In this document: one piece after another, positions 1 to 64,000 of the stretch
Numbering within the stretch: position 1 is the stretch's first letter
Layout: each line of letters opens with the position of its first letter
From: Fimicolochytrium jonesii
Taxonomy: Eukaryota
Assembly (NCBI RefSeq): GCF_025526975.1
Contig: NW_026515675.1
Coordinates: 1-64,000 of the forward strand
Length of the DNA stretch: 64,000 nucleotides
Direction: 5' to 3'
Notes under the pieces: model-generated
What the model was told of the DNA's origin: nothing
Database searches by the model: none
The model's input: the letters and a program-made list of their open reading frames with translations, nothing else
Position numbers and translations under genes: made by a program

Positions 1-667
1 TCTCCATCCCCGCTTCAGTTTCGCGGCCTTTGCTACCTCCGAATCCGTCAACCCCGCCGCTGAAGCCCGCGCTAAACAAATCAGGGAAGTCCATGAACAG
101 CTCGCCCTCGAGCTCAAGGAAGCCCAAGATCAAATGAAGCGCTACGCCGACGCCAAACGAATTCCTGGACCGGACTTCAAGCCTGGCGACCACGTCTGGC
201 TCCTCCGCAAAAACCTCCAGACAACCCGGCCCTCTCAGAAACTCGACCATCGCAAGATTGGGCCATTCCCCATCACTGAAAAAATCAATCCCGTCACCTA
301 CCGGCTCAAGCTCCCGCCTACGTACAAAATCCACGATGTCTTCCATGTCTCGCTCCTCGAACCCCGCTTCACCATCCCCGAACGACATGAACCCGAACCC
401 GCGCCCCCAGAGACCGTTGAGGGTCAAGAAGAGTGGGTTGTCAAAGCCATCCTTGACTCTCGCATCCATCGTCGTCGCCTGCAGTACTTGGTCAAATGGC
501 AGGGCTGGCCTGACTCCGAGAACACCTGGGAGCCCGTGGAACACCTCACCCATACCGACGCACTCCTCCAGGACTTCCACAGCGCGTACCCCAACAAGCC
601 TTCCTCTGTCCCCGTAGCACCTCCTCTGCGGCCACACCAAACTCGACGCCGCCGCCGCCGCCGCTAA
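1..667 (+). CDS. pol: Family A1 chromovirus (Ty3/gypsy) pol C-terminus: end of integrase (GPF motif) plus chromodomain; 5' part lies outside the window
   Basis: ORF 134-667 contains KLDHRKIGPFPI and EEWVVKAILDSR...YLVKWQGWPDSENTWEP; purine tract AAAGAGAGGGG follows. Confidence 0.95.
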   Translation, partial: LHPRFSFAAFATSESVNPAAEARAKQIREVHEQLALELKEAQDQMKRYADAKRIPGPDFKPGDHVWLLRKNLQTTRPSQKLDHRKIGPFPITEKINPVTYRLKLPPTYKIHDVFHVSLLEPRFTIPERHEPEPAPPETVEGQEEWVVKAILDSRIHRRRLQYLVKWQGWPDSENTWEPVEHLTHTDALLQDFHSAYPNKPSSVPVAPPLRPHQTRRRRRRR

Positions 668-679
668 AGAGAGGGGTGA

Positions 680-1206
680 TGTTATGGACGACGCGCCCAT
701 ACCATAAGCTTACCTACTGACAGCCGCCAATGTCAACCGCCAAATGTCAAACGCCAATGTCAATGTCAATGTCAGTGTCAATGTCAATGTCAATGCCACT
801 CCCCCTCTCTCCTCTCATTTCGCCAATCCTCTTGCAATATCGCCACTCCTCCTCTCTCCTCTCATTTCGCCAATCCCCCCTCGGCTTCTCCACACCCCCC
901 ACTACTTCCCCATAGCCAGCAGCTGTAGCAATGCTCTCTACGCTCGCCACGCACGCTCTAGGAGCATAGCTGGCGCCCCCCCAGTCCCCTCTTGTTGTTG
1001 TTGTTCTCTGATCTGCTGGGTTGTCTATCTATAAATAGCCGGCCTCTCTTCGTCCATTCCCTTCCTCCCCAGCAGATCAACACCAGTTCTTCTCATCTCC
1101 TGTTCTAGTCCTTGTTTCTTGTTTTGCCAATACAATCTCTTGTCGCCTATCACTCTCGCCCTGTCTTCTCTACTTCGCTTCCGCCTCCGTCGTCGAGATC
1201 ATAACA
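680..1206 (+). repeat. A1 3' LTR (527 bp)
   Basis: TGTTATG...CATAACA inverted termini directly after the PPT; TATAAATA near 1028; (AATGTC)n microsatellite near 757-795; second copy at 52969-53221. Confidence 0.92.
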
Positions 1207-1298
1207 CCGAGAGCTCGGGTGGCCAGCCCGGGTTTCAGATCAAGTAGAAGTAAAGAGATATAATATGAAATACAAGTGAAGATGAGATATCCCTGACA
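1207..1298 (-). repeat. Family B 3' LTR fragment, interrupted by A1
   Basis: Minus strand reads GAGGGAGG|TGTCAGGG...; homologous to 26940-27031. Confidence 0.7.
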
Positions 1299-1613
1299 CC
1301 TCCCTCGGATCCTGAGGAGGGCACCGAATAAATAAGAGGTGAACTACGAGGGATATGTGAAGAAAGGGAGAGCTCATGTTCATTTTAAAGTGGTGACGCA
1401 CTTGTTCATTTTTCATAGTGTTGACGCACTGTGTGATGTTTGTGTTTGAGGCAAAGGCGTCCCTAAGCCAACGTCGTGTGTGATGTGTGTGTGTAAGGTC
1501 GGTTCTTGCGTCGCCGCGCGTGATGTGATGTAGTTTACGTCGCTATTGTCAGCGGTGTGATTGGTAATGAGCGGTTCTTGCGGCGTCGCGCGTGTGGTGT
1601 GATATGAGATGCT

Positions 1614-4380
1614 TTATGCTGTTCGTCTCCGTATCCACAATGATTGTGGGTGAGCTTTTCGCCATCGTTTGTAGGCAGGCGTGTAGCGAAGAGCGGATTT
1701 GGGTTCCCAAGTAGGGTCTGGATAACCGAGCCATTTGACTAGAACATTTTGTACGGCGCGTCGCTCGTCGATGATATCTTCTACAACCCATTCAGGTTGT
1801 CCGCGTTCTTCGATTGGTGGAGGAGGTTGTGGAACTGCACGTTGCGGATATTGCTCTTCGCGATGTGGTCGTAAAACATCGACGTGAAAGACGGGCCAGA
1901 TGCCGCTGATCTTCGATGGTGATAAATCGAGTTTGTAGGTATCAGGATGTGCTCCCAGTGCGATGATTTTGAATGGTCCAATCCACGTAGCTGCGTATCG
2001 AAGTCCTCTTCGAGCGTCTTTTTCTAGGTTGATTCCTTGTCGATTCAGATCGACAAGGTCGCCAATTTTGTATGCGATTGGCGTTCGACCTTTGTCGTGT
2101 TGACGTGCGAATTGATCTGGTGATCTCTGAAGGTTTTCGTGTACGACGCGGGCGATGTCTTCCTGCCCTTTCTTGAAGAGTTCGATTTCGTTTCAATCTA
2201 CAGCTCGAAGGGTTCTTGTCCTTCGAGTGTTGGATTCCAATCCAGGAGGATTGGAGAGCGTCCAAGATCTACTTCGAATGGCGATAAACCTTCATATTCC
2301 TCCCTCGGACCGGTATTGAATGCGAATTCAATTAAAGGCAATAGTTTCTTCCAATTGCTTTTGTCGTAGTTGAGGTATTGCTTCCAAATCCTTTTCAGGG
2401 TTTGGATGGCTCGCTCAACTTTGCCGTCGGTTTGCTGATGATGAGCCGTAGCGAATTGGTGCTTTACACCTGGTAACGAAGACTTTTGGCGTACCAACAT
2501 GTTTCCACACATGATCTAGAAAGACTTGGGCTAATTCGCGTCCAGTGATTGTCTTCTTGATCAGTGTCAGAATCACACGTCCGGAAAGGTAATCAATGCA
2601 GACGAGACAAGAGTTTGTTTCATCTACTTCGAAAATGTCAAATCCGATCGTGTGCCATCTTCCAAAAGTATAGGAAGAGGTCGAAGAAATCCGTATTGAC
2701 GATGACCAGGTTTGGATTGTCGACAGGATTTGCGAGTTCCAACGTATTTGATAACGTTGGAGCGTACGGTAGGCCAGTAACAGTCTGTAAGAATTCTCGC
2801 GAGAGTCTTCTTAACACCGAGATGTCCTCCGGTGGCGAATTTGTCATGGAATTTCCGTAAAATCTTCAGGCGAATGTCTTCAGGAACGTATAGACGTCCT
2901 TTGTGTTGTACTAATTCATTTTCGAACGTATAACGGAGTTCTTTCGAAGTTTTCTCGTGTTGGGGCTTTTGAGAAATTTCATCGAGATAATCCGAATATG
3001 GATCTTCGCCTAGCGCTTTTTTCCATTCTTCTTCTGAGCAGGTAGGTGAGTTTTGTGGATCGTCTGTTGTAGCATTGGAGGAAGGTTTGTTGACAAGCAT
3101 GTTGCTGATCTGTGTATGCAGGCCGAGGCGTCGTTGACAATCTACACACTGAGGCGCATGTATTGGATTGCGGGAGAGCTTGTCGGCGATATGATTCCAT
3201 CGTCCAGGTAAATACTGGATGTCGAAATCATACTCTTGTAGCTTCTCCACCCAATTGGCTTGTCTTCTGCTCAAATGGTGTTGCGTTTGGATGAATTCGA
3301 GTCCCTTGTGATCGCTAAAACATCGGAAGTAATGACTGATGAGATATGGTCGATTGGCGACCAACATCTTGACAAGAGTTAAAAGCTCCTGTTCGTGCGT
3401 AGGATATCGAGTTTCTGCGTCCTTCATCTTTCTAGAAAAGAAGACCAGAGGCCGGAGCCGAGGTAACTTCTTCCATTATCCGACGAGAGTAGGCAGATTC
3501 GTAGGGATCGTTTCATCGCCAGAAGGTTGTCCAATCCAGCCAGCGATAGCGTAGCCTGATGAGTTGGTATAGACGTAAATTGGCTTGGTTTCATCGATTG
3601 TTGCTAGCGTAGGCGCATTGATCAACGCTTCTTTCAACTTTTGAAATGCCTCTTGTTGCTCAGGACCCCATCGAAATTTAACTTTCGAAGATTGAATACT
3701 TGATAGGGGCAGAACGATGTCTGAATAACCTTGTACGAAGTCGAGGAAATAGTTCGTGAACACGAGGAAGCTTTGAACTCCTTTGTTGACTTCGGAGTAG
3801 CCCAATCCTTGATAGCTTGGATTTTCGAGGGCGCGATGCGAACACCATGTCTTCCGACAATATGTCCACACCATTCAAGTTCTTCTTTAGCCCATACGCA
3901 CTTCAAAGGCTTGATGAAAAGAGCGTGTTCTTCAAGTTTCTTCAGGATACGATCGCCGTGTTCCCAATGTTCGGCTAAGGTCTTCGAGAAAATGTAAATG
4001 TCGTCCAGGTAGGTAGCGAGGAATTTGTCGTAATCTTTATGGAAGGTCTTATTCATAAGACGTTGAAATGCAGCAGGTGCGTTGGTAAGCCCAAACGGCA
4101 TGACCAAATACTCGAAATGTCCGAAGTGAGTCGTATTGCCGATTTTTCTCGATCTTGTTTTCATATAGGAAGACGATGGTATGCTTCTCGAATATTGTTG
4201 AGCGTAAACCATTTACAACCTTGAATCCGATCCCTCATCTCACGAATATTGGGTAAAGGAGTGCGATCTTTTTTGATGACGGAGTTGAGACCTCGGTAGT
4301 CCCAACAGATGCGTAATCCGCCACCTTTCTTTTTCGCAAAGACAACACTAGCTCCCCAGAAACTTGAGGAGTGATGTATC
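1614..4380 (-). pseudogene. pol: Family B chromovirus pol (RT-RNase H-integrase-chromodomain), frameshifted with internal deletions (copy B1)
   Basis: MPFGLTNAP and YLDD in 3634-4212; RNase H THEQELL/SDHKGL in 2624-3427; integrase QTDGKVER; chromodomain PEWVVEDIIDE...KWLGYPDPTWEP; gypsy domain order. Confidence 0.93.
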
Positions 4381-5245
4381 CTTGCATTCGATATTCTCCT
4401 CGGCGTAACACACGAATTCGCTACGGCTCGTCATCAGCAAACTGACGGCAAAGTTGAGCAAGCCATCCAAAACCTGAAAAGGAGTTGGAAGCAATACCTT
4501 AACTACGACAAAAGCAATTGGAAGAAACTATTGCCATTAATCGAATTCGCATACAACACCGCTCCGAGGGAGGAATATGAAGGTTTATCGCCATTCAAAG
4601 TAGATCTCGGACGCTCTCCAATCCTCCCGGGTTGGAATCCAACACTTGAAGGACAGGAACTCAAACTTCGAGCTGCAGATCGAAAAGAAATCGAACTCTT
4701 CAAGAAAGGGCAGGAAGATATCGCCCGTATCGTACGCGAAAACCTTCAGAGATCGCAAAATCAATTCGCACGTCAACACGACAAAGGTTGAACGCCAATC
4801 GCATATAAAATTGGCGACCTTGTCGACCTAAATCGACACGGAATCAATCTAGAGGTAGACGTTCGAAGAGGACTTCGATACTCAGCTACGTGGATCGGAC
4901 CATTCAAAATTATCGCACTGGGAGCACATCCTGATACCTACGAACTCGATTTATCACCATCGAAGATCAGCGGCATCTGGCCCGTGTTTCACGTCGATGT
5001 TTTACGACCACATGTCAAAGAGCAATATCCTCAACATGCAGTTCCACAACCTCCTCCACCAGTCAAAGAACGCGGACAACCTGAATGGGTTGTAGAAGAT
5101 ATCATCGACGAGCGACGCGTCGTACAAAATCTACTAATCAAATGGCTCGGTTATCCTGACCCTACTTGGGAACCCGAATCCGCACTCCGCTATACGCCTG
5201 CCTACAAACGATGGCGAAAAGCTCATCCACAATCTCTGTGGATAC
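4381..5245 (+). pseudogene. pol: Family B integrase-chromodomain fragment (copy B2), inverted relative to B1
   Basis: ORFs 4531-4791 and 4984-5259 closely match the B1 and B4 integrase and chromodomain. Confidence 0.9.
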
Positions 5246-5667
5246 TGTTCATTTCATAGTGTTGATGCACTGTGTGGTGTGTGTTTGTGTGAGGCAAAGG
5301 CGTCCCTAAGCCAACGTCGTGTGTGATGTGTGTAAGGTCTGTTCTTGCCTCGCTGCACGTGATGTGATGTAGTTTACTTCGTTATTGGCAGCGGTGTGAT
5401 TGATATTGAGCGGTTCTTGCGGCTTCGCGCATGTGATATGACATGAGATGATCGGTTCTTGTGTTGTCGCGCTGGTCTGGTGCGTTTATTCTGCTTGTCT
5501 CCATATGACCAAAGAGTGTGGATGTGCTTTACGCCATTGTTTGTAGGCAGGCGTGTATCGGCGTGCGGATTTGGGTTCCCATGTAGGGTCAGGATATCCC
5601 ATCCATTTGACTAGGAGATTTCGTATAGCATGTTGCTCGTCGATGATACCTTCTGCAACCCATTCAG
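5246..5667 (-). mobile_element. Diverged family B fragment (copy B3): chromodomain plus 3' UTR
   Basis: EWVAEGIIDEQ...KWMGYPDPTWEP in ORF 5486-5719; 5246-5480 matches 1403-1610. Confidence 0.85.
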
Positions 5668-5800
5668 TGTGATGTGGACTACCTTCCACATGGGTTGTAT
5701 AACTGATGTTTGTATACAATAGCTACTTTGCTGTAAGGTATTGTAGATGGACTGAGTGTTCGCCAGCGCTGCTCTTCGATATGCAGTAAAAAAGTTACTA
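5668..5800 (-). repeat. Family C LTR, 3' (U5) end only
   Basis: Matches 10600-10723 and 40996-41125; ends ...GTAGTCCACATCACA. Confidence 0.85.
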
Positions 5801-5819
5801 CCCGGCCAAGCCCCCAAAA

Positions 5820-6243
5820 TGTGAAAGTGGTCGATTATTCCCTGAGATAGGTCCTAAATCGGGTCGTTGGCGGGCGGAGATGATCTACTCATGGAGGGTG
5901 CAAGGTAAAAGGTAGAGACCAACCAAATTCCTATTCTCACCACACAAGTAGACACGCTTGGGCATACCTGAATATTGGCAACCCCGGACTGCTAGGCGTA
6001 GGTACGCTAGTCAGTTGGGTCAAATGGGCACTTGTGGTACAAACCTATGGTCTAGGCTATAGCCGTCAAGATGCTCCCCGGGCAATCTACGCCAGTGTCA
6101 TCCTTTTTATAGTGGGGAGGGGGGGGGAAGGGGGGGTGTGTCTCCATCCTACTACTGATCACACTGGTCACACGCGCACAAATACTAATCTTTCTTTGAA
6201 TCTTGTCATCTCCTTGTACGCTGTCGACCTGATCACTTTCACA
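5820..6243 (-). repeat. Family J 5' LTR (424 bp) with adjacent tRNA-Pro-type PBS; internal region deleted
   Basis: 10-bp inverted termini TGTGAAAGTG/CACTTTCACA; minus-strand TATAAAAAG near 6103-6111; followed on the minus strand by TGGGGGCTTGGCCGGG (5816-5801). Confidence 0.8.
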
Positions 6244-7451
6244 CTACCAGCAGCGGGCTTCCCAGCTGTGAATGCAACCGGTCTGCTTTGTATCGCACGC
6301 TGCCTAATACAAGTTGTCGGGCAATGGATGTATACAACCACTGAGCCAACGAAGCTCTGTTATTCAGAGTCAACGCCTATGTGTACCTCCGAGCATACAC
6401 ACCACCGAGTCTCCAGGAGTGATCAGTTCCTGCTTACTCATTACAGATGGCGGCAGTAAACGCATTTACCCTATGCGGATGTCATTTACCATCAAGGGGT
6501 CATGTTCACACTCGTTTTGTGTAGCATGTTGCAACCCCTCCACAGCTTTGACTTCTTTCCAACAATATCGTGAATGAGAACTTCTCTGCAACATATCCGA
6601 TGTTTTTATTAGACAGAAGGTCCCATCCGGCTACAGATCATTCATGGCCTCCAGCCAACCGTGCACTCTTGCGTCGCAAAGCCTCAGTTCCCTTAGAGCG
6701 CTTCCGCTGTTGCTTATCTGTAACGGATTCTGCTTCACCATGGACCAAGATGAAGTCGTCTAACGCAGCGCATTCTTTCACTCGCTCGTGCGCTTCCCAT
6801 GTAGTCTGCTCAGGTGGCCAACCAACCCACTGAACAAGATACTGAGGTTTTCCATGGACCAACCTATTACGCCCAATAATCTTATTGACGTAGTATTCTT
6901 CCTCGCCTTGGACTTGGATGGGCCCTGGGTTAGAGTCCTTTACATCGTCGATGCGCAGCGGATCTCAAGTCTGCTCCGTATGGAAGACCGGGTATAAAGT
7001 GCCCATTTAAGCTGGCAGCTCTAACTCGTATGTTTCTGGGTGTGGTCCTTCCTTCTTCACGATGAAGGGTCCCAGCCAGCTCTGTCTAAACTTGACCGGC
7101 TTCTTATTGAAAGCAGGGATCGTTCTCCCGTCGCTGTTCAACAGGACTTTATCTCCTGGACTAAAGCACTGTACACGACGTCCACGATCGTGATACTTTG
7201 ATTGTTTGTCCTGCGCTTCCCGCAGTTTCTGCTGCACTATGAGTTCAATGTATCGGTATGCTTCAGCACGCTTCTCCTTCTGTACAATGAGCTCACGTCG
7301 TGACTTATGCAAGAATGGGATCGACGTATCGTCCATACATTGCAACACCTTTGCGTCAACTTGCCAATGCATCGGCGCCTGCGGAATTCTACCCAAATCA
7401 ACCTCGGAAGGGCAGTATCCAGTGCTGTTCTGCGTACGGTTGTAGGCAAAC
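6244..7451 (-). pseudogene. pol: Family C 3' fragment (copy C0): integrase C-terminus, chromodomain, partial 3' UTR
   Basis: ORFs 7007-7396 (SWLGPF) and 6638-6862 (YLVQWVGWPPEQTTWE) match C1 at 16140-16960. Confidence 0.9.
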
Positions 7452-7696
7452 TGTTGGAGGCATCATCCTCCCGAGGCCCCGGTTAGGGTTCCCATAGTCT
7501 ATTTCCCCACGTGACTTCCCTCCCGCTTACGCCACGTTTCCGCGTACGGGACTTCACTCTTTTCTTCCCTTTCGGACCTCGCGTCCTGTTTCTACTCCAG
7601 ACTTCTCTATATAACTTCGTATACAATAAAGGGCTTCGTCTCCCCATTACATAGAGTTCGCTCACTGTCTGCTTCCTCTGCCGACTACTGCTAAGT
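7452..7696 (+). repeat. Copia D 5' LTR (approximate)
   Basis: Starts TGTTGG exactly where C0 homology stops; TATATAA near 7608; followed by the PBS. No CA at the 3' end and no second copy to confirm it. Confidence 0.6.
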
Positions 7697-7709
7697 GGTT
7701 ATGAGCCCT
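7697..7709 (+). promoter_or_regulatory. Primer binding site GGTTATGAGCCCT (complementary to the tRNA-iMet anticodon arm; Ty5/copia-type priming)
   Basis: Exact motif; the same motif occurs at 35965 in element E. Confidence 0.85.
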
Positions 7710-7787
7710 GGCTTCGCCCGGAACTTGCGTACGAGTCAGGATAAAGAACTCACGGTCTCCCGTCACCGGTTCCCTCAGTAAAGCACC

Positions 7788-10388
7788 ATGCAACCTAAGG
7801 ATTCAACAACCCAAACTCAGAAAGCACGCTCTGCTGCACTAGCAGCCGGGAAGCCCTCCGCTCCCAATACGCGCTCTCAAGGGAGAGCTCTCCTGGACCC
7901 ACTACCTGCGGTTACTAAAGGAGGAGGAAAGAAAGTTCAAAACGCTGTTAAGAGTTCCGAATCTTCTAATGGGCGCTCTGACATTGACTCACATACTCCG
8001 CCTACTCAAGGCGTACCCCGTCATACCCAACCGCGAAGTGAACCAACACCTACCCCGCTGAAGAAAATGCCTGGTGGATTTGTGGACGAAGGGAAGAGGA
8101 AGGAGGAGTTTTCTGCGACTATTGCAGAGTTGAAAGACGCAACCACGCCTTATGTGGATGCGCCTGAATCGCATGGACCCGTGGAAACCGAAAACAACCC
8201 ATTGCTGGAGGACCCAACTGTGGCCCCCAATCAGGAGGAATCTATCCCTGTCAAGCAGGAAGACAGACTTCTTCGTCTAGAGGACCCATTTGCCAATTTG
8301 GTTGGATTGGTTACCTCCCTCTTGAATCAGGACCAAGCGCCTCAACAAGGCGGACCTACCGTCCCCTCCGTGAACCCGCTCACCCAATCGCCAGTATACA
8401 GCACTTGTTCTAATTGCTCGGCTAGCCCTATCCCGGCTAATTAGCCATATGTGGCTCCTTCGTCACCGGCACCTCATGCGCCTCCTCAGGCCGCTGCGGC
8501 TTACACCATCCCATACGCTTATCAAGCCCCAGAACGGCAGCCATACATTCAAACATCTTCTCAAGTCCCTGCTTTCGCTGAAATTCCTCAAGAAAGTGAA
8601 CCTCTGGGACCCATCATTCCCGTGACGTCCCCTACGGCCGGAAAATCACCTTCCAAGGTCTTCGTCAACAGTACACTTAGTAAACTCGGCGCCTACAATG
8701 GTAAAGCCAACGTTGCCAAGCTTCAAGTGTTCATTGATCACGTCGACGTGATTATGAAGTATCAGATGATTTCGCCTTCCGAATGCGTAGACTTTGTCGT
8801 CAACGCGCTCACTGGATCCGCTATCCAGTGGTGGAAAAGCCTTCCTGGAAACGACCTCTCTTCCATTATTTCATGGCACGATATTCAGAACGTCTATGGA
8901 CTGCCTCCTGAACTCGGATTACGCTCCGCGATGTTAAGGCGCTTCATTCCCCGCACTCATTTGCCGCAAGTTCTCAACAGACTGCACGCATTGAGACCCA
9001 AGTCTGTTAACCATCAAGGTTTAACCGAATTCGTCGCCCAGTTCAACCTTTCGGCTGGACAACTCCCTGGGCTCCCGCAATACATGCTCTGCGCCGAATT
9101 CCTTCAAGCTCTACCCAAGAATTTGAGTACCTTGGTCACTGCCCAGGAGCAATACGACGACAACCTTCGTCTTTCTCAACAAGCCGCTATCCGTATAGCT
9201 GCACAGATCAACGAGAAAACCCCGAGTATGCCTCAGTCGGGCGCATCCGCCGCCCAGGTTACTTCCACTCAACCACAGAAGGAGAAGAACGAAATATCCA
9301 AGACTGAACTCTCTAGAGGCTCCCCCTCCCCCTCCTCATCCTCTTTGGATGCACACAAGAAACCCAACTGCATTTACTGCCAGAAGGGGACGCATGAGTC
9401 TGAGGATTGCTTTACTTTTAAGAAATTCAAAAACCTTATGGACAAGAACGGGAAAACCAAGAAGGACGCACCCGCTGCAGCCTCCATGGCCCACGCCATG
9501 CCCGTTCAAGTCTTCACAGCCAACCACGACGTCCGCCTCTTTAAGGCGAATGTGGATTCGGGCTGTACGGATCATATGACCCCCAACATCGAGGATCTGG
9601 ATCCATCTTCCCTTCAAGACCACCACCGCCTTGTTGGACTCGCCGATTCTACTACCATTACTTCCCAGAAGAAAGGCACCATACTCATCCAACCTATGTC
9701 CGGCGGCAACGTGCTCGCTCTGCGCGACGTGATATTGGTTCCCGGTCTTACCCAGCCGCTTAGATCAGTTGCTAGATACACTGATCACGGCGTTACCGTC
9801 TCCTTTCACCCCACCGATGTCGTTACATTCAACACCGACACCGAATTAATCGCGATGGGAATGCGCCAAGGCGACGCGAACTATCTAGAAGGCCGGGTTA
9901 CTACATTCAAGCCCAATGCCCATGACACTGGTCGCTTCCATTACCCCCCAACTTCTCGATGAACGTCTTGGACACCCAGGAAGCCACATTATCCCGGTTA
10001 TGTCTAAGACAGTAGAGGATTGGCCTTCAGTGGGGGCTACGCCAGATTCAGGCGTACGCTGCGACGCTTGCGCTCTCGGCAAAGCTACCCGCCTTACCTT
10101 CCCTAAATCGACTTCTGCGCCATACAAACCCGGCGAGCTGATACACAGCGATTTACAGGGACCTTTTCATATCCACGGCATCGATGGACAGCGCTACAGT
10201 CTCATGTTCCTCGACGATGGCTCCAACGTCGTCCGTACCAACTCTATCAAGGACAAGGAGGCATCTACAGTCACCGCCAGGTTTATGACCTTTCCTAAAT
10301 GGCTCAAAAATCGCACTGGCGTCTCCCTCAAGCCCCTACGTACGGATAGGGGAGGCGAATACACCGGCGAGCTCACGTCGTATCTACA
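7788..10388 (+). pseudogene. gag-pol: Copia D 5' half: long Gag (gypsy-like capsid, CCHC), protease, N-terminal integrase
   Basis: CIYCQKGTHESEDC; VDSGCTDHM; ERLGHP...CDAC; HSDLQGP; RTDRGGEY; integrase directly follows protease (copia order); one stop (8442-8444) and one frameshift near 9900. Confidence 0.92.
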
Positions 10389-10723
10389 TTCAATGTGTGT
10401 TGGGTTGTCCAGTCTTATTGGAGAACGACACGTCAGCGGAACATGTATCGCTGTCTAAGTGAAACATGTTCCCGAGGTCAGCGAAAGACCTTTCGCTGTC
10501 CAAGGAAAGGTCTTTCCAGACAGTGTTCTCCAGTGTTCTCCGACCTCATGGGTACTTTAACAGTGCTCGTCGCGCGTTCCTATGCACAACAAGTAGTTCT
10601 TCTACTACATATCGCATAGCAGAGCCGGCGAACACCCAGTCCGTCTACAATACCTTACAGCAAAGTAGTTATTGTATACAAACATCAATTATACAACCTG
10701 TGTGGAAGGTAGTCCACATCACA
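10389..10723 (+). repeat. C 5' LTR (335 bp)
   Basis: Aligns end to end with the 334-bp LTR at 41329-40996; the first bases read TTCAAT instead of TGTAAG. Confidence 0.85.
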
Positions 10724-11830
10724 TGGTAGCACCACTTGTTTCGAGCAAAACGAGCTTCATAGCAGATAAACACATCGGCAACTTCAGCATCTCGAAATTG
10801 CGGACGTAGCAATCATCACAGAACGTCGATACAACCCTTCTAGACGATTCAAATAGCCTTCAGGACGTCCAGGACAACGTCCACTGCAACTCCTGAAGCC
10901 CCTAGTGCGCTATAGTTGAAAAGCGCCGACCTCTACGTTATTTACCTAGTGGAACGACCGATACGTCGCAACCACCTTGCTTTTCGCACCTGGATGGTTA
11001 ACCAAACCTCCGTAACTCATAGTTTGCCATCCATACCTTACTCCTTCGGTATATCAACATCTTGAAAGTATACGTTCGACGGTCGACACGTAGTCGACAT
11101 AAACGCGTGTTTACTAGTAGCCAATTAGTAACCCGTTCACGGATCGGAAATCTACCCCCGTAATTCGATCCCCTCCAAACTCGGAAACCTTGTAGAACAC
11201 ACTGAGCTTGAACACTTGTGAAAGTTTCAAAGAGATTCGACCTACGGAAGCGGAGATATCGAAAAACGCGCTAAATCGTCGCCACTATAACCTCTGTGTA
11301 GCAAAACTATCACAGTTTTGACTGAAACAACCCCCGATAAGGTTCTTCCCGATCCAGAGAATTACCTTGAATTTACCTGAACGCTTTGGGATTTTTGAAT
11401 CACTGCAAAACGAGTAATCCGTCATCGCCTTCGTCATCAATTCGATACTTAAGCGAAAACGGGCGGATAGAAAAAGTCTTTCAGTTTTGGGACAAAGCTA
11501 AGCCATTAGGGTTCTTCTCGATCCTCTCAAAGGCCTCTTTAAACTGATAGCTTTAGATTCTGTCTAGGATCAACGTAGCCAAAACCCGCCAACATCGGAC
11601 ACGGTGGATTTTGGGGATTTTTCGCTCAAAAAGAGGGAAAATCTATGCCCGAATTTTGGTCATTGCATACGGCATATACCTGATTCGAAACCTAGTTGTT
11701 TGTGTGTATTTCCTCGAGGTACTGAGCTATACAACATCAACGGAGTACTTCTGTCCGCATTCTGTACGTATTCGTTGTTGTTTGAGGTTATTCGACCTGC
11801 AAACAAGATTACACTGGCCAGAAGGTCGTC

Positions 11831-13114
11831 ATGAGTACATCAACAGGTAGTACAGTTACCAGGAGTGAGGAAACTGCTCCTGGAGGTACAGCTGTTATTA
11901 CTGAGATCGTTGAGGAGCCGGAAACGTCGGTTGACGAACCTCGTGTTGAAGTTCCCCTTCCTCCTCCTCCTCAAACAACGGGACCTGTTCCAATGGAGGG
12001 TATCCAGGTCGGTGGACCTCCCCCACCTTCTGCTGGGAACCCGCCCGCTACGGCTATGTTGACGATCTCCGTCGCGGAGCTTAGTGCCCGAATGAAGGCT
12101 GCTGCGGCTGCCGCTCGAGCAGAAGTTCACGATCAACATGCCGAGGAACATCAGGCTCGACAGGATCGTTTGCGAGCTACGTTGGAGCGTGACTCCGCGA
12201 TGCGCCGCGATGTGCTGCAGGATGGGTCGGTGGATCCGTTCCATATTGAGCAGCGTAGACACCATGGTACATGGATCTCGCAGCATCCGTTTAATGGCAA
12301 ACGGCGCGAGGCCGCTTTTGTCGACACGTTTTTGCGGAAGCATACGGACTTCATGGTTACTTTTGGTCTTCCGATTGACGACTTGAAGTACATGCAGAAG
12401 GTATCTAGCTCGCTTGAAGGCGACGCACGTACCTGGTTCGACACCGCATGCAGGCTTGACATGCGGAAAGAGGATTTTGAAACGGCTTTCAAATTAGCCT
12501 TTTATCCTACGAACGCGAAAACCAACGCGCTCAATGCTCTGCACCGAATGACTTTTCATAAGTTGATGGATTCGTATGTGACGGAGTCCAAACGTATCGT
12601 TGCTGAGGCACAGCGCAACCTGGAGGTTATCGCTCCGGACGATTCGAATAACCTGTTCCTTTGTGGTCTTACTCGCGATAAGACCAATACCGTCGGCTAT
12701 GAGATCGCCCAGTCGTTATTGCATACGATGGTCGATTACAGGGAGCAACACCCTCTGCTCGCATTTCCATTGATTCGGTTGATGGATCGTGCGCTTAGTT
12801 CGTTTGCTGTACGTCGCCTCGCCGAGAAGGGAACCGACGCGAACGACAAAGCGGACGCTTCTAGTAGTAGTGCGCCTAAACGTGCTAATGTCTCTTCTGC
12901 CGCGGGTACTGCGGGCAAGAAGGGGGGGAAAGCTAAGAAGGCGGAAGCTACTAAACCTTACGCACGCCCAGACCTCTCGCACATGAAGTGTTTCGATTGT
13001 GGCGAGATGGGTCATCGTGCGCGAGATTGTCCTTAAAAGAAGAAGGATAAGAAGTCCGACGAGGCTAAGGATAAACCACGTTTGGACGCTGGTCAGAAAA
13101 AGGGTTTTCAGTAG
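11831..13114 (+). pseudogene. gag: C1 gag (capsid plus CCHC) with premature TAA at 13034-13036
   Basis: LEGDARTWF; CFDCGEMGHRARDC; copy C2 reads through this position to ...KKGFQ*. Confidence 0.9.
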
Positions 13115-16100
13115 AGACGCTTAATAAAGACACCGTTTATTCGTCTCATTGTGCAATGGTGTCCATTGAAGAGGAACTTGAGGCTATACGCCCTGAGTCC
13201 GCTGATGGTATACTGGTTGATTGTGGCAATACCTCTGCTGCAGGGGCGCGCCTGTGCCGGCCAGACGACACTGAAACCGTTTTGAAGACTAGGCCTGAAG
13301 CACTGCAATTGCAACCCGATGCGTTGATCGCACGATGTGCATTTGTGGTTCATGGCAGGTTGAATGGCAAGTTTTGCCGCATTCTGATCGATACGGGATG
13401 CACAACACTGATGGTAGGTCAGGGATGGATGTCGAAACATGGTTCCCAAACGTATAACCCTAAAATGCCCATTGATGTCACCTGGGGCGACGACGGCCAT
13501 ACATTCAACGCCAACAAGGACACCAGAAAGAAGTCTCAACGATTCAAAGCGGCGATGCCTGAACGTGACGACTCAAGTATAGGGGTTGTAACTTATCAGA
13601 AGTTCAATCGCTTATCTCAAAAAAAGGTGTATGGGAAATGTTTTATAGCGTACGCTATGGACATGAAAGCTGCTGTGAATGCGTCACCGGCTTACGTCCC
13701 CGAGATCAGCGCATTCGCGCCGAACCAGAGCCAGAGGTTCAAATAAGCGAAATTTCGGGACAGAAGGTTGATTTGGGCGTCCCGTCTGACCACCTTCTTT
13801 ATCCAACGTTGAAGAAGTACGTGGATAGTTTGTTTGTCGAGCACGCCGATTTGCCGCCCAATAGGGGAGAGGATAACTTCCATATTGAGCTGGAGCCGGG
13901 TACGAAACCCGTCTTTAGTCCTTTACGGCATATGAGCAAAGCCAAACTCAAAGAGCTGAATGAGAAGGTTACTCCCATGCTAGAGCGCGGTTGGATTCAA
14001 CACTCGCAGAACCCGTGGGGCGCCGCAGTGTTATTCGCTAAGAAAAAGGATGGCAGTTTACGTATGTGCATTGTTTATCGTGGGCTGAATAAAGCAACGA
14101 TAAAGGACCGTACGCTGTTACCAAATCTTGCTGAGATGCGGGATCGGGTACGTGGAAAGAAATTCAAGTCGTTGTTGGACATCAAAGATGCGTATCACCG
14201 CCTCTTAGTTCGCAAGGCTGATAGGGACAAAACAGCGTTTCGGACGCGGTTTGGCCATTTTGAGTATTTGGTTATGCCGTTTGGGCTGACGAATGCGCCA
14301 GCGACGTTCCAACGGTTAACCAATAAGATATTGGGTAAGACGTACGATGCGTATGTCATATCTTACCTAGACTATATCTTAATCTTCTCGGAAACGGCCG
14401 AGGAGCATATCGCTCATGTAAACAGCGTTTTGGCTGTTCTCGCTGAGCATAAACCCTATGTTAAGCCGTCCAAGTGCAAATGGATGCAGAAAGAGCTTGA
14501 ATTCTGCGGCCACCTCTTAGGCGAAGATACGGTGCCCATTGCACCCTCGAAATTGGACGCCGTGCGGAACTTTGCACGCCCTACGAAGCAGAAAGAGGTT
14601 CAATCTTTCTTAGGGTTGACAAATTATTTGAGTCAATACATCGATTGTTATGCATACATCGCGTATCCGTTGTGCTACAGTCGGGCAAACGGCCTTCGCA
14701 CTGGGGCAATGTCAAAGAAACGGCTGTTGTTAAGCTGAAGAAGGCTATCCTTACAGCTCCTACGCTTGCGTCGTATGACCCGGAGCAAGATTTATACGTG
14801 TTCACGGATGGGTTGGGTTTTGCAATAGGAGGATGGCTCGCCCAGCCGGCGGACCCAGCGGAGCACTACCCATCACCGTTGCCTACCTCAGTGAAGGGAT
14901 TTAAGAATCCGCCACCGTTAAAGCCGATAGCTTTCTTTGGGCGAAAGGTGCAGTCCGCTGAAAAACTTTACCCCATGCACGAACAAGAGCTATTAGCTCT
15001 GGTTAGCATATGCAAGGCGAACAGGCATTACTTGCAGGATCGGATGAATGACCGCCCGTTTTGTGCGTTCACCGATCACGCTAGTTTGGTCTGGCTCCAG
15101 ACACAGCCCTTCCTGAGCCATTGCCAAGCACAATGGGTTGAATTCCTGCAAAAATTCAAATTTGATATTGAATATCAACCTGGTCGCTGGAACACCGTCG
15201 CGGATGTGTTGAGTCGTAATCCTTATTACGCTCCTCGCTGCGCCGAGTGTAACAAGCGAGTTGAAATCGCTGCGGCCATGGGGATGTCCGTTGAGTATAT
15301 TCCTTTGGGGAATGTTACGCTTAACGATTGAATACGAACCTTGGAGGCTGATGAGTACTTGGCTTTCCGGAAAGAGGCGTTGTCACAGCCGAAGGAACAA
15401 CATTCTACATTCGATTGCCGTTTTTCGATCGATGACTATGGTCGTTTACTGTACCACGATAAGTTCTATGTGCCAGCTGCTTTACGAGGGACTATATTGC
15501 AGGCGTACCACGACTCGTTGCTCTCCGGCTCGCATACGGGGGTACAAGGTACATTGGGCAAGCTCCTACGTGAGTTTGACTGGCGCGATATGGACGCAGA
15601 TGTGAGAGGGTACATCAAGACTTGTGGGTCTTGCCAAAGGTTCAAGTTGCCGAAGAATAAGCGTGTTGGCTTACTTCGTTTGCTCCCAGTTCCCGACCGA
15701 CGTTGGCACACGATGGATATGGACCCTGTCTCGATGCCAATAACCCAGTCGTGGGGGGGGCAGGTGCATAGTGATGCGTTTTACGACAGTGTCATTGTCT
15801 TCATCGACTATCTGTCAGGGCGCGCATACTTTATACCTGCGAAATCCACGATAACTGCCGAGAAGTTGGCACAGCTTTACTTCCGTGAGGTATGGCGCCA
15901 TACAGGTACTGCAGCTGTGATTGTCGGAGATCGAGATCCCCGCTACCTGGTAAACTTCTGGAAGGCATTTCAATCGTTGTTGGGCTCTAAGCAGAGCTTG
16001 AGCACGGCACGACACCAAGAGACGGACGGAAAGGTCAAAGGGTGTATTTCTATCTTGAAGAAGATGATTAAACCGTACCTTAATGTAACGGGAGACGATT

Positions 16101-16963
16101 GGGTTGACAAACTACCGATGTTGGAGTTTGCCTACAACCATCCCCAGAACAGGACTGGATACTGCCCTTTCGAGGTTAATTCGGGTAGAATTCCGCAGGC
16201 GCCGATGCATTGGCAGGTTGACGCAAAAGTGTTGCAACGTATGGACGATGCGTCGATCCCATTCTTGCATAAGTCACGACGTGAGCTTATCAAACAGATG
16301 GAGAAGCGTGCTGAGGCATACCGATCCATTGAACTCATAGTGCAGCAGAAACTGCGGGAAGCCCAGGACAAACAAGCAAAGTATCACGATCGTGGACGTC
16401 GTGTACAGAGCTTTGGTCCAGGAGATAAAGTCCTGTTGAACAGCGACGGGATAACGATCCCTGCTTTGAATAAGAAGCCGCTCAAGTTTAGACAGAGCTG
16501 GCTGGGACCCTTCATCGTGAAGAAGGAAGGACCACACCCGGAAACGTACAAGTTAGAGCTGCCAGCTTTAATGGGCGCTTTATACCCGGTCTTCCATACG
16601 GATATCTTGAAGCCTTGGCACGAGCCGACTTCAGATCCGCTGCGCATCGACGATGTAGAGGACTCTAACCCAGAGCCCGTCCAAGTCGAAGGCGAGGAAG
16701 AATACTATGTTGATAAGATTATCGGATGTAGGTTGGTCCATGGAAAACCTGAGGATCTCGTTCAGTGGGTCGGTTACCCACCTGAGCAGACTACATGGGA
16801 AGCGCACGAGCAAGTGAAAGACTGCGCTGCGTTAGACGACTTCATCTTGGTCCATGGTGAAGTAGAATCCGTTACAGATAAGCGACAGCGGAAGCGCTCT
16901 AAGGGAACTGAGCTCTGCGACGCAAGAGTGCACGGTTGGCTGGAGACCATGAATGATCTGTAG
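13102..16963 (+). pseudogene. pol: C1 pol (PR-RT-RH-IN-chromodomain), disrupted
   Basis: LIDTGC; MPFGLTNAP; YLDY (degenerate YLDD); HEQELLA; H-H-C-C; DRDPR; chromodomain; frameshifts near 13740 and 14680, stop at 15329. Confidence 0.93.
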
Positions 16964-17460
16964 CCGGATGGGACCTTCTGTCTAATAAAAACATCGGATA
17001 TGTTGTAGAGAAGTTCTCGTTCACAATATCTTTGGGCATAAGTCAAAGCTGTGAAAGGGATTGCAACGTGCTACACAAAACGAGTGTTAACACAACCCCT
17101 TGATGGTAAACGACATCCGCATTGGGTAAATGCGTTTACGGCCGCCGTCCGTAACGAGTAAGCAGGAACTGATCACTCCTGGAGACTCGGTGGTGTGTAT
17201 GCCCGGAGGTACACATAGGCGTTGACTCTGAACAACAGAGCTTTGTTGGCTCAGTGGATGCGTATATCCATTGCCCAACAACTTGTATTAGGCAACGTGC
17301 GATACGGCACACCCGTTGCATTCACAGCTGGGATATCCGCTGCCGGTAGCAGGTAGCGTGGATGGCAAACACCATTAAGTTAGAATGGCTTGCAAACGTC
17401 GCCACCCACGACGGTCTTCTGGAAAGTTTTCCTGAATGACACACTACTCTGACCTTCAGT

Positions 17461-17523
17461 TGCAGAACCATGGTTATTTTGCTGCATAACCATGGTTATT
17501 CGCTGCACAACCATGGTTATTTG
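17461..17523. repeat. 3 tandem 21-22 bp repeats with palindromic core AACCATGGTT
   Basis: TGCAGAACCATGGTTATTTTGC / TGCATAACCATGGTTATTCGC / TGCACAACCATGGTTATTTGG. Confidence 0.9.
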
Positions 17524-17645
17524 GACTGACCACAACAAGGACCAGTAAGGATTGCGCTGGGTGCGATCCCGGACACCTTCATATTCTACTCTGCTTGAGC
17601 TTGCTGGGCAGGTTCACGTCGTAGATCTTGGGGGGGTGTAATGTG

Positions 17646-18692
17646 GAGTGTCCGGTCTTTTTGGGGAAGGACACGTCGCGTCTGCGAGAGTGGTACAATA
17701 CGACTTACGCCGCCGCGAGTTGGACAGCTTTTCAAACAGCTCTTGTCGCTCACTTTTACCGTTGCAACTTGCGTAATACTATTGAGCTCAAGCTCTCCGG
17801 CCTCAAGCTCGGTGACTCTCTCGAAAAATATATCGAGGAGTTTCAAGACACCAATAATGCGCTCGAAGCCGCTCATCGTCTCGGGAACACTCAAGGCACC
17901 ATTCCCCTTATTGATCAGATTCGATACTGCAAGGCCGGTCTTCTCAAGAATACGGTAATCGGTCATTATCTCGCTGAAGCCGTTACAAACTTTGAAGTCT
18001 CAAGCACTACCAACATCAACACCCCTATCACTCTCGCTCACGCTATCACTGCAGCCCGTCGTGCTCATGTGGCTCATGGGTTCACTGACGGCAACCAAGC
18101 CAATACACCTCGTCCGATTGCCTCGGCAACAAGTGCTCGTGGCGGCTGTGGAGCCAGTCGCGGTCGAGGTAGTCGTGGCGGAGGTTGTGGCGGATGATTC
18201 GCCCCTTACACCAATCCTCGAATTACGGAATTCGAGCAAGACTTAGATGATATGACCTTTGGGCTAAATGCCCTCGGTACGTCATACTATCCCCCTGGAC
18301 TGAGTCGTCTCACTACAGGACAAGTTCCCTACCAACGTGAACAGCCCTTTCGTCGACGTGGATAATGGCAAACTACTTATCATCCTTGTCAACGTCCAAC
18401 GACTCCTTGGCCCCTTTGTAACAAAATGGGACATTGGAGAGTGGAATGCTGGTCAAATCCCGAAAATCGACAGCAAGGCTCGCAAACCCAGAACCGACGC
18501 GGTGGTTTTCGACAGCGCGGTCATGGCGCTCAAACTCCGCAGCGCAGTCGCCAACCTAATCAACAACAAGGTTCAGCCAATCAGGTTGATGCTGGGTCAC
18601 GCATTACGGAAATTCTCAATGACGCCGTCAACTCTGCAAATACTACGAATACTACTACAAATCAATCTTCGAGTTTTTTCCAAGGTCGATAG
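17646..18692 (+). pseudogene. gag: Gypsy gag fragment, probably family B (copy B4)
   Basis: SWTAFQTALVAHF...LEKYIEEF; degenerate knuckle (W)PLCNKMGHWRVEC; ends in slippery T TTT TTC; contiguous with B RT-connection sequence after a large deletion. Confidence 0.8.
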
Positions 18693-19887
18693 AGCCCCTC
18701 GGTAGCTCCTCGAAAATCCAAGCTATCAAGAATTGGGCTACTTCAAAGTCAACCAAAGGAGTCCAAAGCTTTGTCGGGTTCACGAACTACTTCCTCGACT
18801 TCGTACAAGGTTATTCGGACATCGCTCTGCCCCTATCAAGCATTCAATCTTCGAAAGTCAAATTTCGATGGGGTCCTGAGCAACAAGAGGCATTTCAAAA
18901 GTTGAAAGAAGCGTTGATCAATGCGCCTACGCTAGCAACAATCGATGAAACCAGGCCGATTTACGTCTATACCAACTCATCAGGCTACGCTATCGCTGGC
19001 TGGATTGGACAACCTTCTGGCGATGAAACGATCCCTACAAATCTGCCTACTCTCGTCGGACAATGGAAGAAGTTACCTCGGCTCCGGCCTGTGGTCTTCT
19101 TTTCTAGAAAGATGAAGGACGCAGAAACTCAATATCCTACGCACGAACAGGAGCTTTTAGCTCTGGTCAAGATGTTGGTCGCCAATCGACCACATCTCAT
19201 CGGTCGTTACTTCCGATGTTTTAGCGATCACAAGGGCCTCGAATTCATCCAAACGCAACCCCATTTGAGCAGAAGACAAGCCAATTGGGTGGAGAACCTA
19301 CAAGAGTGTTATGGACGACGCGTCCATACCATGCGCTTACCTCATGACAGCATCCCAAAAGTCAGTCAATGTCAATTCCCTGTCAAAACCTGACATCTGC
19401 CAAACCTCGCAGCCGCACGCAGCCGCGCTACCCCACACCTGCCACTGCCTTCATTTCTGCACGCAGCCGCACGTGGCCACACCTCCCAACACTCGGCGCT
19501 TACAAACCCTTCTCCATACTTCCCCACGTACCCGCCCACAGCCTCAGCGTAGCCACCCCATCCCCAGTCTTCTGTTTCTATGCTTCCCCACCCTTGGCGC
19601 TTCTCTTGGCTTCCCTCTCATTCCGTACCCTTCTGCTTCCCCACGCTTCCCCAGCCTTCCCAGAAAAGCATAAATAGCCGCCTCCCCTGGGCTCCCCACT
19701 TCCTGATCCCCCAGCAGATCAACACCAGTTCTTCCTAGTCTTGTTCTAGTTCTTGTTTCGGTCTGAATACCATTACCTGTCAACAACCTGCACCACAAGT
19801 CGCCTCTATTTCCGTCGGCTCCGCCCATTCTTAACAGTTTGATCTGCTCAACAACCCCCAGCCGCTGTGCCTCCACGCCAAATCACC

Positions 19888-20817
19888 ATGTCCGACGCCC
19901 TTCCCCTCACGGCCGAAGCCTGGCAAGCCATGTGCAATGCGATTGACGAACTTCGAGCACAGAATACCACCCTACAAGCCGAACTAGCGCAAACCCAGAC
20001 CACTGCCCCTGCCACCCACGCCCCCGAACCCAAATTCAAGCTCCCAGACAAATTCGATGGCACCCGAAGCAAGTTCCGTGGGTTCCTCAACCAGATCCGG
20101 CTCATGTTCGCCCTCCAACCCAGGCGCTACCCCAATGATCAGACCAAGATACGAACTATTGGCACCTACTTCACTGGCACCGCCCAGGCCTGGCTGGCGC
20201 CCCTTGTCGAACAAGACCATCATTCCCTTACGAACCTGGATGATTTCATCCAGCAAATGCAAGCAGTCTTTGGAGACAGCGACAGGATCCGCACATCCGA
20301 AAACAAGCTCCAGAACCTTCGACAAACCCGTGCAGCAACAGAGTATGTAGCTGAATTCCGACAGCTGCAATGCGATGTGTTGTGGAATGACCAGGCATTG
20401 ATTGCCACCTTCCGTCGCGGCCTCAAAGAAGACAGACGTCAAGGACTTAATGCTCACGATGCCCCCTACCGCCTCAATCGACACCGTGATGGAACAGGCC
20501 ATCCAATGTGACAACCGATTGTTTGAGCGCCGTCTAGAGCGAAGCAGGAACCGACAGCCATATGTGCCAGTTACCACTAGCCCCACCCTCATGAGCCCCG
20601 ACAACCGCCCAGACGACCCTATGATCATTGACGCTGCTCGTCCGCGAGGACCCCTCACACCGCTAGAGCGCCAACACCGCATCACAAACAAACTTTGCCT
20701 CTACTGTGGTAAACCCGGCCATTTACCAAACTCTGCCCGAACAAGATACGCACGGCGAATGTTGCGGTTAAAGAACCTGCACCCATCCAGGATTTTGCCC
20801 AAGTCCAGCTGCAGTAA
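19888..20817 (+). pseudogene. gag: A2 gag, with two small frameshifts (near 20432 and 20722)
   Basis: PDKFDGTRSKFRGFLNQI; CLYCGKPGH; intact in the 60165-61091 copy. Confidence 0.92.
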
Positions 20818-23800
20818 AGGCCGAGCAGCTGGGCAACACCTGTCCTGGGCCTTCTCACCACGCAAGTACTGCCAAGGGAGAAGCCACAAAACCTTGCTCC
20901 GATCCTGGCATCTCCAGCAACACCCTTCTCCTGACCACCAACAATGTCAATCTCCTATCTGAGATACCCTCACCCATGCGGACTTTGGGCCCATCCTCAC
21001 CATTCGAGTACCCTGTTACCCTGCAGATATCGGCCCAGCGAGCTCCAGTTCAGCTTTCAGCACTACTCGACACCGGTGCGATGTCGTGCTTCATCGACGA
21101 AAGTTATGCCCGCAAGCACCGCATCCCACTTGTCAAGAAGGAGGACCCCATTGCGCTTGAACTGGTTGACGGACGTCCCAGCCATGCGGGCTCCATTACC
21201 CATCACACCCAACCTTTGGGCATGTGGGTCAACGACCATTTTGAGGAGGTGGTATTCCATGTGACATGTTCCCCGCATGCGCCAATCATCCTGGGGCTTC
21301 CCTGGTTTGAGCTCCATGATGTGGAGCTACACTGGAAGACTCGCACTCTTTGCGTCCGCTGCCATTGCGGTTTTGGACAATACGCCTCCTGGGATGCCCT
21401 GCCAACAGAACCTAGCCCGAAGCCCTCAAAAACCCCTGAACCTCTGATCCGTATCCATCAAGACGAGATTTCAGTCTCCCTAGCCCAGACACCCAACACA
21501 CTGGACCCAGCACCCACACCGATCCACGTATCGTTTATCAGCGCCCCAGCTTTCTGTGTGGCGGCAAGGCATGACCAGGCATTCATTGCCTACGCCAATC
21601 CGACCAAGTCAGATTCCCAAGCCCTGGCGACCACTCCTCCAAAAGATCCGAAGGCCATCAATCCTGAAGAATACCAAGATTTTGCGGACGTCTTCGCCAA
21701 GAAGAACGCGGATACCCTCCCAGAGCACCGACCCTACGACTGTCCCATCGACTTAGAAGAGGGCAAACAGCCACCGTTCGGCCCGATCTATAGTCTCAGC
21801 GAGCCTGAAATGCAGGCACTCTGTGACTACCTTGAAGAGAACCTAGCTAAGGGGTTCATCAAGCACTCCAAGTCTCCCGCCGGTGCCCCAGTCCTCTTTG
21901 TCAAGAAAAAGGACGGTTCCCTCCGTCTGTGCGTCAACTATCGTGGACTCAACAATATCACCATCAAGAATCGCTATCCCTTGCCCTTGATTAACAGCAT
22001 CATGGATCGTCTTCGAGGGGCACGCCGGCTCACCAAGATTGACCTCCGGGGAGCCTACAACCTTCTTCGGATCCGGCCAGGGGATGAATGGAAGACAGCG
22101 TTCCGATGTCGCTACGGCCTATTCGAGTATAATGTCATGCCGTTTGGGCTCACCAATGCCCCTGGAGTATTCCAACACCTCATGAACGACATATTCCGTG
22201 ACATTCTCGACGTTTTTGTTGTGGTCTACCTTGACGACATTCTGATCTTCTCAAAAAACCCAGAAGACCACCCCAACCACGTCCGAGAGGTGCTCTCACG
22301 ACTCCGCCAGCACGGGCTGTATGCGAAACCGGAAAAATGCGAATTCAACCGTGACTCTGTTGAGTTCCTGGGGTTTATCATCTCCCAGCAAGGCATTTCC
22401 ATGGACCCAAAGAAGACGGCTGCCATTACCGAATGGGAACCCCCGACGAATGTCAAAGGCATCCAGCGCTTCCTTGGTTTTGCCAACTTCTACCGGCGAT
22501 TCATCAAAGGGTACTCTGCGATCGTTGCACCCCTGACCACGCTCACTCGCAAAGACTTGCCATTCAAATGGACCCACGCTGCACACCTAGCTTTTGAAAC
22601 CCTCAAGAAAGCCTTCACCTCCGCACCTATCCTGACTCACCCCGACCCTGACAAGCCCTTCATTGTCGAATCCGATGCCTCCGACTTTGCCCTTGGCGCC
22701 GTCCTCCTTCAACCCGATGACACAGATCAACTCCACCCCGTGGCCTTTCACTCCCGCAAATTTACTCCTGAGGAAATCAACTATGAGATCTACGACAAGG
22801 AACTCCTGGCTATCCAAGACTCATTTGCTCAATGGCGACACCACCTCATTGGTGCCCGCCACAAGGTCATCGTTTACTGTGACCACAAGAACCTCCAGTA
22901 CTTCATGACTACCCGTACCCTCAACCGCCGCCAATCCCGCTGGTCAATCTTCTTTGCTGATTTCGACTTTGTCATCACATACCGCCCTGGTACCCAGCAA
23001 CACCAAGCTGACGCCCTCTCTCGTCGCTCTGAATACGAGCTAAGGGAGGGGGAAGAAGCATTCCGCTCCCAGGAAACCACGATCCTCACCCCTGACCATC
23101 TCCGCCTGGCCGCCACTTATCTGACCCCACTGGACTCCTCGCTCCTTGACCAAATCAAAGCTGCCCTGGCATCCGATGTGTTTGCGCAAACCATCCGGCG
23201 ACAGCTTAGGGCCCCCATTGCCCAGCAATCTCAAGAAGGCCAAGAACGGATAAAGCGATTCTCCGAGGAAAATGGGGTTCTGCTGTACGACAACCTTGTC
23301 TACGTCCCCACCAACAAGCTCCGTGCTGAGATCTGCCGGGACATGCATGACACGCGTTTGGCAGGACACTACGGCATGTCAAAGACCCTGGAGCTCATCT
23401 CACGCAACTACTGGTGGCCTAGCCAATGGCGTTTTGTCAAGTCCTACATCAGGTCCTGCGACGAATGTGCTCAAGCCAAGACCAGCAGACACAAGCCCTA
23501 CGGTCTCCTCCAACCCCTGCAGGTCCCTGACCGCCCCTGGTGGTCAATTTCCATGGACTTCATTACGGATCTACCCGCCAGTGATGGGGTTGATTCTGTG
23601 CTCGTTGTCATCTGCCGGTTCACCAAGATGGCGCACTTTGTACCGTGCAGGAAAACTGCCACCGCTGAGTCAACTGCAGATCTGATCTGGTACCATGTCA
23701 TCCGGCTCCATGGACTCCCCGACGATATTGTGTCTGACCGTGGCCCACAGTTCAACTCCCACTTCTGGAAACGTCTCTTCGCTCTCCTGGGAACCAAGGT

Positions 23801-24464
23801 CAACCTCTCATCGGCGTTCCATCCCCAGAGCGATGGACAAACCGAGCGGACCAATCAGATTCTTGAGCAATACCTTCGCTGCTTTTGCAACTATCAACAA
23901 GATAACTGGAAGGAACTCTTGTCTTCTGCTGAGTTCTCTTACAATAACACCATCCACTCCGCCACCCAGACAACCCCCTTCTACGCCAACTATGGGTTCC
24001 ATCCTCGATTCAGTCTGGCTTCCGCCACCACAACCGAATCCCTTAATCCTGCAGCCGAAGCTCGTGCCAACCATCTCAAGGAAATCCATGAACAGCTTGC
24101 CACTGAGCTCAAGGAGGCCCAAGGATGCATGAAGCGCTTTGCCGATGCTAAGAGGGCACCTGGCCCAGACATGAAACCCGGGGACAGTGTCTGGCTCTTA
24201 CAGCGGAATCTCAAGACTCTCCGACCTTCCCAGAAACTTGATCACCGTATGATTGGCCCCTTCACAATCACGGAGAAGATCAACTCGGTCACATATCGCC
24301 TCAAGCTTCCCCCATCCTACAAAACTCACAACGTCTTCCATGTCTCCCTTCTTGAACCATGTTTCACCATTCCGGAGCGAACTGAGCCAGAACCCACCCC
24401 ACCAGAAGAAGTCGAAGGACAGGAGGAATGGATTGTGGAAGACATTCTTGACTCCCGTATTTGA
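20790..24464 (+). CDS. pol: A2 pol (PR-RT-RH-IN-partial chromodomain), open frame entered by -1 frameshift
   Basis: LLDTGA; YLDD; SDASD; DHKNL; HDTRLAGH...CDEC; SDRGPQF; TGA inside the chromodomain, whose remainder continues in frame to about 24645. Confidence 0.96.
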   Translation, partial: GFCPSPAAVKAEQLGNTCPGPSHHASTAKGEATKPCSDPGISSNTLLLTTNNVNLLSEIPSPMRTLGPSSPFEYPVTLQISAQRAPVQLSALLDTGAMSCFIDESYARKHRIPLVKKEDPIALELVDGRPSHAGSITHHTQPLGMWVNDHFEEVVFHVTCSPHAPIILGLPWFELHDVELHWKTRTLCVRCHCGFGQYASWDALPTEPSPKPSKTPEPLIRIHQDEISVSLAQTPNTLDPAPTPIHVSFISAPAFCVAARHDQAFIAYANPTKSDSQALATTPPKDPKAINPEEYQDFADVFAKKNADTLPEHRPYDCPIDLEEGKQPPFGPIYSLSEPEMQALCDYLEENLAKGFIKHSKSPAGAPVLFVKKKDGSLRLCVNYRGLNNITIKNRYPLPLINSIMDRLRGARRLTKIDLRGAYNLLRIRPGDEWKTAFRCRYGLFEYNVMPFGLTNAPGVFQHLMNDIFRDILDVFVVVYLDDILIFSKNPEDHPNHVREVLSRLRQHGLYAKPEKCEFNRDSVEFLGFIISQQGISMDPKKTAAITEWEPPTNVKGIQRFLGFANFYRRFIKGYSAIVAPLTTLTRKDLPFKWTHAAHLAFETLKKAFTSAPILTHPDPDKPFIVESDASDFALGAVLLQPDDTDQLHPVAFHSRKFTPEEINYEIYDKELLAIQDSFAQWRHHLIGARHKVIVYCDHKNLQYFMTTRTLNRRQSRWSIFFADFDFVITYRPGTQQHQADALSRRSEYELREGEEAFRSQETTILTPDHLRLAATYLTPLDSSLLDQIKAALASDVFAQTIRRQLRAPIAQQSQEGQERIKRFSEENGVLLYDNLVYVPTNKLRAEICRDMHDTRLAGHYGMSKTLELISRNYWWPSQWRFVKSYIRSCDECAQAKTSRHKPYGLLQPLQVPDRPWWSISMDFITDLPASDGVDSVLVVICRFTKMAHFVPCRKTATAESTADLIWYHVIRLHGLPDDIVSDRGPQFNSHFWKRLFALLGTKVNLSSAFHPQSDGQTERTNQILEQYLRCFCNYQQDNWKELLSSAEFSYNNTIHSATQTTPFYANYGFHPRFSLASATTTESLNPAAEARANHLKEIHEQLATELKEAQGCMKRFADAKRAPGPDMKPGDSVWLLQRNLKTLRPSQKLDHRMIGPFTITEKINSVTYRLKLPPSYKTHNVFHVSLLEPCFTIPERTEPEPTPPEEVEGQEEWIVEDILDSRI

Positions 24465-26939
24465 CGCACGCACCTTCAGTACCTCATCAAGTGGCAGGGT
24501 TGGCCAAGCTCGGAGAACACATGGGAGCCAGTGGAACACCTTGCCCGCTGTCAAGAGCTTGTTGCCCAGTTCCACCAAAAGTACCCCGACAAACCCCGAC
24601 CAAAGCCTGCCAACATCAAAACAACATCCGGACGCCGTGGCTAAAGGAGGGGGTGATGTTATGGACGACGCGTCCATACCATGCGCTTACCTCATGACAG
24701 CATCCCAACAGTCAGTCAATGTCAATTCCCTGTCAAAACCTGACATCTGCCAAACCTCGCAGCCGCACGCAGCCGCGCTACCCCACACCTGCCACTGCCT
24801 TCATTTCTCCACGCAGCCGCACGTCGCCACACCTCCCAACACTCGGCGCTTACAAACCCTTCTTCATACTTCCCCACGTACCCGCCCACAGCCTCAGCGT
24901 AGCCACCCCATCCCCAGTCTTCTGTTTCTATGCTTCCCCACCCTTGGCGCTTCTCTTGGCTTCCCTCTCATTCCGTACCCTTCTGCTTCCCCACGCTTCC
25001 CCAGCCTTCCCAGAAAAACATAAATAGCCGCCTCCCCTGAGCTCCCCACTTCCTGATCCCCCAGCAGATCAACACCAGTTCTTCCTAGTCTTGTTCTAGT
25101 TCTTGTTTCGGTCTGAATACCATTACCTGTCAACAACCTGCACCACAAGTCGCCTCTATTTCCATCGGCTCCGCCCATTCATAACAAAGAGTATGATTTC
25201 GACATCCAGTACACACCTGGACGATGGAATCATATTGCCAACATGCTCTCCCGCAATCCACTCTACGCGCCTCAGTGTGTAGATTGTCAACGACGCCTCG
25301 ACATGCATACGCAGATCAGGAACATGCTTGTCAACGAACCTTCCTTCAACGCTACGACAGACGATCCACAAAACTCACCTACCTGCTCAGAAGAAGAATG
25401 GAAAAAAGCGCTAGGCGAAGATCCATATTCGGATTATCTCGATGAAATTTCTCGAAAGCCCCAACACGAGAAAACTTCGAAAGAACTTCGTTATACGTTC
25501 GAAAATGGATTAGTACGACACGAAGGACGTCTATACGTTCCTGAAGACATTTGCCCGAAGATTTTGCGGAAATTCCATGACGAACTCGCCACCGGAGGAC
25601 ATCTCGGTCTTAAGAAGACTCGCGCGAGAATTCTTATGGACTATTATTGGCCTACCGTACGCTCCGACGTCATCAAATACGTTGGAACTTGCAAATCCTG
25701 TCAACAATTCAAACCTGGTCATCGTCGATACGGATTTCTTCGACCTCTTCCTATACCTTTTGGAAGATGGCACACGATCGCATTCGACATTTTCGAAGTA
25801 GATGAAACAAACTCTTGTCTCGTCTGCATTGATTACCTTTCTGGACGTGTGATTCTGACACCGATCAAGAAGACAATCACTGGACGCGAATTAGCCCAAG
25901 TCTTTCTAGATCATGTGTGGAAACATGTCGGTACGCCAAAAGTCTTCGTTACGGATCGCGAACCTCGCGCACTTTCCGACTTCTTCCTTGCATTTGATAT
26001 TCTCCTTGGTGTAAAGCACAAATTCGCTACAGCTCGTCATCAGCAAACCGACGGCAAAGATGAACGAGCCATCCAAACCCTGAAAAGCATTTGGAAGCAA
26101 TATCTCAACTACGACAAAAGCAATTGGAAGAAACTATTGCCTTTAATCGAATTCGCATACAACACTGCTCCGAGGGAGGAATATGAAGGTTTATTGCCAT
26201 TCGAAGTAGATCTTGGACACTCTCCAATCCTTCTGGGTTGGAATCCAACACTCGAAGGACAAGAACTCAAACTTCGAGCTGTAGATCGAAACGAAATCGA
26301 ACTCTTCAAGAAAGGGCAGGAAGACATCGCCCGTATCGTACGCGAAAACCTTCAGAGATCGCAAGATCAATTCGCACGTCAACACGACAAAGGTCATACG
26401 CCGATTGCCTACAGATTGAAGAACGCAGACAACCTGAATGGGTTGTAGAAGATATCATCGACGGGCGAGGCGCTGTACGAAATCTTCTAGTCAAATGGCT
26501 CGGTTATCCTGACCCTACTTGGGAACCCGAATCCGCACTTCGCTATACGCCTGCCTACAAATGATGGCGAAAAGCTCACCCACAATCTTTGTGGATACGG
26601 AGACGAACAGCGTAGAGCATCTCATATCACATCACACGCGCGACGCCGCAGGAACCGCTCACTACCAATCACACCACTGACAATAGCGACGTAAACTAAA
26701 TCACATCACGTGCGGCGACACAAGAACCGACCTTACACACACACACATATCACACACGATGTCGGCTTAGGGACGCCTTTGCCTCAAACACACACATTAC
26801 ACATCACACAGTGCGTCAACACTATAAAATGAACAAGTGCGTCAACACTTTAAAATGAACATGAGCTCTTCCTTTCTTCAGATATCCCTCGTAGTTCACC
26901 TCTTATTTATTCAGCGCCCTGCTCAGGATCTGAGGGAGG

Positions 26940-27214
26940 TGTTGGGGATATCTCATCTTCACTTGTACTTCATATTATATCTCTTTACTTCTACTTGATC
27001 CGAGACCCGGGCTGGCCACCCGAGCTCTTGGTGATACAATACATAAGGCGCCAAGCCTCACTGAAGCCACGCAAGCCCCACTGGCAGCCCCTATATAAAG
27101 CTGTCAGTTGACCGGCCGCTGCGAAGAGCTTCTTACTTTTTTCTTCACTACAATACACTGCTCTCAGCCCGCTCGGAAGGGCCCAATATCGTCTACGTTT
27201 CCTCTGACGTTACA
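26940..27214 (+). repeat. Probable family B 3' LTR (about 275 bp)
   Basis: PPT GAGGGAGG then TG...; TATATAAAG near 27092; ends ...GTTACA at the junction with C2. Only the first 92 bp are confirmed by a second copy. Confidence 0.6.
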
Positions 27215-30200
27215 GGGCTTCCCGCAGTTTCTGCTGCACTATGAGTTCAATGAATCGGTATGCCTCAGCACGCTTCTCCATCGGTTTGATGAGCTCACGT
27301 TGTGACTTATGCAAGAATGGGATCGAGATATCGTCCATACGTTGCAACACCTTTGTGTCAACTTGCCAATGCATCGGCGCCTGCGGAATTCTACCCAAAT
27401 CAACCTCGAAAGGGCAGTATCCAGTGCTGTTCTGCGTACGGTTGTAGGCAAACTCCAACATCGGTGGTTTGTCAACCCAATCGTCTCCCGTTACATTAAG
27501 GTACGGTTCAATCATCTTCTTCAAGATAGAGATACACCGTTCGACCTTTCCGTCCGTCTGTTGGTGTCGTGCCATGCTCAAGCTCTCCTAGAGCCCAACA
27601 ACGATTGAAATGCCTTCCAGAAGTCTGCCAGGTAGCGGGGATCTCGATCTCCGACGATCACAGCTGCAGTACCTGTATGGCGCCATACCTCATGGAAGTA
27701 AAGCTGGGCCAACTCCTCGGCAGTTATCGTGGATTTCGCAGGTATAAAGTATGCGCGCCCTGACAGATAGTCGATGAAGACAATAACACTGTCGTAAGAC
27801 GCATCACTATGCACCTTCCCCCCCCACAACTGGGTTATTGGCATCGAGACAGGGTCCATATCCATCGTGTGCCAACGTCGGTCGGGAACTGGGAGCAAAC
27901 GAAGTAAGCCAACACCCTTATTCTTCGGCAACTTGAACCTTTGGCAAGACCCACAAGTCTTCATGTATCCTCTCACATCTGCGTCCATATTGCGCTAGTA
28001 AAACTCACGTAGGAGCTTGCCAATGTACCTTGTACCCCCGTATGCGAGCCAGAGAGCAACGAGTCGTGGTACGCTTGCAATACAGTCCCTCGTAAAGCAG
28101 CTGGCACATAGAACTTATCGTGGTACAGTAAACGACCATAGTCATCGATCGAAAAACGGCAATCGAATGTAGAATGTCGTTCCTTTGGCTGTGACAACGC
28201 CTCTTTCCGCAAAGCAAAGTACTCATCAGCCTCCAAGGTTCGTATCCAATCTTTAAGCCTAACATTCCACAAAGGAATATACTCAACGGACATCCCCATG
28301 GCCGCAGCGATTTCAACTCGCTAGTTACACTCGGCGCAGCGAGGAGCGTAATAAGGATTACGACTCAACACATCCGCAACGGTGTTCCAGCGACCAGGTT
28401 GATATTCAATATCAAATTTGAATTGTTGCAGGAATTCAACCCATCGTGCTAGGCGATGGCTCAGGAAGGGCTGTGTCTGCAGCGGGACCAAACTAGCGTG
28501 ATCGGTGAACGCACAAAACGGGCGGTCATTCATCCGATCCTGCAAGTAATGCCTGTTCGCCTTGCATATGCTAACCAGAGCTAATAGCTCTTGTTTGTGC
28601 ACGGGGTAACGTGTTTCAGCGGGTTGCATCTTCCGCCCAAAGAAAGCTATTGGATTTAACGGAGGCAGATTCTTAAATCCCTTCACTGAGGTAGGCAACG
28701 GTGATGGGTAGTGCTCCGCTGGGTCCGCCGGCTGGGCGAGCCATCCTCCTATTGCAAAACCCGACGCATCCGTGAACATGTATAGATCTCGCTCCGGGTC
28801 GTAGGACGCAAGCGTAGGAGCTGTAATAATAGCTTCCTTCAGCTTAACAAAAGCCGTCTCTTTGACATTGCCCCAGTGCCAAGGCCTTTTGCCCGACTGT
28901 AGCTCTGTCAATGGATACGCGATGTATGCATAACGATCGACGTATTGACTCAAATAATTTGTTAACCCTATGAAAGACTGAACCTCTTTCTGCCTTGTAG
29001 GGCGTGCAAAGTTCCGCAGGGCGTCCAATTTCGAGAGTGCAATGGCCATCGTATCCTCGCCTAATAGATGCCCGGAGAATTCAAGCTCCTTCTGCATCCA
29101 TTTGCACTTGGACGGCTTAACATAGAGTTTATGTTCAGCGAGAACAGCCAAAACGCTGTCCACATGAGGGATATGCTCCTCGGCCGTTTCCGAGAAGATT
29201 AAGATATCGTCTAGGTAAGATATGACATACGCATCGTACGTCTTACCCAATATCTTATTGGTTAACCGTTGGAACGTTGCTGGCGCAATCGTCAGCCCAA
29301 ACGGCATAATCAAATACTCAAAATGGCCAAACCGCGTCCGAAACGCTGTTTTGTCCCTATCAGCCTTGCGAACTAAGAGGCGGTGATACGCATCTTTGAT
29401 GTCCAACAACGACTTGAATTTCTTTCCACGTACCCGATCCCGCATCTCAGCAAGATTCGGTAACGGCGTACGGTCCTTTATCGTTGCTTTATTCAGCCCA
29501 TGATAATCAATGCACATACGTAAGGTGCGATCCTTTTTCTTAGCAAATAACACTGCGGCGCCCCACGGGCTCTGCGAGTGTTGAATCCAACCGCGCTCCA
29601 GCATGAGAGTAACCTTCTCATTCAGCTCTTTGAGTTCGGCTTTGCTCATATGCCATAAAGGACTAACAACAGGCTTCGTACCCGGCTCCAGCTCGATATG
29701 GAACTTATCCTCTCCCCTATCGGGCGGCAAATCGGCGTGCTCAACAAACAAACTATCCACGTACTTTTCTAACGTTGGATAAAGACGGTGATCCGATGGC
29801 ATGCCCAAATCAACCTTCTTTGTCCTGCAGCTTCGCTCATTTGAACCTCTGGCTCTGGTTCGGCGCGATCGCGCTCATCTGCGGGGACATAAGCCGGTGA
29901 TGCATTCACAGCAGCCTCTCTGTCCATAGCGTATGCTATGTAACACTTCCCATACACCTTTTTTCGAGATAAGCGAGTGAACTTCTGATAAGTTACCACT
30001 CCTGCACTCGGGTCTTCTCGTTCAGGCATCGCCGCCTTGAATCGTTTAGATTTCTTTCTGGTGTCCTTGTTGGCGTTGAATGTATGGCCGTCGTCGCCCC
30101 AGGCGACATCAATGGGCATTTTAGGGTTATAGGTTTGGAAACCATGTTTCCACACCCATCCCTGACGTACCATCAGTGCTGTGCATCCCGTATCGATCAG

Positions 30201-32628
30201 AATACGACAAAACTTGCCATTCAACTTGCCATGAACTACAAATGCACATAGTGCGATCAACGCATCGGGTTGCAATTGCAGTGCTTCAGGCCTAGTCTTC
30301 AAAACGGTTTCAGTGTCGTCTGGCCGGCACAGGCGCGCCCCCGCAGCAGACGTATTGCCACAATCAACCAGTATACCATCAGCGGACTCAGGGCGTATAG
30401 CCTCAAGTTCCTCTTCAATGGACACCATTGCACAATGAGACGAATAAACGGTGTCTTTATTAAGCGTCTCTACTGAAAACCCTTTTTCTGACCAGCGTCC
30501 AAACGTGGCTTATCCTTAGCCTCGTCGGACTTCTTATCCTTCTTCTTTTTAGGACAATCTCGCGCACGATGACCCATCTCGCCACAATCGAAACACTTCA
30601 TGTGCGAGAGGTCTGGGCGTGCGTAAGGTTTAGTAGCTTCCGCCTTCTTAGCTTCCCCCCCCTTCTTGCCCGCAGTACCCGCGGCAGAAGAGACATTAGC
30701 ACGTTTAGGCGCACTACTACCAGAAGCAACTGCTTTATCGTTCGCGTCGGTTCCCTTCTCGGCGAGGCGACGTACAGCAAACGAACTAAGCGCACGATCC
30801 ATCAACTGAATCAATGGAAATGCGAGCAGAGGGTGTTGCTCCCTATAATCGACCATCGTATGCAATAACGACTGGGCGATCTCATAGCCGACGGTATTGG
30901 TCTTATCGTAAGTAAGACCACAAAGGAACAGGTTATTCGAATCGTCCGGAGCGATAACCTCCAGGTTGCGCTGTGCCTCGGCAACGATACGTTTGGACTC
31001 CGTCACATACGAATCCATCAACTTATGAAAAGTCATTCGGTGCAGAGCATTGAGCGCGTTGGTTTTCGCGTTCGTAGGATAAAAGGCTCATTTGAAAGCC
31101 GTTTCAAAATCCTCTTTCCGCATGTCAAGCCTGCATGCGGTGTCGAACCAGGTACGTGCGTCGCCTTCAAGCGAGCTAGATACCTTCTGCATGTACTTCA
31201 AGTCGTCAATCGGAAGACCAAAAGTAACCATGAAGTCCGTATGCTTCCGCAAAAACGTGTCGACAAAAGCGGCCTCGCGCCGTTTGCCATTAAACGGATG
31301 CTGCGAGATCCATGTACCATGGTGTCTACGCTGCTCAATATGGAACGGATCCACCGACCCATCCTGCAGCACATCGCGGCGCATCGCGGAGTCACGCTCC
31401 AACGTAGCTCGCAAACGATCCTGTCGAGCCTGATGTTCCTCGGCATGTTGATCGTGAACTTCTGCTTGAGCGGCAGCCGCAGCAGCCTTCATTCGGGCAC
31501 TAAGCTCCTCGACGGAGATCGTCAACATAGCCGTAGCGGGCGGGTTCCCAGCAGAAGGTGGGGGAGGTCCACCGACCTGGATACCCTCCATTGGAACAGG
31601 TCCCGTTGTTTGAGGAGGAGGAGGAAGGGGAACTTCAACACGAGGTTTGTCAACCAACGTTTCCGGCTCGTCAACGATCTCAGTAATAACAGCTGTACCT
31701 CCAGGAGCAGTTTCCTCACTCCTGGTAACTGTACTACCTGTTGATGTACTCATGACGACCTTCTGGCCAGTGTAATCTCGTTTGCAGGTCGAATAACCTC
31801 AAACAATGACGAATACGTACAGAATGCGGACAGGAGTACTCCGTTGATGTTGTATAGCTCAGTACCTCGAGGAAATACACACAAACAACTAGGTTTCAGG
31901 TATATGCCGTATGCAAAAACCAAAATCCGGGCATAGATTTTCCCTCTTTTTGAGCGAAAAATCCCCAAAATCCACCGTGTCCGATGTTGGCGGGTTTTGG
32001 CTACGTTGATCCTAGACAGAATCTAAAGCTATCAGTTTAAAGAGGCCTTTGAGAGGATCAGGAAGAACCCTAATGGCTTAGCTTTGTCCCAAAACTGAAA
32101 GACTTTTTCTATCCGCCCGTTTTCGCTTAAGTATCGAATTGATGACGAAGGCGATGACGGATTACTCGTTTTGCAGTGATTCAAAAATCCCAAAGCGTTC
32201 AGGTAAATTCAAGGTAATTCTCTGGATCGGGAAGAACCTTATCGGGGGCCGTTTCGGTCAAAACTGTCATAGTTTTGCTATACGGAGGTTATAGTGGCGA
32301 CGATTTAGCGCGTTTTTCGATATCTCCGCTTCCGTAGGTCGAATCTCTTTGAAACTTTCACAAGTCTTCAAGCTCAGTGTGCTCTGCGAGGTTTCCAAGT
32401 TTGAAGTGGATCGAATTACTGGGGTAGATTTCTGATCCGCAAATGGGTTACCAATTGGGTACTAGTAAACATGCGTTTATGTCGACTACGTGTCGACCGT
32501 CGAACGTATACTCTCAAGATGTTGATATACCAAAAGAGTAAGGTATGGATGGCAAACTGTGAGTTACGGAGGTTTGTTTAACCATCCAGGTGCGAAAAGC
32601 GAGGTGGTTGCGACGTATCGGTCGTCCC
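27215..32628 (-). mobile_element. Family C copy C2, truncated at both ends: leader, gag (31753-30470, stop at 31088), pol through integrase
   Basis: ORFs 31088-31753, 30470-31036, 29769-30428, 28321-29808 (YLDD) and 27578-27988 are all close homologs of C1. Confidence 0.95.
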
Positions 32629-33187
32629 TCCAGCTGTACCTCCGCCGGGACCCTTAAGACCGAGTACGCGCTCAACGCGCGCATCTTCCGCAGCGGCTGC
32701 AAGTGACTCCTCGATGTCGAAATCCCGTGTGAGAGAAGCTCTTCAACTGGCGACGGAGGTGGCAACGTTTCAAAATCGGAAAGATACCCATGAGAACCTT
32801 GCGCAACACCTGGCGGCTTCCCATGCGAGGCTGCAGCAATCCAAGAGAAGGAAGGGGTCGTTCGAGGCGCTGATGGAGGAGGCAGACTACCTTGGGTGTA
32901 AGGCAGTCTCGGAGTCGCAATACATAGGAAAGGGGGGCATTTCAAAGGAGAAAATGAAGGAGGCGAAGCGCCGCAGTGATGCGGATGAGAGACATAAGCG
33001 AGACAAGTTGATGAAGTGACTCCAGTACTTGAGAAAGCACATGGATGATTCGTCTTGGGGTGATGATGGTGACAGTGACGGAAACGGCGGGGGTGGTGGT
33101 ACAGGGGGTCCGCCTGATGGAGGCGGAGCCGGAGCTGGTGGAGCCCCCGGTGCCGGGGCAGCGGTGGCTATCACGGTGGCGGGTTAA
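32629..33187 (+). pseudogene. Antisense extra ORF remnant downstream of copia D RNase H; unknown function; charged and helical with a Gly-rich tail
   Basis: ORF 32714-33019 continues past a TGA as LQYLRKHMDDSSWGDDGDSDGNGGGGGTGG...AITVAG* (TAA 33185-33187); converges on the pol stop at 33246. Confidence 0.5.
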
Positions 33188-33245
33188 GTTGCCAAAGTCG
33201 TATATAGTGCCCAAAAGCCGTCCCGGCATGGGTGTTCTGTATGTC

Positions 33246-35387
33246 TTATTCGGACGTAGTTGTCGCCGGCTGTCTATTGCTAGCGACACGTCCTTCTTGA
33301 ATTGCCTGAATAAATTTTGTATGTGTCTCGGGAGGAAAAGGCTTAGTGAAGTAATGAGCCAATTGTTCCTGCGTCGCGGTGTCAAGGAGTATGACATCCT
33401 TCTTCGCCACGCCGTCGCGTAGTTTGTGGTAGCGTACGTCGATGTGTTTGGAGCGTTGAGTAATAGGCGTGGAGTTGGCAAACTCGCGGGCGCTCTGATT
33501 GTCGATGAGGATTGGCGTGGATTCCTTGATGTTGCCGTATTCGTTGCCGAAGACCTCCGCCATAATGGAGCGGAGCCAGTAGGCCTCGTTGTGCCCGAAG
33601 GATGCGGCGATATAGTCAGCTTCCGTGGAGCTGAGAGCTACGCACTTCTGTTTGGTGCTTTTCCAGTAGATAAGCTGGCCGTTGAAGAGGGTGGCAATGC
33701 CCGCCGTAGATTTGCGGTCATTGACATCGTCTGCGTATGATGCGTTGGTATAGACGGGAAGTCCAACTTGATCAGAATCACCGGACTTGTAGGTAAGCTC
33801 GAAGGTGCGGGGTCCTTTAAGGTAGCGCATGACGCGAAGTACATCATTCCAGTCAGCTTGGGTAGGAGCCGAGACCTGACGGGCAACGAAGCCGATGGCA
33901 GTTGAAATATCCCAGCGCCAGGTAATGGATGCCCACGTGAGGGCCCCCACTGCTTCCTGGTAGAGAAGCTTGTTAGGAAAAGGGGGGCTTGCGGAGGCTA
34001 GTCGGGTACGCGCAGAGACGGCGCACGGCGTAGAGACCGGGGTAGCGTTTTGTTGTCCAAATCGTTCGAGTAAACCGTCGATGTAGGTAACATTGCTGAT
34101 TTTAAGTTGGTTCCCGGACGGCGAGAGCTGGTAATCGAAGACCAGACCCAGGCAGTTCTTGATGGGACCGAGATCCGTACAGTTGAAATGAGAACATAGT
34201 TCACCTTTCCCTTGCTTGACATGTACGGGAAAGCAGCAGGCGATGAAGTCGTCCACATACATAAGGAGCATCTGGAGGGTGTCCAGCGTGCGCGTCGTGG
34301 TTGCGTAGCGATAGAAGACGCAAGGGCAGTTCTTCAGCAGGGTATAGCTGAGAGAACCGAGGGTTTCGCGAAGGGTGCGGTGCCAGAGAAGCGGAGATTG
34401 CTTCAGACCGTAGAGAGCCTTGCAAGGGAGATAGACCAAGTCTCCGCGCGGTTTGTGCGGATCTTTGTAGCCTTGAAATTGTTCAACATAGTCGGGACCG
34501 TTGATGTCGCTGCATAAGAAGGCGTTGGGTACATCAAGTTGATGAATCTCCATACCAAGAGGGATGGCAATGGCGAGGAAAAGGTGAAGAACTGACATGG
34601 GTAGGGTTGGCGCGTAGGTGTCATTATAATCAATGCCCTTGGTTTGACAAAAGCCTTGAAGGACGCCCCGACCCTTGAATTTCTTGAAAGTACCATCCGG
34701 ATTGAAGATTTGACGAAGCACTACCGAGTACGCGCTGATTGTACGGACGGGGTACGAGCTCCCAAGTACCGTTATCGACGAGAGCTTGGAACTCTTTATC
34801 AGCGGCGATCTAGAAGTTGGCTGATTGCGGCGAGGCCATCGCTTGGCGCCAGGTCATGGTGACGGATTGAGGGGTGTCGTCGGTACGCGCGTTGGAGGCA
34901 CACAAATAGTCCTCAATGGTTCTGGGGTGTAAAGCCTCTGGACGGGTCTCCCAGATGTCCAACGCTTCAGTCTCAATGGGATCAGAGCGTGGTTGCCAGG
35001 TATGGGTAGGAAAACCAACCCACTTGACTAAGTATTCCTTTTGAGTGTTCTTGCCGCAGCGGCGTTGACGTTCAGAAAGGATGTGTTCGATAGCGAACTC
35101 CTCTGGTGAGTGGGTAGCATCTTCTAGAAGGTCCAGAAGAGCAGGATCTTGACGAAGGTGTGCAGGGAGACCAGTAGATTCGTCAAAACGAACGTCACGG
35201 GAGACTGCGACAGCGTCGCGTACCGCATCCCATACGTAATAACCTTTAGTACCTTGTTGGTGAGCGTAGCGGACGGTAGAGCGATTAGCCATCATGTCCC
35301 GGCCCTTGGGTGGAACGACTGTATACGTGAGACATCCAAGCTTGCGAAGATGCGCGACGCTTGGGCGGCGACCGGTAAGGTATTCGA
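33246..35387 (-). pseudogene. pol: Copia D 3' half: integrase C-terminus, chromodomain, RT, RNase H
   Basis: KGYYVWD...SRDVRFDE; chromodomain 35103-34948; QLDVPNAFL; KALYGLKQSP; YVDD; ALSSTEADY; SKHIDVRYH. Confidence 0.94.
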
Positions 35388-35964
35388 GACGTGTCTTGGG
35401 AGGCTCTGAAGATGTCTGGACCGTTTCCCAGACATCCAGGCATCAGCACTGCGCTTTCATGATGTTCTTAGACCTCATAGCGGTCAGTAGTGCCCATATG
35501 GCGCTGTGATCGGGTTGTAGTAGCTAGATTGGGTTTTATTGAGCTTGTGGAAGCCTGTAGCACCTTCCGCGGACTTGGCAGACGCCCATGGGGCATCAGC
35601 AGGTACCTGTGAGGCTACACAGACTTGGCAAAACCTTACAAACCTTACCAACCTTAACTGCGGCACTCAAAGATGCATTGGGCGTTCTGAGGGGGTCTCA
35701 GAGGGTGCTTTGGAGGCCCCAGCACATAGCACATAGCTAAATCCCCAAGAAAGAAGCCCCAGATTCCTATAAAAGGCAGACCTGTTGCCCATCCCCTCCC
35801 TTCACTTTATCCTCTTCAATACACTACTTTCTATCGCACTACTCTAGCCACACTACTGTCTTCTACATCACAACACTGTCCTTTGGGCAGCTACGTCCCT
35901 CAGTCAACGGCGAATCAGTCTTAGTGACCTTTCAGATACACCTATATCAGCTAAGATTTCAATA

Positions 35965-35977
35965 GGTTATGAGCCCT
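35965..35977 (+). promoter_or_regulatory. PBS GGTTATGAGCCCT (half-tRNA-iMet type)
   Basis: Directly abuts the LTR end TTTCAATA. Confidence 0.88.
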
Positions 35978-36224
35978 GAGCTTTATCATCACTAAAACCG
36001 TCTTCGCCAATCCTATTCAAGACGTTCCCAACCCCCTGCGGACGCTACCTGCGACCTACCCTCGACATACCCTTCCAAAATCACCATTTTTCGACCAAAA
36101 ACACACCAAAGTGCTCAACTCAACAAGATACGCACTACTTGACACTCAAAACGCGTCCAACGATATACCATCATCCAAAACGCGTCCACACACCCGAAAC
36201 ACACAACTTTAGCTCGAACACACA

Positions 36225-38265
36225 ATGGCTGGAGACTCAGAGACTTCGAAACTTATGGTGGATAAGTTCACAGGGGAAAACTACCATCTATGGAAGTTTA
36301 GGATGATGATGATGTTGAAGGCGAAGGGACTTTGGGTGGCAGTGGAAGCTGGGAAGAAGGAGAAGGAAAGAGCTACAGCTACAGCAAGCTCGTCGCAGGG
36401 AAAGGGGGCTGAAGGGGAGGAGGAGGAGTCGATGGAGAGGAAGGACAAGAGGGCTTTGGCATACATCTGCCTCAGTCTGAACGACACGCAGCTTATGCAT
36501 GTGCATACAGCTCAGACGGCTTGGGAAGCCTGGTCTAAGCTAGCTGAGGTGCACGAATGAAAGGGGCTTGCCAGCAAGCTCTTCCTACGTCGAAAGTTCC
36601 TTACCATCAGTATGGACAAGGCTGACTCGATCACAAACCACATCAACAAAGTCAGACAGCATGCACAACAGCTGGAGGCTACCGGCGCACCAGTACCCAA
36701 AGACAATATCATGACGACCTTGATATACAGCTTACCAAACAGCTACGAACAAGTCATCACAAGCCTCGAAAGCAAGGCGGACAACTTAGACATGGAGTTC
36801 TTGACGGCCAGACTTCTGAATGAAGAAGCTAGGCGCAAGGAGAACTCGAAACCGGTCAGATCAACTGGAAACGCCTTCGTTGGGGATGGGGGACACCAGC
36901 AGGAGGCTGGGGGTTCAGCCAGGTTCGCCAGGAAGAAAGGAAAGTGCCATCATTGTGGTATTGAAGGGCACTGGAAGAACGAGTGCAAGAAGCTCAAACA
37001 ACAGCTAGCTCAAGCCAATAATGCGAATCAAGCCGAACCACACCACGCCAGCCAGGGAACCGGGTTCCTCTTCATGGCAGCTATGAAACGCACTGAAATC
37101 AGCCCAGAGTGCTGGATTATCGATTCAGGAGCCTCCTCACACATGACACACGTCAGGGAATGGCTCCAGGACTACAAGACGCTGGAAACCGAGATCCAGG
37201 TCTAGCTGGCTGACAACCGGTCAGTCCTAGCCATTGGAACAGGCTCCATCTCGATCAGAACACACGGGGAGCACGTTGGCAAACTTCGAAACGTCTGGTT
37301 CGTTCCCAAACTGGAAAAGAACCTCATCTCAGTAGCCCAGCTGACTGAGAACGGAGCACAGGTCGAGTTCTCGAGTGCAGAGTGCACAATCCAGACCAGG
37401 GACGGTGCTTTCGCCTTCAGAGCTCTCAAGGAGAACGGTCTGTACACCATGACAGCCCAGGCTATCCCTGAACACGCCTACTCAGCAGCAGCACTTCGTA
37501 GCACACCCTTTCATGTATGGCATCAGAGACTCGATCATCTGAATGCCCAAGACGTCCAGAAGCTCACCAACGGCTACCAACATGACATCAGAGTCACCGG
37601 ACATCCTGATGGCCACATCTGCGAAGTCTGCACGCTCTCCAAGCAGTCCAGTGCTCCCTCCTCGAAGAAACAAGCTACCCGAGCCACAGAAGTCCTGGCA
37701 CTCGTCCACACTGACCTCTGTGGCCCCATGAGGACGTCTACCTCTGGGGGATGTACCTACTTCGCATCATGGATTGATGACAAGTCCAGAATCATCTGGG
37801 TCAAGCTCCTACGCAGGAAAAGCGATACCTTTGATGCCTGGGAGGAATACAAGGCCCTTATGGAGAGACAGACTGGGAAATCATTCAAAGTCCTCAGATC
37901 GGACAAAGGAGGCGAATACGAATCCATCCGATTCGCCCTCGCACTCAGAAAGGCTGGAATCCAACACCGGCGCGCTGCTACCGACACCCCACAGCAGAAC
38001 GGAGTAGCGGAACGTATGAATCGAACTCTAGTCGAAATGGCACGCTGCCTGCTCACCCAGGCTGGTCTCGGACACGAATACTGGGGAGAAGCTCTGCTTG
38101 CAGCTGTCCACGTTCGAAATCGTTGCCCTACGGCTGCCCTAGACAACTTCAAGACGCTGTACAAAGCCTTTTTCGGTTGCAAGCCCATCCTCCTTTATCT
38201 CGAAGTGTTTGGATGTATAGCCTATGCTATGGTTCTCAAGAAAAACCAAGGAAAGCTGGACAACA
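36225..38265 (+). pseudogene. gag-pol: Copia E gag-protease-integrase, single frame with in-frame stops
   Basis: FTGENYHLWKFRM; CHHCGIEGHWKNEC; WIIDSGASSHM; WHQRLDH...CEVC; HTDLCGP; SDKGGEY; QQNGVAER. Confidence 0.95.
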
Positions 38266-38871
38266 TATTGAAACCTTAGCTGATATAGGTGTATCTGAGA
38301 GGTCACTAAGACTGGTTCGCCGATGACTGAGGGACATAGCTGCCCAAAGGGCAGTGTTGTGATGTAGAAGAGTAGTGTGGCTAGAGTAGTGCGATAGAAA
38401 GTAGTGTATTGAAGAGGATAAAGTGAAGGGAGGGGATGGGCAACAGGTCTGCCTTTTATAGAAATCTGGGGCTTCTTTCTTGGGGATTTAGCTATGTGCT
38501 ATGTGCTGGGGCCATCAAAGCACCCTCTGAGACCCCCTCAGAACGCCCAATGCATCTTTGAGTGCCGCAGTTAAGGTTGGTAAGGTTTGTAAGGTTTTGC
38601 CAAGTCTGTGTAGCCTCACAGGTACCTGCTGATGCCCCATGGGCGTCTGCCAAGTCCGCGGAAGGTGCTACAGGCTTCCACAAGCTCAATAACACCCAAT
38701 CTAGCTACTACAACCCGATCACAGCTCCATACGGGCACTACTGACCGCCATCAGCTCTAAGAACATCATGAAAGCGCAGTGGTGATGCCTGGATGTCTGG
38801 GAAATGGTCCAGACATCTTGAGAGCCTTCCAAGACGCGTCCTAAGTCTTGCAGAGCCTTCTAAGTGCCACA
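38266..38871 (-). repeat. Inverted family E LTR nested in E, with adjacent deletion
   Basis: Reverse complement of about 40290-40898; intact TCAATA end at 38266. Confidence 0.93.
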
Positions 38872-40270
38872 ATGCCATACTAGTCGCCCAAGGCTTCTCG
38901 CAAGAAGAGGGAGTTGGCTACAACAAAACATTCGCACCAGTGGCCAAGTTCAACACCATTCGGCTACCCCTGTTGTGGGGAGCAGCTCAGGACCTCGAAA
39001 TGGACCAAATGGACGTGTCCACCGCATTTCTGAACCTGACACTGAGTGAGGAGATCTATATGAAGCAGCCACCGGGCTACATCAAGCCAGGAGAAGAGCA
39101 TCTCGTGCTTAAACTCAAGAAGACACTCTATGGTCTTAAACAAGCCCCCAGGGAATGGAACATCAAAATCCACGGCACTCTCGTTGAGAAAGGCTTCACT
39201 CGTCTTGATTCAGACCATTGCATCTATATCAGGCTCTTTGAGGGCTGGCTACTCATCCTGATCCTCTATGTGGACGATCTCATACTTGTGAGCAACAAGA
39301 GACTCGATCTTGACAGCTTCAAGGCCAAGGAACTTCGTACGAAATGCGTGATCTAGGTGCCCTGCACTACTTCCTGGGTCTCCTAGTCACTCGAAACCGA
39401 GCCAAACGACTCCTGACGCTCAACCAGACTGGGTACATCGAAAAATGCCTTGAAACATACGGGATGACCGATTGCAAGCCTGTATCAACTCCCAGCGTCG
39501 TGGGAAGCCCTCTCACGAAGGAAATGGCACCTCAAACGCCTGAAGAGACTGCAGAGATGCAGAACAAGCCCTATCGAGCCATTGTAGGCAGTCTGATCTA
39601 CACAATGATCGGCACAAGACCAGACATAGCCCAAGCAGTTGGAGCTGTGAGCCAGTTCTTAGCCAATCCAGGCAAAGCACATTGGAAAGCTGCCAAACGC
39701 ATTTCGGCGTATCGCAAGACGACCAAACACTACCAACTTCGACTGGGAGCCGTCCAAGGAACCCCCAAACTCGTGGGACGGTCAGACTCAGACTGGGGAG
39801 GCTGCCCAGACACTCGCAGAGCGACCACAGAATACCTCTTCACCTACGGCGGTCCAGTAAGCTGGATATCATGCAAACAACGCACTACAGCACTCTCCCC
39901 CACCGAAGGCGAATACATGGCACTCACTGACGCCTGTAAAGAAGCCGTGTGGCTCAGATCTCTACTCAGAGAACTGAGCAAGCACCAAGACAAGACAGAA
40001 CTCGTCCAAGGCCCCACAGTCATCTGGGAAGACAACCAGGAAGCTATGGCACTCGCCACAAACCCAGTTCACCATGCACAAACCAAGCACATCGACATCC
40101 GATACCACTTCATTCGTAAACAAGTCGCACACAAGAAAGTTACCGCCCAGAACTGCCCAACAAAGGAGATGATAGCTGATGCGCTCACCAAGCCCCTCCC
40201 CATGCCGGACTTCACACGTCTGAGAGCTGGGATGCACTTAGAGGCTGCAGAGCCTTCAAGTGAGAGGGAG
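38872..40270 (+). pseudogene. pol: Copia E RT-RNase H
   Basis: LVAQGFSQ; QMDVSTAFL; LYGLKQAP; YVDD; SDSDWGG; TKHIDIRYH; frameshift near 39340. Confidence 0.95.
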
Positions 40271-40898
40271 TATTGAGATAGCATCAAGATGCGGCACTTA
40301 GAAGGCTCTGCAAGACTTAGGACGCGTCTTGGAAGGCTCTGAAGATGCCTGGACCATTTCCCAGACATCCAGGCGTCAGCACCGCGCTTTCATGATGTTC
40401 TTAGAGCTGATGGCGGTCAGTAGTGCCTGTATGGCGCTGTGATCGGGTTGTAGTAGCCCAGATTGGGTTTTATTGAGCTTGTGGAAGCCTGTAGCACCTT
40501 CCGCGGACTTGGCAGACGCCCATGGGGCATCAGCAGGTACCTGTGAGGCTACACAGACTTGGCAAAACCTTACAAACCTTACCAACCTTAACTGCGACAC
40601 TCAAAGATGCATTGGGCGTTCTGAAGGGGTCTCAGAGGGTGCTTTGATGGCCCCAGCACATAGCACATAGCTAAATCCCCAAGAAAGAAGCCCCAGATTT
40701 CTATAAAAGGCAGACCTGTTGCCCATCCCCTCCCTTCACTTTATCCTCTTCAATACACTACTTTCTATCGCACTACTCTAGCCACACTACTGTCTTCTAC
40801 ATCACAACACTGCCCTTTGGGCAGCTACGTCCCTCAGTCATCGATGAACCAGTCTTAGTGACCTCTCAGATACACCTATAGCAGCTAAGGTTTCAATA
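40271..40898 (+). repeat. Copia E 3' LTR (628 bp), termini TATTGA...TCAATA
   Basis: Abuts the PPT; 6-bp inverted termini; TATAAAAG near 40702. Confidence 0.9.
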
Positions 40899-40995
40899 AT
40901 GCGGTCCAGCAGCATCCAATTGAGGCGCTCAGCTTTTCATTTTGTTGACTCGAATATGCGTCAGTAGACTCATGGGTAATCCCATTGTCGTGTAG
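40899..40995 (-). pseudogene. 97-bp copia D integrase core fragment
   Basis: Translates as LHDNGITHESTDAYSSQQN(fs)KAERLNWMLLDR, directly continuing ...GELTSY at 10383. Confidence 0.85.
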
Positions 40996-43900
40996 TGTGA
41001 TGTGGACTACCTTCCACACGGGTTGTATAACTGATGTTCGTATACAATAACTACTTTGCTGTAAGGTTTTGTAGACAGACTGGGTGTTCGCCGGCCTGCT
41101 ATGCGATATGTAGTAGAAGAACTACTTGTTGTGCATAGGAACGCGCGACGAGCACTGTTAAAGTACCCATGAGGTCGGAGTCCACTGGAGAACACTGTCT
41201 GGAAAGACCTTTCCTTGGACAGCAAAAGGTCTTTCGCTGACCTCGGGAACATGTTTCACTTAGACAGCGATACATGTTCCGTTGACGTGTCGTTCTCCAA
41301 TCAGACTGGACAACCCAACACACCTTACATACCCCCCAGATTCTACGACGCGAACCTGCCCAGCAAGCTCCAGCAAAGTAGAACTTGTATCTGAAGGTGT
41401 CCGGGATCGCACCCAGCGCAATGCTTTGATGGTCCTCGTCGCCGTCAGTCCAAATAACCATATCTCGTGGGCTTTCCCAACGACCGTCGTGAGTATTGAC
41501 GCTTGCAGTCATTCCAATTTAAAGGTATTGCCATCCACGCTGCCTGCTACCGGCAGCGGGTTCCCCAGCTGTGAATGCAACGGGTGTGCTGTATTGTATC
41601 GCACGTTGCCTATACAAGTTGTCGGGCAATGGATATACGCATCCACTGAGCCAACGAAGCTCTGTTGTTCAGAGTCAACGCCTATGTGTACCTCCGGGCA
41701 TACACACCACCGAGTCTCCAGGAGTGATCAGTTCCTGCTTACTCGTTACGGACGGCGGCCGTAAACGCATTTACCCAATGCGGATGTCGTTTACCATCAA
41801 GGGGTTGTGTTAACACTCGTTTTGTGTAGCACGTTGCAATCCCTTTCACAGCTTTGACTTATGCCCAAAGATATTGTGAACGAGAACTTCTCTACAACAT
41901 ATCCGATGTTTTTATTAGACAGAAGGTCCCATCCGGCTACAGATCATTCATGGCCTCCAGCCAACCGTGCACTCTTGCGTCGCAGAGCCTCAGTTCCCTT
42001 AGAGCGCTTCCGCTGTCGCTTATCTGTAACGGATTCTACTTCACCATGGACCAAGATGAAGTCGTCTAACGCAGCGCAGTCTTTCACTTGCTCGTGCGCT
42101 TCCCATGTAGTCTGCTCAGGTGGGTAACCGACCCACTGAACGAGATCCTCAGGTTTTCCATGGACCAACCTACATCCGATAATCTTATCAACATAGTATT
42201 CTTCCTCGCCTTCGACTTGGACGGGCTCTGGGTTAGAGTCCTCTACATCGTCGATGCGCAGCGGATCTGAAGTCGGCTCGTGCCAAGGCTTCAAGATATC
42301 CGTATGGAAGACCGGGTATAAAGCGCCCATTAAAGCTGGCAGCTCTAACTTGTACGTTTCCGGGTGTGGTCCTTCCTTCTTCACGATGAAGGGTCCCAGC
42401 CAGCTCTGTCTAAACTTGAGCGGCTTCTTATTCAAAGCAGGGATCGTTATCCCGTCGCTGTTCAACAGGACTTTATCTCCTGGACTAAAGCTCTGTACAC
42501 GACGTCCACGATCGTGATACTTTGCTTGTTTGTCCTGGGCTTCCCGCAGTTTCTGCTGCACTATGAGTTCAATGGATCGGTATGCCTCAGCACGCTTCTC
42601 CATCTGTTTGATGAGCTCACGTCGTGACTTATGCAAGAATGGGACCGACGCATCGTCCATACGTTGCAACACTTTTGCGTCAACTTGCCAATGCATCGGC
42701 TCCTGCGGAATTCTACCCAAATCAACCTCGAAAGGGCAGTATCCAGTGCTGTTCTGCGTACGGTTGTAGGCAAACTCCAACATCGGTGGTTTGTCAACCC
42801 AATCGTCTCCCGTTACATTAAGGTACGGTTTAATCATCTTCTTAAAGATAGAGATACACCGTTCGACTTTTCCGTCCGCCTGTTGGTGTCGTGCCGTGCT
42901 CAAGCTCTCCTAGAACCCAACAACGATTGAAATGCCTTCCAGAAGTCTGCCAGGTAGCGGGGATCTCAATCTCCGACGATCACAGCTGCAGTACCTGTAT
43001 GGCGCCATACCTCACGGAAGTAAAGCTGGGCCAACTTCTCGGCAGTTATCGTGGATTTCGCAGGTATAAAGTATGCGCGCCCTGACAGATAGTCAATGAA
43101 GACAATGACACTGTCGTAAAACGCATCACTATGCACCTTCCCCCCCCACGACTGGGTTATTGGCATCGAGACAGGGTCCATATCCATCGTGTGCCAACGT
43201 CGGTCGGGAACTGGGAGCAAACGAAGTAAGCCAACACGCTTATTCTTCGGCAACTTGAACCTTTGGCAAGACCCACAAGTCTTGATGTACCCTCTCACAT
43301 CTGCGTCCATATCGCGCCAGTCAAACTCACGTAGGAGCTTGCCCAATGTACCTTGTACCCCCGTATGCGAGCCGGAGAGCAACGAGTCGTGGTACGCCTG
43401 CAATATAGTCCCTCGTAAAGCAGCTGGCACATAGAACTTATCGTGGTACAGTAAACGACCATAGTCATCGAACGAAAAACGGCAATCGAATGTAGAATGT
43501 TGTTCCTTCGGCTGTGACAACGCCTCTTTCCGGAAAGCCAAGTACTCATCAGCCTCCAAGGTTCGTATTCAATCTTTGAGCGTAACATTCCCCAAAGGAA
43601 TATACTCAACGGACATCCCCATGGCCGCAGCGATTTCAACTTGCTTGTTACACTCGGCGCAGCAAGGAGCGTAATAAGGATTACGACTCAACACATCTGC
43701 GACGGTGTTCCAGCGACCATGTTGATATTCAATATCAAATTTGAATTGTTGCAGGAATTCAACCCATCGTGCTTGGCGATGGCTCAGGAAGGGCTGTGTC
43801 TGCGGACAGACCAAACTAGCCTGATCGGTGAACGCGCGAAACAGGCGGTCATTTGTCCGATCCTGCAAGTAATGCCTGTTCGCCTTGCATATGCTAACCA

Positions 43901-44024
43901 GAGCTAATAGCTCTTGTTCGTGCATGTGGTAACGTGTTTCAGCGGGTTGCATCTTCCGCCCAAAGAAAGCTATTGGCTTTAACGGTGGCAGATTCTTAAA
44001 TCCCTTCACTGAGGTAGGCAACGG
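40996..44024 (-). mobile_element. Family C 3' half (copy C3): RNase H, integrase, chromodomain, 3' UTR, PPT, complete 3' LTR (41329-40996)
   Basis: ORFs 43569-44051, 42966-43559 and 41944-42903; GGGGGGTA|TGTAAG...CATCACA. Confidence 0.94.
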
Positions 44025-45124
44025 TGTAGTATCGCGCTTCAAACTACGCATGAAATCGATAATATTTTGACGCCGATTATACGCCTAGAATCTTCGACGA
44101 GCGAAAGAAATCACCTTTATACGACAACGTCAAAACACCATCAAAACTTCCGACAATGAATCGACACACTTGCGTTCTCGACACTCCGACGATTACCAAA
44201 TACAACTACCTTTACCGAAGCCTTGCTTCACAACGATGTTTTGTCCTCGGATACGACTGACATGCGAAAAATGTAGGCGTAGGAGAGGATCTCACACATG
44301 AAGGCACCCCCGACCAGACTCTCAACCAACCAGAAGCTCCCACGACGCCCGAAACGCTGAAGAAATCACCTGCAAAACGAGAAAACCAATTTCCGGTGGC
44401 TGTATACGCCGAAAGTTGCAGAAAACCCCGAGAAAAGATTAGCGATAAGGCTGTACCAGCGCCAAAATTGCGAATGGAAAAAGGAAAAACTACGTAGACC
44501 GCCGCAGGAAAAGAGAAAAAGACCCCGACCTAGCTAAATCCTCTAGAGACGACTAGTAGAGAGTTTGGACTTCGACAAAATCCCGTAGCTAGAAAAATCC
44601 ATATAAAAACCTGCCTGTTTTCCCCAGACCTTGGTACAATACCCAAAACCCAGATCCGTGCACGCAGAACACAGATCCCAATCTACAACAGAGCTTTCTA
44701 CTTCTCTACTCCCGACGACTTCTTTCAGTTTCAGATAGACTCTCAAGGCACGCTCATAGACCCGGAGAGCTTAGACAAGACGACCCCGAGTGTCGCGACT
44801 TGTACTTTGCTGACGTCGCCGAGGACTTGATAGCTTAGGAATCCCGTAAGAAGAGCTGAGAGCTAGGTTGGATAACCCCGTTGTTTTGTTTTGTAGTCAA
44901 CCCCGCAGATATTCCCGATTTCGTACCCGTACCCGTAAGACCCGACCCCCGTATTAGAAGAAGGACTCCTTTCAAAGCACCTGGATATTAAGGTGGCAAG
45001 ACGACGCTCTCGCTTGAGATCTCTTCTTGTGCTATTGAGAGACCGGCAGCTTATTTTTCCCAACACCGGACCGTAAACCCGTATTCGACAGACCCTCGCT
45101 TCTGCTGGCCACCACCACATTTAC

Positions 45125-45144
45125 TGGCGATCCTACCAGGAGTC
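45125..45144 (+). promoter_or_regulatory. PBS TGGCGATCCTACCAGGAGTC (tRNA 3' end complement, probably tRNA-Arg)
   Basis: Reverse complement GACTCCTGGTAGGATCGCCA reads as T-arm, acceptor strand and CCA; the Arg identity is an inference. Confidence 0.7.
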
Positions 45145-45506
45145 CTTTTCTTCAACGAAAAGAGATTCTATCGCTCAGACTTCCTTTCGACCCGTTTATC
45201 CGTATAGACTTTGTACCTACTGTACAACAAAAACTGACGAAAATTGATACGCTAGTTATTCGACTCGCTATCTACCAAAAACAGCCGCTTTTCGACAGCT
45301 CGACAGCGCGTCTCCGCTCGACTTTTCGACAGCTTACCCCTTGTTTCGACACGCAAAAGCGCGTTTTTACATGTGCATTCTGCTGCGCCATTCTTGGACG
45401 TCAGCACTTTCGTACTCCGACAACCGACTCGTTTTTAGAGATGATTTTCGACCGTCTATTGTAGACACCTTCGCATTTTTCGAGTAATAGCAACTTTCTC
45501 GACAAA

Positions 45507-48500
45507 ATGGCAGCCTGATAATTTGAATCCAGACCCGAATCCCGATCCGAACCCGGACCCGAACAATCCGCCTAACCCGCCTCCCGACTATGGGGCGAAT
45601 AACCCGATGTTTGCTGTGACCGCCGACCAGTTTGCTATGCTACTTCGAGTTGCTAGTTCAAAAGGTTTACCTATGATGGGACAACCTGGAGCTATAGAGT
45701 TTGATGGACGAGATGTACAAGAGAAACTCGACATATTCTATGCTCAACTTAACCACGCTGGATATGAACCTGACGCCGAGTACCCGAGCATCGTCCTGAA
45801 CCCTCCGCACACCAGACTTCGCAGTCCGTACAACCCGCGAGATCCTGCTATTGCTAATCAAGAGGAACGACAAATCGTGGAATTGAAACACAAACAATGT
45901 ATGCAGACATTCATCCAGTATTCGAAATCAAGCCTTCGACCGCTGCTTCATAGTATGCCTAGTTTCCAATTGCTCGACATAACCAAACATACTCGATGGA
46001 GAGAAGAACCGACCTGGGCGACGTTTACTGAAGAAGTGATTTTGAACTTTGATGCGTTTCAAACTCGCCATACTTTCAACGACCTCGAACAATGGGCTCT
46101 CAGTCAACGAGACCATGTCAAACTGAACACTGCCAACGTTGCAGAATTTATCAACAAAATGGCCTATCGATATGGAAGAATCGATGGGGTCGCCGACAAA
46201 GAAAAGATCAATCTGCTTCTGACCCCGTGGAAAGACGAACTCGGCTTCGACAAACAAGTTCTCCAACAAGCCAGAAGACTCGCTGCTGAACGTGGAACCC
46301 ACTTGCGACCGACTCAGTTACCCGCCGTTAGCCGAGTTATGGAAGCCATCACCGAAGCAACTAATGAAGATGCCGCGCTTTCTCACTCACGACAGTTATT
46401 AAGCGACCCGATCCCGACGTGCGATCTATGACCGTCCAGAAACCGAGTCTTATGATCCGCGGTATTACCAACCCGACTGTTAGCGACCAGCTGAACTTCG
46501 TACAAGGACAAGTATTACAGACCGAGAGCAAACTTGACCAAGCAGTACGCAAAATGACCGAACAAATGGCCCAGTTACAGACTGGCCAGAACCGAATCCT
46601 GCAGAGCTTGACTCCTGCGACCCGACTTCCGCCTGCGAACGATTCGCAAGGCAGTAGCTCAACAAATACCGGCAATGTGAATGTTCGACCCTTGCGATAC
46701 GTTTATTGCGATCAAGAAGGACACCAGCGCAGATTTTGCAGAGACTTTTCCGAGGTTCAGAACCGAGGAAAACTAGTTCCTAACGGACAAGGACAAATTG
46801 CGTACCCTGACAATACGACCATTGGAGTACCCGGGCAAGAAATCCCTTTGAACATCGGACAAGGAGGGATTAAGAAAGTTTTCGAAGATGCCAAAGCTGC
46901 CCCACTCCGCAACCGCAACACTTCCGCCAATCAGAGATCCTACAGTCATTCAATCCATTCATTTATGCTGCAAAATGACGACAAGAAAAAGACCCGTGAA
47001 ACCTCCGAATGCTCATCCAAAATCCGAGATTATCTTGAAGAACATGCAGAAGACTTGACCTATACGATTCGGAACATTACGAACTGGGACGATCCCATTC
47101 ATTTTGATACGACTATTGCCCAAGCCTGTGATCCAAAACGACCTGCCGTTGCTGATCCAGCTGACAGAAACCGACCCCGAAGTGGACAAGCACCCGCCAG
47201 AGCTGGAACCGATACGGAAGATGCAGATGACACCGTCCGCAAGAGAAAATTACCTACCCGAGCCGACCGAGAAAGATTCGCTGGAAGAGATATCCTGAAA
47301 CCAGGAGAGAAAAAGAAACACTGTCCGATTGGAGACCGGCCAATTGACGATCGACCTGTTACGCCGGTGGAGACTGATACTGAGACCGATACGGATGAAG
47401 AACGACCCAAGCGAAGACAGCCGAAGTTCAAGTTTTATCCCGACATTGCAGACCAAGGCACTCATCCCGTTGACGCAATCAAACGTAGACTCTACAAGAT
47501 CGTCAATATTGGCATTACCTTCCCGGAATTCATGACTCTCAGTCGCGAGTTTCGTAAATCCATTGCATCCGACTTACGACAACACCGTGTACCAATCGAT
47601 CAGTATGAAGAAAGAATCAAAAAACAAAGTGATCGAGAAAAACAGAAGAAAGCCCGTGACGAACGAGTTGCTAAAATGCTGTCCAACGTGAACGCCATTC
47701 AACATTCAGCACACCCTCAGCAGTACCTTAAAAACGTCTATAACATTCAGTCTGAAGAGATGGATGAAGGAGAAGTGATGATGTTTCGACAAATCGCGAC
47801 GGAACATTATAAGACCCCGACTCTAAGTGGAATCAGTCCACACGCGAACGTTAAAATCAACCAGTACTCGAACTCGATCGTTGCACTATTAGATTCCGGA
47901 GCCGAAGTCGACCGCCTGTTTTGTCAGTTCCGAGTCCCTCAGTCACGATTTGATTCTGGGAAGACCTTACCGTCGCATTACCCGATTAGAATAGAAGAAT
48001 TGCGATGATGGAAGTGTATGGTGTCGTATATTCGACCCAGACTCTGCCAAAAGCGCTCAATTCCTCGCCGCACCAGTCAAGTATGGAATTCAACCTCTGG
48101 ACACGTACCTGAAGACATCGAAACGATGGGTTCATCCCGAATACCTCAAAGATATCGACATGCTTTACGGACACAAACTCCGACGACCCCTACGAATGCG
48201 ACCGTACATGATTCAGTATTACGAAACAGAAACGGACAGCGAAGAATATGATTCGACAAAAGGAAACATCAGTGAAGAAGCTACCGACACGATTACGACC
48301 GACAACGAACAAGATTCAGAACACGACGTTGAAGAAGCTTACGAACAATCAATCGAGTATCATGTACAAGCATTTACCTACCAACAACAGTCAATTATGG
48401 ACGACATGCCAATGCTATCCGAAGAATCAGACATCGAAGAAAGCCTTGTTTCAGATTCCGACAGTGATTACAGCATCGATTATGAGGAACTGTATCAGCC

Positions 48501-51500
48501 CAGTCGACGACGAACCTATTCCGAATACGACTCCGACTCCGATTCTGAAGAAGAACTATACTCCGTGCAAGTACGAACGAAATTCAAGGCCGTTGCGAAG
48601 AAGATCAAGCCCGTAGCACAACCCTTGCCCGGAGGCATTCGACCTGAAGCATTACCCAGACCTACGATTACCGAGACACCAGCCAGAAGTACCGTACAAC
48701 AAAACCGATTCAATGGGCGAGAACACTTGCTTACTTTCAGAGAAGATTTGACAACCGAAGAACGAGCGGCGTTCTTATGACTATTGCGCAAATACGACAT
48801 CGCTTTTGCTTTCAACGACAGCGAAAGAGGAACATTAAAGCCACACATCGAAGAACCTGTCAAGATTCATACAATTCCGCATACGCCCTGGATGGTTAAA
48901 CCACACCGATTACCCCCGCAGATGACAAAGATCGCAACAGACCTACTCCGAACGAAACGAGACGCAGGACTGTTGGAACCTTCATTTGGACCCTACCGCA
49001 ACCCCTGGTTCTTAGTTCCCAAGAAGAACAGAACTTATCGATTCGTACAAGACGTACAAATGCTCAACAGCGTGACAATACGAGATGCCGGATGTGCGCC
49101 AATCGCAGAAGTTTTCGCTGAAGAATTTGCTGGACGTTCGATTTTGTCCATGGCAGACATGTATTCCGGATATGATCAAGTACCCCTACACCCCGAATCA
49201 AGAGACCTTACAGCCATGCTTACGCCGTTTGGATTATACCGACTTACCTGACTCCCTCAAGGAGGAACCAATTCACTAGCTCAATTTCAACGAGTAGTCG
49301 ACAAAGTTTTCGAAACCCTCAAACCCGACATCGTCAGCGTATATGTTGATGATACCGGCATCAAAGGACCGAAATACCGAGACGAGACACACGTGAAACC
49401 CAATATTTGCAAGTTCGTACAAGACCACATGGACGACTGCGAGAAAGTATTTATTCTTATGATCGATTCAGGACTCACGTTTTCCGGCGAGAAATCAAGC
49501 TGGGGAATGTCGAAAGCAAGTTTCGCAGGCATAGTCTGCAGTTACAACGGAAGAGCACCCGAACAATCGAAGATCCGAAAAATCACCAGCTGGCCACCTT
49601 GGCAGAACCTGACCGAAGTACGAACATTGCTCGGACTTATTCTATTCTACCGCGCCTGATCAAAGACTTCGCCAAGAAAGCCGACGCCCTGTACAAGTTG
49701 TACAGGAAAAACGCCCGATTCGAATGGACGACCAAGCAACAGACCTGTATGAATACGTTAAAACAAGAATTTGTCGCTTCCAAGATATTAGCTGCGCCGA
49801 ACTACGAAGAAGACGCACCCCCGTTCATTATTACGACCGACGTTAAACCCATTTTGTGGGGAGCAATACTCTCCCAAGTTGATCCCGAAGGAAGAGAAAG
49901 ACCGATACGATTCGAAAGTGGATTGTTTACCGAACAGCAACGAAATACCTACCCGGTAGTCAAACTCGAATTACTTGGAGCCTCCAAAGGAGTTCGCAAA
50001 CTACGAACTTACGTTTGGGGCAGACGTTTCAAGCTCCGAATTGACGCCAAACCCTTGATTCAACTACTACGAAAACCTGAATTCCCCAACAGCACGATCA
50101 CGCGATGGGTAGCACAGTTAATGCTATTCGACTTTGAAATCAAACATATCAAAGGAGAAAAGAACCCTGCGGACGGACTTTCGAGAAAACCCCGAGCAGA
50201 CAATGACACCGACACTGAGAACAAAGACTCCGACGATTTGGAAATGCACGTATTACGAGTTAACTCAGCCACGACCGAATGGAAAAGTGATTTGAATGAA
50301 ATTCGCCAATACCTGACCAATATGACCGTACCTACGCAACACAAGTACCGCAGCCAACGAAGAAAATTCCGAAATCCATGTACCCGATACGCCCTACAAG
50401 ATGACCACCTATTCTTACGAAACGGAAGATTGAAACCACCCCTGCGAATCATCGAAAATGAGCAAGATCAAGAAGAAATTATCCGATTCATGCACGAAAG
50501 CAAGGAAGGAGGAGGACATCGAGGCATCCTTGCGACATTCTGAAAGATACAACAACGCTACTACTGGCCAAGACTGTACAAAGAACTAGAGGCCTACGTT
50601 CAATCCTGCCACAACTGCCAATTCAGAGACCCGAGACGTGAATGTGAACCGCTTTACATCGAAATTCGAAGGACACGACCCTTCCAGAAATGTGGACTAG
50701 ACTTTGTATTTATCACGAAAGGAGCGAACGCAAATGAAGGAGGAATGATTTTACGAGACGACGCAACCGGTTACCCCAAAGGACGAATGACCAGAGGCAC
50801 GCCGACTGCACACAAGATTGCTGCGTTCTTATATGAAGAAGTATTCTGCCGACACGGACTGATCGAAAACCTAGTATCCGCTGGTGGACCCGAAAACGTC
50901 AACGAAATCATACGACATCTTACCGAGCGATACGGCGTCAAACACCAAATTACGACCGCATATCACCCGCAAGCGAATGGATGAGTAGAAAGAGGACACG
51001 CCCCGATTATCGAAAGTCTTATTCGAACCGCACCGACTCCGAGAGAATGGCCAACCGTATTCCCTGCTGCATTATGGGCAGATCGAGTTACCGCGAAAAG
51101 AACGACACAGTGCACACCCTTCTACCTGATTTATGGAAGAGACGCTGTACTACCTATCGAACTCACGTACGAAACATGGATGACAGTACCGAATCTTCAA
51201 CAACCCATGAGAACCGAGACACTTTTACAACACCGCATCGAACAATTCCGATACAGAGACAAAGACCTAAAGCTAGCGACAGAGCGACTAATCGCAAGCC
51301 GAAGAGCGAACAAGAAGTATTGGGAAAAACGACACCGAATTAGAAACCGACCTTTCGAACCCGGAAACATAGTTCTCTTGCACAACACAAAACTATTGAC
51401 CCAACAAACAAAGACTGACAACAAATGGTTTGGACCGTACAGAATTACCAAATCCAACGACAACAGCTTGTATTACATCGAAAAATTAGACCAGACACCG

Positions 51501-51632
51501 ATACGCAAACCTGTAGCTGGAGACCGATTGAAGATATTTCGAACCCAAACCCAGACACAACCGATAGTCGACGACACCGCTGAAGACGAAGAAGAAACAG
51601 ACGAAGAAGACAACATTACGGACGAGAATTGA
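45507..51632 (+). pseudogene. gag-pol: H gag-pol (Gag with NPDP repeats, degenerate CCHC, PR, RT, RH, IN; no chromodomain)
   Basis: YCDQEGHQRRFC; LLDSGAEV; DMYSGYDQ; YVDDTG; RFESG; GGGHRG; TAYHPQANG; KWFGPY; many stops and frameshifts. Confidence 0.93.
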
Positions 51633-52486
51633 TGAGGACATCAATATTCGACAAAAGGAAAGATGTAGTATTGCGCTTCAAACTACGCATGAAATCGATA
51701 ATATTTCGACGCCAATTATACGCCTGGAATCTTCGACAAGCGAAAGAAATCACCTTTATACGACAACGTCAAAATACCATCAAAACTTCCGACAATAAAT
51801 CAACACACTCGCGTTCTCGACACTCCGATGATTACCAAATACAACTACCTTTACCGAAGCCTTGCTTCACAACGATGTTTTGTCCTTGGATACGACTGAC
51901 ATGCGAAAAATGTAGGCGTAGGAGAGGATCTCACACATGAAAGCACCCCCGACCCGACTCTCAACCAACCAGAAGCTCCCACAACGCCCAAAACGCTGAA
52001 GAAATCACCTGCGAAACGAGAAAACCAATTTCCGGTGGCCGTATATGCCGAAAGTTGCAGAAAACCCCGAGAAAAGATCAGCGATAAGGCTGTACCAGCG
52101 CCAAAATTGCGAATGGAAAAAGGAAAAACTACGTAGACCGCCGCAGGGAAAGAGAAAAAGACCCCGACCTAGCTAAATCCTCTAGAGACGACTAGTAGAG
52201 AGTTTGGACTTCGACAAAATCCCGTAGCTAGAAAAATCCAAATAAAAACCCGCTCGTTTTCCCCAGACCTTTGTACAATACCCAAAACCCAGATCCGTGC
52301 ACGCAGAACACAGATCCCGTTCAACAACAGAGCTTTCTACTTCTCTACTCCCGATGACTTCTTTCAGTTTCAGATAGACTTTCAAGGCGCGCACATAGAC
52401 CCAGAGAGCTTGGACAAGAGGACCCCGAGTGTCGCGACTTGTACTTTGCTGATGTCGCCGAGGACTTGATAGCTCAGGAATCCCGT

Positions 52487-52686
52487 TGTGGTAGGCGGGG
52501 AAAAAGATGTTATATATTGGGTTGTCGGTCAACTGGCGCGAGCGCAGCGAGCCGGCTTTTAAAGTACAAGAAGAAAATCTGCCAGAAAGTCACATGACTG
52601 GGGAATAAACTAGCTACTGGTTAGGGTTACGACTGGGGATAGGGTTGGGGATTAGGGTTGCGGCGTCGACTCCACACCGTACCACA
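52487..52686 (-). repeat. Family I 3' LTR (200 bp), with PPT at 52687-52697 and a 3' UTR remnant to about 52968
   Basis: TGTGGTA/TACCACA inverted termini; minus-strand AGGGGGAGGA directly upstream; interrupts the H 3' LTR. Confidence 0.8.
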
Positions 52687-52968
52687 TCCTCCCCCTAGCC
52701 TCTCGGCCAAGTGAGTAGCAAAGAAGGAAGAACGAAGACAGAACGCGACATCAAGCTCGATCGTATGGGCGGCGACACCGAGGGCGACCGTGAGACGCTA
52801 CGGACGTGTCGTTACGAGCAAAGACGAAGCGGGGTCGAAAGAAAAAACCGAAGAAACAAAGAAACCGCAAAAGTCAAGGAAGGGAAGGAAGGACAGAGTC
52901 GGCGGGTACAAGGAGCGGAATGTCAGCATCCGAAGTGGACTCAACAATGGGAGCGCACGCCGGGGACG

Positions 52969-54426
52969 GAGGCAGTGGGGGGTGTGGAGAAGCCGAGGGA
53001 GGATTGGCGAAATGAGAGGAGAGAGGAGGAGTGGCGATATTGCAAGAGGATTGGTGAAATGAGAGGAGAGAGGGGGAGTGGCATTGACATTGACATTGAC
53101 ACTGACATTGACATTGACATTGACACTGACATTGACATTGACATTGGCGTTTGACATTTGGCGGTTGACATTGGCGGCTGTCAGTAGGTAAGCTTATGGT
53201 ATGGGCGCGTCGTCCATAACATCACCCCTCTCTTTAGTGGCGGCGGCGGCGGCGGCGTCGAGTTTGGTGTGGCCGCAGAGGAGGTGCTATGGGGACAGAG
53301 GAAGGCTTGTTGGGGTACGCGCTGTGGAAGTCCTGGAGGAGTGCGTCGGTATGGGTGAGGTGTTCCACGGGCTCCCAGGTGTTCTCGGAGTCAGGCCAGC
53401 CCTGCCATTTGACCAAGTACTGAAGGCGACGACAATGGATGCGAGAGTCAAGGATGGCTTCGACAACCCACTCTTCTTGACCCTCAACGGTCTCTGGGGG
53501 CGCGGGTTCGGGTTCGCGTCGTTCGGGGATGGTGAAGCGGGGTTCGAGGAGCGAGACATGGAAGACATCGTGGATTTTGTACGTAGGCGGGAGCTTGAGC
53601 CGGTAGGCGACGGGATTGATTTTTTCAACGATGGGGAATGGCCCAATCTTGCGATGGTCGAGTTTCTGAGAGGGCCGGGTTGTCTGGAGGTTTTTGCGGA
53701 GGAGCCAGACGTGGTCGCCAGGGTTGAAGTCCGGTCCAGGAATTTGTTTAGCGTCGGCGTAGCGCTTCATTTGATCTTGGGCTTCCTTGAGCTCGAGGGC
53801 GAGCTGGTCATGGACTTCCCTGATTTGTTTAGCACGGGCTTCAGCGGCGGGGTTGACGGATTCGGAGGTAGCAGAGGCCGCGAAACTGAAGCGGGGGTGG
53901 AGACCCTTGTTGGCGTAGAAGGGGGTGGTCTGGGAGGCGGACTGGTGGGTGTTGTTGTAGGCAAACTCGGCGGACGACAGAAGCTGTTTCCAGTTGTCCT
54001 GTTGGTGGTTGCAAAAGCATCGGAGATACTGCTCCAGGATCTGGTTGGTCGTTCCGTCTGGCCATCGCTCTGGGGGTGGAAGGCCGAGGAGAAGTTGGCT
54101 TTTGCTCCAAGGAGTTCGAGAAGTCGACGCCAGAACCGGGACTTAAACTGGGGTCCTCGGTCAGAGATGACGTCGTCGGGGAGGCCGTGGAGACGGATGA
54201 TGTTGTGTGCGGTGGATTCGGCGGATTCTGACTCGCTGCAGGCGATGAAGTGGGCCATCTTGGTGAGGCGACAGTTGACGTTCAGGATGGAGTCGTACCC
54301 GTCCACGGGAGGCAGCCCGGTGATAAAGTCCAGGGACCAAGATCCCCAAGGGCGGGTAGGGATACTGTTGGGCTGGAGTAGGCCGTATGGTTTGTGTCGA
54401 CTGGATTTCGCTTGGCTACAGGTATC
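52969..54426 (-). mobile_element. Second A1 fragment: integrase-chromodomain (54426-53234), PPT, 5' part of the 3' LTR (53221-52969)
   Basis: ORF 53234-53770 is nearly identical to 134-667. Confidence 0.95.
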
Positions 54427-55031
54427 TGACCGAGGTGAGCCGCATCGTTCAGCACAGACTCCGAGAGGCCCAGGACAGGCAGGCAAGATACTACGACAGG
54501 AACAAGAATACGGACGCGTTTGTAGTGGGCAACCAGGTCCTGCTGAACCGCAAGAGCATCCAGATCAAGAGTATCCCGGCCCGAAACAAGAAGCTGTCCG
54601 CGCTATGGATTGGGCCCTTCACCGTCAGCGGAAAAGGGCCCCACCCGGACACTTACGAGCTGGAGCTCTCCCACGCGTTCAGTGAACTACACCCGGTGTT
54701 CCACGTCAACATCCTACGCAGGTACAACCCTCCGGAGAACGGCCCATACCGAAAAGTGGATGCACCACCCCCCCCGGAGGAAGTCAACGGCGAACTCGAA
54801 CACCGAGTTGAAGACATCCTCGACGCCAAGTGGGTACGCAACACCGAGATGTTCCTGGTCAAATGGGCCGGCTACGACGTGTCCCAGAACACCTGGGAGC
54901 CACTCCGACACGTCCGTGACACCTTGGCCCACAAGCGATATGTCCGAAAGCAAGCCGCCAAGCGCCAGGAGACTCGGGAGACCAAGGCAAAGGAGAGAGC
55001 GGCAGTCTCTCGTCGCCGTAAACCTATCTGA
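54427..55031 (+). pseudogene. pol: Family G chromovirus pol C-terminus (integrase GPF region plus chromodomain), 5'-truncated
   Basis: IVQHRLREAQDRQ...WIGPF...GPHPDTYELEL...EHRVEDILDAK...FLVKWAGYDVSQNTWEP; related to families C and B. Confidence 0.92.
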
Positions 55032-55094
55032 ACCTTGTACATACATCAAAACAGAGTTTCTACTGTCCGAAATGATGATTACCATTACGGACTC

Positions 55095-55373
55095 ATCCGG
55101 GCGGGTACTAGTACCAAGGCCTATGATGCGGGCGGGTACATAGTACCAGGGCCTATGATGCGGGCGGGTACGAGGTACCAGGGCCTATGCGAGCGGGCAA
55201 GCAAGGTGTCAGGGCTCATGCGGGCGGGTATGTAATACCAAGGCCTAGGATGCGGGCGGGTACAGGGTACCAGGGCCTATGCGAGCGGGCAAGCGAGGTG
55301 TCAGGGCTCATGCGGGCGGGTATGCAATACCAGGGCCTAGGATGCGAGCGGGTGCGACGCACCAGGGCTCAGG
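55095..55373. repeat. About 9 tandem 29-32 bp repeats, most with an internal hairpin; consensus ATGCGGGCG-GGTAC-nnn-GTACC-AGGGCCT
   Basis: Units read directly; a ~92-bp three-unit block is duplicated. Confidence 0.93.
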
Positions 55374-55459
55374 ACGATCGGTGAAGTACCAAAGGGAAAC
55401 GCTCCGAAGAGATCAAATTCAATAAAATTTATACAAGAAAGAAGAACGACAACGCCAGG

Positions 55460-58400
55460 CTAAATACCAGCCTGTTTGGCAAAAGACCATTGGCAACGTG
55501 AGCCGTGGCAGGCGGCCCCCATGCCACAACGCAGCGGGACGAACTGCTGGACGTTCATCTGGCTAGAGGGAGCGCGTCACGTCAGTGGCGGGACCTGTCG
55601 AAAATTCACCACTGTTGTACTTACGCGCGGACATATCCCATACACTGGATGTGGTCGCAGGGGAAGACCCGCACGTCCTCGGCCAGACACTCGCAGTCGG
55701 GCCACACACAGGTGCAGGGTAGCGCCTGGCAGAAGAGCGGCACTTCACACTCCTCCCCGAAACCGTCCACGTAGCCGCACGTGAACTCCCCGATGTGTTA
55801 AGAATGGGCGGAGCCGACGGAAATAGAGGCGACTTGTGGTGCAGGTTGTTGACAGGTAATGGTATTCAGACCGAAACAAGAACTAGAACAAGACTAGGAA
55901 GAACTGGTGTTGATCTGCTGGGGGATCAGGAAGTGGGGAGCCCAGGGGAGGCGGCTATTTATGCTTTTCTGGGAAGGCTGGGGAAGCGTGGGGAAGCAGA
56001 AGGGTACGGAATGAGAGGGAAGCCAAGAGAAGCGCCAAGGGTGGGGGAAGCATAGAAACAGAAGACTGGGGATGGGGTGGCTACGCTGAGGCTGTGGGCG
56101 GGTACGTGGGGAAGTATGGAGAAGGGTTTGTAAGCGCCGAGTGTTGGGAGGTGTGGCGACGTGCGGCTGCGTGGAGAAATGAAGGCAGTGGCAGGTGTGG
56201 GGTAGCGCGGCTGCGTGCGGCTGCGAGGTTTGGCAGATGTCGGGTTTTGACAGGGAATTGACATTGACTGACTGTTGGGATGCTGTCATGAGGTAAGCGC
56301 ATGGTATGGACGCGTCGTCCATAACATCACCCCCTCCTTTAGCCACGGCGTCCGGATGTTGTGTTGATGTTGGCAGGCTTTGGTCGGGGTTTGTCGGGGT
56401 ACTTTTCGTGGAACTGGGCAACAAGCTCTTGACAGCGGGCAAGGTGTTCCACTGGCTCCCATGTGTTCTCCGAGCTTGGCCAACCCTGCCACTTGATGAG
56501 GTACTGAAGGTGCGTGCGTCAAATACGGGAGTCAAGAATGTCTTCCACAATCCATTCCTCCTGTCCTTCGACTTCTTCTGGTGGGGTGGGTTCTGGCTCA
56601 GTTTGCTCCAGAATGGTGAAACGTGGTTCAAGAAGGGAGACATGGAAGACGTTGTGAATTTTGTAGGATGGGGGAAGCTTGAGGCGATATGTGACCGAGT
56701 TGATCTTCTCCGTGATTGTGAAGGGGCCAATCTTACGGTGATCAAGTTTCTGGGAAGGTCGGAGAGTCTTGAGATTCCGCTGTAAGAGCCAGACACTGTC
56801 CCCGGGTTTCATGTCTGGGCCAGGTGCCCTCTTAGCATCGGCAAAGCGCTTCATGCGTCCTTGGGCTTCCTTGAGCTCAGTGGCAAGCTGTTCATGGATT
56901 TCCTTGAGATGGTTGGCACGAGCTTCGGTTGCAGGATTAAGGGATTCGGTTGTGGTGGCGGAAGCCAGACTGAATCGAGGATGGAACCCATAGTTGGCGT
57001 AGAAGGGGGTTGTCTGGGTGGCGGAGTGGATGGTGTTATTGTAAGAGAACTCAGCAGAAGACAAGAGTTCCTTCCAGTTATCTTGTTGATAGTTGCAAAA
57101 GCAGCGAAGGTATTGCTCAAGAGTCTGATTGGTCCGCTCGGTTTGTCCATCGCTCTGGGGATGGAACGCCGATGAGAGGTTGACCCTGGTTCCCAGGAGA
57201 GCGAAGAGACGTTTCCAGAAGTGGGAGTTGAACTGTGGGCCACGGTCAGATACAATATCGTCGGGGAGTCCATGGAGCCGGATGACATGGTGCCAGATCA
57301 GATCTGCAGTTGACTCAGCGGTGGCAGTTTTCCTGCACGGTACAAAGTGCCCCATCTTGGTGAACCGGCAGATGACAACGAGCACAGAAGCAACCCCATC
57401 CCTGGCGGGTAGATCCGTGATGAAGTCCATGGAAATTGACCCCCAGGGGCGGTCAGGGACCTGCAGGGGTTGGAGGAGTCCGTAGGGCTTGTGTCTGCTG
57501 GTCTTGGCTTGAGCACATACGTCGCAGGACCTGATGTAGGACTTGACAAAACGCCACTGGCTAGGCCACCAGTAGTTGTGTGAGATGAGCTCCAGGGTCT
57601 TTGACATGCCGTAGTGTCCTGCCAAACGCGTGTCATGCATGTCCCGGCAGATCTCAGCACGGAGCTTGTTGGTGGGGACGTAGACAAGGTTGTCGTACAG
57701 CAGAACCCCATTTTCCTCGGAGAATCGCTTTATCCGTTCTTGGCCTTCTTGAGATTGCTGGGCAATGGGGGCCCTAAGCTGTCGCCGGATGGTTTGCGCA
57801 AACACATCGGATGCCAGGGCAGCTTTGATTTGGTCAAGGAGCGAGGAGTCCAGTGGGGTCAGATAAGTGGCGGCCAGGCGGAGATGGTCAGGGGTGAGGA
57901 TCGTGGTTTCCTGGGAGCGGAATGCTTCTTCCCCCTCCCTTAGCTCGTATTCAGAGCGACGAGAGAGGGCGTCAGCTTGGTGTTGCTGGGTACCAGGGCG
58001 GTATGTGATGACAAAGTCGAAATCAGCAAAGAAGATTGACCAGCGGGATTGGCGGCGGTTGAGGGTACGGGTAGTCATGAAGTACTGGAGGTTCTTGTGG
58101 TCACAGTAAACGATGACCTTGTGGCGGGCACCAATGAGGTGGTGTCGCCATTGAGCGAATGAGTCTTGGATAGCAGGAGTTCCTTGTCGTAGATCTCATA
58201 GTTGATTTCCTCAGGAGTAAATTTGCGGGAGTGAAAGGCCACGGGGTGGAGTTGATCTGTGTCATCGGGTTGAAGGAGGACGGCGCCAAGGGCAAAGTCG
58301 GAGGCATCGGATTCGACAATGAAGGGCTTGTCAGGGTCGGGGTGAGTCAGGATAGGTGCGGAGGTGAAGGCTTTCTTGAGGGTTTCAAAAGCTAGGTGTG

Positions 58401-61400
58401 CAGCGTGGGTCCATTTGAATGGCAAGTCTTTGCGAGTGAGCGTGGTCAGGGGTGCAACGATCGCAGAGTACCCTTTGATGAATCGCCGGTAGAAGTTGGC
58501 AAAACCAAGGAAGCGCTGGATGCCTTTGACATTCGTCGGGGGTTCCCATTCGGTAATGGCAGCCGTCTTCTTTGGGTCCATGGAAATGCCTTGCTGGGAG
58601 ATGATAAACCCCAGGAACTCAATAGAGTCACGGTTGAATTCGCATTTTTCCGGTTTCGCATACAGCCCGTGCTGGCGGAGCCGTGAGAGCACCTCTCGGA
58701 CGTGGTTGGGGTGGTCTTCTGGGTTTTTTGAGAAGATCAGAATGTCGTCAAGGTAGACCACAACAAAAACGTCGAGAATGTCACGGAATATGTCGTTCAT
58801 GAGGTGTTGGAATACTCCAGGGGCATTGGTGGGCCCAAACGGCATGACATTATACTCGAATAGGCCGTAGCGACATCGGAACGCTGTCTTCCATTCATCC
58901 CCTGGCCGGATCCGAAGAAGGTTGTAGGCTCCCCGGAGGTCAATCTTGGTGAGCCGGCGTGCCCCTCGAAGACGATCCATGATGCTGTTAATCAAGGGCA
59001 AGGGATAGCGATTCTTGATGGTGATATTGTTGAGTCCAAGATAGTCGACGCACAGACGGAGGGAACCGTCCTTTTTCTTGACAAAGAGGACTGGGGCACC
59101 GGCGGGAGACTTGGAGTGCTTGATGAACCCCTTAGCTAGGTTCTCTTCAAGGTAGTCACAGAGTGCCTGCATTTCAGGCTCGCTGAGACTATAGATCGGG
59201 CCGAACGGTGGCTGTTTGCCCTCTTCTAAGTCGATGGGACAGTCGTAGGGTCGGTGCTCTGGGAGGGTATCCGCGTTCTTCTTGGCGAAGACGTCCGCAA
59301 AATCTTGGTATTCTTCAGGATTGATGGCCTTCGGATCTTTTGGAGGAGTGGTCGCCAGGGATTGGGAATCTGACTTGGTCGGATTGGCGTAGGCAATGAA
59401 TGCCTGGTCATGCCTTGCCGCCACACGGAAAGCTGGGGCGCTGATAAACGATACGTGGATCGGTGTGGGTGCTGGGTCCAGTGTGTTGGGTGTCTGGGCT
59501 AGGGAGACTGAAATCTCGTCTTGATGGATACGGATCAGAGGTTCAGGGGTTCTTGAGGGTTTCGGGCTAGGTTCTGTTGGCAGGGCATCCCAGGAGGCGT
59601 ATTGTCCAAAACCGTAATGGCAGCGGACGCAAAGAGTGCGAGTCTTCCAGTGTAGCTCCACATCATGGAGCTCAAACCAGGGAAGCCCCAGGATGATTGG
59701 CGCATGCGGGGAACATGTCACATGGAATACCACCTCCTCAAAATGGTCGTTGACCCACATGCCCAAAGGTTGGGTGTGATGGGTAATGGAGCCCGCATGG
59801 CTGGGACGTCCGTCAACCAGTTCAAGCGCAATGGGGTCCTCCTTCTTGACAAGTGGGATTCGGTGCTTGCGGGCATAACTTTCGTCGATGAAGCACGACA
59901 TCGCACCGGTGTCAAGTAGTGCTGAAAGCTGAACTGGAGCTCGCTGGGCCGATATCTGCAGGGTAACAGGGTACTCGAATGGTGAGGATGGGCCCAAAAT
60001 CCGCATGGGTGAGGGTATCTCAGATCGGAGATTGACATTGTTGGTGGTCAGGAGAAGGGTGTTGCTGGAGATGCCAGGATCGGAGCAAGGTTTTGTGGCT
60101 TCTCCCTTGGCAGTACTTGCGTGGTGAGAAGGCCCAGGACAGGTGTTGCCCAGCTGCTCGGCCTTTACTGCAGCTGGACTTGGGCAAAATCCTGGATGGG
60201 TGCAGGTTCCTTAACCGCGACATTCGCCGTGCGTATCTTGTTTGGGCAGAGTTTGGCTATGTGGCCAGGTTTACCACAATAGAGGCAAAGTTTCTTTGTG
60301 ATGCGGTGTTGGCGCTCTAGCGGTGTGAGGGGTCCTCGCGGACGAGCAGCGTCAATGATCATAGGGTCGTCTGGGCGGTTGTCGGGGCTCATGAGGGTGG
60401 GGCTAGTGGTAACTGGCACATATGGCTGTCGGTTCCTGCTTCGCTCTAGACGGCGCTCAAACAATCGGTTGTCACATTGGATGGCCTGTTCCATCACGGT
60501 GTCGATTGAGGCGGTAGGGGGCATCGTGAGCATTAAGTCCTTGACGTCTTCTTTGAGGCCGCGACGGAAGGTGGCAATCAATGCCTGGTCATTCCACGAC
60601 ACATCGCATTGCAGCTGTCGGAATTCAGCTACATACTCTGTTGCTGCATGGGTTTGTCGAAGGTTCTGGAGCTTGTTTTCGGACGTGCGGATCCTGTCGC
60701 TGTCTCCAAAGACTGCTTGCATTTGCTGGATGAAATCATCCAGGTTCGTAAGGGAATGATGGTCTTGTTCGACAAGGGGCGCCAGCCAGGCCTGGGCGGT
60801 GCCAGTGAGGTAGGTGCCAATAGTTCGTATCTTGGTCTGATTGTTGGGGTAGCGCCTGGGTTGGAGGGCAAACATGAGCCGGATCTGGTTGAGGAACCCA
60901 CGGAATTTGCTTCGGGTGCCATCAAATTTGTCTGGGAGACTGATTTTGGGTTCGGGGGCGTGGGTGGCAGGGGCAGTGGTCTGGGTTTGCGCTAGTTCGG
61001 CTTGTAGGGTGGTATTCTGTGCTCGAAGTTCGTCAATCGCATTGCACATGGCTTGCCAGGCTTCGGCCGTGAGGGGAAGGGCGTCGGACATGGTGATTTG
61101 GCGTGGAGGCACAGCGGCTGGGGGTTGTTGAGCAGATCAAACTGTTAAGAATGGGCGGAGCCGACGGAAATAGAGGCGACTTGTGGTGCAGGTTGTTGAC
61201 AGGTAATGGTATTCAGACCGAAACGAGAACTAGAACAAGACTAGGAAGAACTGGTGTTGATCTGCTGGGGGATCAGGAAGTGGGGAGCCCAGGGGAGGCG
61301 GCTATTTATGCTTTTCTGGGAAGGCTGGGGAAGCGTGGGGAAGCAGAAGGGTACGGAATGAGAGGGAAGCCAAGAGAAGCGCCAAGGGTGGGGGAAGCAT

Positions 61401-62101
61401 AGAAACAGAAGACTGGGGATGGGGTGGCTACGCTGAGGCTGTGGGCGGGTACGTGGGGAAGTATGAAGAAGGGTTTGTAAGCGCCAAGTATTGGGAGGTG
61501 TGGCGACGTGTGGCTGCGTGGAGAAATGAAGGCAGTGGCAGGTGTGGGGTAGCGCGGCTGCGTGCGGCTGCGAGGTTTGGCAGATGTCAGGTTTTGACAG
61601 GGAATTGACATTGACTGACTGTTGGGATGCTGTCATGAGGTAAGCGCATGGTATGGACGCGTCGTCCATAACACGATGGGCGTGTCGGTCTGTCGGGAAG
61701 AGACGTGAGCTGTCAGTCACCCCACGGGAACCACCCATGACATGCGGTTCCTTACAGTGTCATCACAGAGCAGGAGGATGCAGGGCCGGCATATAACGTG
61801 CTGGCACGCCGAGAGGAACATCTTACGGGGGCGGTACGTGTTGCAGTTCCAACACGTAGGCCGGGCCGGTGGAGCCGGGGGCTCCGGGGTACTGTCCGAG
61901 TGCTCCTCGGGGGTGTCCTGAGATAGAATTGGTCAAACCACGTAAGTTCGGTCAATTGGGCAACCTCCGTGAACTCACCACTCGCTGTCGCTTGAGAGCC
62001 TTCTTCAGGCTGTCCCCTGTGGTGGGGCCCTTGCCTACTTTCTTCTTGCCCGATGACGGGCCGGCGGCAGTGGGCTTGGCAGGAGGAACTACGCTGGCCA
62101 T
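55460..62101 (-). CDS. Spliced 4-exon gene for a 189-aa Cys-rich tandem RING-like protein, disrupted by the A2 insertion. Exons: 62101-61979, 61917-61756, 61689-61674 joined to 55790-55625, 55562-55460
   Basis: Introns of 61, 66 and 62 nt (GTGAGT...CAG, GTAAGG...CAG, GTAAGT...TAG; TTGAC/CTGAC branch-like sites); the 570-nt joined frame has no stops; CWNC-x12-CQH-x2-CRPC; TATA box upstream. Confidence 0.85.
56519..60192 (-). pseudogene. pol: A2 pol with one frameshift in RNase H (near 58175)
   Basis: ORFs 58075-60006 and 56519-58078 together match the 1162-aa ORF of the plus copy. Confidence 0.95.
60165..61091 (-). CDS. gag: A2 gag, intact
   Basis: Open frame; capsid motifs; CLYCGKPGHIAKLC. 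Confidence 0.95.
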   Translation of the reverse strand: MSDALPLTAEAWQAMCNAIDELRAQNTTLQAELAQTQTTAPATHAPEPKISLPDKFDGTRSKFRGFLNQIRLMFALQPRRYPNNQTKIRTIGTYLTGTAQAWLAPLVEQDHHSLTNLDDFIQQMQAVFGDSDRIRTSENKLQNLRQTHAATEYVAEFRQLQCDVSWNDQALIATFRRGLKEDVKDLMLTMPPTASIDTVMEQAIQCDNRLFERRLERSRNRQPYVPVTTSPTLMSPDNRPDDPMIIDAARPRGPLTPLERQHRITKKLCLYCGKPGHIAKLCPNKIRTANVAVKEPAPIQDFAQVQLQ

Positions 62102-62200
62102 AGTGAAGAGGGGAACGGCGACGCGGAGAGGTTACGAGATTGGGAGCAAGAAATGTAAGTCCGGGGACTGGCGGGAAGGTGCCGAGGAGACTACTGCCTT

Positions 62201-62210
62201 CCTTTTATAT
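62201..62210 (-). promoter_or_regulatory. Candidate TATA box (ATATAAAAGG) of the antisense RING-like gene
   Basis: About 100 nt upstream of the ATG at 62101, followed by a pyrimidine-rich leader. Confidence 0.65.
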
Positions 62211-62435
62211 GCCGCAGGGACAAGGACCATAGCGCCCCACGACCAGCTGCGGCCGAATCATCTTTACCTCATATCGGCGTAGATTTGATTGCCATCGTGG
62301 TGGCCACCGGTGATGCCAGCCGCTCCAGTAGAGCCATGCGCACTCCTCATGGCCGACACCTGTGTCAGCTCCACATCAAGTAACAGCGGGGAGCGACTGG
62401 CAGGTACGGTCGGTGTCGGAGTGACACTTGGCTCT

Positions 62436-62511
62436 AAGGGGGGTGTAATGAGGTGCTGCAGGTGTCACCTTAGTGCGGGGAAGCGCGTAGGGCATGAGAT
62501 CACGTGTAGCA
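62436..62511 (+). repeat. Probable G PPT (AAGGGGGG) plus start of 3' LTR (TGTAATGAGG..., from 62444), truncated
   Basis: Same G-tract|TGTAA junction as related family C; same strand as G pol; no second LTR copy in the window. Confidence 0.65.
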
Positions 62512-64000
62512 TAGATTATATTGGGGTTCTACGCTCTGGGGTGACTCCCGAAGGGAAGAAAAGCCTTCGGGCGGCGCCCCGGGAGGTAGAAACTCTAGAA
62601 TTCTTTCAATACATCGAGCGGAGACAGAGCTAGCCTCTGGCAACGGACCTAGCATTATTGCACGCTCGCTCAGTCGCCAGTGAACAGCACTCGCACTCAT
62701 TATTGGACTAGCCCTATCCAGGCAAATGTGCCATATATGACTTCTGTGTCGCCGGCACCCCATGCGCCTCCTCAGCGCGCTATGGCCTACTCCGTCCCGT
62801 ACGCTTATAAAGCCCCGGAACGGCATCCTTACTTTCAACCTCGTTCTCAAAGCCCTCCTTTCAATGAAATTCCTCATGAAAGTGCATCTGTGAGATCTGT
62901 TACTCCCGTAACACCCCCTACGGCCGGCAAATCAGCTTCCAAAGTCTTCATCATCACTACCCTTAGTAAACTCGGCTCTACAACGGCGATCCCAATGTTA
63001 CCAAGCTTCAAGGGTTCCTTGATCACATCGACGTAATTATGAAGTACGAGATGATTTCGCCTTCCGAATGCGTAGACTTCGTCGTCAACGCGCTCACTGG
63101 ACCAGCTCTCCAGTGGTGGAAAAGCCTTCCTGAAAACGAGCGCTTCTCCATAATTTCCTGGCACAATATTCAAGACGTCTATGGACTGCCCCCGCGACTC
63201 GGATTACGCTCCGCAATGTTGAGGCGCTTCATTCCCCGGAATCATCTGCCGCAAGTTCTTCACAGACTGCGCGCTCTGAAGCCCAAGTCAATTAACCATC
63301 AAGGTTTAACCGAATTTGTCGCCCAGTTCAACCTTTTGGCTGGATAACTCCCCAGGCTCCCGGAATACGTGCTCTGTGCCGATTTCCTTCAAGCCCTTCC
63401 TAAGAATCTTAGTACCCTGATCACTGCTCAGGCTCAGTACGATGATAGACTTAGTCCTTCTCAAGAAGCCGCGATTCGTATAGCCGCCGAGCACAACGAG
63501 AAGACCCCGAGTATGCCTCAGTCGGGGGCATCCGCTGCCCACGTTACTTCCACTCTACCTCAGAAGAAGAAGAACAAATCCAAGACTGGCGGCTCCAGAG
63601 GCACCCCCTCTACCCAATCCTCATCTTCTGACGCAACCAAGAAGCCTCCCCAATGCAAATACTGCAATAGGGACGGCCACAAGTCGGAAAACTGCTTTAC
63701 TTACAAAGCTGTCAAGGATATCATGGACAAGAACGCGAAAAACAAGGCACCCGCTGCAGCCTCCATGGCTTATGCCATGCATGTTCAAGTTCAACCAGCC
63801 AACCACGACGTCTGCCTCTTCAAGGCGAACGTGGATTCCGGTTGTACGGATCATATGACCGCCTATATCAAGGATCTAGATCCATCTTCTATTCAAGGCT
63901 ACCAACGCCTTATTGGACTCGCGGATTCGACTACCATTACCTCTCAAAAGAAGGGTACCGTACTTATCCAACCTACGTCCGGCGGCGAAGTTCTCGCTCT
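62512..64000 (+). pseudogene. gag-pol: Diverged copia D-family gag-protease fragment (D2), running off the window
   Basis: MKYEMISPSECVDFVVNALTGPALQWWKSL; CKYCNRDGHKSENC; VDSGCTDHM; homologous to about 8400-9720. Confidence 0.92.

Follow-up and report, generated by a model that had tools for sequence, protein, structure and literature searches.

Related systems and the place of the new locus

An integrase chromodomain serves as an almost diagnostic character of the chromoviruses, and the 2009 survey of LTR elements by Llorens et al. (PMC2774666), in its relevant passage, knew a Ty1/copia case only from diatoms, namely the CoDi-A integrases, which carry a putative chromodomain absent in other copia elements. 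The diatom domain is restated in part of Ustyantsev et al. 2017 (PMC5348765). Excerpts of PMC6317226 give the chromodomain as absent outside chromoviruses among plant LTR groups, the main text of a paper on ascomycete copia elements (PMC5445492) contains 'chromo' 0 times, and the available sections of PMC3248453, PMC6875170, PMC2864245 and 10.1101/2021.11.30.470311 add no copia case; Supplementary Table 6 of the last of these compiles 823 chromatin-domain/transposon fusions. In the text of open-access articles we found no account of a chromodomain copia outside diatoms or of a copia element with a gypsy-type capsid. The sequence-only reading of the DNA analyzed here had called such chromodomains rare in copia; it had missed both the CoDi-A precedent and the gypsy-type capsid described below.

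The window (the whole stretch of 64,000 nucleotides that was analyzed) contains a decayed copia element, termed A, which shares with CoDi-A/CoDi-I of Phaeodactylum tricornutum the copia gene order and the position of the chromodomain, which ends the integrase and precedes the reverse transcriptase (RT), as outlined in passages of PMC2774666 and PMC5348765. It differs in that its host, as judged from the adjacent elements and from the ascomycete affinities of the chromodomain, is probably a fungus rather than a diatom, in that its chromodomain is most like those of ascomycete chromoviruses, and in that the capsid of its lineage is of the Retrotrans_gag type, a comparison made by descriptions only. 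With fungal chromoviruses (MAGGY and the clades in PMC2864245; passages of PMC3350952) the lineage shares a type I chromodomain that has the aromatic cage and follows the integrase, the short loop seen in gypsy integrase tails of Berkeleyomyces and Blastomyces, and the Retrotrans_gag-type capsid. However, chromoviruses have an RVT_1 polymerase with the integrase after RNase H, whereas A has RVT_2 with the integrase before the RT, a protease and SH3 domain of the copia type, and a chromodomain that is internal to the polyprotein rather than terminal. The oomycete element Chronos, as characterized in part of PMC5348765, likewise captured an integrase chromodomain independently outside the chromoviruses, but is a Ty3/gypsy element with a second RNase H. 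Ordinary copia elements (element B of this window; FunCo and GalEa, PMC5445492) share with A the protease-integrase-RT-RNase H order and RVT_2, and the primer-site sequence of A's lineage is that of B; unlike A's lineage, they lack a chromodomain and their Gag is of the Retrotran_gag_2 type. The design is known in kind from diatoms, whereas for A's apparently separate lineage, with its unusual capsid, we found no published description. A separate, probably fungal, copia lineage with an intact chromodomain cage and a gypsy-type capsid would add one more convergent gain of a chromatin reader, and possibly a case of module exchange between two superfamilies. Such copia elements can be misfiled by domain-based classifiers.

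A chromodomain in the copia integrase-RT frame

A single minus-strand ORF of 210 amino acids (35442 to 34810) spans the SH3-like end of the integrase, an acidic linker, the chromodomain and the pre-RT motif, in that order (Table 1); its first 18 codons are LTR sequence of another copia element. The peptides quoted in the sequence-only reading were recovered in this one frame at the place it gave, on the minus strand, which it had omitted. Of the two profile searches it had proposed, that with RVT_2 gave a match to A's RT (Table 1) and that with Chromo gave one at threshold. In the whole frame SH3_retrovirus matches at ORF residues 23-90 and Chromo (PF00385) at residues 116-154 with E 1.2e-4 and 22.3 bits, under the Pfam cut-off of 25.1; an isolated 67-residue piece scores 25.3 bits, barely over it. 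A phmmer search of the PDB with this piece returned 53 sequences at E<=1, every one of which is named as a chromodomain protein. A chromodomain HMM made from 21 sequences other than the query, among which are several close relatives, scored the ORF at 52.6 bits, as against 10.2 for the best of 2000 shuffles. Over residues 100-148 the AlphaFold model forms a three-strand sheet with a C-terminal helix, at a pLDDT of about 80-90, and the top Foldseek rows for the ORF model are chromodomains at E 0.005 or weaker, none reaching E<=0.001. In an alignment to HP1 the three aromatic residues F, W and F, which the sequence-only reading had picked out as a cage, do fall on the cage positions Y24/W45/Y48. 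Together these observations show that a real type I (cage-bearing) chromodomain sits inside a copia pol.

Table 1. Features of element A, its probable 5' half and adjoining elements (positions in the window)
Feature	Position	Strand	Remarks
Element E: LTR-like start, primer site at about 7697-7708, Gag, protease, integrase N-half	7452..10388	+	matches P0003 residues 2-571
Capsid domain, Retrotrans_gag / Ty3_capsid type	8658..9227	+	PF19259 E 4.2e-7, PF03732 E 1.4e-6
Gypsy family C LTR	10389..10723	+	CTACA just before, at 10384-10388
Copia RT (RVT_2) and RNase H of element A	33246..34721	-	Pfam E 7.6e-33; 49% identity to P0003
Premature in-frame stop	34810..34812	-	the beginning of RT stays in frame as far as a frameshift near 34721
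Copia pre-RT motif	34828..34854	-	in frame with the chromodomain
Chromodomain type I, F/W/F aromatic cage, short-loop variant (two residues shorter than HP1)	34942..35097	-	Pfam, HP1 alignment, profile, model
Copia integrase C-terminal SH3-like domain	35173..35376	-	PF25597, E 1.9e-13; 4-residue gap relative to relatives
Copia element B, ordinary	35388..40898	+	inserted in A's integrase; Retrotran_gag_2 Gag; no chromodomain
Element A integrase core fragment	40899..40995	-	collinear with about residues 570-600 of P0003
Matching gypsy family C LTR (96%)	40996..41329	-	on the minus strand followed by CTACA (40995-40991), then A's integrase core
Second copy of E's Gag-protease region, 81% identical	62663..64000	+	ends at the window edge, before any chromodomain position

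Decay of element A and its probable 5' half

The RT of element A is of the RVT_2 type with a copia RNase H, and the SH3 end and a core fragment of its integrase lie upstream of the RT on the same strand. The stop and the frameshift listed in Table 1 separate the chromodomain frame from the RT body, and with these lesions, deletions and nested insertions this copy of A is dead. At the junction with B about 40 codons of A are gone and the left LTR of B lacks its first 50 bp; an inverted solo LTR of B's family lies inside B at 38266-38871. The LTRs of B start and end with TA, instead of the TG...CA form. Downstream (3') of A's RNase H there is an antisense reading frame (32582..33187, plus strand) that is charged, glycine-rich and interrupted by one stop, and the first part of which gave no Pfam match; P0003 and P0005, relatives of A introduced below, likewise have long low-complexity tails after RNase H. 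A 3' LTR for A was found neither after this frame nor elsewhere in the 64-kb window.

The 5' half of A most likely survives as element E. Coverage of the relative P0003 is collinear, E ending at its residue 571 and the core piece of A beginning at about residue 570; CTACA flanks both family C LTRs, the one beside E and the one beside A; and the integrase of E groups with the clade of A's relatives with a support of 99 in the integrase tree. On account of these features we take E and A to be one element that was split by insertion of gypsy C and then either inverted between C copies or misassembled. In the family C LTR beside E 3 of 7 first bases differ, so that the target-site duplication is not perfectly clean. 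Family C is present as four pieces in both orientations, with several deletion junctions (10951-17426, 27215-32628, 41472-44026 and 6244-7452), and these pieces are likely to have been the substrate of the proposed inversion.

The chromodomain as a trait of the lineage

An RT search gave 2381 matches, the best 120 of which were examined. The closest RTs among the matches listed, those of P0003 (49% identity) and P0005 (40%), belong to intact single-ORF polyproteins in which SH3, chromodomain and RVT_2 follow each other in A's order, with Chromo E-values of 1.2e-7 and 0.009 respectively; across the stretch from SH3 through the chromodomain to the pre-RT motif P0003 is 43% identical to A. These are the only 2 of 121 proteins (the best-listed RT matches plus one from a word-based search) to carry a chromodomain. 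Searching exhaustively with the SH3-chromodomain frame, we obtained 410 matches at E<=0.001; among the best 150 of these, 20 have both domains, 59 SH3 only, 70 the chromodomain only and 1 neither. One of the 20, P0231, is a copia/gypsy chimera, which leaves 19 of the 150 listed as copia proteins with SH3 and chromodomain. The word-based search with the same frame retrieved a single ordinary copia protein and not P0003, a search with the Gag region retrieved P0003 only, and a scan of viral contigs for relatives found nothing.

In all three RT-RNase H trees A, P0003, P0005, P0123 and P0189 form one clade with a support of 100 (supports here and below are SH-like or SH-aLRT values), and the chromodomain is present in 5 of 5. 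Similarly, in an integrase tree from which the chromodomain columns had been removed, 11 of the 13 rows labelled as having the domain come together with an SH-aLRT of 97, these rows including P0125 (domain start only), P0127 (cut inside the domain) and E itself. The relatives of the lineage come from metagenome records. Seven apparent tandem or multi-RT fusion proteins were excluded from the RT tree, and thinned sets were used for the chromodomain tree (17 of 39 multi-chromodomain proteins), two RT trees and the integrase tree. The same in-frame order, which the sequence-only reading proposed to look for in other copies, recurs in P0003 and P0005, the domain itself is present throughout the RT clade, and at the level of sequence comparison the chromodomain is a trait of A's whole small lineage and not a one-off scrap of gypsy sequence.

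Beyond this clade the picture is less uniform. The wider RT grouping of chromodomain copias with a gypsy-like capsid has supports of 42, 92 and 87, and P0091, an ordinary copia, falls inside it in both IQ-TREE runs. The chromodomain carriers P0151, P0155 and P0213 fall outside the main group, as does the metagenome locus L007, and because of these placements copia may have gained a chromodomain several times. P0213 combines a chromodomain with a Gag of the ordinary copia type; it is distant from A's lineage in both trees, and its chromodomain pairs with that of P0178. A scan of metagenome loci gave 16 at 23-37% identity, none of them close, and 2 of the 16 have a chromodomain of a different type directly before a divergent copia RT on metagenome contigs (L007:279-437 and L011:124-282). 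L007 lies in a far clade and, since its six nearest tree neighbours show no chromodomain, its domain is possibly another independent capture.

A possible role in targeting silenced chromatin

We propose, with moderate confidence, that this lineage-wide integrase chromodomain, preserved here in a decayed copy, would in active relatives bind a methylated lysine of histone H3, probably K9, and tether the integration complex to silenced chromatin. As in chromoviruses, the protease would cleave between chromodomain and RT, such that the domain stays on the integrase. It could then read H3K9me2/3 as the chromodomain of MAGGY is stated to do in a passage of PMC3350952, and thereby hold the integration complex at silenced chromatin. 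Consistent with this, passages of PMC6317226 and PMC3350952 report cage-bearing type I chromodomains as the class that binds H3K9me, and the cage is retained in most relatives, at only 40-50% identity.

It is also possible, if rather unlikely, that the domain is conserved in the lineage but does not aim at H3K9me heterochromatin, recognizing instead another mark or partner or tuning the integrase as in Tf1. The loop next to the cage is two residues shorter than in HP1, residues beside the cage are altered, and in P0005 the central cage residue is F. There are also precedents: according to the corresponding section of PMC3350952, loss of the chromodomain raises the activity of Tf1 integrase in vitro and lowers its specificity, and brown algal chromodomain elements are described in part of 10.64898/2025.12.07.692804 as centromeric or dispersed. 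Against this stand the reported binding of the type I class and the alignment of all three cage aromatics with HP1 despite the divergence of the relatives, which keep targeting of silenced chromatin as our preferred interpretation.

The sequence-only reading had further taken the location of A in this nest as fitting heterochromatin targeting, an argument that does not hold: no chromodomain match was obtained for copia B, for the solo LTR of its family or for the large element at 44025-52486, all of which lie in the same nest, and since B and the latter element landed there without the domain, the location is uninformative on targeting. Transitions between copies of the repeat families C and F occur at CpG in 46-47% of cases, as against 26-28% expected (78/168, 24/52 and 24/51, two of the comparisons sharing one copy); this enrichment suggests that the repeats are CpG-methylated and has no bearing on how A arrived. 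With A carrying the domain and B devoid of it, one genome offers a natural pair for asking whether a chromodomain suffices to redirect copia integration.

Source of the chromodomain

The short loop is found in A, in 8 of 8 near relatives and in 7 of the 8 matched gypsy integrase tails, and most other chromodomain copias have a longer loop. A gypsy integrase tail is the best pairwise chromodomain match of each of A, P0003, P0122 and P0123, and two such tails are the ascomycete ones named above; the gypsy comparison set was itself chosen by similarity to A's chromodomain, and the 48-column chromodomain tree supports the grouping with gypsy tails at only 66/90. Sequence affinities of this kind make it likely that the domain was captured from a short-loop fungal chromovirus. 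Given that chromodomain copias are scattered in the RT trees and that A's domain resembles those of fungal chromoviruses, it is plausible, as the sequence-only reading had inferred, that the acquisition was independent of that in other chromodomain copias.

It is, by comparison, improbable that A's lineage shares one old copia acquisition with diatom CoDi-A, by inheritance or transfer and with no separate fungal capture. The domain has the same position in CoDi-A, going by the description in PMC2774666, and the top two Atlas feature matches are clusters with few members, from diatoms (0.88 and 0.84), which serve as a lead only; however, the best single-domain matches are the gypsy tails, and the trees call for 3 to 5 changes to account for the chromodomain copias, the starred branches forcing only 1 to 3. 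A donor nearer at hand, a neighbouring gypsy element of the window, was considered and rejected: no DNA match to 34942-35097 was found elsewhere in the 64-kb window at E<=1e-8, and among all classes compared with A's chromodomain, the gypsy chromodomains of the window itself have the lowest scores (mean 66 versus 108-126). The gypsy family at 1202-2470, 4379-5667 and 25952-27036 has a short-loop chromodomain that is yet not close to A's. Finally, a one-off gypsy fragment or assembly chimera in frame in a dead copia, the former having been the sequence-only reading's own counter-case, may be conceivable in a rearranged nest with 12 other chromodomain matches and with chimeras such as P0231 in existence, but its probability is negligible in view of the same two window results and of the collinear proteins P0003, P0005, P0122 and P0123, which include intact relatives from unrelated samples.

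The capsid of the lineage

The Gag regions of E and P0003 match PF03732/PF19259, not the usual copia Gag, Retrotran_gag_2, and Atlas concurs. As some plant copia Gags also match PF03732, this label is no proof by itself. With an HMM of 73 ordinary copia Gags, B was the sole match in the window. Among the 8 chromodomain copias with a whole Gag, 7 have the Retrotrans_gag type, alignable to that of E (in P0005 weakly), the exception being P0213. A profile of the Gags of this type scores 32-37 bits against the Gag of gypsy family F in the window, and no other protein compared exceeds 10.1 bits; 69 of the 121 proteins of the RT set, including P0003 and P0005, were long enough for Gag to enter this comparison. 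In hhalign the wider Gag profile gives gypsy 94.5% over 125 columns versus copia 76.1% over 60, but with the profile of the nearest clade alone there is no gypsy preference (gypsy 28.6 versus copia 39.1).

The predicted capsid fold scores Z 13.0 against PEG10 (rmsd 2.0, 86 residues aligned), 11.5 against Drosophila Copia (8.6, 155), 10.4 against dArc1 (9.1, 159) and 10.1 against Ty3 (6.0, 151), the scores for these and Ty1 all lying within 3 Z units. E's Gag sequence found no match in the PDB, and its model found none in Foldseek at E<=0.001. In its sequence the capsid leans toward gypsy, and its fold favours neither side. One may tentatively, and with more doubt than belief, envisage an old Ty1/copia branch that is a mosaic of copia protease, integrase, RT and RNase H with a chromovirus capsid and chromodomain, in which the sub-clade of A took or swapped in the short-loop chromodomain of a fungal chromovirus. 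Were this so, copia elements would have gained a chromovirus-like way of hiding in heterochromatin.

Other elements of the nest

Two young chromovirus copies, at 19307-25186 and 55796-61673, are 98.6% identical to each other, with LTRs at 98-99% and clean 5-bp target duplications, and each has at least one premature stop in its chromodomain. A large LTR element at 44025-52486 has 823-bp LTRs that are 95.5% identical; three of its frames have no Pfam match and its flanks form no target duplication. A short tandem array with periods of 32 and 92 bp occupies 55094-55401.

Follow-up and report, generated by a model that had tools for sequence, protein, structure and literature searches.

The 3′ region of a chromovirus of family G contains, on the opposite strand, a three-intron gene for a RING-like protein within the 64-kb window analysed here (the whole stretch of 64,000 nt from Fimicolochytrium jonesii). 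On balance, we consider that this antisense gene is likely carried by G as an accessory gene, whose product would enter the nucleus, act there on the ubiquitin system of the host and thereby favour the element. The parts of this reading differ in strength. The gene is probably cargo of G, whereas action of the product through the ubiquitin system is proposed tentatively and a role as anti-silencing factor seems unlikely. The preliminary description, in which the gene was taken for an element-encoded nuclear E3-like accessory factor, possibly anti-silencing, is partly supported.

The surroundings of the gene are given by the end of the G pol on one side and by a polypurine tract (PPT) with a likely LTR on the other:

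54428..55031, plus strand: 3′ remnant of the family G chromovirus pol (integrase C-terminus, SH3, chromodomain), stop at 55031
55089..55368, unstranded: tandem array, ~31-32-nt units in a 92-nt higher-order repeat, separating pol from the 3′ end of the gene
62436..62443, plus strand: polypurine tract AAGGGGGG, followed by TGTAAT up to 62449
62444..62613, plus strand: likely G 3′ LTR, TGTA...TACA, 170 nt, possibly truncated, with two long hairpins
62630..64000, plus strand: copia-like gag-protease interior, 81% to 8377-9721; left edge approximate (alignment reaches ~62630)

The G pol matches the Pfam domains SH3_Tf2-1 (4e-11) and Chromo (3e-11), both above cut-off, and reaches 56% with P0008, a full RT-RH-IN-chromo pol. 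In the tree it groups with families B and C of the window and one P. hirtus pol (support 98/98), C being the closest family to G within the window. The window holds a single G fragment, truncated at the 5′ end and devoid of RT and RNase H, its 5′ part having given way to an A-related element on the opposite strand (junction approximate). Reading G as the integrase of a MELD virus was rejected, its best match being a full RT-bearing pol.

The antisense placement between the pol stop and the PPT/LTR start, as claimed in the preliminary description, was confirmed. Between the G stop and the gene there is neither a PPT nor an LTR. The first PPT followed by TG comes 335 nt past the ATG, and AAGGGGGG is the sole run of at least 8 purines followed by TG in either gene flank. 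The PPT/LTR start at 62444 resembles that of family C at 17637, including a common opening sequence. The fold z-score of 62444-62613 is about −6, compared with −5.4 for the opening 170 nt of the C-family LTR and −2.1 to +1.2 for four other LTR starts. Of 26 background windows, one is the 62444 stretch itself and the other 25 never fall below −2.74. With its C-like start and strong hairpins, position 62444 is probably where an LTR of the G/C clade starts, as had been claimed, the LTR identity being inferred from one copy; no second copy of 62444-62613 is present within the window. The copia-like region downstream is likely the insertion target of G. The LTR cannot be assigned as 5′ LTR to this copia-like element, since mid-gag sequence follows and the sequence upstream of the other copy differs. 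A related RING gene in family C was not supported.

The gene itself is read on the minus strand and is interrupted by a complete retrotransposon:

62203..62209, minus strand: TATA-like box TATAAAA, ~100 nt upstream of the ATG
61979..62101, minus strand: exon 1, beginning at the ATG, with basic N-terminus
61918..61978, minus strand: intron 1, 61 nt, phase 0, GTGAGT..CAG
61756..61917, minus strand: exon 2, with a Pro-rich linker and ligands one to six of the RING-like module
61690..61755, minus strand: intron 2, 66 nt, phase 0, GTAAGG..CAG
61674..61689, minus strand: first 16 nt of exon 3, containing the right CGATG copy (61674-61678)
55796..61673, minus strand: A2, full-length Ty3/gypsy chromovirus within exon 3, with LTRs 55796-56326 and 61143-61673
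55791..55795, plus strand: left copy of the target-site duplication CGATG, the same 5 bp on both A2 flanks
55625..55790, minus strand: remainder of exon 3 on the other side of A2, with the final two ligands of module 1 and the greater part of module 2
55563..55624, minus strand: intron 3, 62 nt, phase 2, GTAAGT..TAG
55460..55562, minus strand: exon 4, stop included, where the second Cys/His module ends
55415..55434, unstranded: AT-rich patch just past the stop of the gene, from sequence

Once A2 and the three introns are removed, a gene of 570 nt encoding 189 aa without internal stops is obtained; the exons and intron sizes (61-66 nt) of the preliminary description were reproduced, and the TATA box that it had assigned to the gene was found at 62209-62203. 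All three introns are of the GT-AG type and have a branch-like motif, CTGAC or TTGAC, 19-27 nt before the 3′ end; intron 2, if unspliced, brings in an in-frame stop. The AT-rich patch is likely a 3′-end signal. A2 carries gag/RT/RH/IN domains, its LTRs are identical at 525 of 531 nt, and it matches copy A1 at 98.6%. The copy of the gene in the window was killed by the A2 insertion.

The spliced protein is 44% identical to P. hirtus proteins over 151 aa (E 5e-43), an alignment that covers all exons of the cysteine modules, and against the homologue P0007 it scores 131 bits, while the best of 500 P0007 shuffles reached 26.6 bits; in this pair, 17 of the 18 aligned Cys/His positions are conserved. 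Across the family, identity between the window protein and the Powellomyces and viral relatives ranges from 36 to 49%. A profile of three Powellomyces proteins, run against the six frames of the window, matched exons 2, 3 and 4 (E 1e-16, 2e-10 and 2e-8) and nothing else below E 0.9. By single exons, exon 2 shares 52% with P0001-P0003, exon 3 shares 41% with P0001 over 61 aa (E 2e-12) and exon 4 shares 55% identity with P0007 over 29 aa (E 9e-13). Exon 1 has no significant match to the relatives by itself; it is supported by the common intron-1 site and by a similar basic, low-complexity N-terminus in the relatives. A search with exon 3 alone retrieved no longer protein, which reflects an insensitive search since exon 3 matches well in pairwise comparison.

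The relatives are few. A search of 1.84 billion representatives gave five matches, two of which (P0004 and P0005, Pro-rich and of repeat or low-complexity character) were dropped; the three credible ones all come from Powellomyces or its virus, and a search with P0003 returned two proteins only, both from P. hirtus. Four contigs of P. hirtus carry five such gene models, which are 91-100% alike and all annotated as hypothetical proteins (KAI8911323, KAI8921334/5, KAI8904226, KAI8903067), two of them with consecutive accessions and identical sequence. Searches of metagenome contigs, viral contigs, prokaryote genomes and phage records gave no DNA context for the relatives. One DNA sequencing run with a 0.12 share had no reads on the gene, a result that speaks neither for nor against it. 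As judged by this conservation, the gene is real, far beyond chance, and is conserved and repeated in Powellomyces. Because its only relatives are repeated Powellomyces genes and a gene of a DNA virus, it is likely mobile cargo. In our weighing of this reading, the repeated rather than single-copy state of the relatives and the layout known from Retand and Boty were counted in its favour; the single, 5′-truncated G copy, the annotation of one homologue in a 21-kb DNA virus record and the weak RING support were counted against it.

The viral homologue, P0001 (DAC81638.1), is annotated as the 'oncoid' of Powellomyces chytrid fungus MELD virus 1 in a record of 21,205 nt, its place in a PolB/capsid virus genome being taken from the record's name. 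It has the same Cys/His pattern as the window protein and the P. hirtus proteins, and its frame contains 25-aa read-through inserts at the sites of introns 1 and 2 and ends exactly at intron 3. By this reading of the viral frame, the sites of introns 1, 2 and 3 are all conserved, and the 'oncoid' is annotated unspliced and without exon 4. An oncoid is defined by an LxCxE and/or a CR1 motif (PMC8502044, section 3.2), neither of which occurs in any of the four family proteins tested. The window protein alone has an LxCxD, which is not conserved.

A C3HC4-like module had been claimed for the protein. Its ligands are present in this order (C63 C66 C79 H81 C84 C87 C105 C115) and all are kept in P0003 and P0007; the profile score, however, stays below the cut-off, with 17.5-23 bits for zf-RING_5 of Pfam against a cut-off of 27.9; exon 2 matches this profile with E 4e-4. 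The predicted fold of P0003 residues 49-127 gave RING-type matches, with a best Z of 5.9 (<8) and an rmsd of 2.8 over 59 residues; pLDDT is 55-73 over residues 51-110 of this model, the mean is 45, and module 2 is modelled at low confidence. Foldseek gave no match at E 0.001 or better, and all top fold matches listed are of the RING type. A single-sequence fold of P0007 had a pLDDT of 33. Neighbours in the Atlas belong to RING/IBR/RBR clusters (0.82-0.87), and module 2 scores <0.8; neither a Pfam IBR match nor an IBR or catalytic RBR domain was detected. The best PDB profile match is PCGF5 (E 0.013). Mimicry of PCGF/PRC1, suggested by this match, was discarded, since exon 2 ranks BRE1A first and the fold searches rank other RINGs higher; a literature search on PRC1 in chytrids found nothing.

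Canonical RING E3 ligases have hydrophobic residues in contact with the E2, a CPxC motif and a linchpin. Module 1 shares its ligand order with RING-HC (C3HC4) E3 ligases and with RING1 of RBR proteins, but on inspection lacks the canonical E2-contact hydrophobics including the one before the second Cys, the CPxC, the helix Trp and the Arg linchpin, and its last ligand pair is 9 aa apart (4 in Powellomyces). Module 1 is proposed to fold as a RING. Without those E2-contact and linchpin residues, it may bind a RING/E2 complex of the host, either as a non-canonical partner of the ligase or as a decoy, and would not be an E3 on its own. Exon 1, with 10 K/R per 41 aa, is NLS-like by inspection. Transcription of the gene would be driven by a TATA promoter of its own, close to the PPT on the inner side, and its introns would persist because the genomic RNA of G holds them in reverse and hence unspliced.

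How the gene came to lie in G can be explained in other ways. It might be native to the Polinton-like (MELD) DNA viruses of chytrids and have been taken by the G lineage, or by a single copy, from an integrated virus. The 'oncoid' with its identical intron sites and the assembly of six MELD viruses out of one Powellomyces dataset (PMC8502044, section 3.4) are in favour of this origin, and integrated viruses would also account for several copies per genome. However, the gene is immediately flanked by a chromovirus pol end and a PPT/LTR, which differs from the annotation of DAC81638.1 as a virus gene, and none of the 45 long ORFs of the window is viral: 27 have Pfam matches, all to retroelement gag/pol domains, and no PolB/capsid setting is found among them. 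The absence of the motifs that define the oncoid also speaks against it, as does the Fig. 5 legend of PMC8502044, which has Gag- and retropepsin-like genes in one map, so that a viral contig may contain a nested retroelement. We regard the viral origin as a serious rival, yet an unlikely one.

An ordinary host gene, stranded amid retrotransposons or captured once by a G copy and without a role for the element, is less probable still. A normal promoter, introns and a high GC3 would suit such a gene, and a single G copy was seen. The GC3 of the gene is 0.77, against 0.75 for the G pol and 0.40-0.69 for 13 other element ORFs, which we count in favour of carriage by G, although a high value could mark a host gene too. 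Yet the relatives are restricted to Powellomyces and its virus in both protein searches, the five P. hirtus models are near-identical, and none of the 45 long ORFs in the 64-kb window was recognised as a host gene. We consider it very improbable that the gene arrived on a separate DNA element, either a Helitron or a terminal-repeat transposon, inserted into the 3′ region of G. While introns, multiple copies and small internal palindromes in the tandem array would fit movement at the DNA level, no direct or inverted repeat of at least 8 nt brackets the gene, and the 45 ORFs include neither transposase nor helicase. Five of six CTRR-T sites downstream of the gene have negligible hairpins; the remaining one (−5.2 kcal/mol) is in the top few percent of 329 sites, yet lies within the repeat array. 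Carriage by G remains the explanation that we prefer.

The layout has parallels. In contrast to the preliminary statement that nothing of this kind was described in fungal chromoviruses, Boty, with a chromodomain in its pol, contains an antisense gene named brtn (PMC7264820, PMC4227169), found in the Boty/BcGypsy1 chromoviruses of Botrytis cinerea and Sclerotinia (PMC7264820, PMC4227169, 10.1101/2021.04.13.439636). The order of tandem array, antisense gene and PPT matches Retand (PMC11963269) and Boty (PMC7264820), according to the passages concerned. The antisense ORFs of the plant elements Retand, Grande and RIRE2 likewise lie between pol and 3′ LTR, with their own promoter and tandem arrays, and the Grande product is nuclear; these elements, however, belong to a non-chromovirus lineage, their product is mostly TRP28 and not RING, and the word 'intron' is absent from both texts (PMC11963269, PMC7264820). 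Compared by description only, G and Boty are both fungal Ty3/gypsy elements that have a chromodomain and, between pol and the 3′ LTR, an extra gene in antisense orientation, while brtn is from an ascomycete host and the passages describing it do not mention a RING domain. The brtn gene, for which Zhao et al. (2011) is the original work, is reportedly multi-exon. The ORF3 genes common to unrelated retroelements of bdelloid rotifers are a precedent for a single accessory gene in different classes of mobile elements, as described in PMC5408684; they are enzymes among retroelements, whereas in the present case the second carrier would be a DNA virus. Reviews, as represented by PMC7264820, call the function and origin of the antisense extra genes of LTR elements unknown.

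In conclusion, an antisense gene in a fungal chromovirus is already known from Boty brtn; what this gene adds is a RING-like product, introns that are conserved and a connection with a DNA virus. Since the fold class is recognisable, homologues with conserved introns exist in a second organism and near-identical copies are present in P. hirtus, function and selection become directly testable. The annotation of the viral 'oncoid' is corrected: it is a three-intron RING-like gene that was read without splicing, and it has no LxCxE. We also speculate, as a rather unlikely case, that one intron-bearing tandem-RING gene is a counter-defence module common to a chytrid LTR retrotransposon and a Polinton-like DNA virus, passing between both and disarming a ubiquitin-dependent host restriction that the two have in common. 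Were the gene native to virus and retrotransposon alike, this would mean an exchange of accessory genes between two very different classes of mobile elements.

The antisense gene beside the pol remnant of G is real and well supported, and the coordinates and translation proposed for it in the preliminary description proved correct. After removal of A2, a full-length Ty3/gypsy chromovirus, and of three introns of 61, 66 and 62 nt, which have GT-AG ends and each contain a branch-like motif, a stop-free frame of 189 codons is obtained.

62101-61979, minus strand: exon 1
61917-61756, minus strand: exon 2
61689-61674 plus 55790-55625, minus strand: exon 3
55562-55460, minus strand: exon 4
55796-61673: A2, inside exon 3, with a copy of CGATG on either side
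62444-62613: likely LTR of G, following a polypurine tract (PPT); TGTA start, TACA end, fold z -6.1

The LTRs of A2 are identical at 525 of 531 positions; therefore A2 inserted recently, into a gene with no other damage.

A search with exon 2 against 1.84 billion proteins returned five matches, of which three are real: DAC81638.1, named "oncoid", from Powellomyces chytrid fungus MELD virus 1, and two hypothetical proteins of Powellomyces hirtus. The clusters of these matches contribute three further P. hirtus models. The remaining two matches were discarded as low-complexity or repeat similarity. The spliced window protein aligns with the P. hirtus homologue P0007 at 44% over 151 aa (E 5e-43; best score of the shuffled control 26.6 bits), and exons 2, 3 and 4 each match the homologues independently, while exon 1 alone gave no match in pairwise comparison. 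DAC81638.1 contains two inserts of 25 aa exactly at the positions of window introns 1 and 2, each with V as first and Q as last residue, as expected of in-frame read-through of a GT..CAG intron, and it ends with "VRA" at the start of intron 3, where an in-frame stop begins. The inserts and this ending indicate that all three intron sites are conserved between the window gene and the viral gene, and that the viral entry was annotated without splicing, running through introns 1 and 2 and stopping at intron 3. The true product of the viral gene should accordingly include a fourth exon.

The protein contains two Cys/His modules with the following putative ligands:

Module 1, window protein: C63, C66, C79, H81, C84, C87, C105, C115
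Module 2, window protein: C128, C133, C145, H147, C150, Y153, C168, C174, then H175 and C179

Seventeen of the 18 positions are the same in P0007 and in P0003, a second P. hirtus homologue; position 153 is His there and Tyr in the window. Module 1 is C3HC4-like, and the tandem RING architecture suggested earlier is plausible, the modules resembling each other weakly (pairwise E 0.017). Pfam RING matches were below threshold and confined to module 1. An AlphaFold model of P0003 (7 rows, mean pLDDT 45), usable only over ~55-112, matched RING-type domains, with a best Foldseek E of 0.047 and a best VIA-align Z of 5.9 (11 chains at Z of at least 5, none at 8). Atlas neighbours were RING, IBR and RBR clusters, all below 0.9, and serve as leads only. 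Module 1 lacks the E2-contact Ile/Leu, helix Trp, CPxC and linchpin Arg of RING domains. In the Powellomyces proteins the last loop is four residues long, which is reminiscent of RBR RING1 domains. As for the proposed NLS-like N-terminus, a basic patch is present, but a strict NLS motif occurs only in the window protein and not in its homologues.

LTR retrotransposons are nested within one another across the window. Of 45 stop-free frames of at least 200 aa, 27 have Pfam matches (E 1e-4), every one of them to a domain known from retroelement gag/pol ORFs; the other 18 gave no match. The G pol remnant carries an SH3 and a chromodomain, matches the full RT-RH-IN-chromo pol P0008 at 56%, and, in a midpoint-rooted tree of 12 rows built from integrase C-termini only, forms a group with a P. 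hirtus pol and the B and C families of the window (support 98/98). The 428 nt between the G stop and the gene 3' end include a tandem array and hold no purine run followed by TG; the sole one in either gene flank is AAGGGGGG|TG at 62436. PPT and LTR start are near-identical in the C copy at 17637 and resemble those of G more loosely in the other C copy. Fold z is -5.4 for the opening 170 nt of the LTR of family C, -2.1 to +1.2 for the starts of four other LTRs, and no lower than -2.74 in 25 of 26 background windows. Beyond ~62630 lies the middle of a copia-like gag, likely the insertion target of G. GC3 is 0.77 in the gene and 0.75 in G pol, versus 0.40-0.69 in 13 other element ORFs, and no repeats of at least 8 nt bracketing the gene as a separate insertion were found in its flanks. 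The position of PPT and LTR, the GC3 match and the absence of bracketing repeats favour the gene being cargo of G; it counts against this that the one G copy is truncated and has a single LTR.

The main rival explanation is that the gene belongs to the DNA virus, since its homologue DAC81638.1 sits in a Powellomyces MELD virus record. The Fig. 5 legend of PMC8502044 names genes resembling Gag and retropepsin in one of its maps, so that a retroelement nested within the viral record is possible. The oncoid-defining motifs, as given in section 3.2 there, were found in none of the four proteins tested. Section 3.4 of that paper reports six MELD viruses assembled from a single Powellomyces dataset; its preprint (10.1101/697771), 10.1101/2023.10.16.562556 and PMC3248453 were also consulted. 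The five P. hirtus models are spread over four contigs of 7 kb to 2 Mb, and their common parts show 91-100% identity; two have identical sequence and consecutive accessions. Such a repeated family, limited to one genus and its virus, looks like the pattern of a mobile gene. These matches, together with the P. hirtus pol among the relatives of G, make a chytrid the probable host of the window.

Several other features of the window were observed. Opening hairpins of unusual stability occur in the C LTR at 40996-41326 and in the likely LTR of G, setting both apart from the other LTRs tested; they may represent an RNA element specific to the clade. Antisense to the 3' region of family C, a frame (6308-6574, plus strand) ends in a RING-core-like CxHxxCxxC (zf-RING_5 E 0.025, IBR_1 E 0.03). 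The matching C regions 16963-17636 and 41326-41943 have a stop and Arg at this site, and substitutions (5/7/8) show no codon bias; the frame is probably chance or a long-decayed gene. The copia-like family (7782-9962 and 62630-64000) has a copia-type protease domain followed by an integrase-like frame, and its gag exceeds the cut-off for the Ty3_capsid and Retrotrans_gag profiles; it joins a gypsy-type gag to a copia-order pol. Both A copies have the same pol stop (24464 and 56519), a short way into the chromodomain region, their frames ending "DSRI"; because both have this stop, the chromodomain was already truncated, or was being read through, when family A spread. Element D (44025-52486) has 823-nt LTRs that are 95.5% alike, no chromodomain, and long gag-region frames (45445-48780) without Pfam match; judged by these features, it belongs to a gypsy lineage outside the chromoviruses and has an unusual gag.

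Antisense genes located in the stretch from pol to the 3' LTR have been described, in PMC7264820, for elements of plants and for the Botrytis element Boty, whose pol has a chromodomain (PMC4227169 and 10.1101/2021.04.13.439636); the G gene has the same layout. Retand elements combine antisense ORFs with tandem arrays (PMC11963269), as does the G region, and extra ORFs are shared among retroelement classes in bdelloids (PMC5408684). Within a literature search of limited coverage of subscription papers, we found no report of an LTR element with a RING gene as accessory, and on the gene itself nothing beyond the "oncoid" label. The antisense layout is already known; what is new is that the product is RING-like, that the introns are conserved across species, and that the gene is tied to the record of a DNA virus.

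The structure of the gene, its position, its conservation and its disruption are shown by the analysis. For the mechanism, we propose that a TATA promoter inside the PPT would drive an antisense transcript, which would then be spliced. The element's own RNA would carry the introns backwards, so that reverse transcription would retain them. A nuclear zinc protein is the likely product; it would aid the element by engaging a RING/E2 complex of the host, either as a decoy or as a partner of non-canonical type, with anti-silencing as one possible, putative target.
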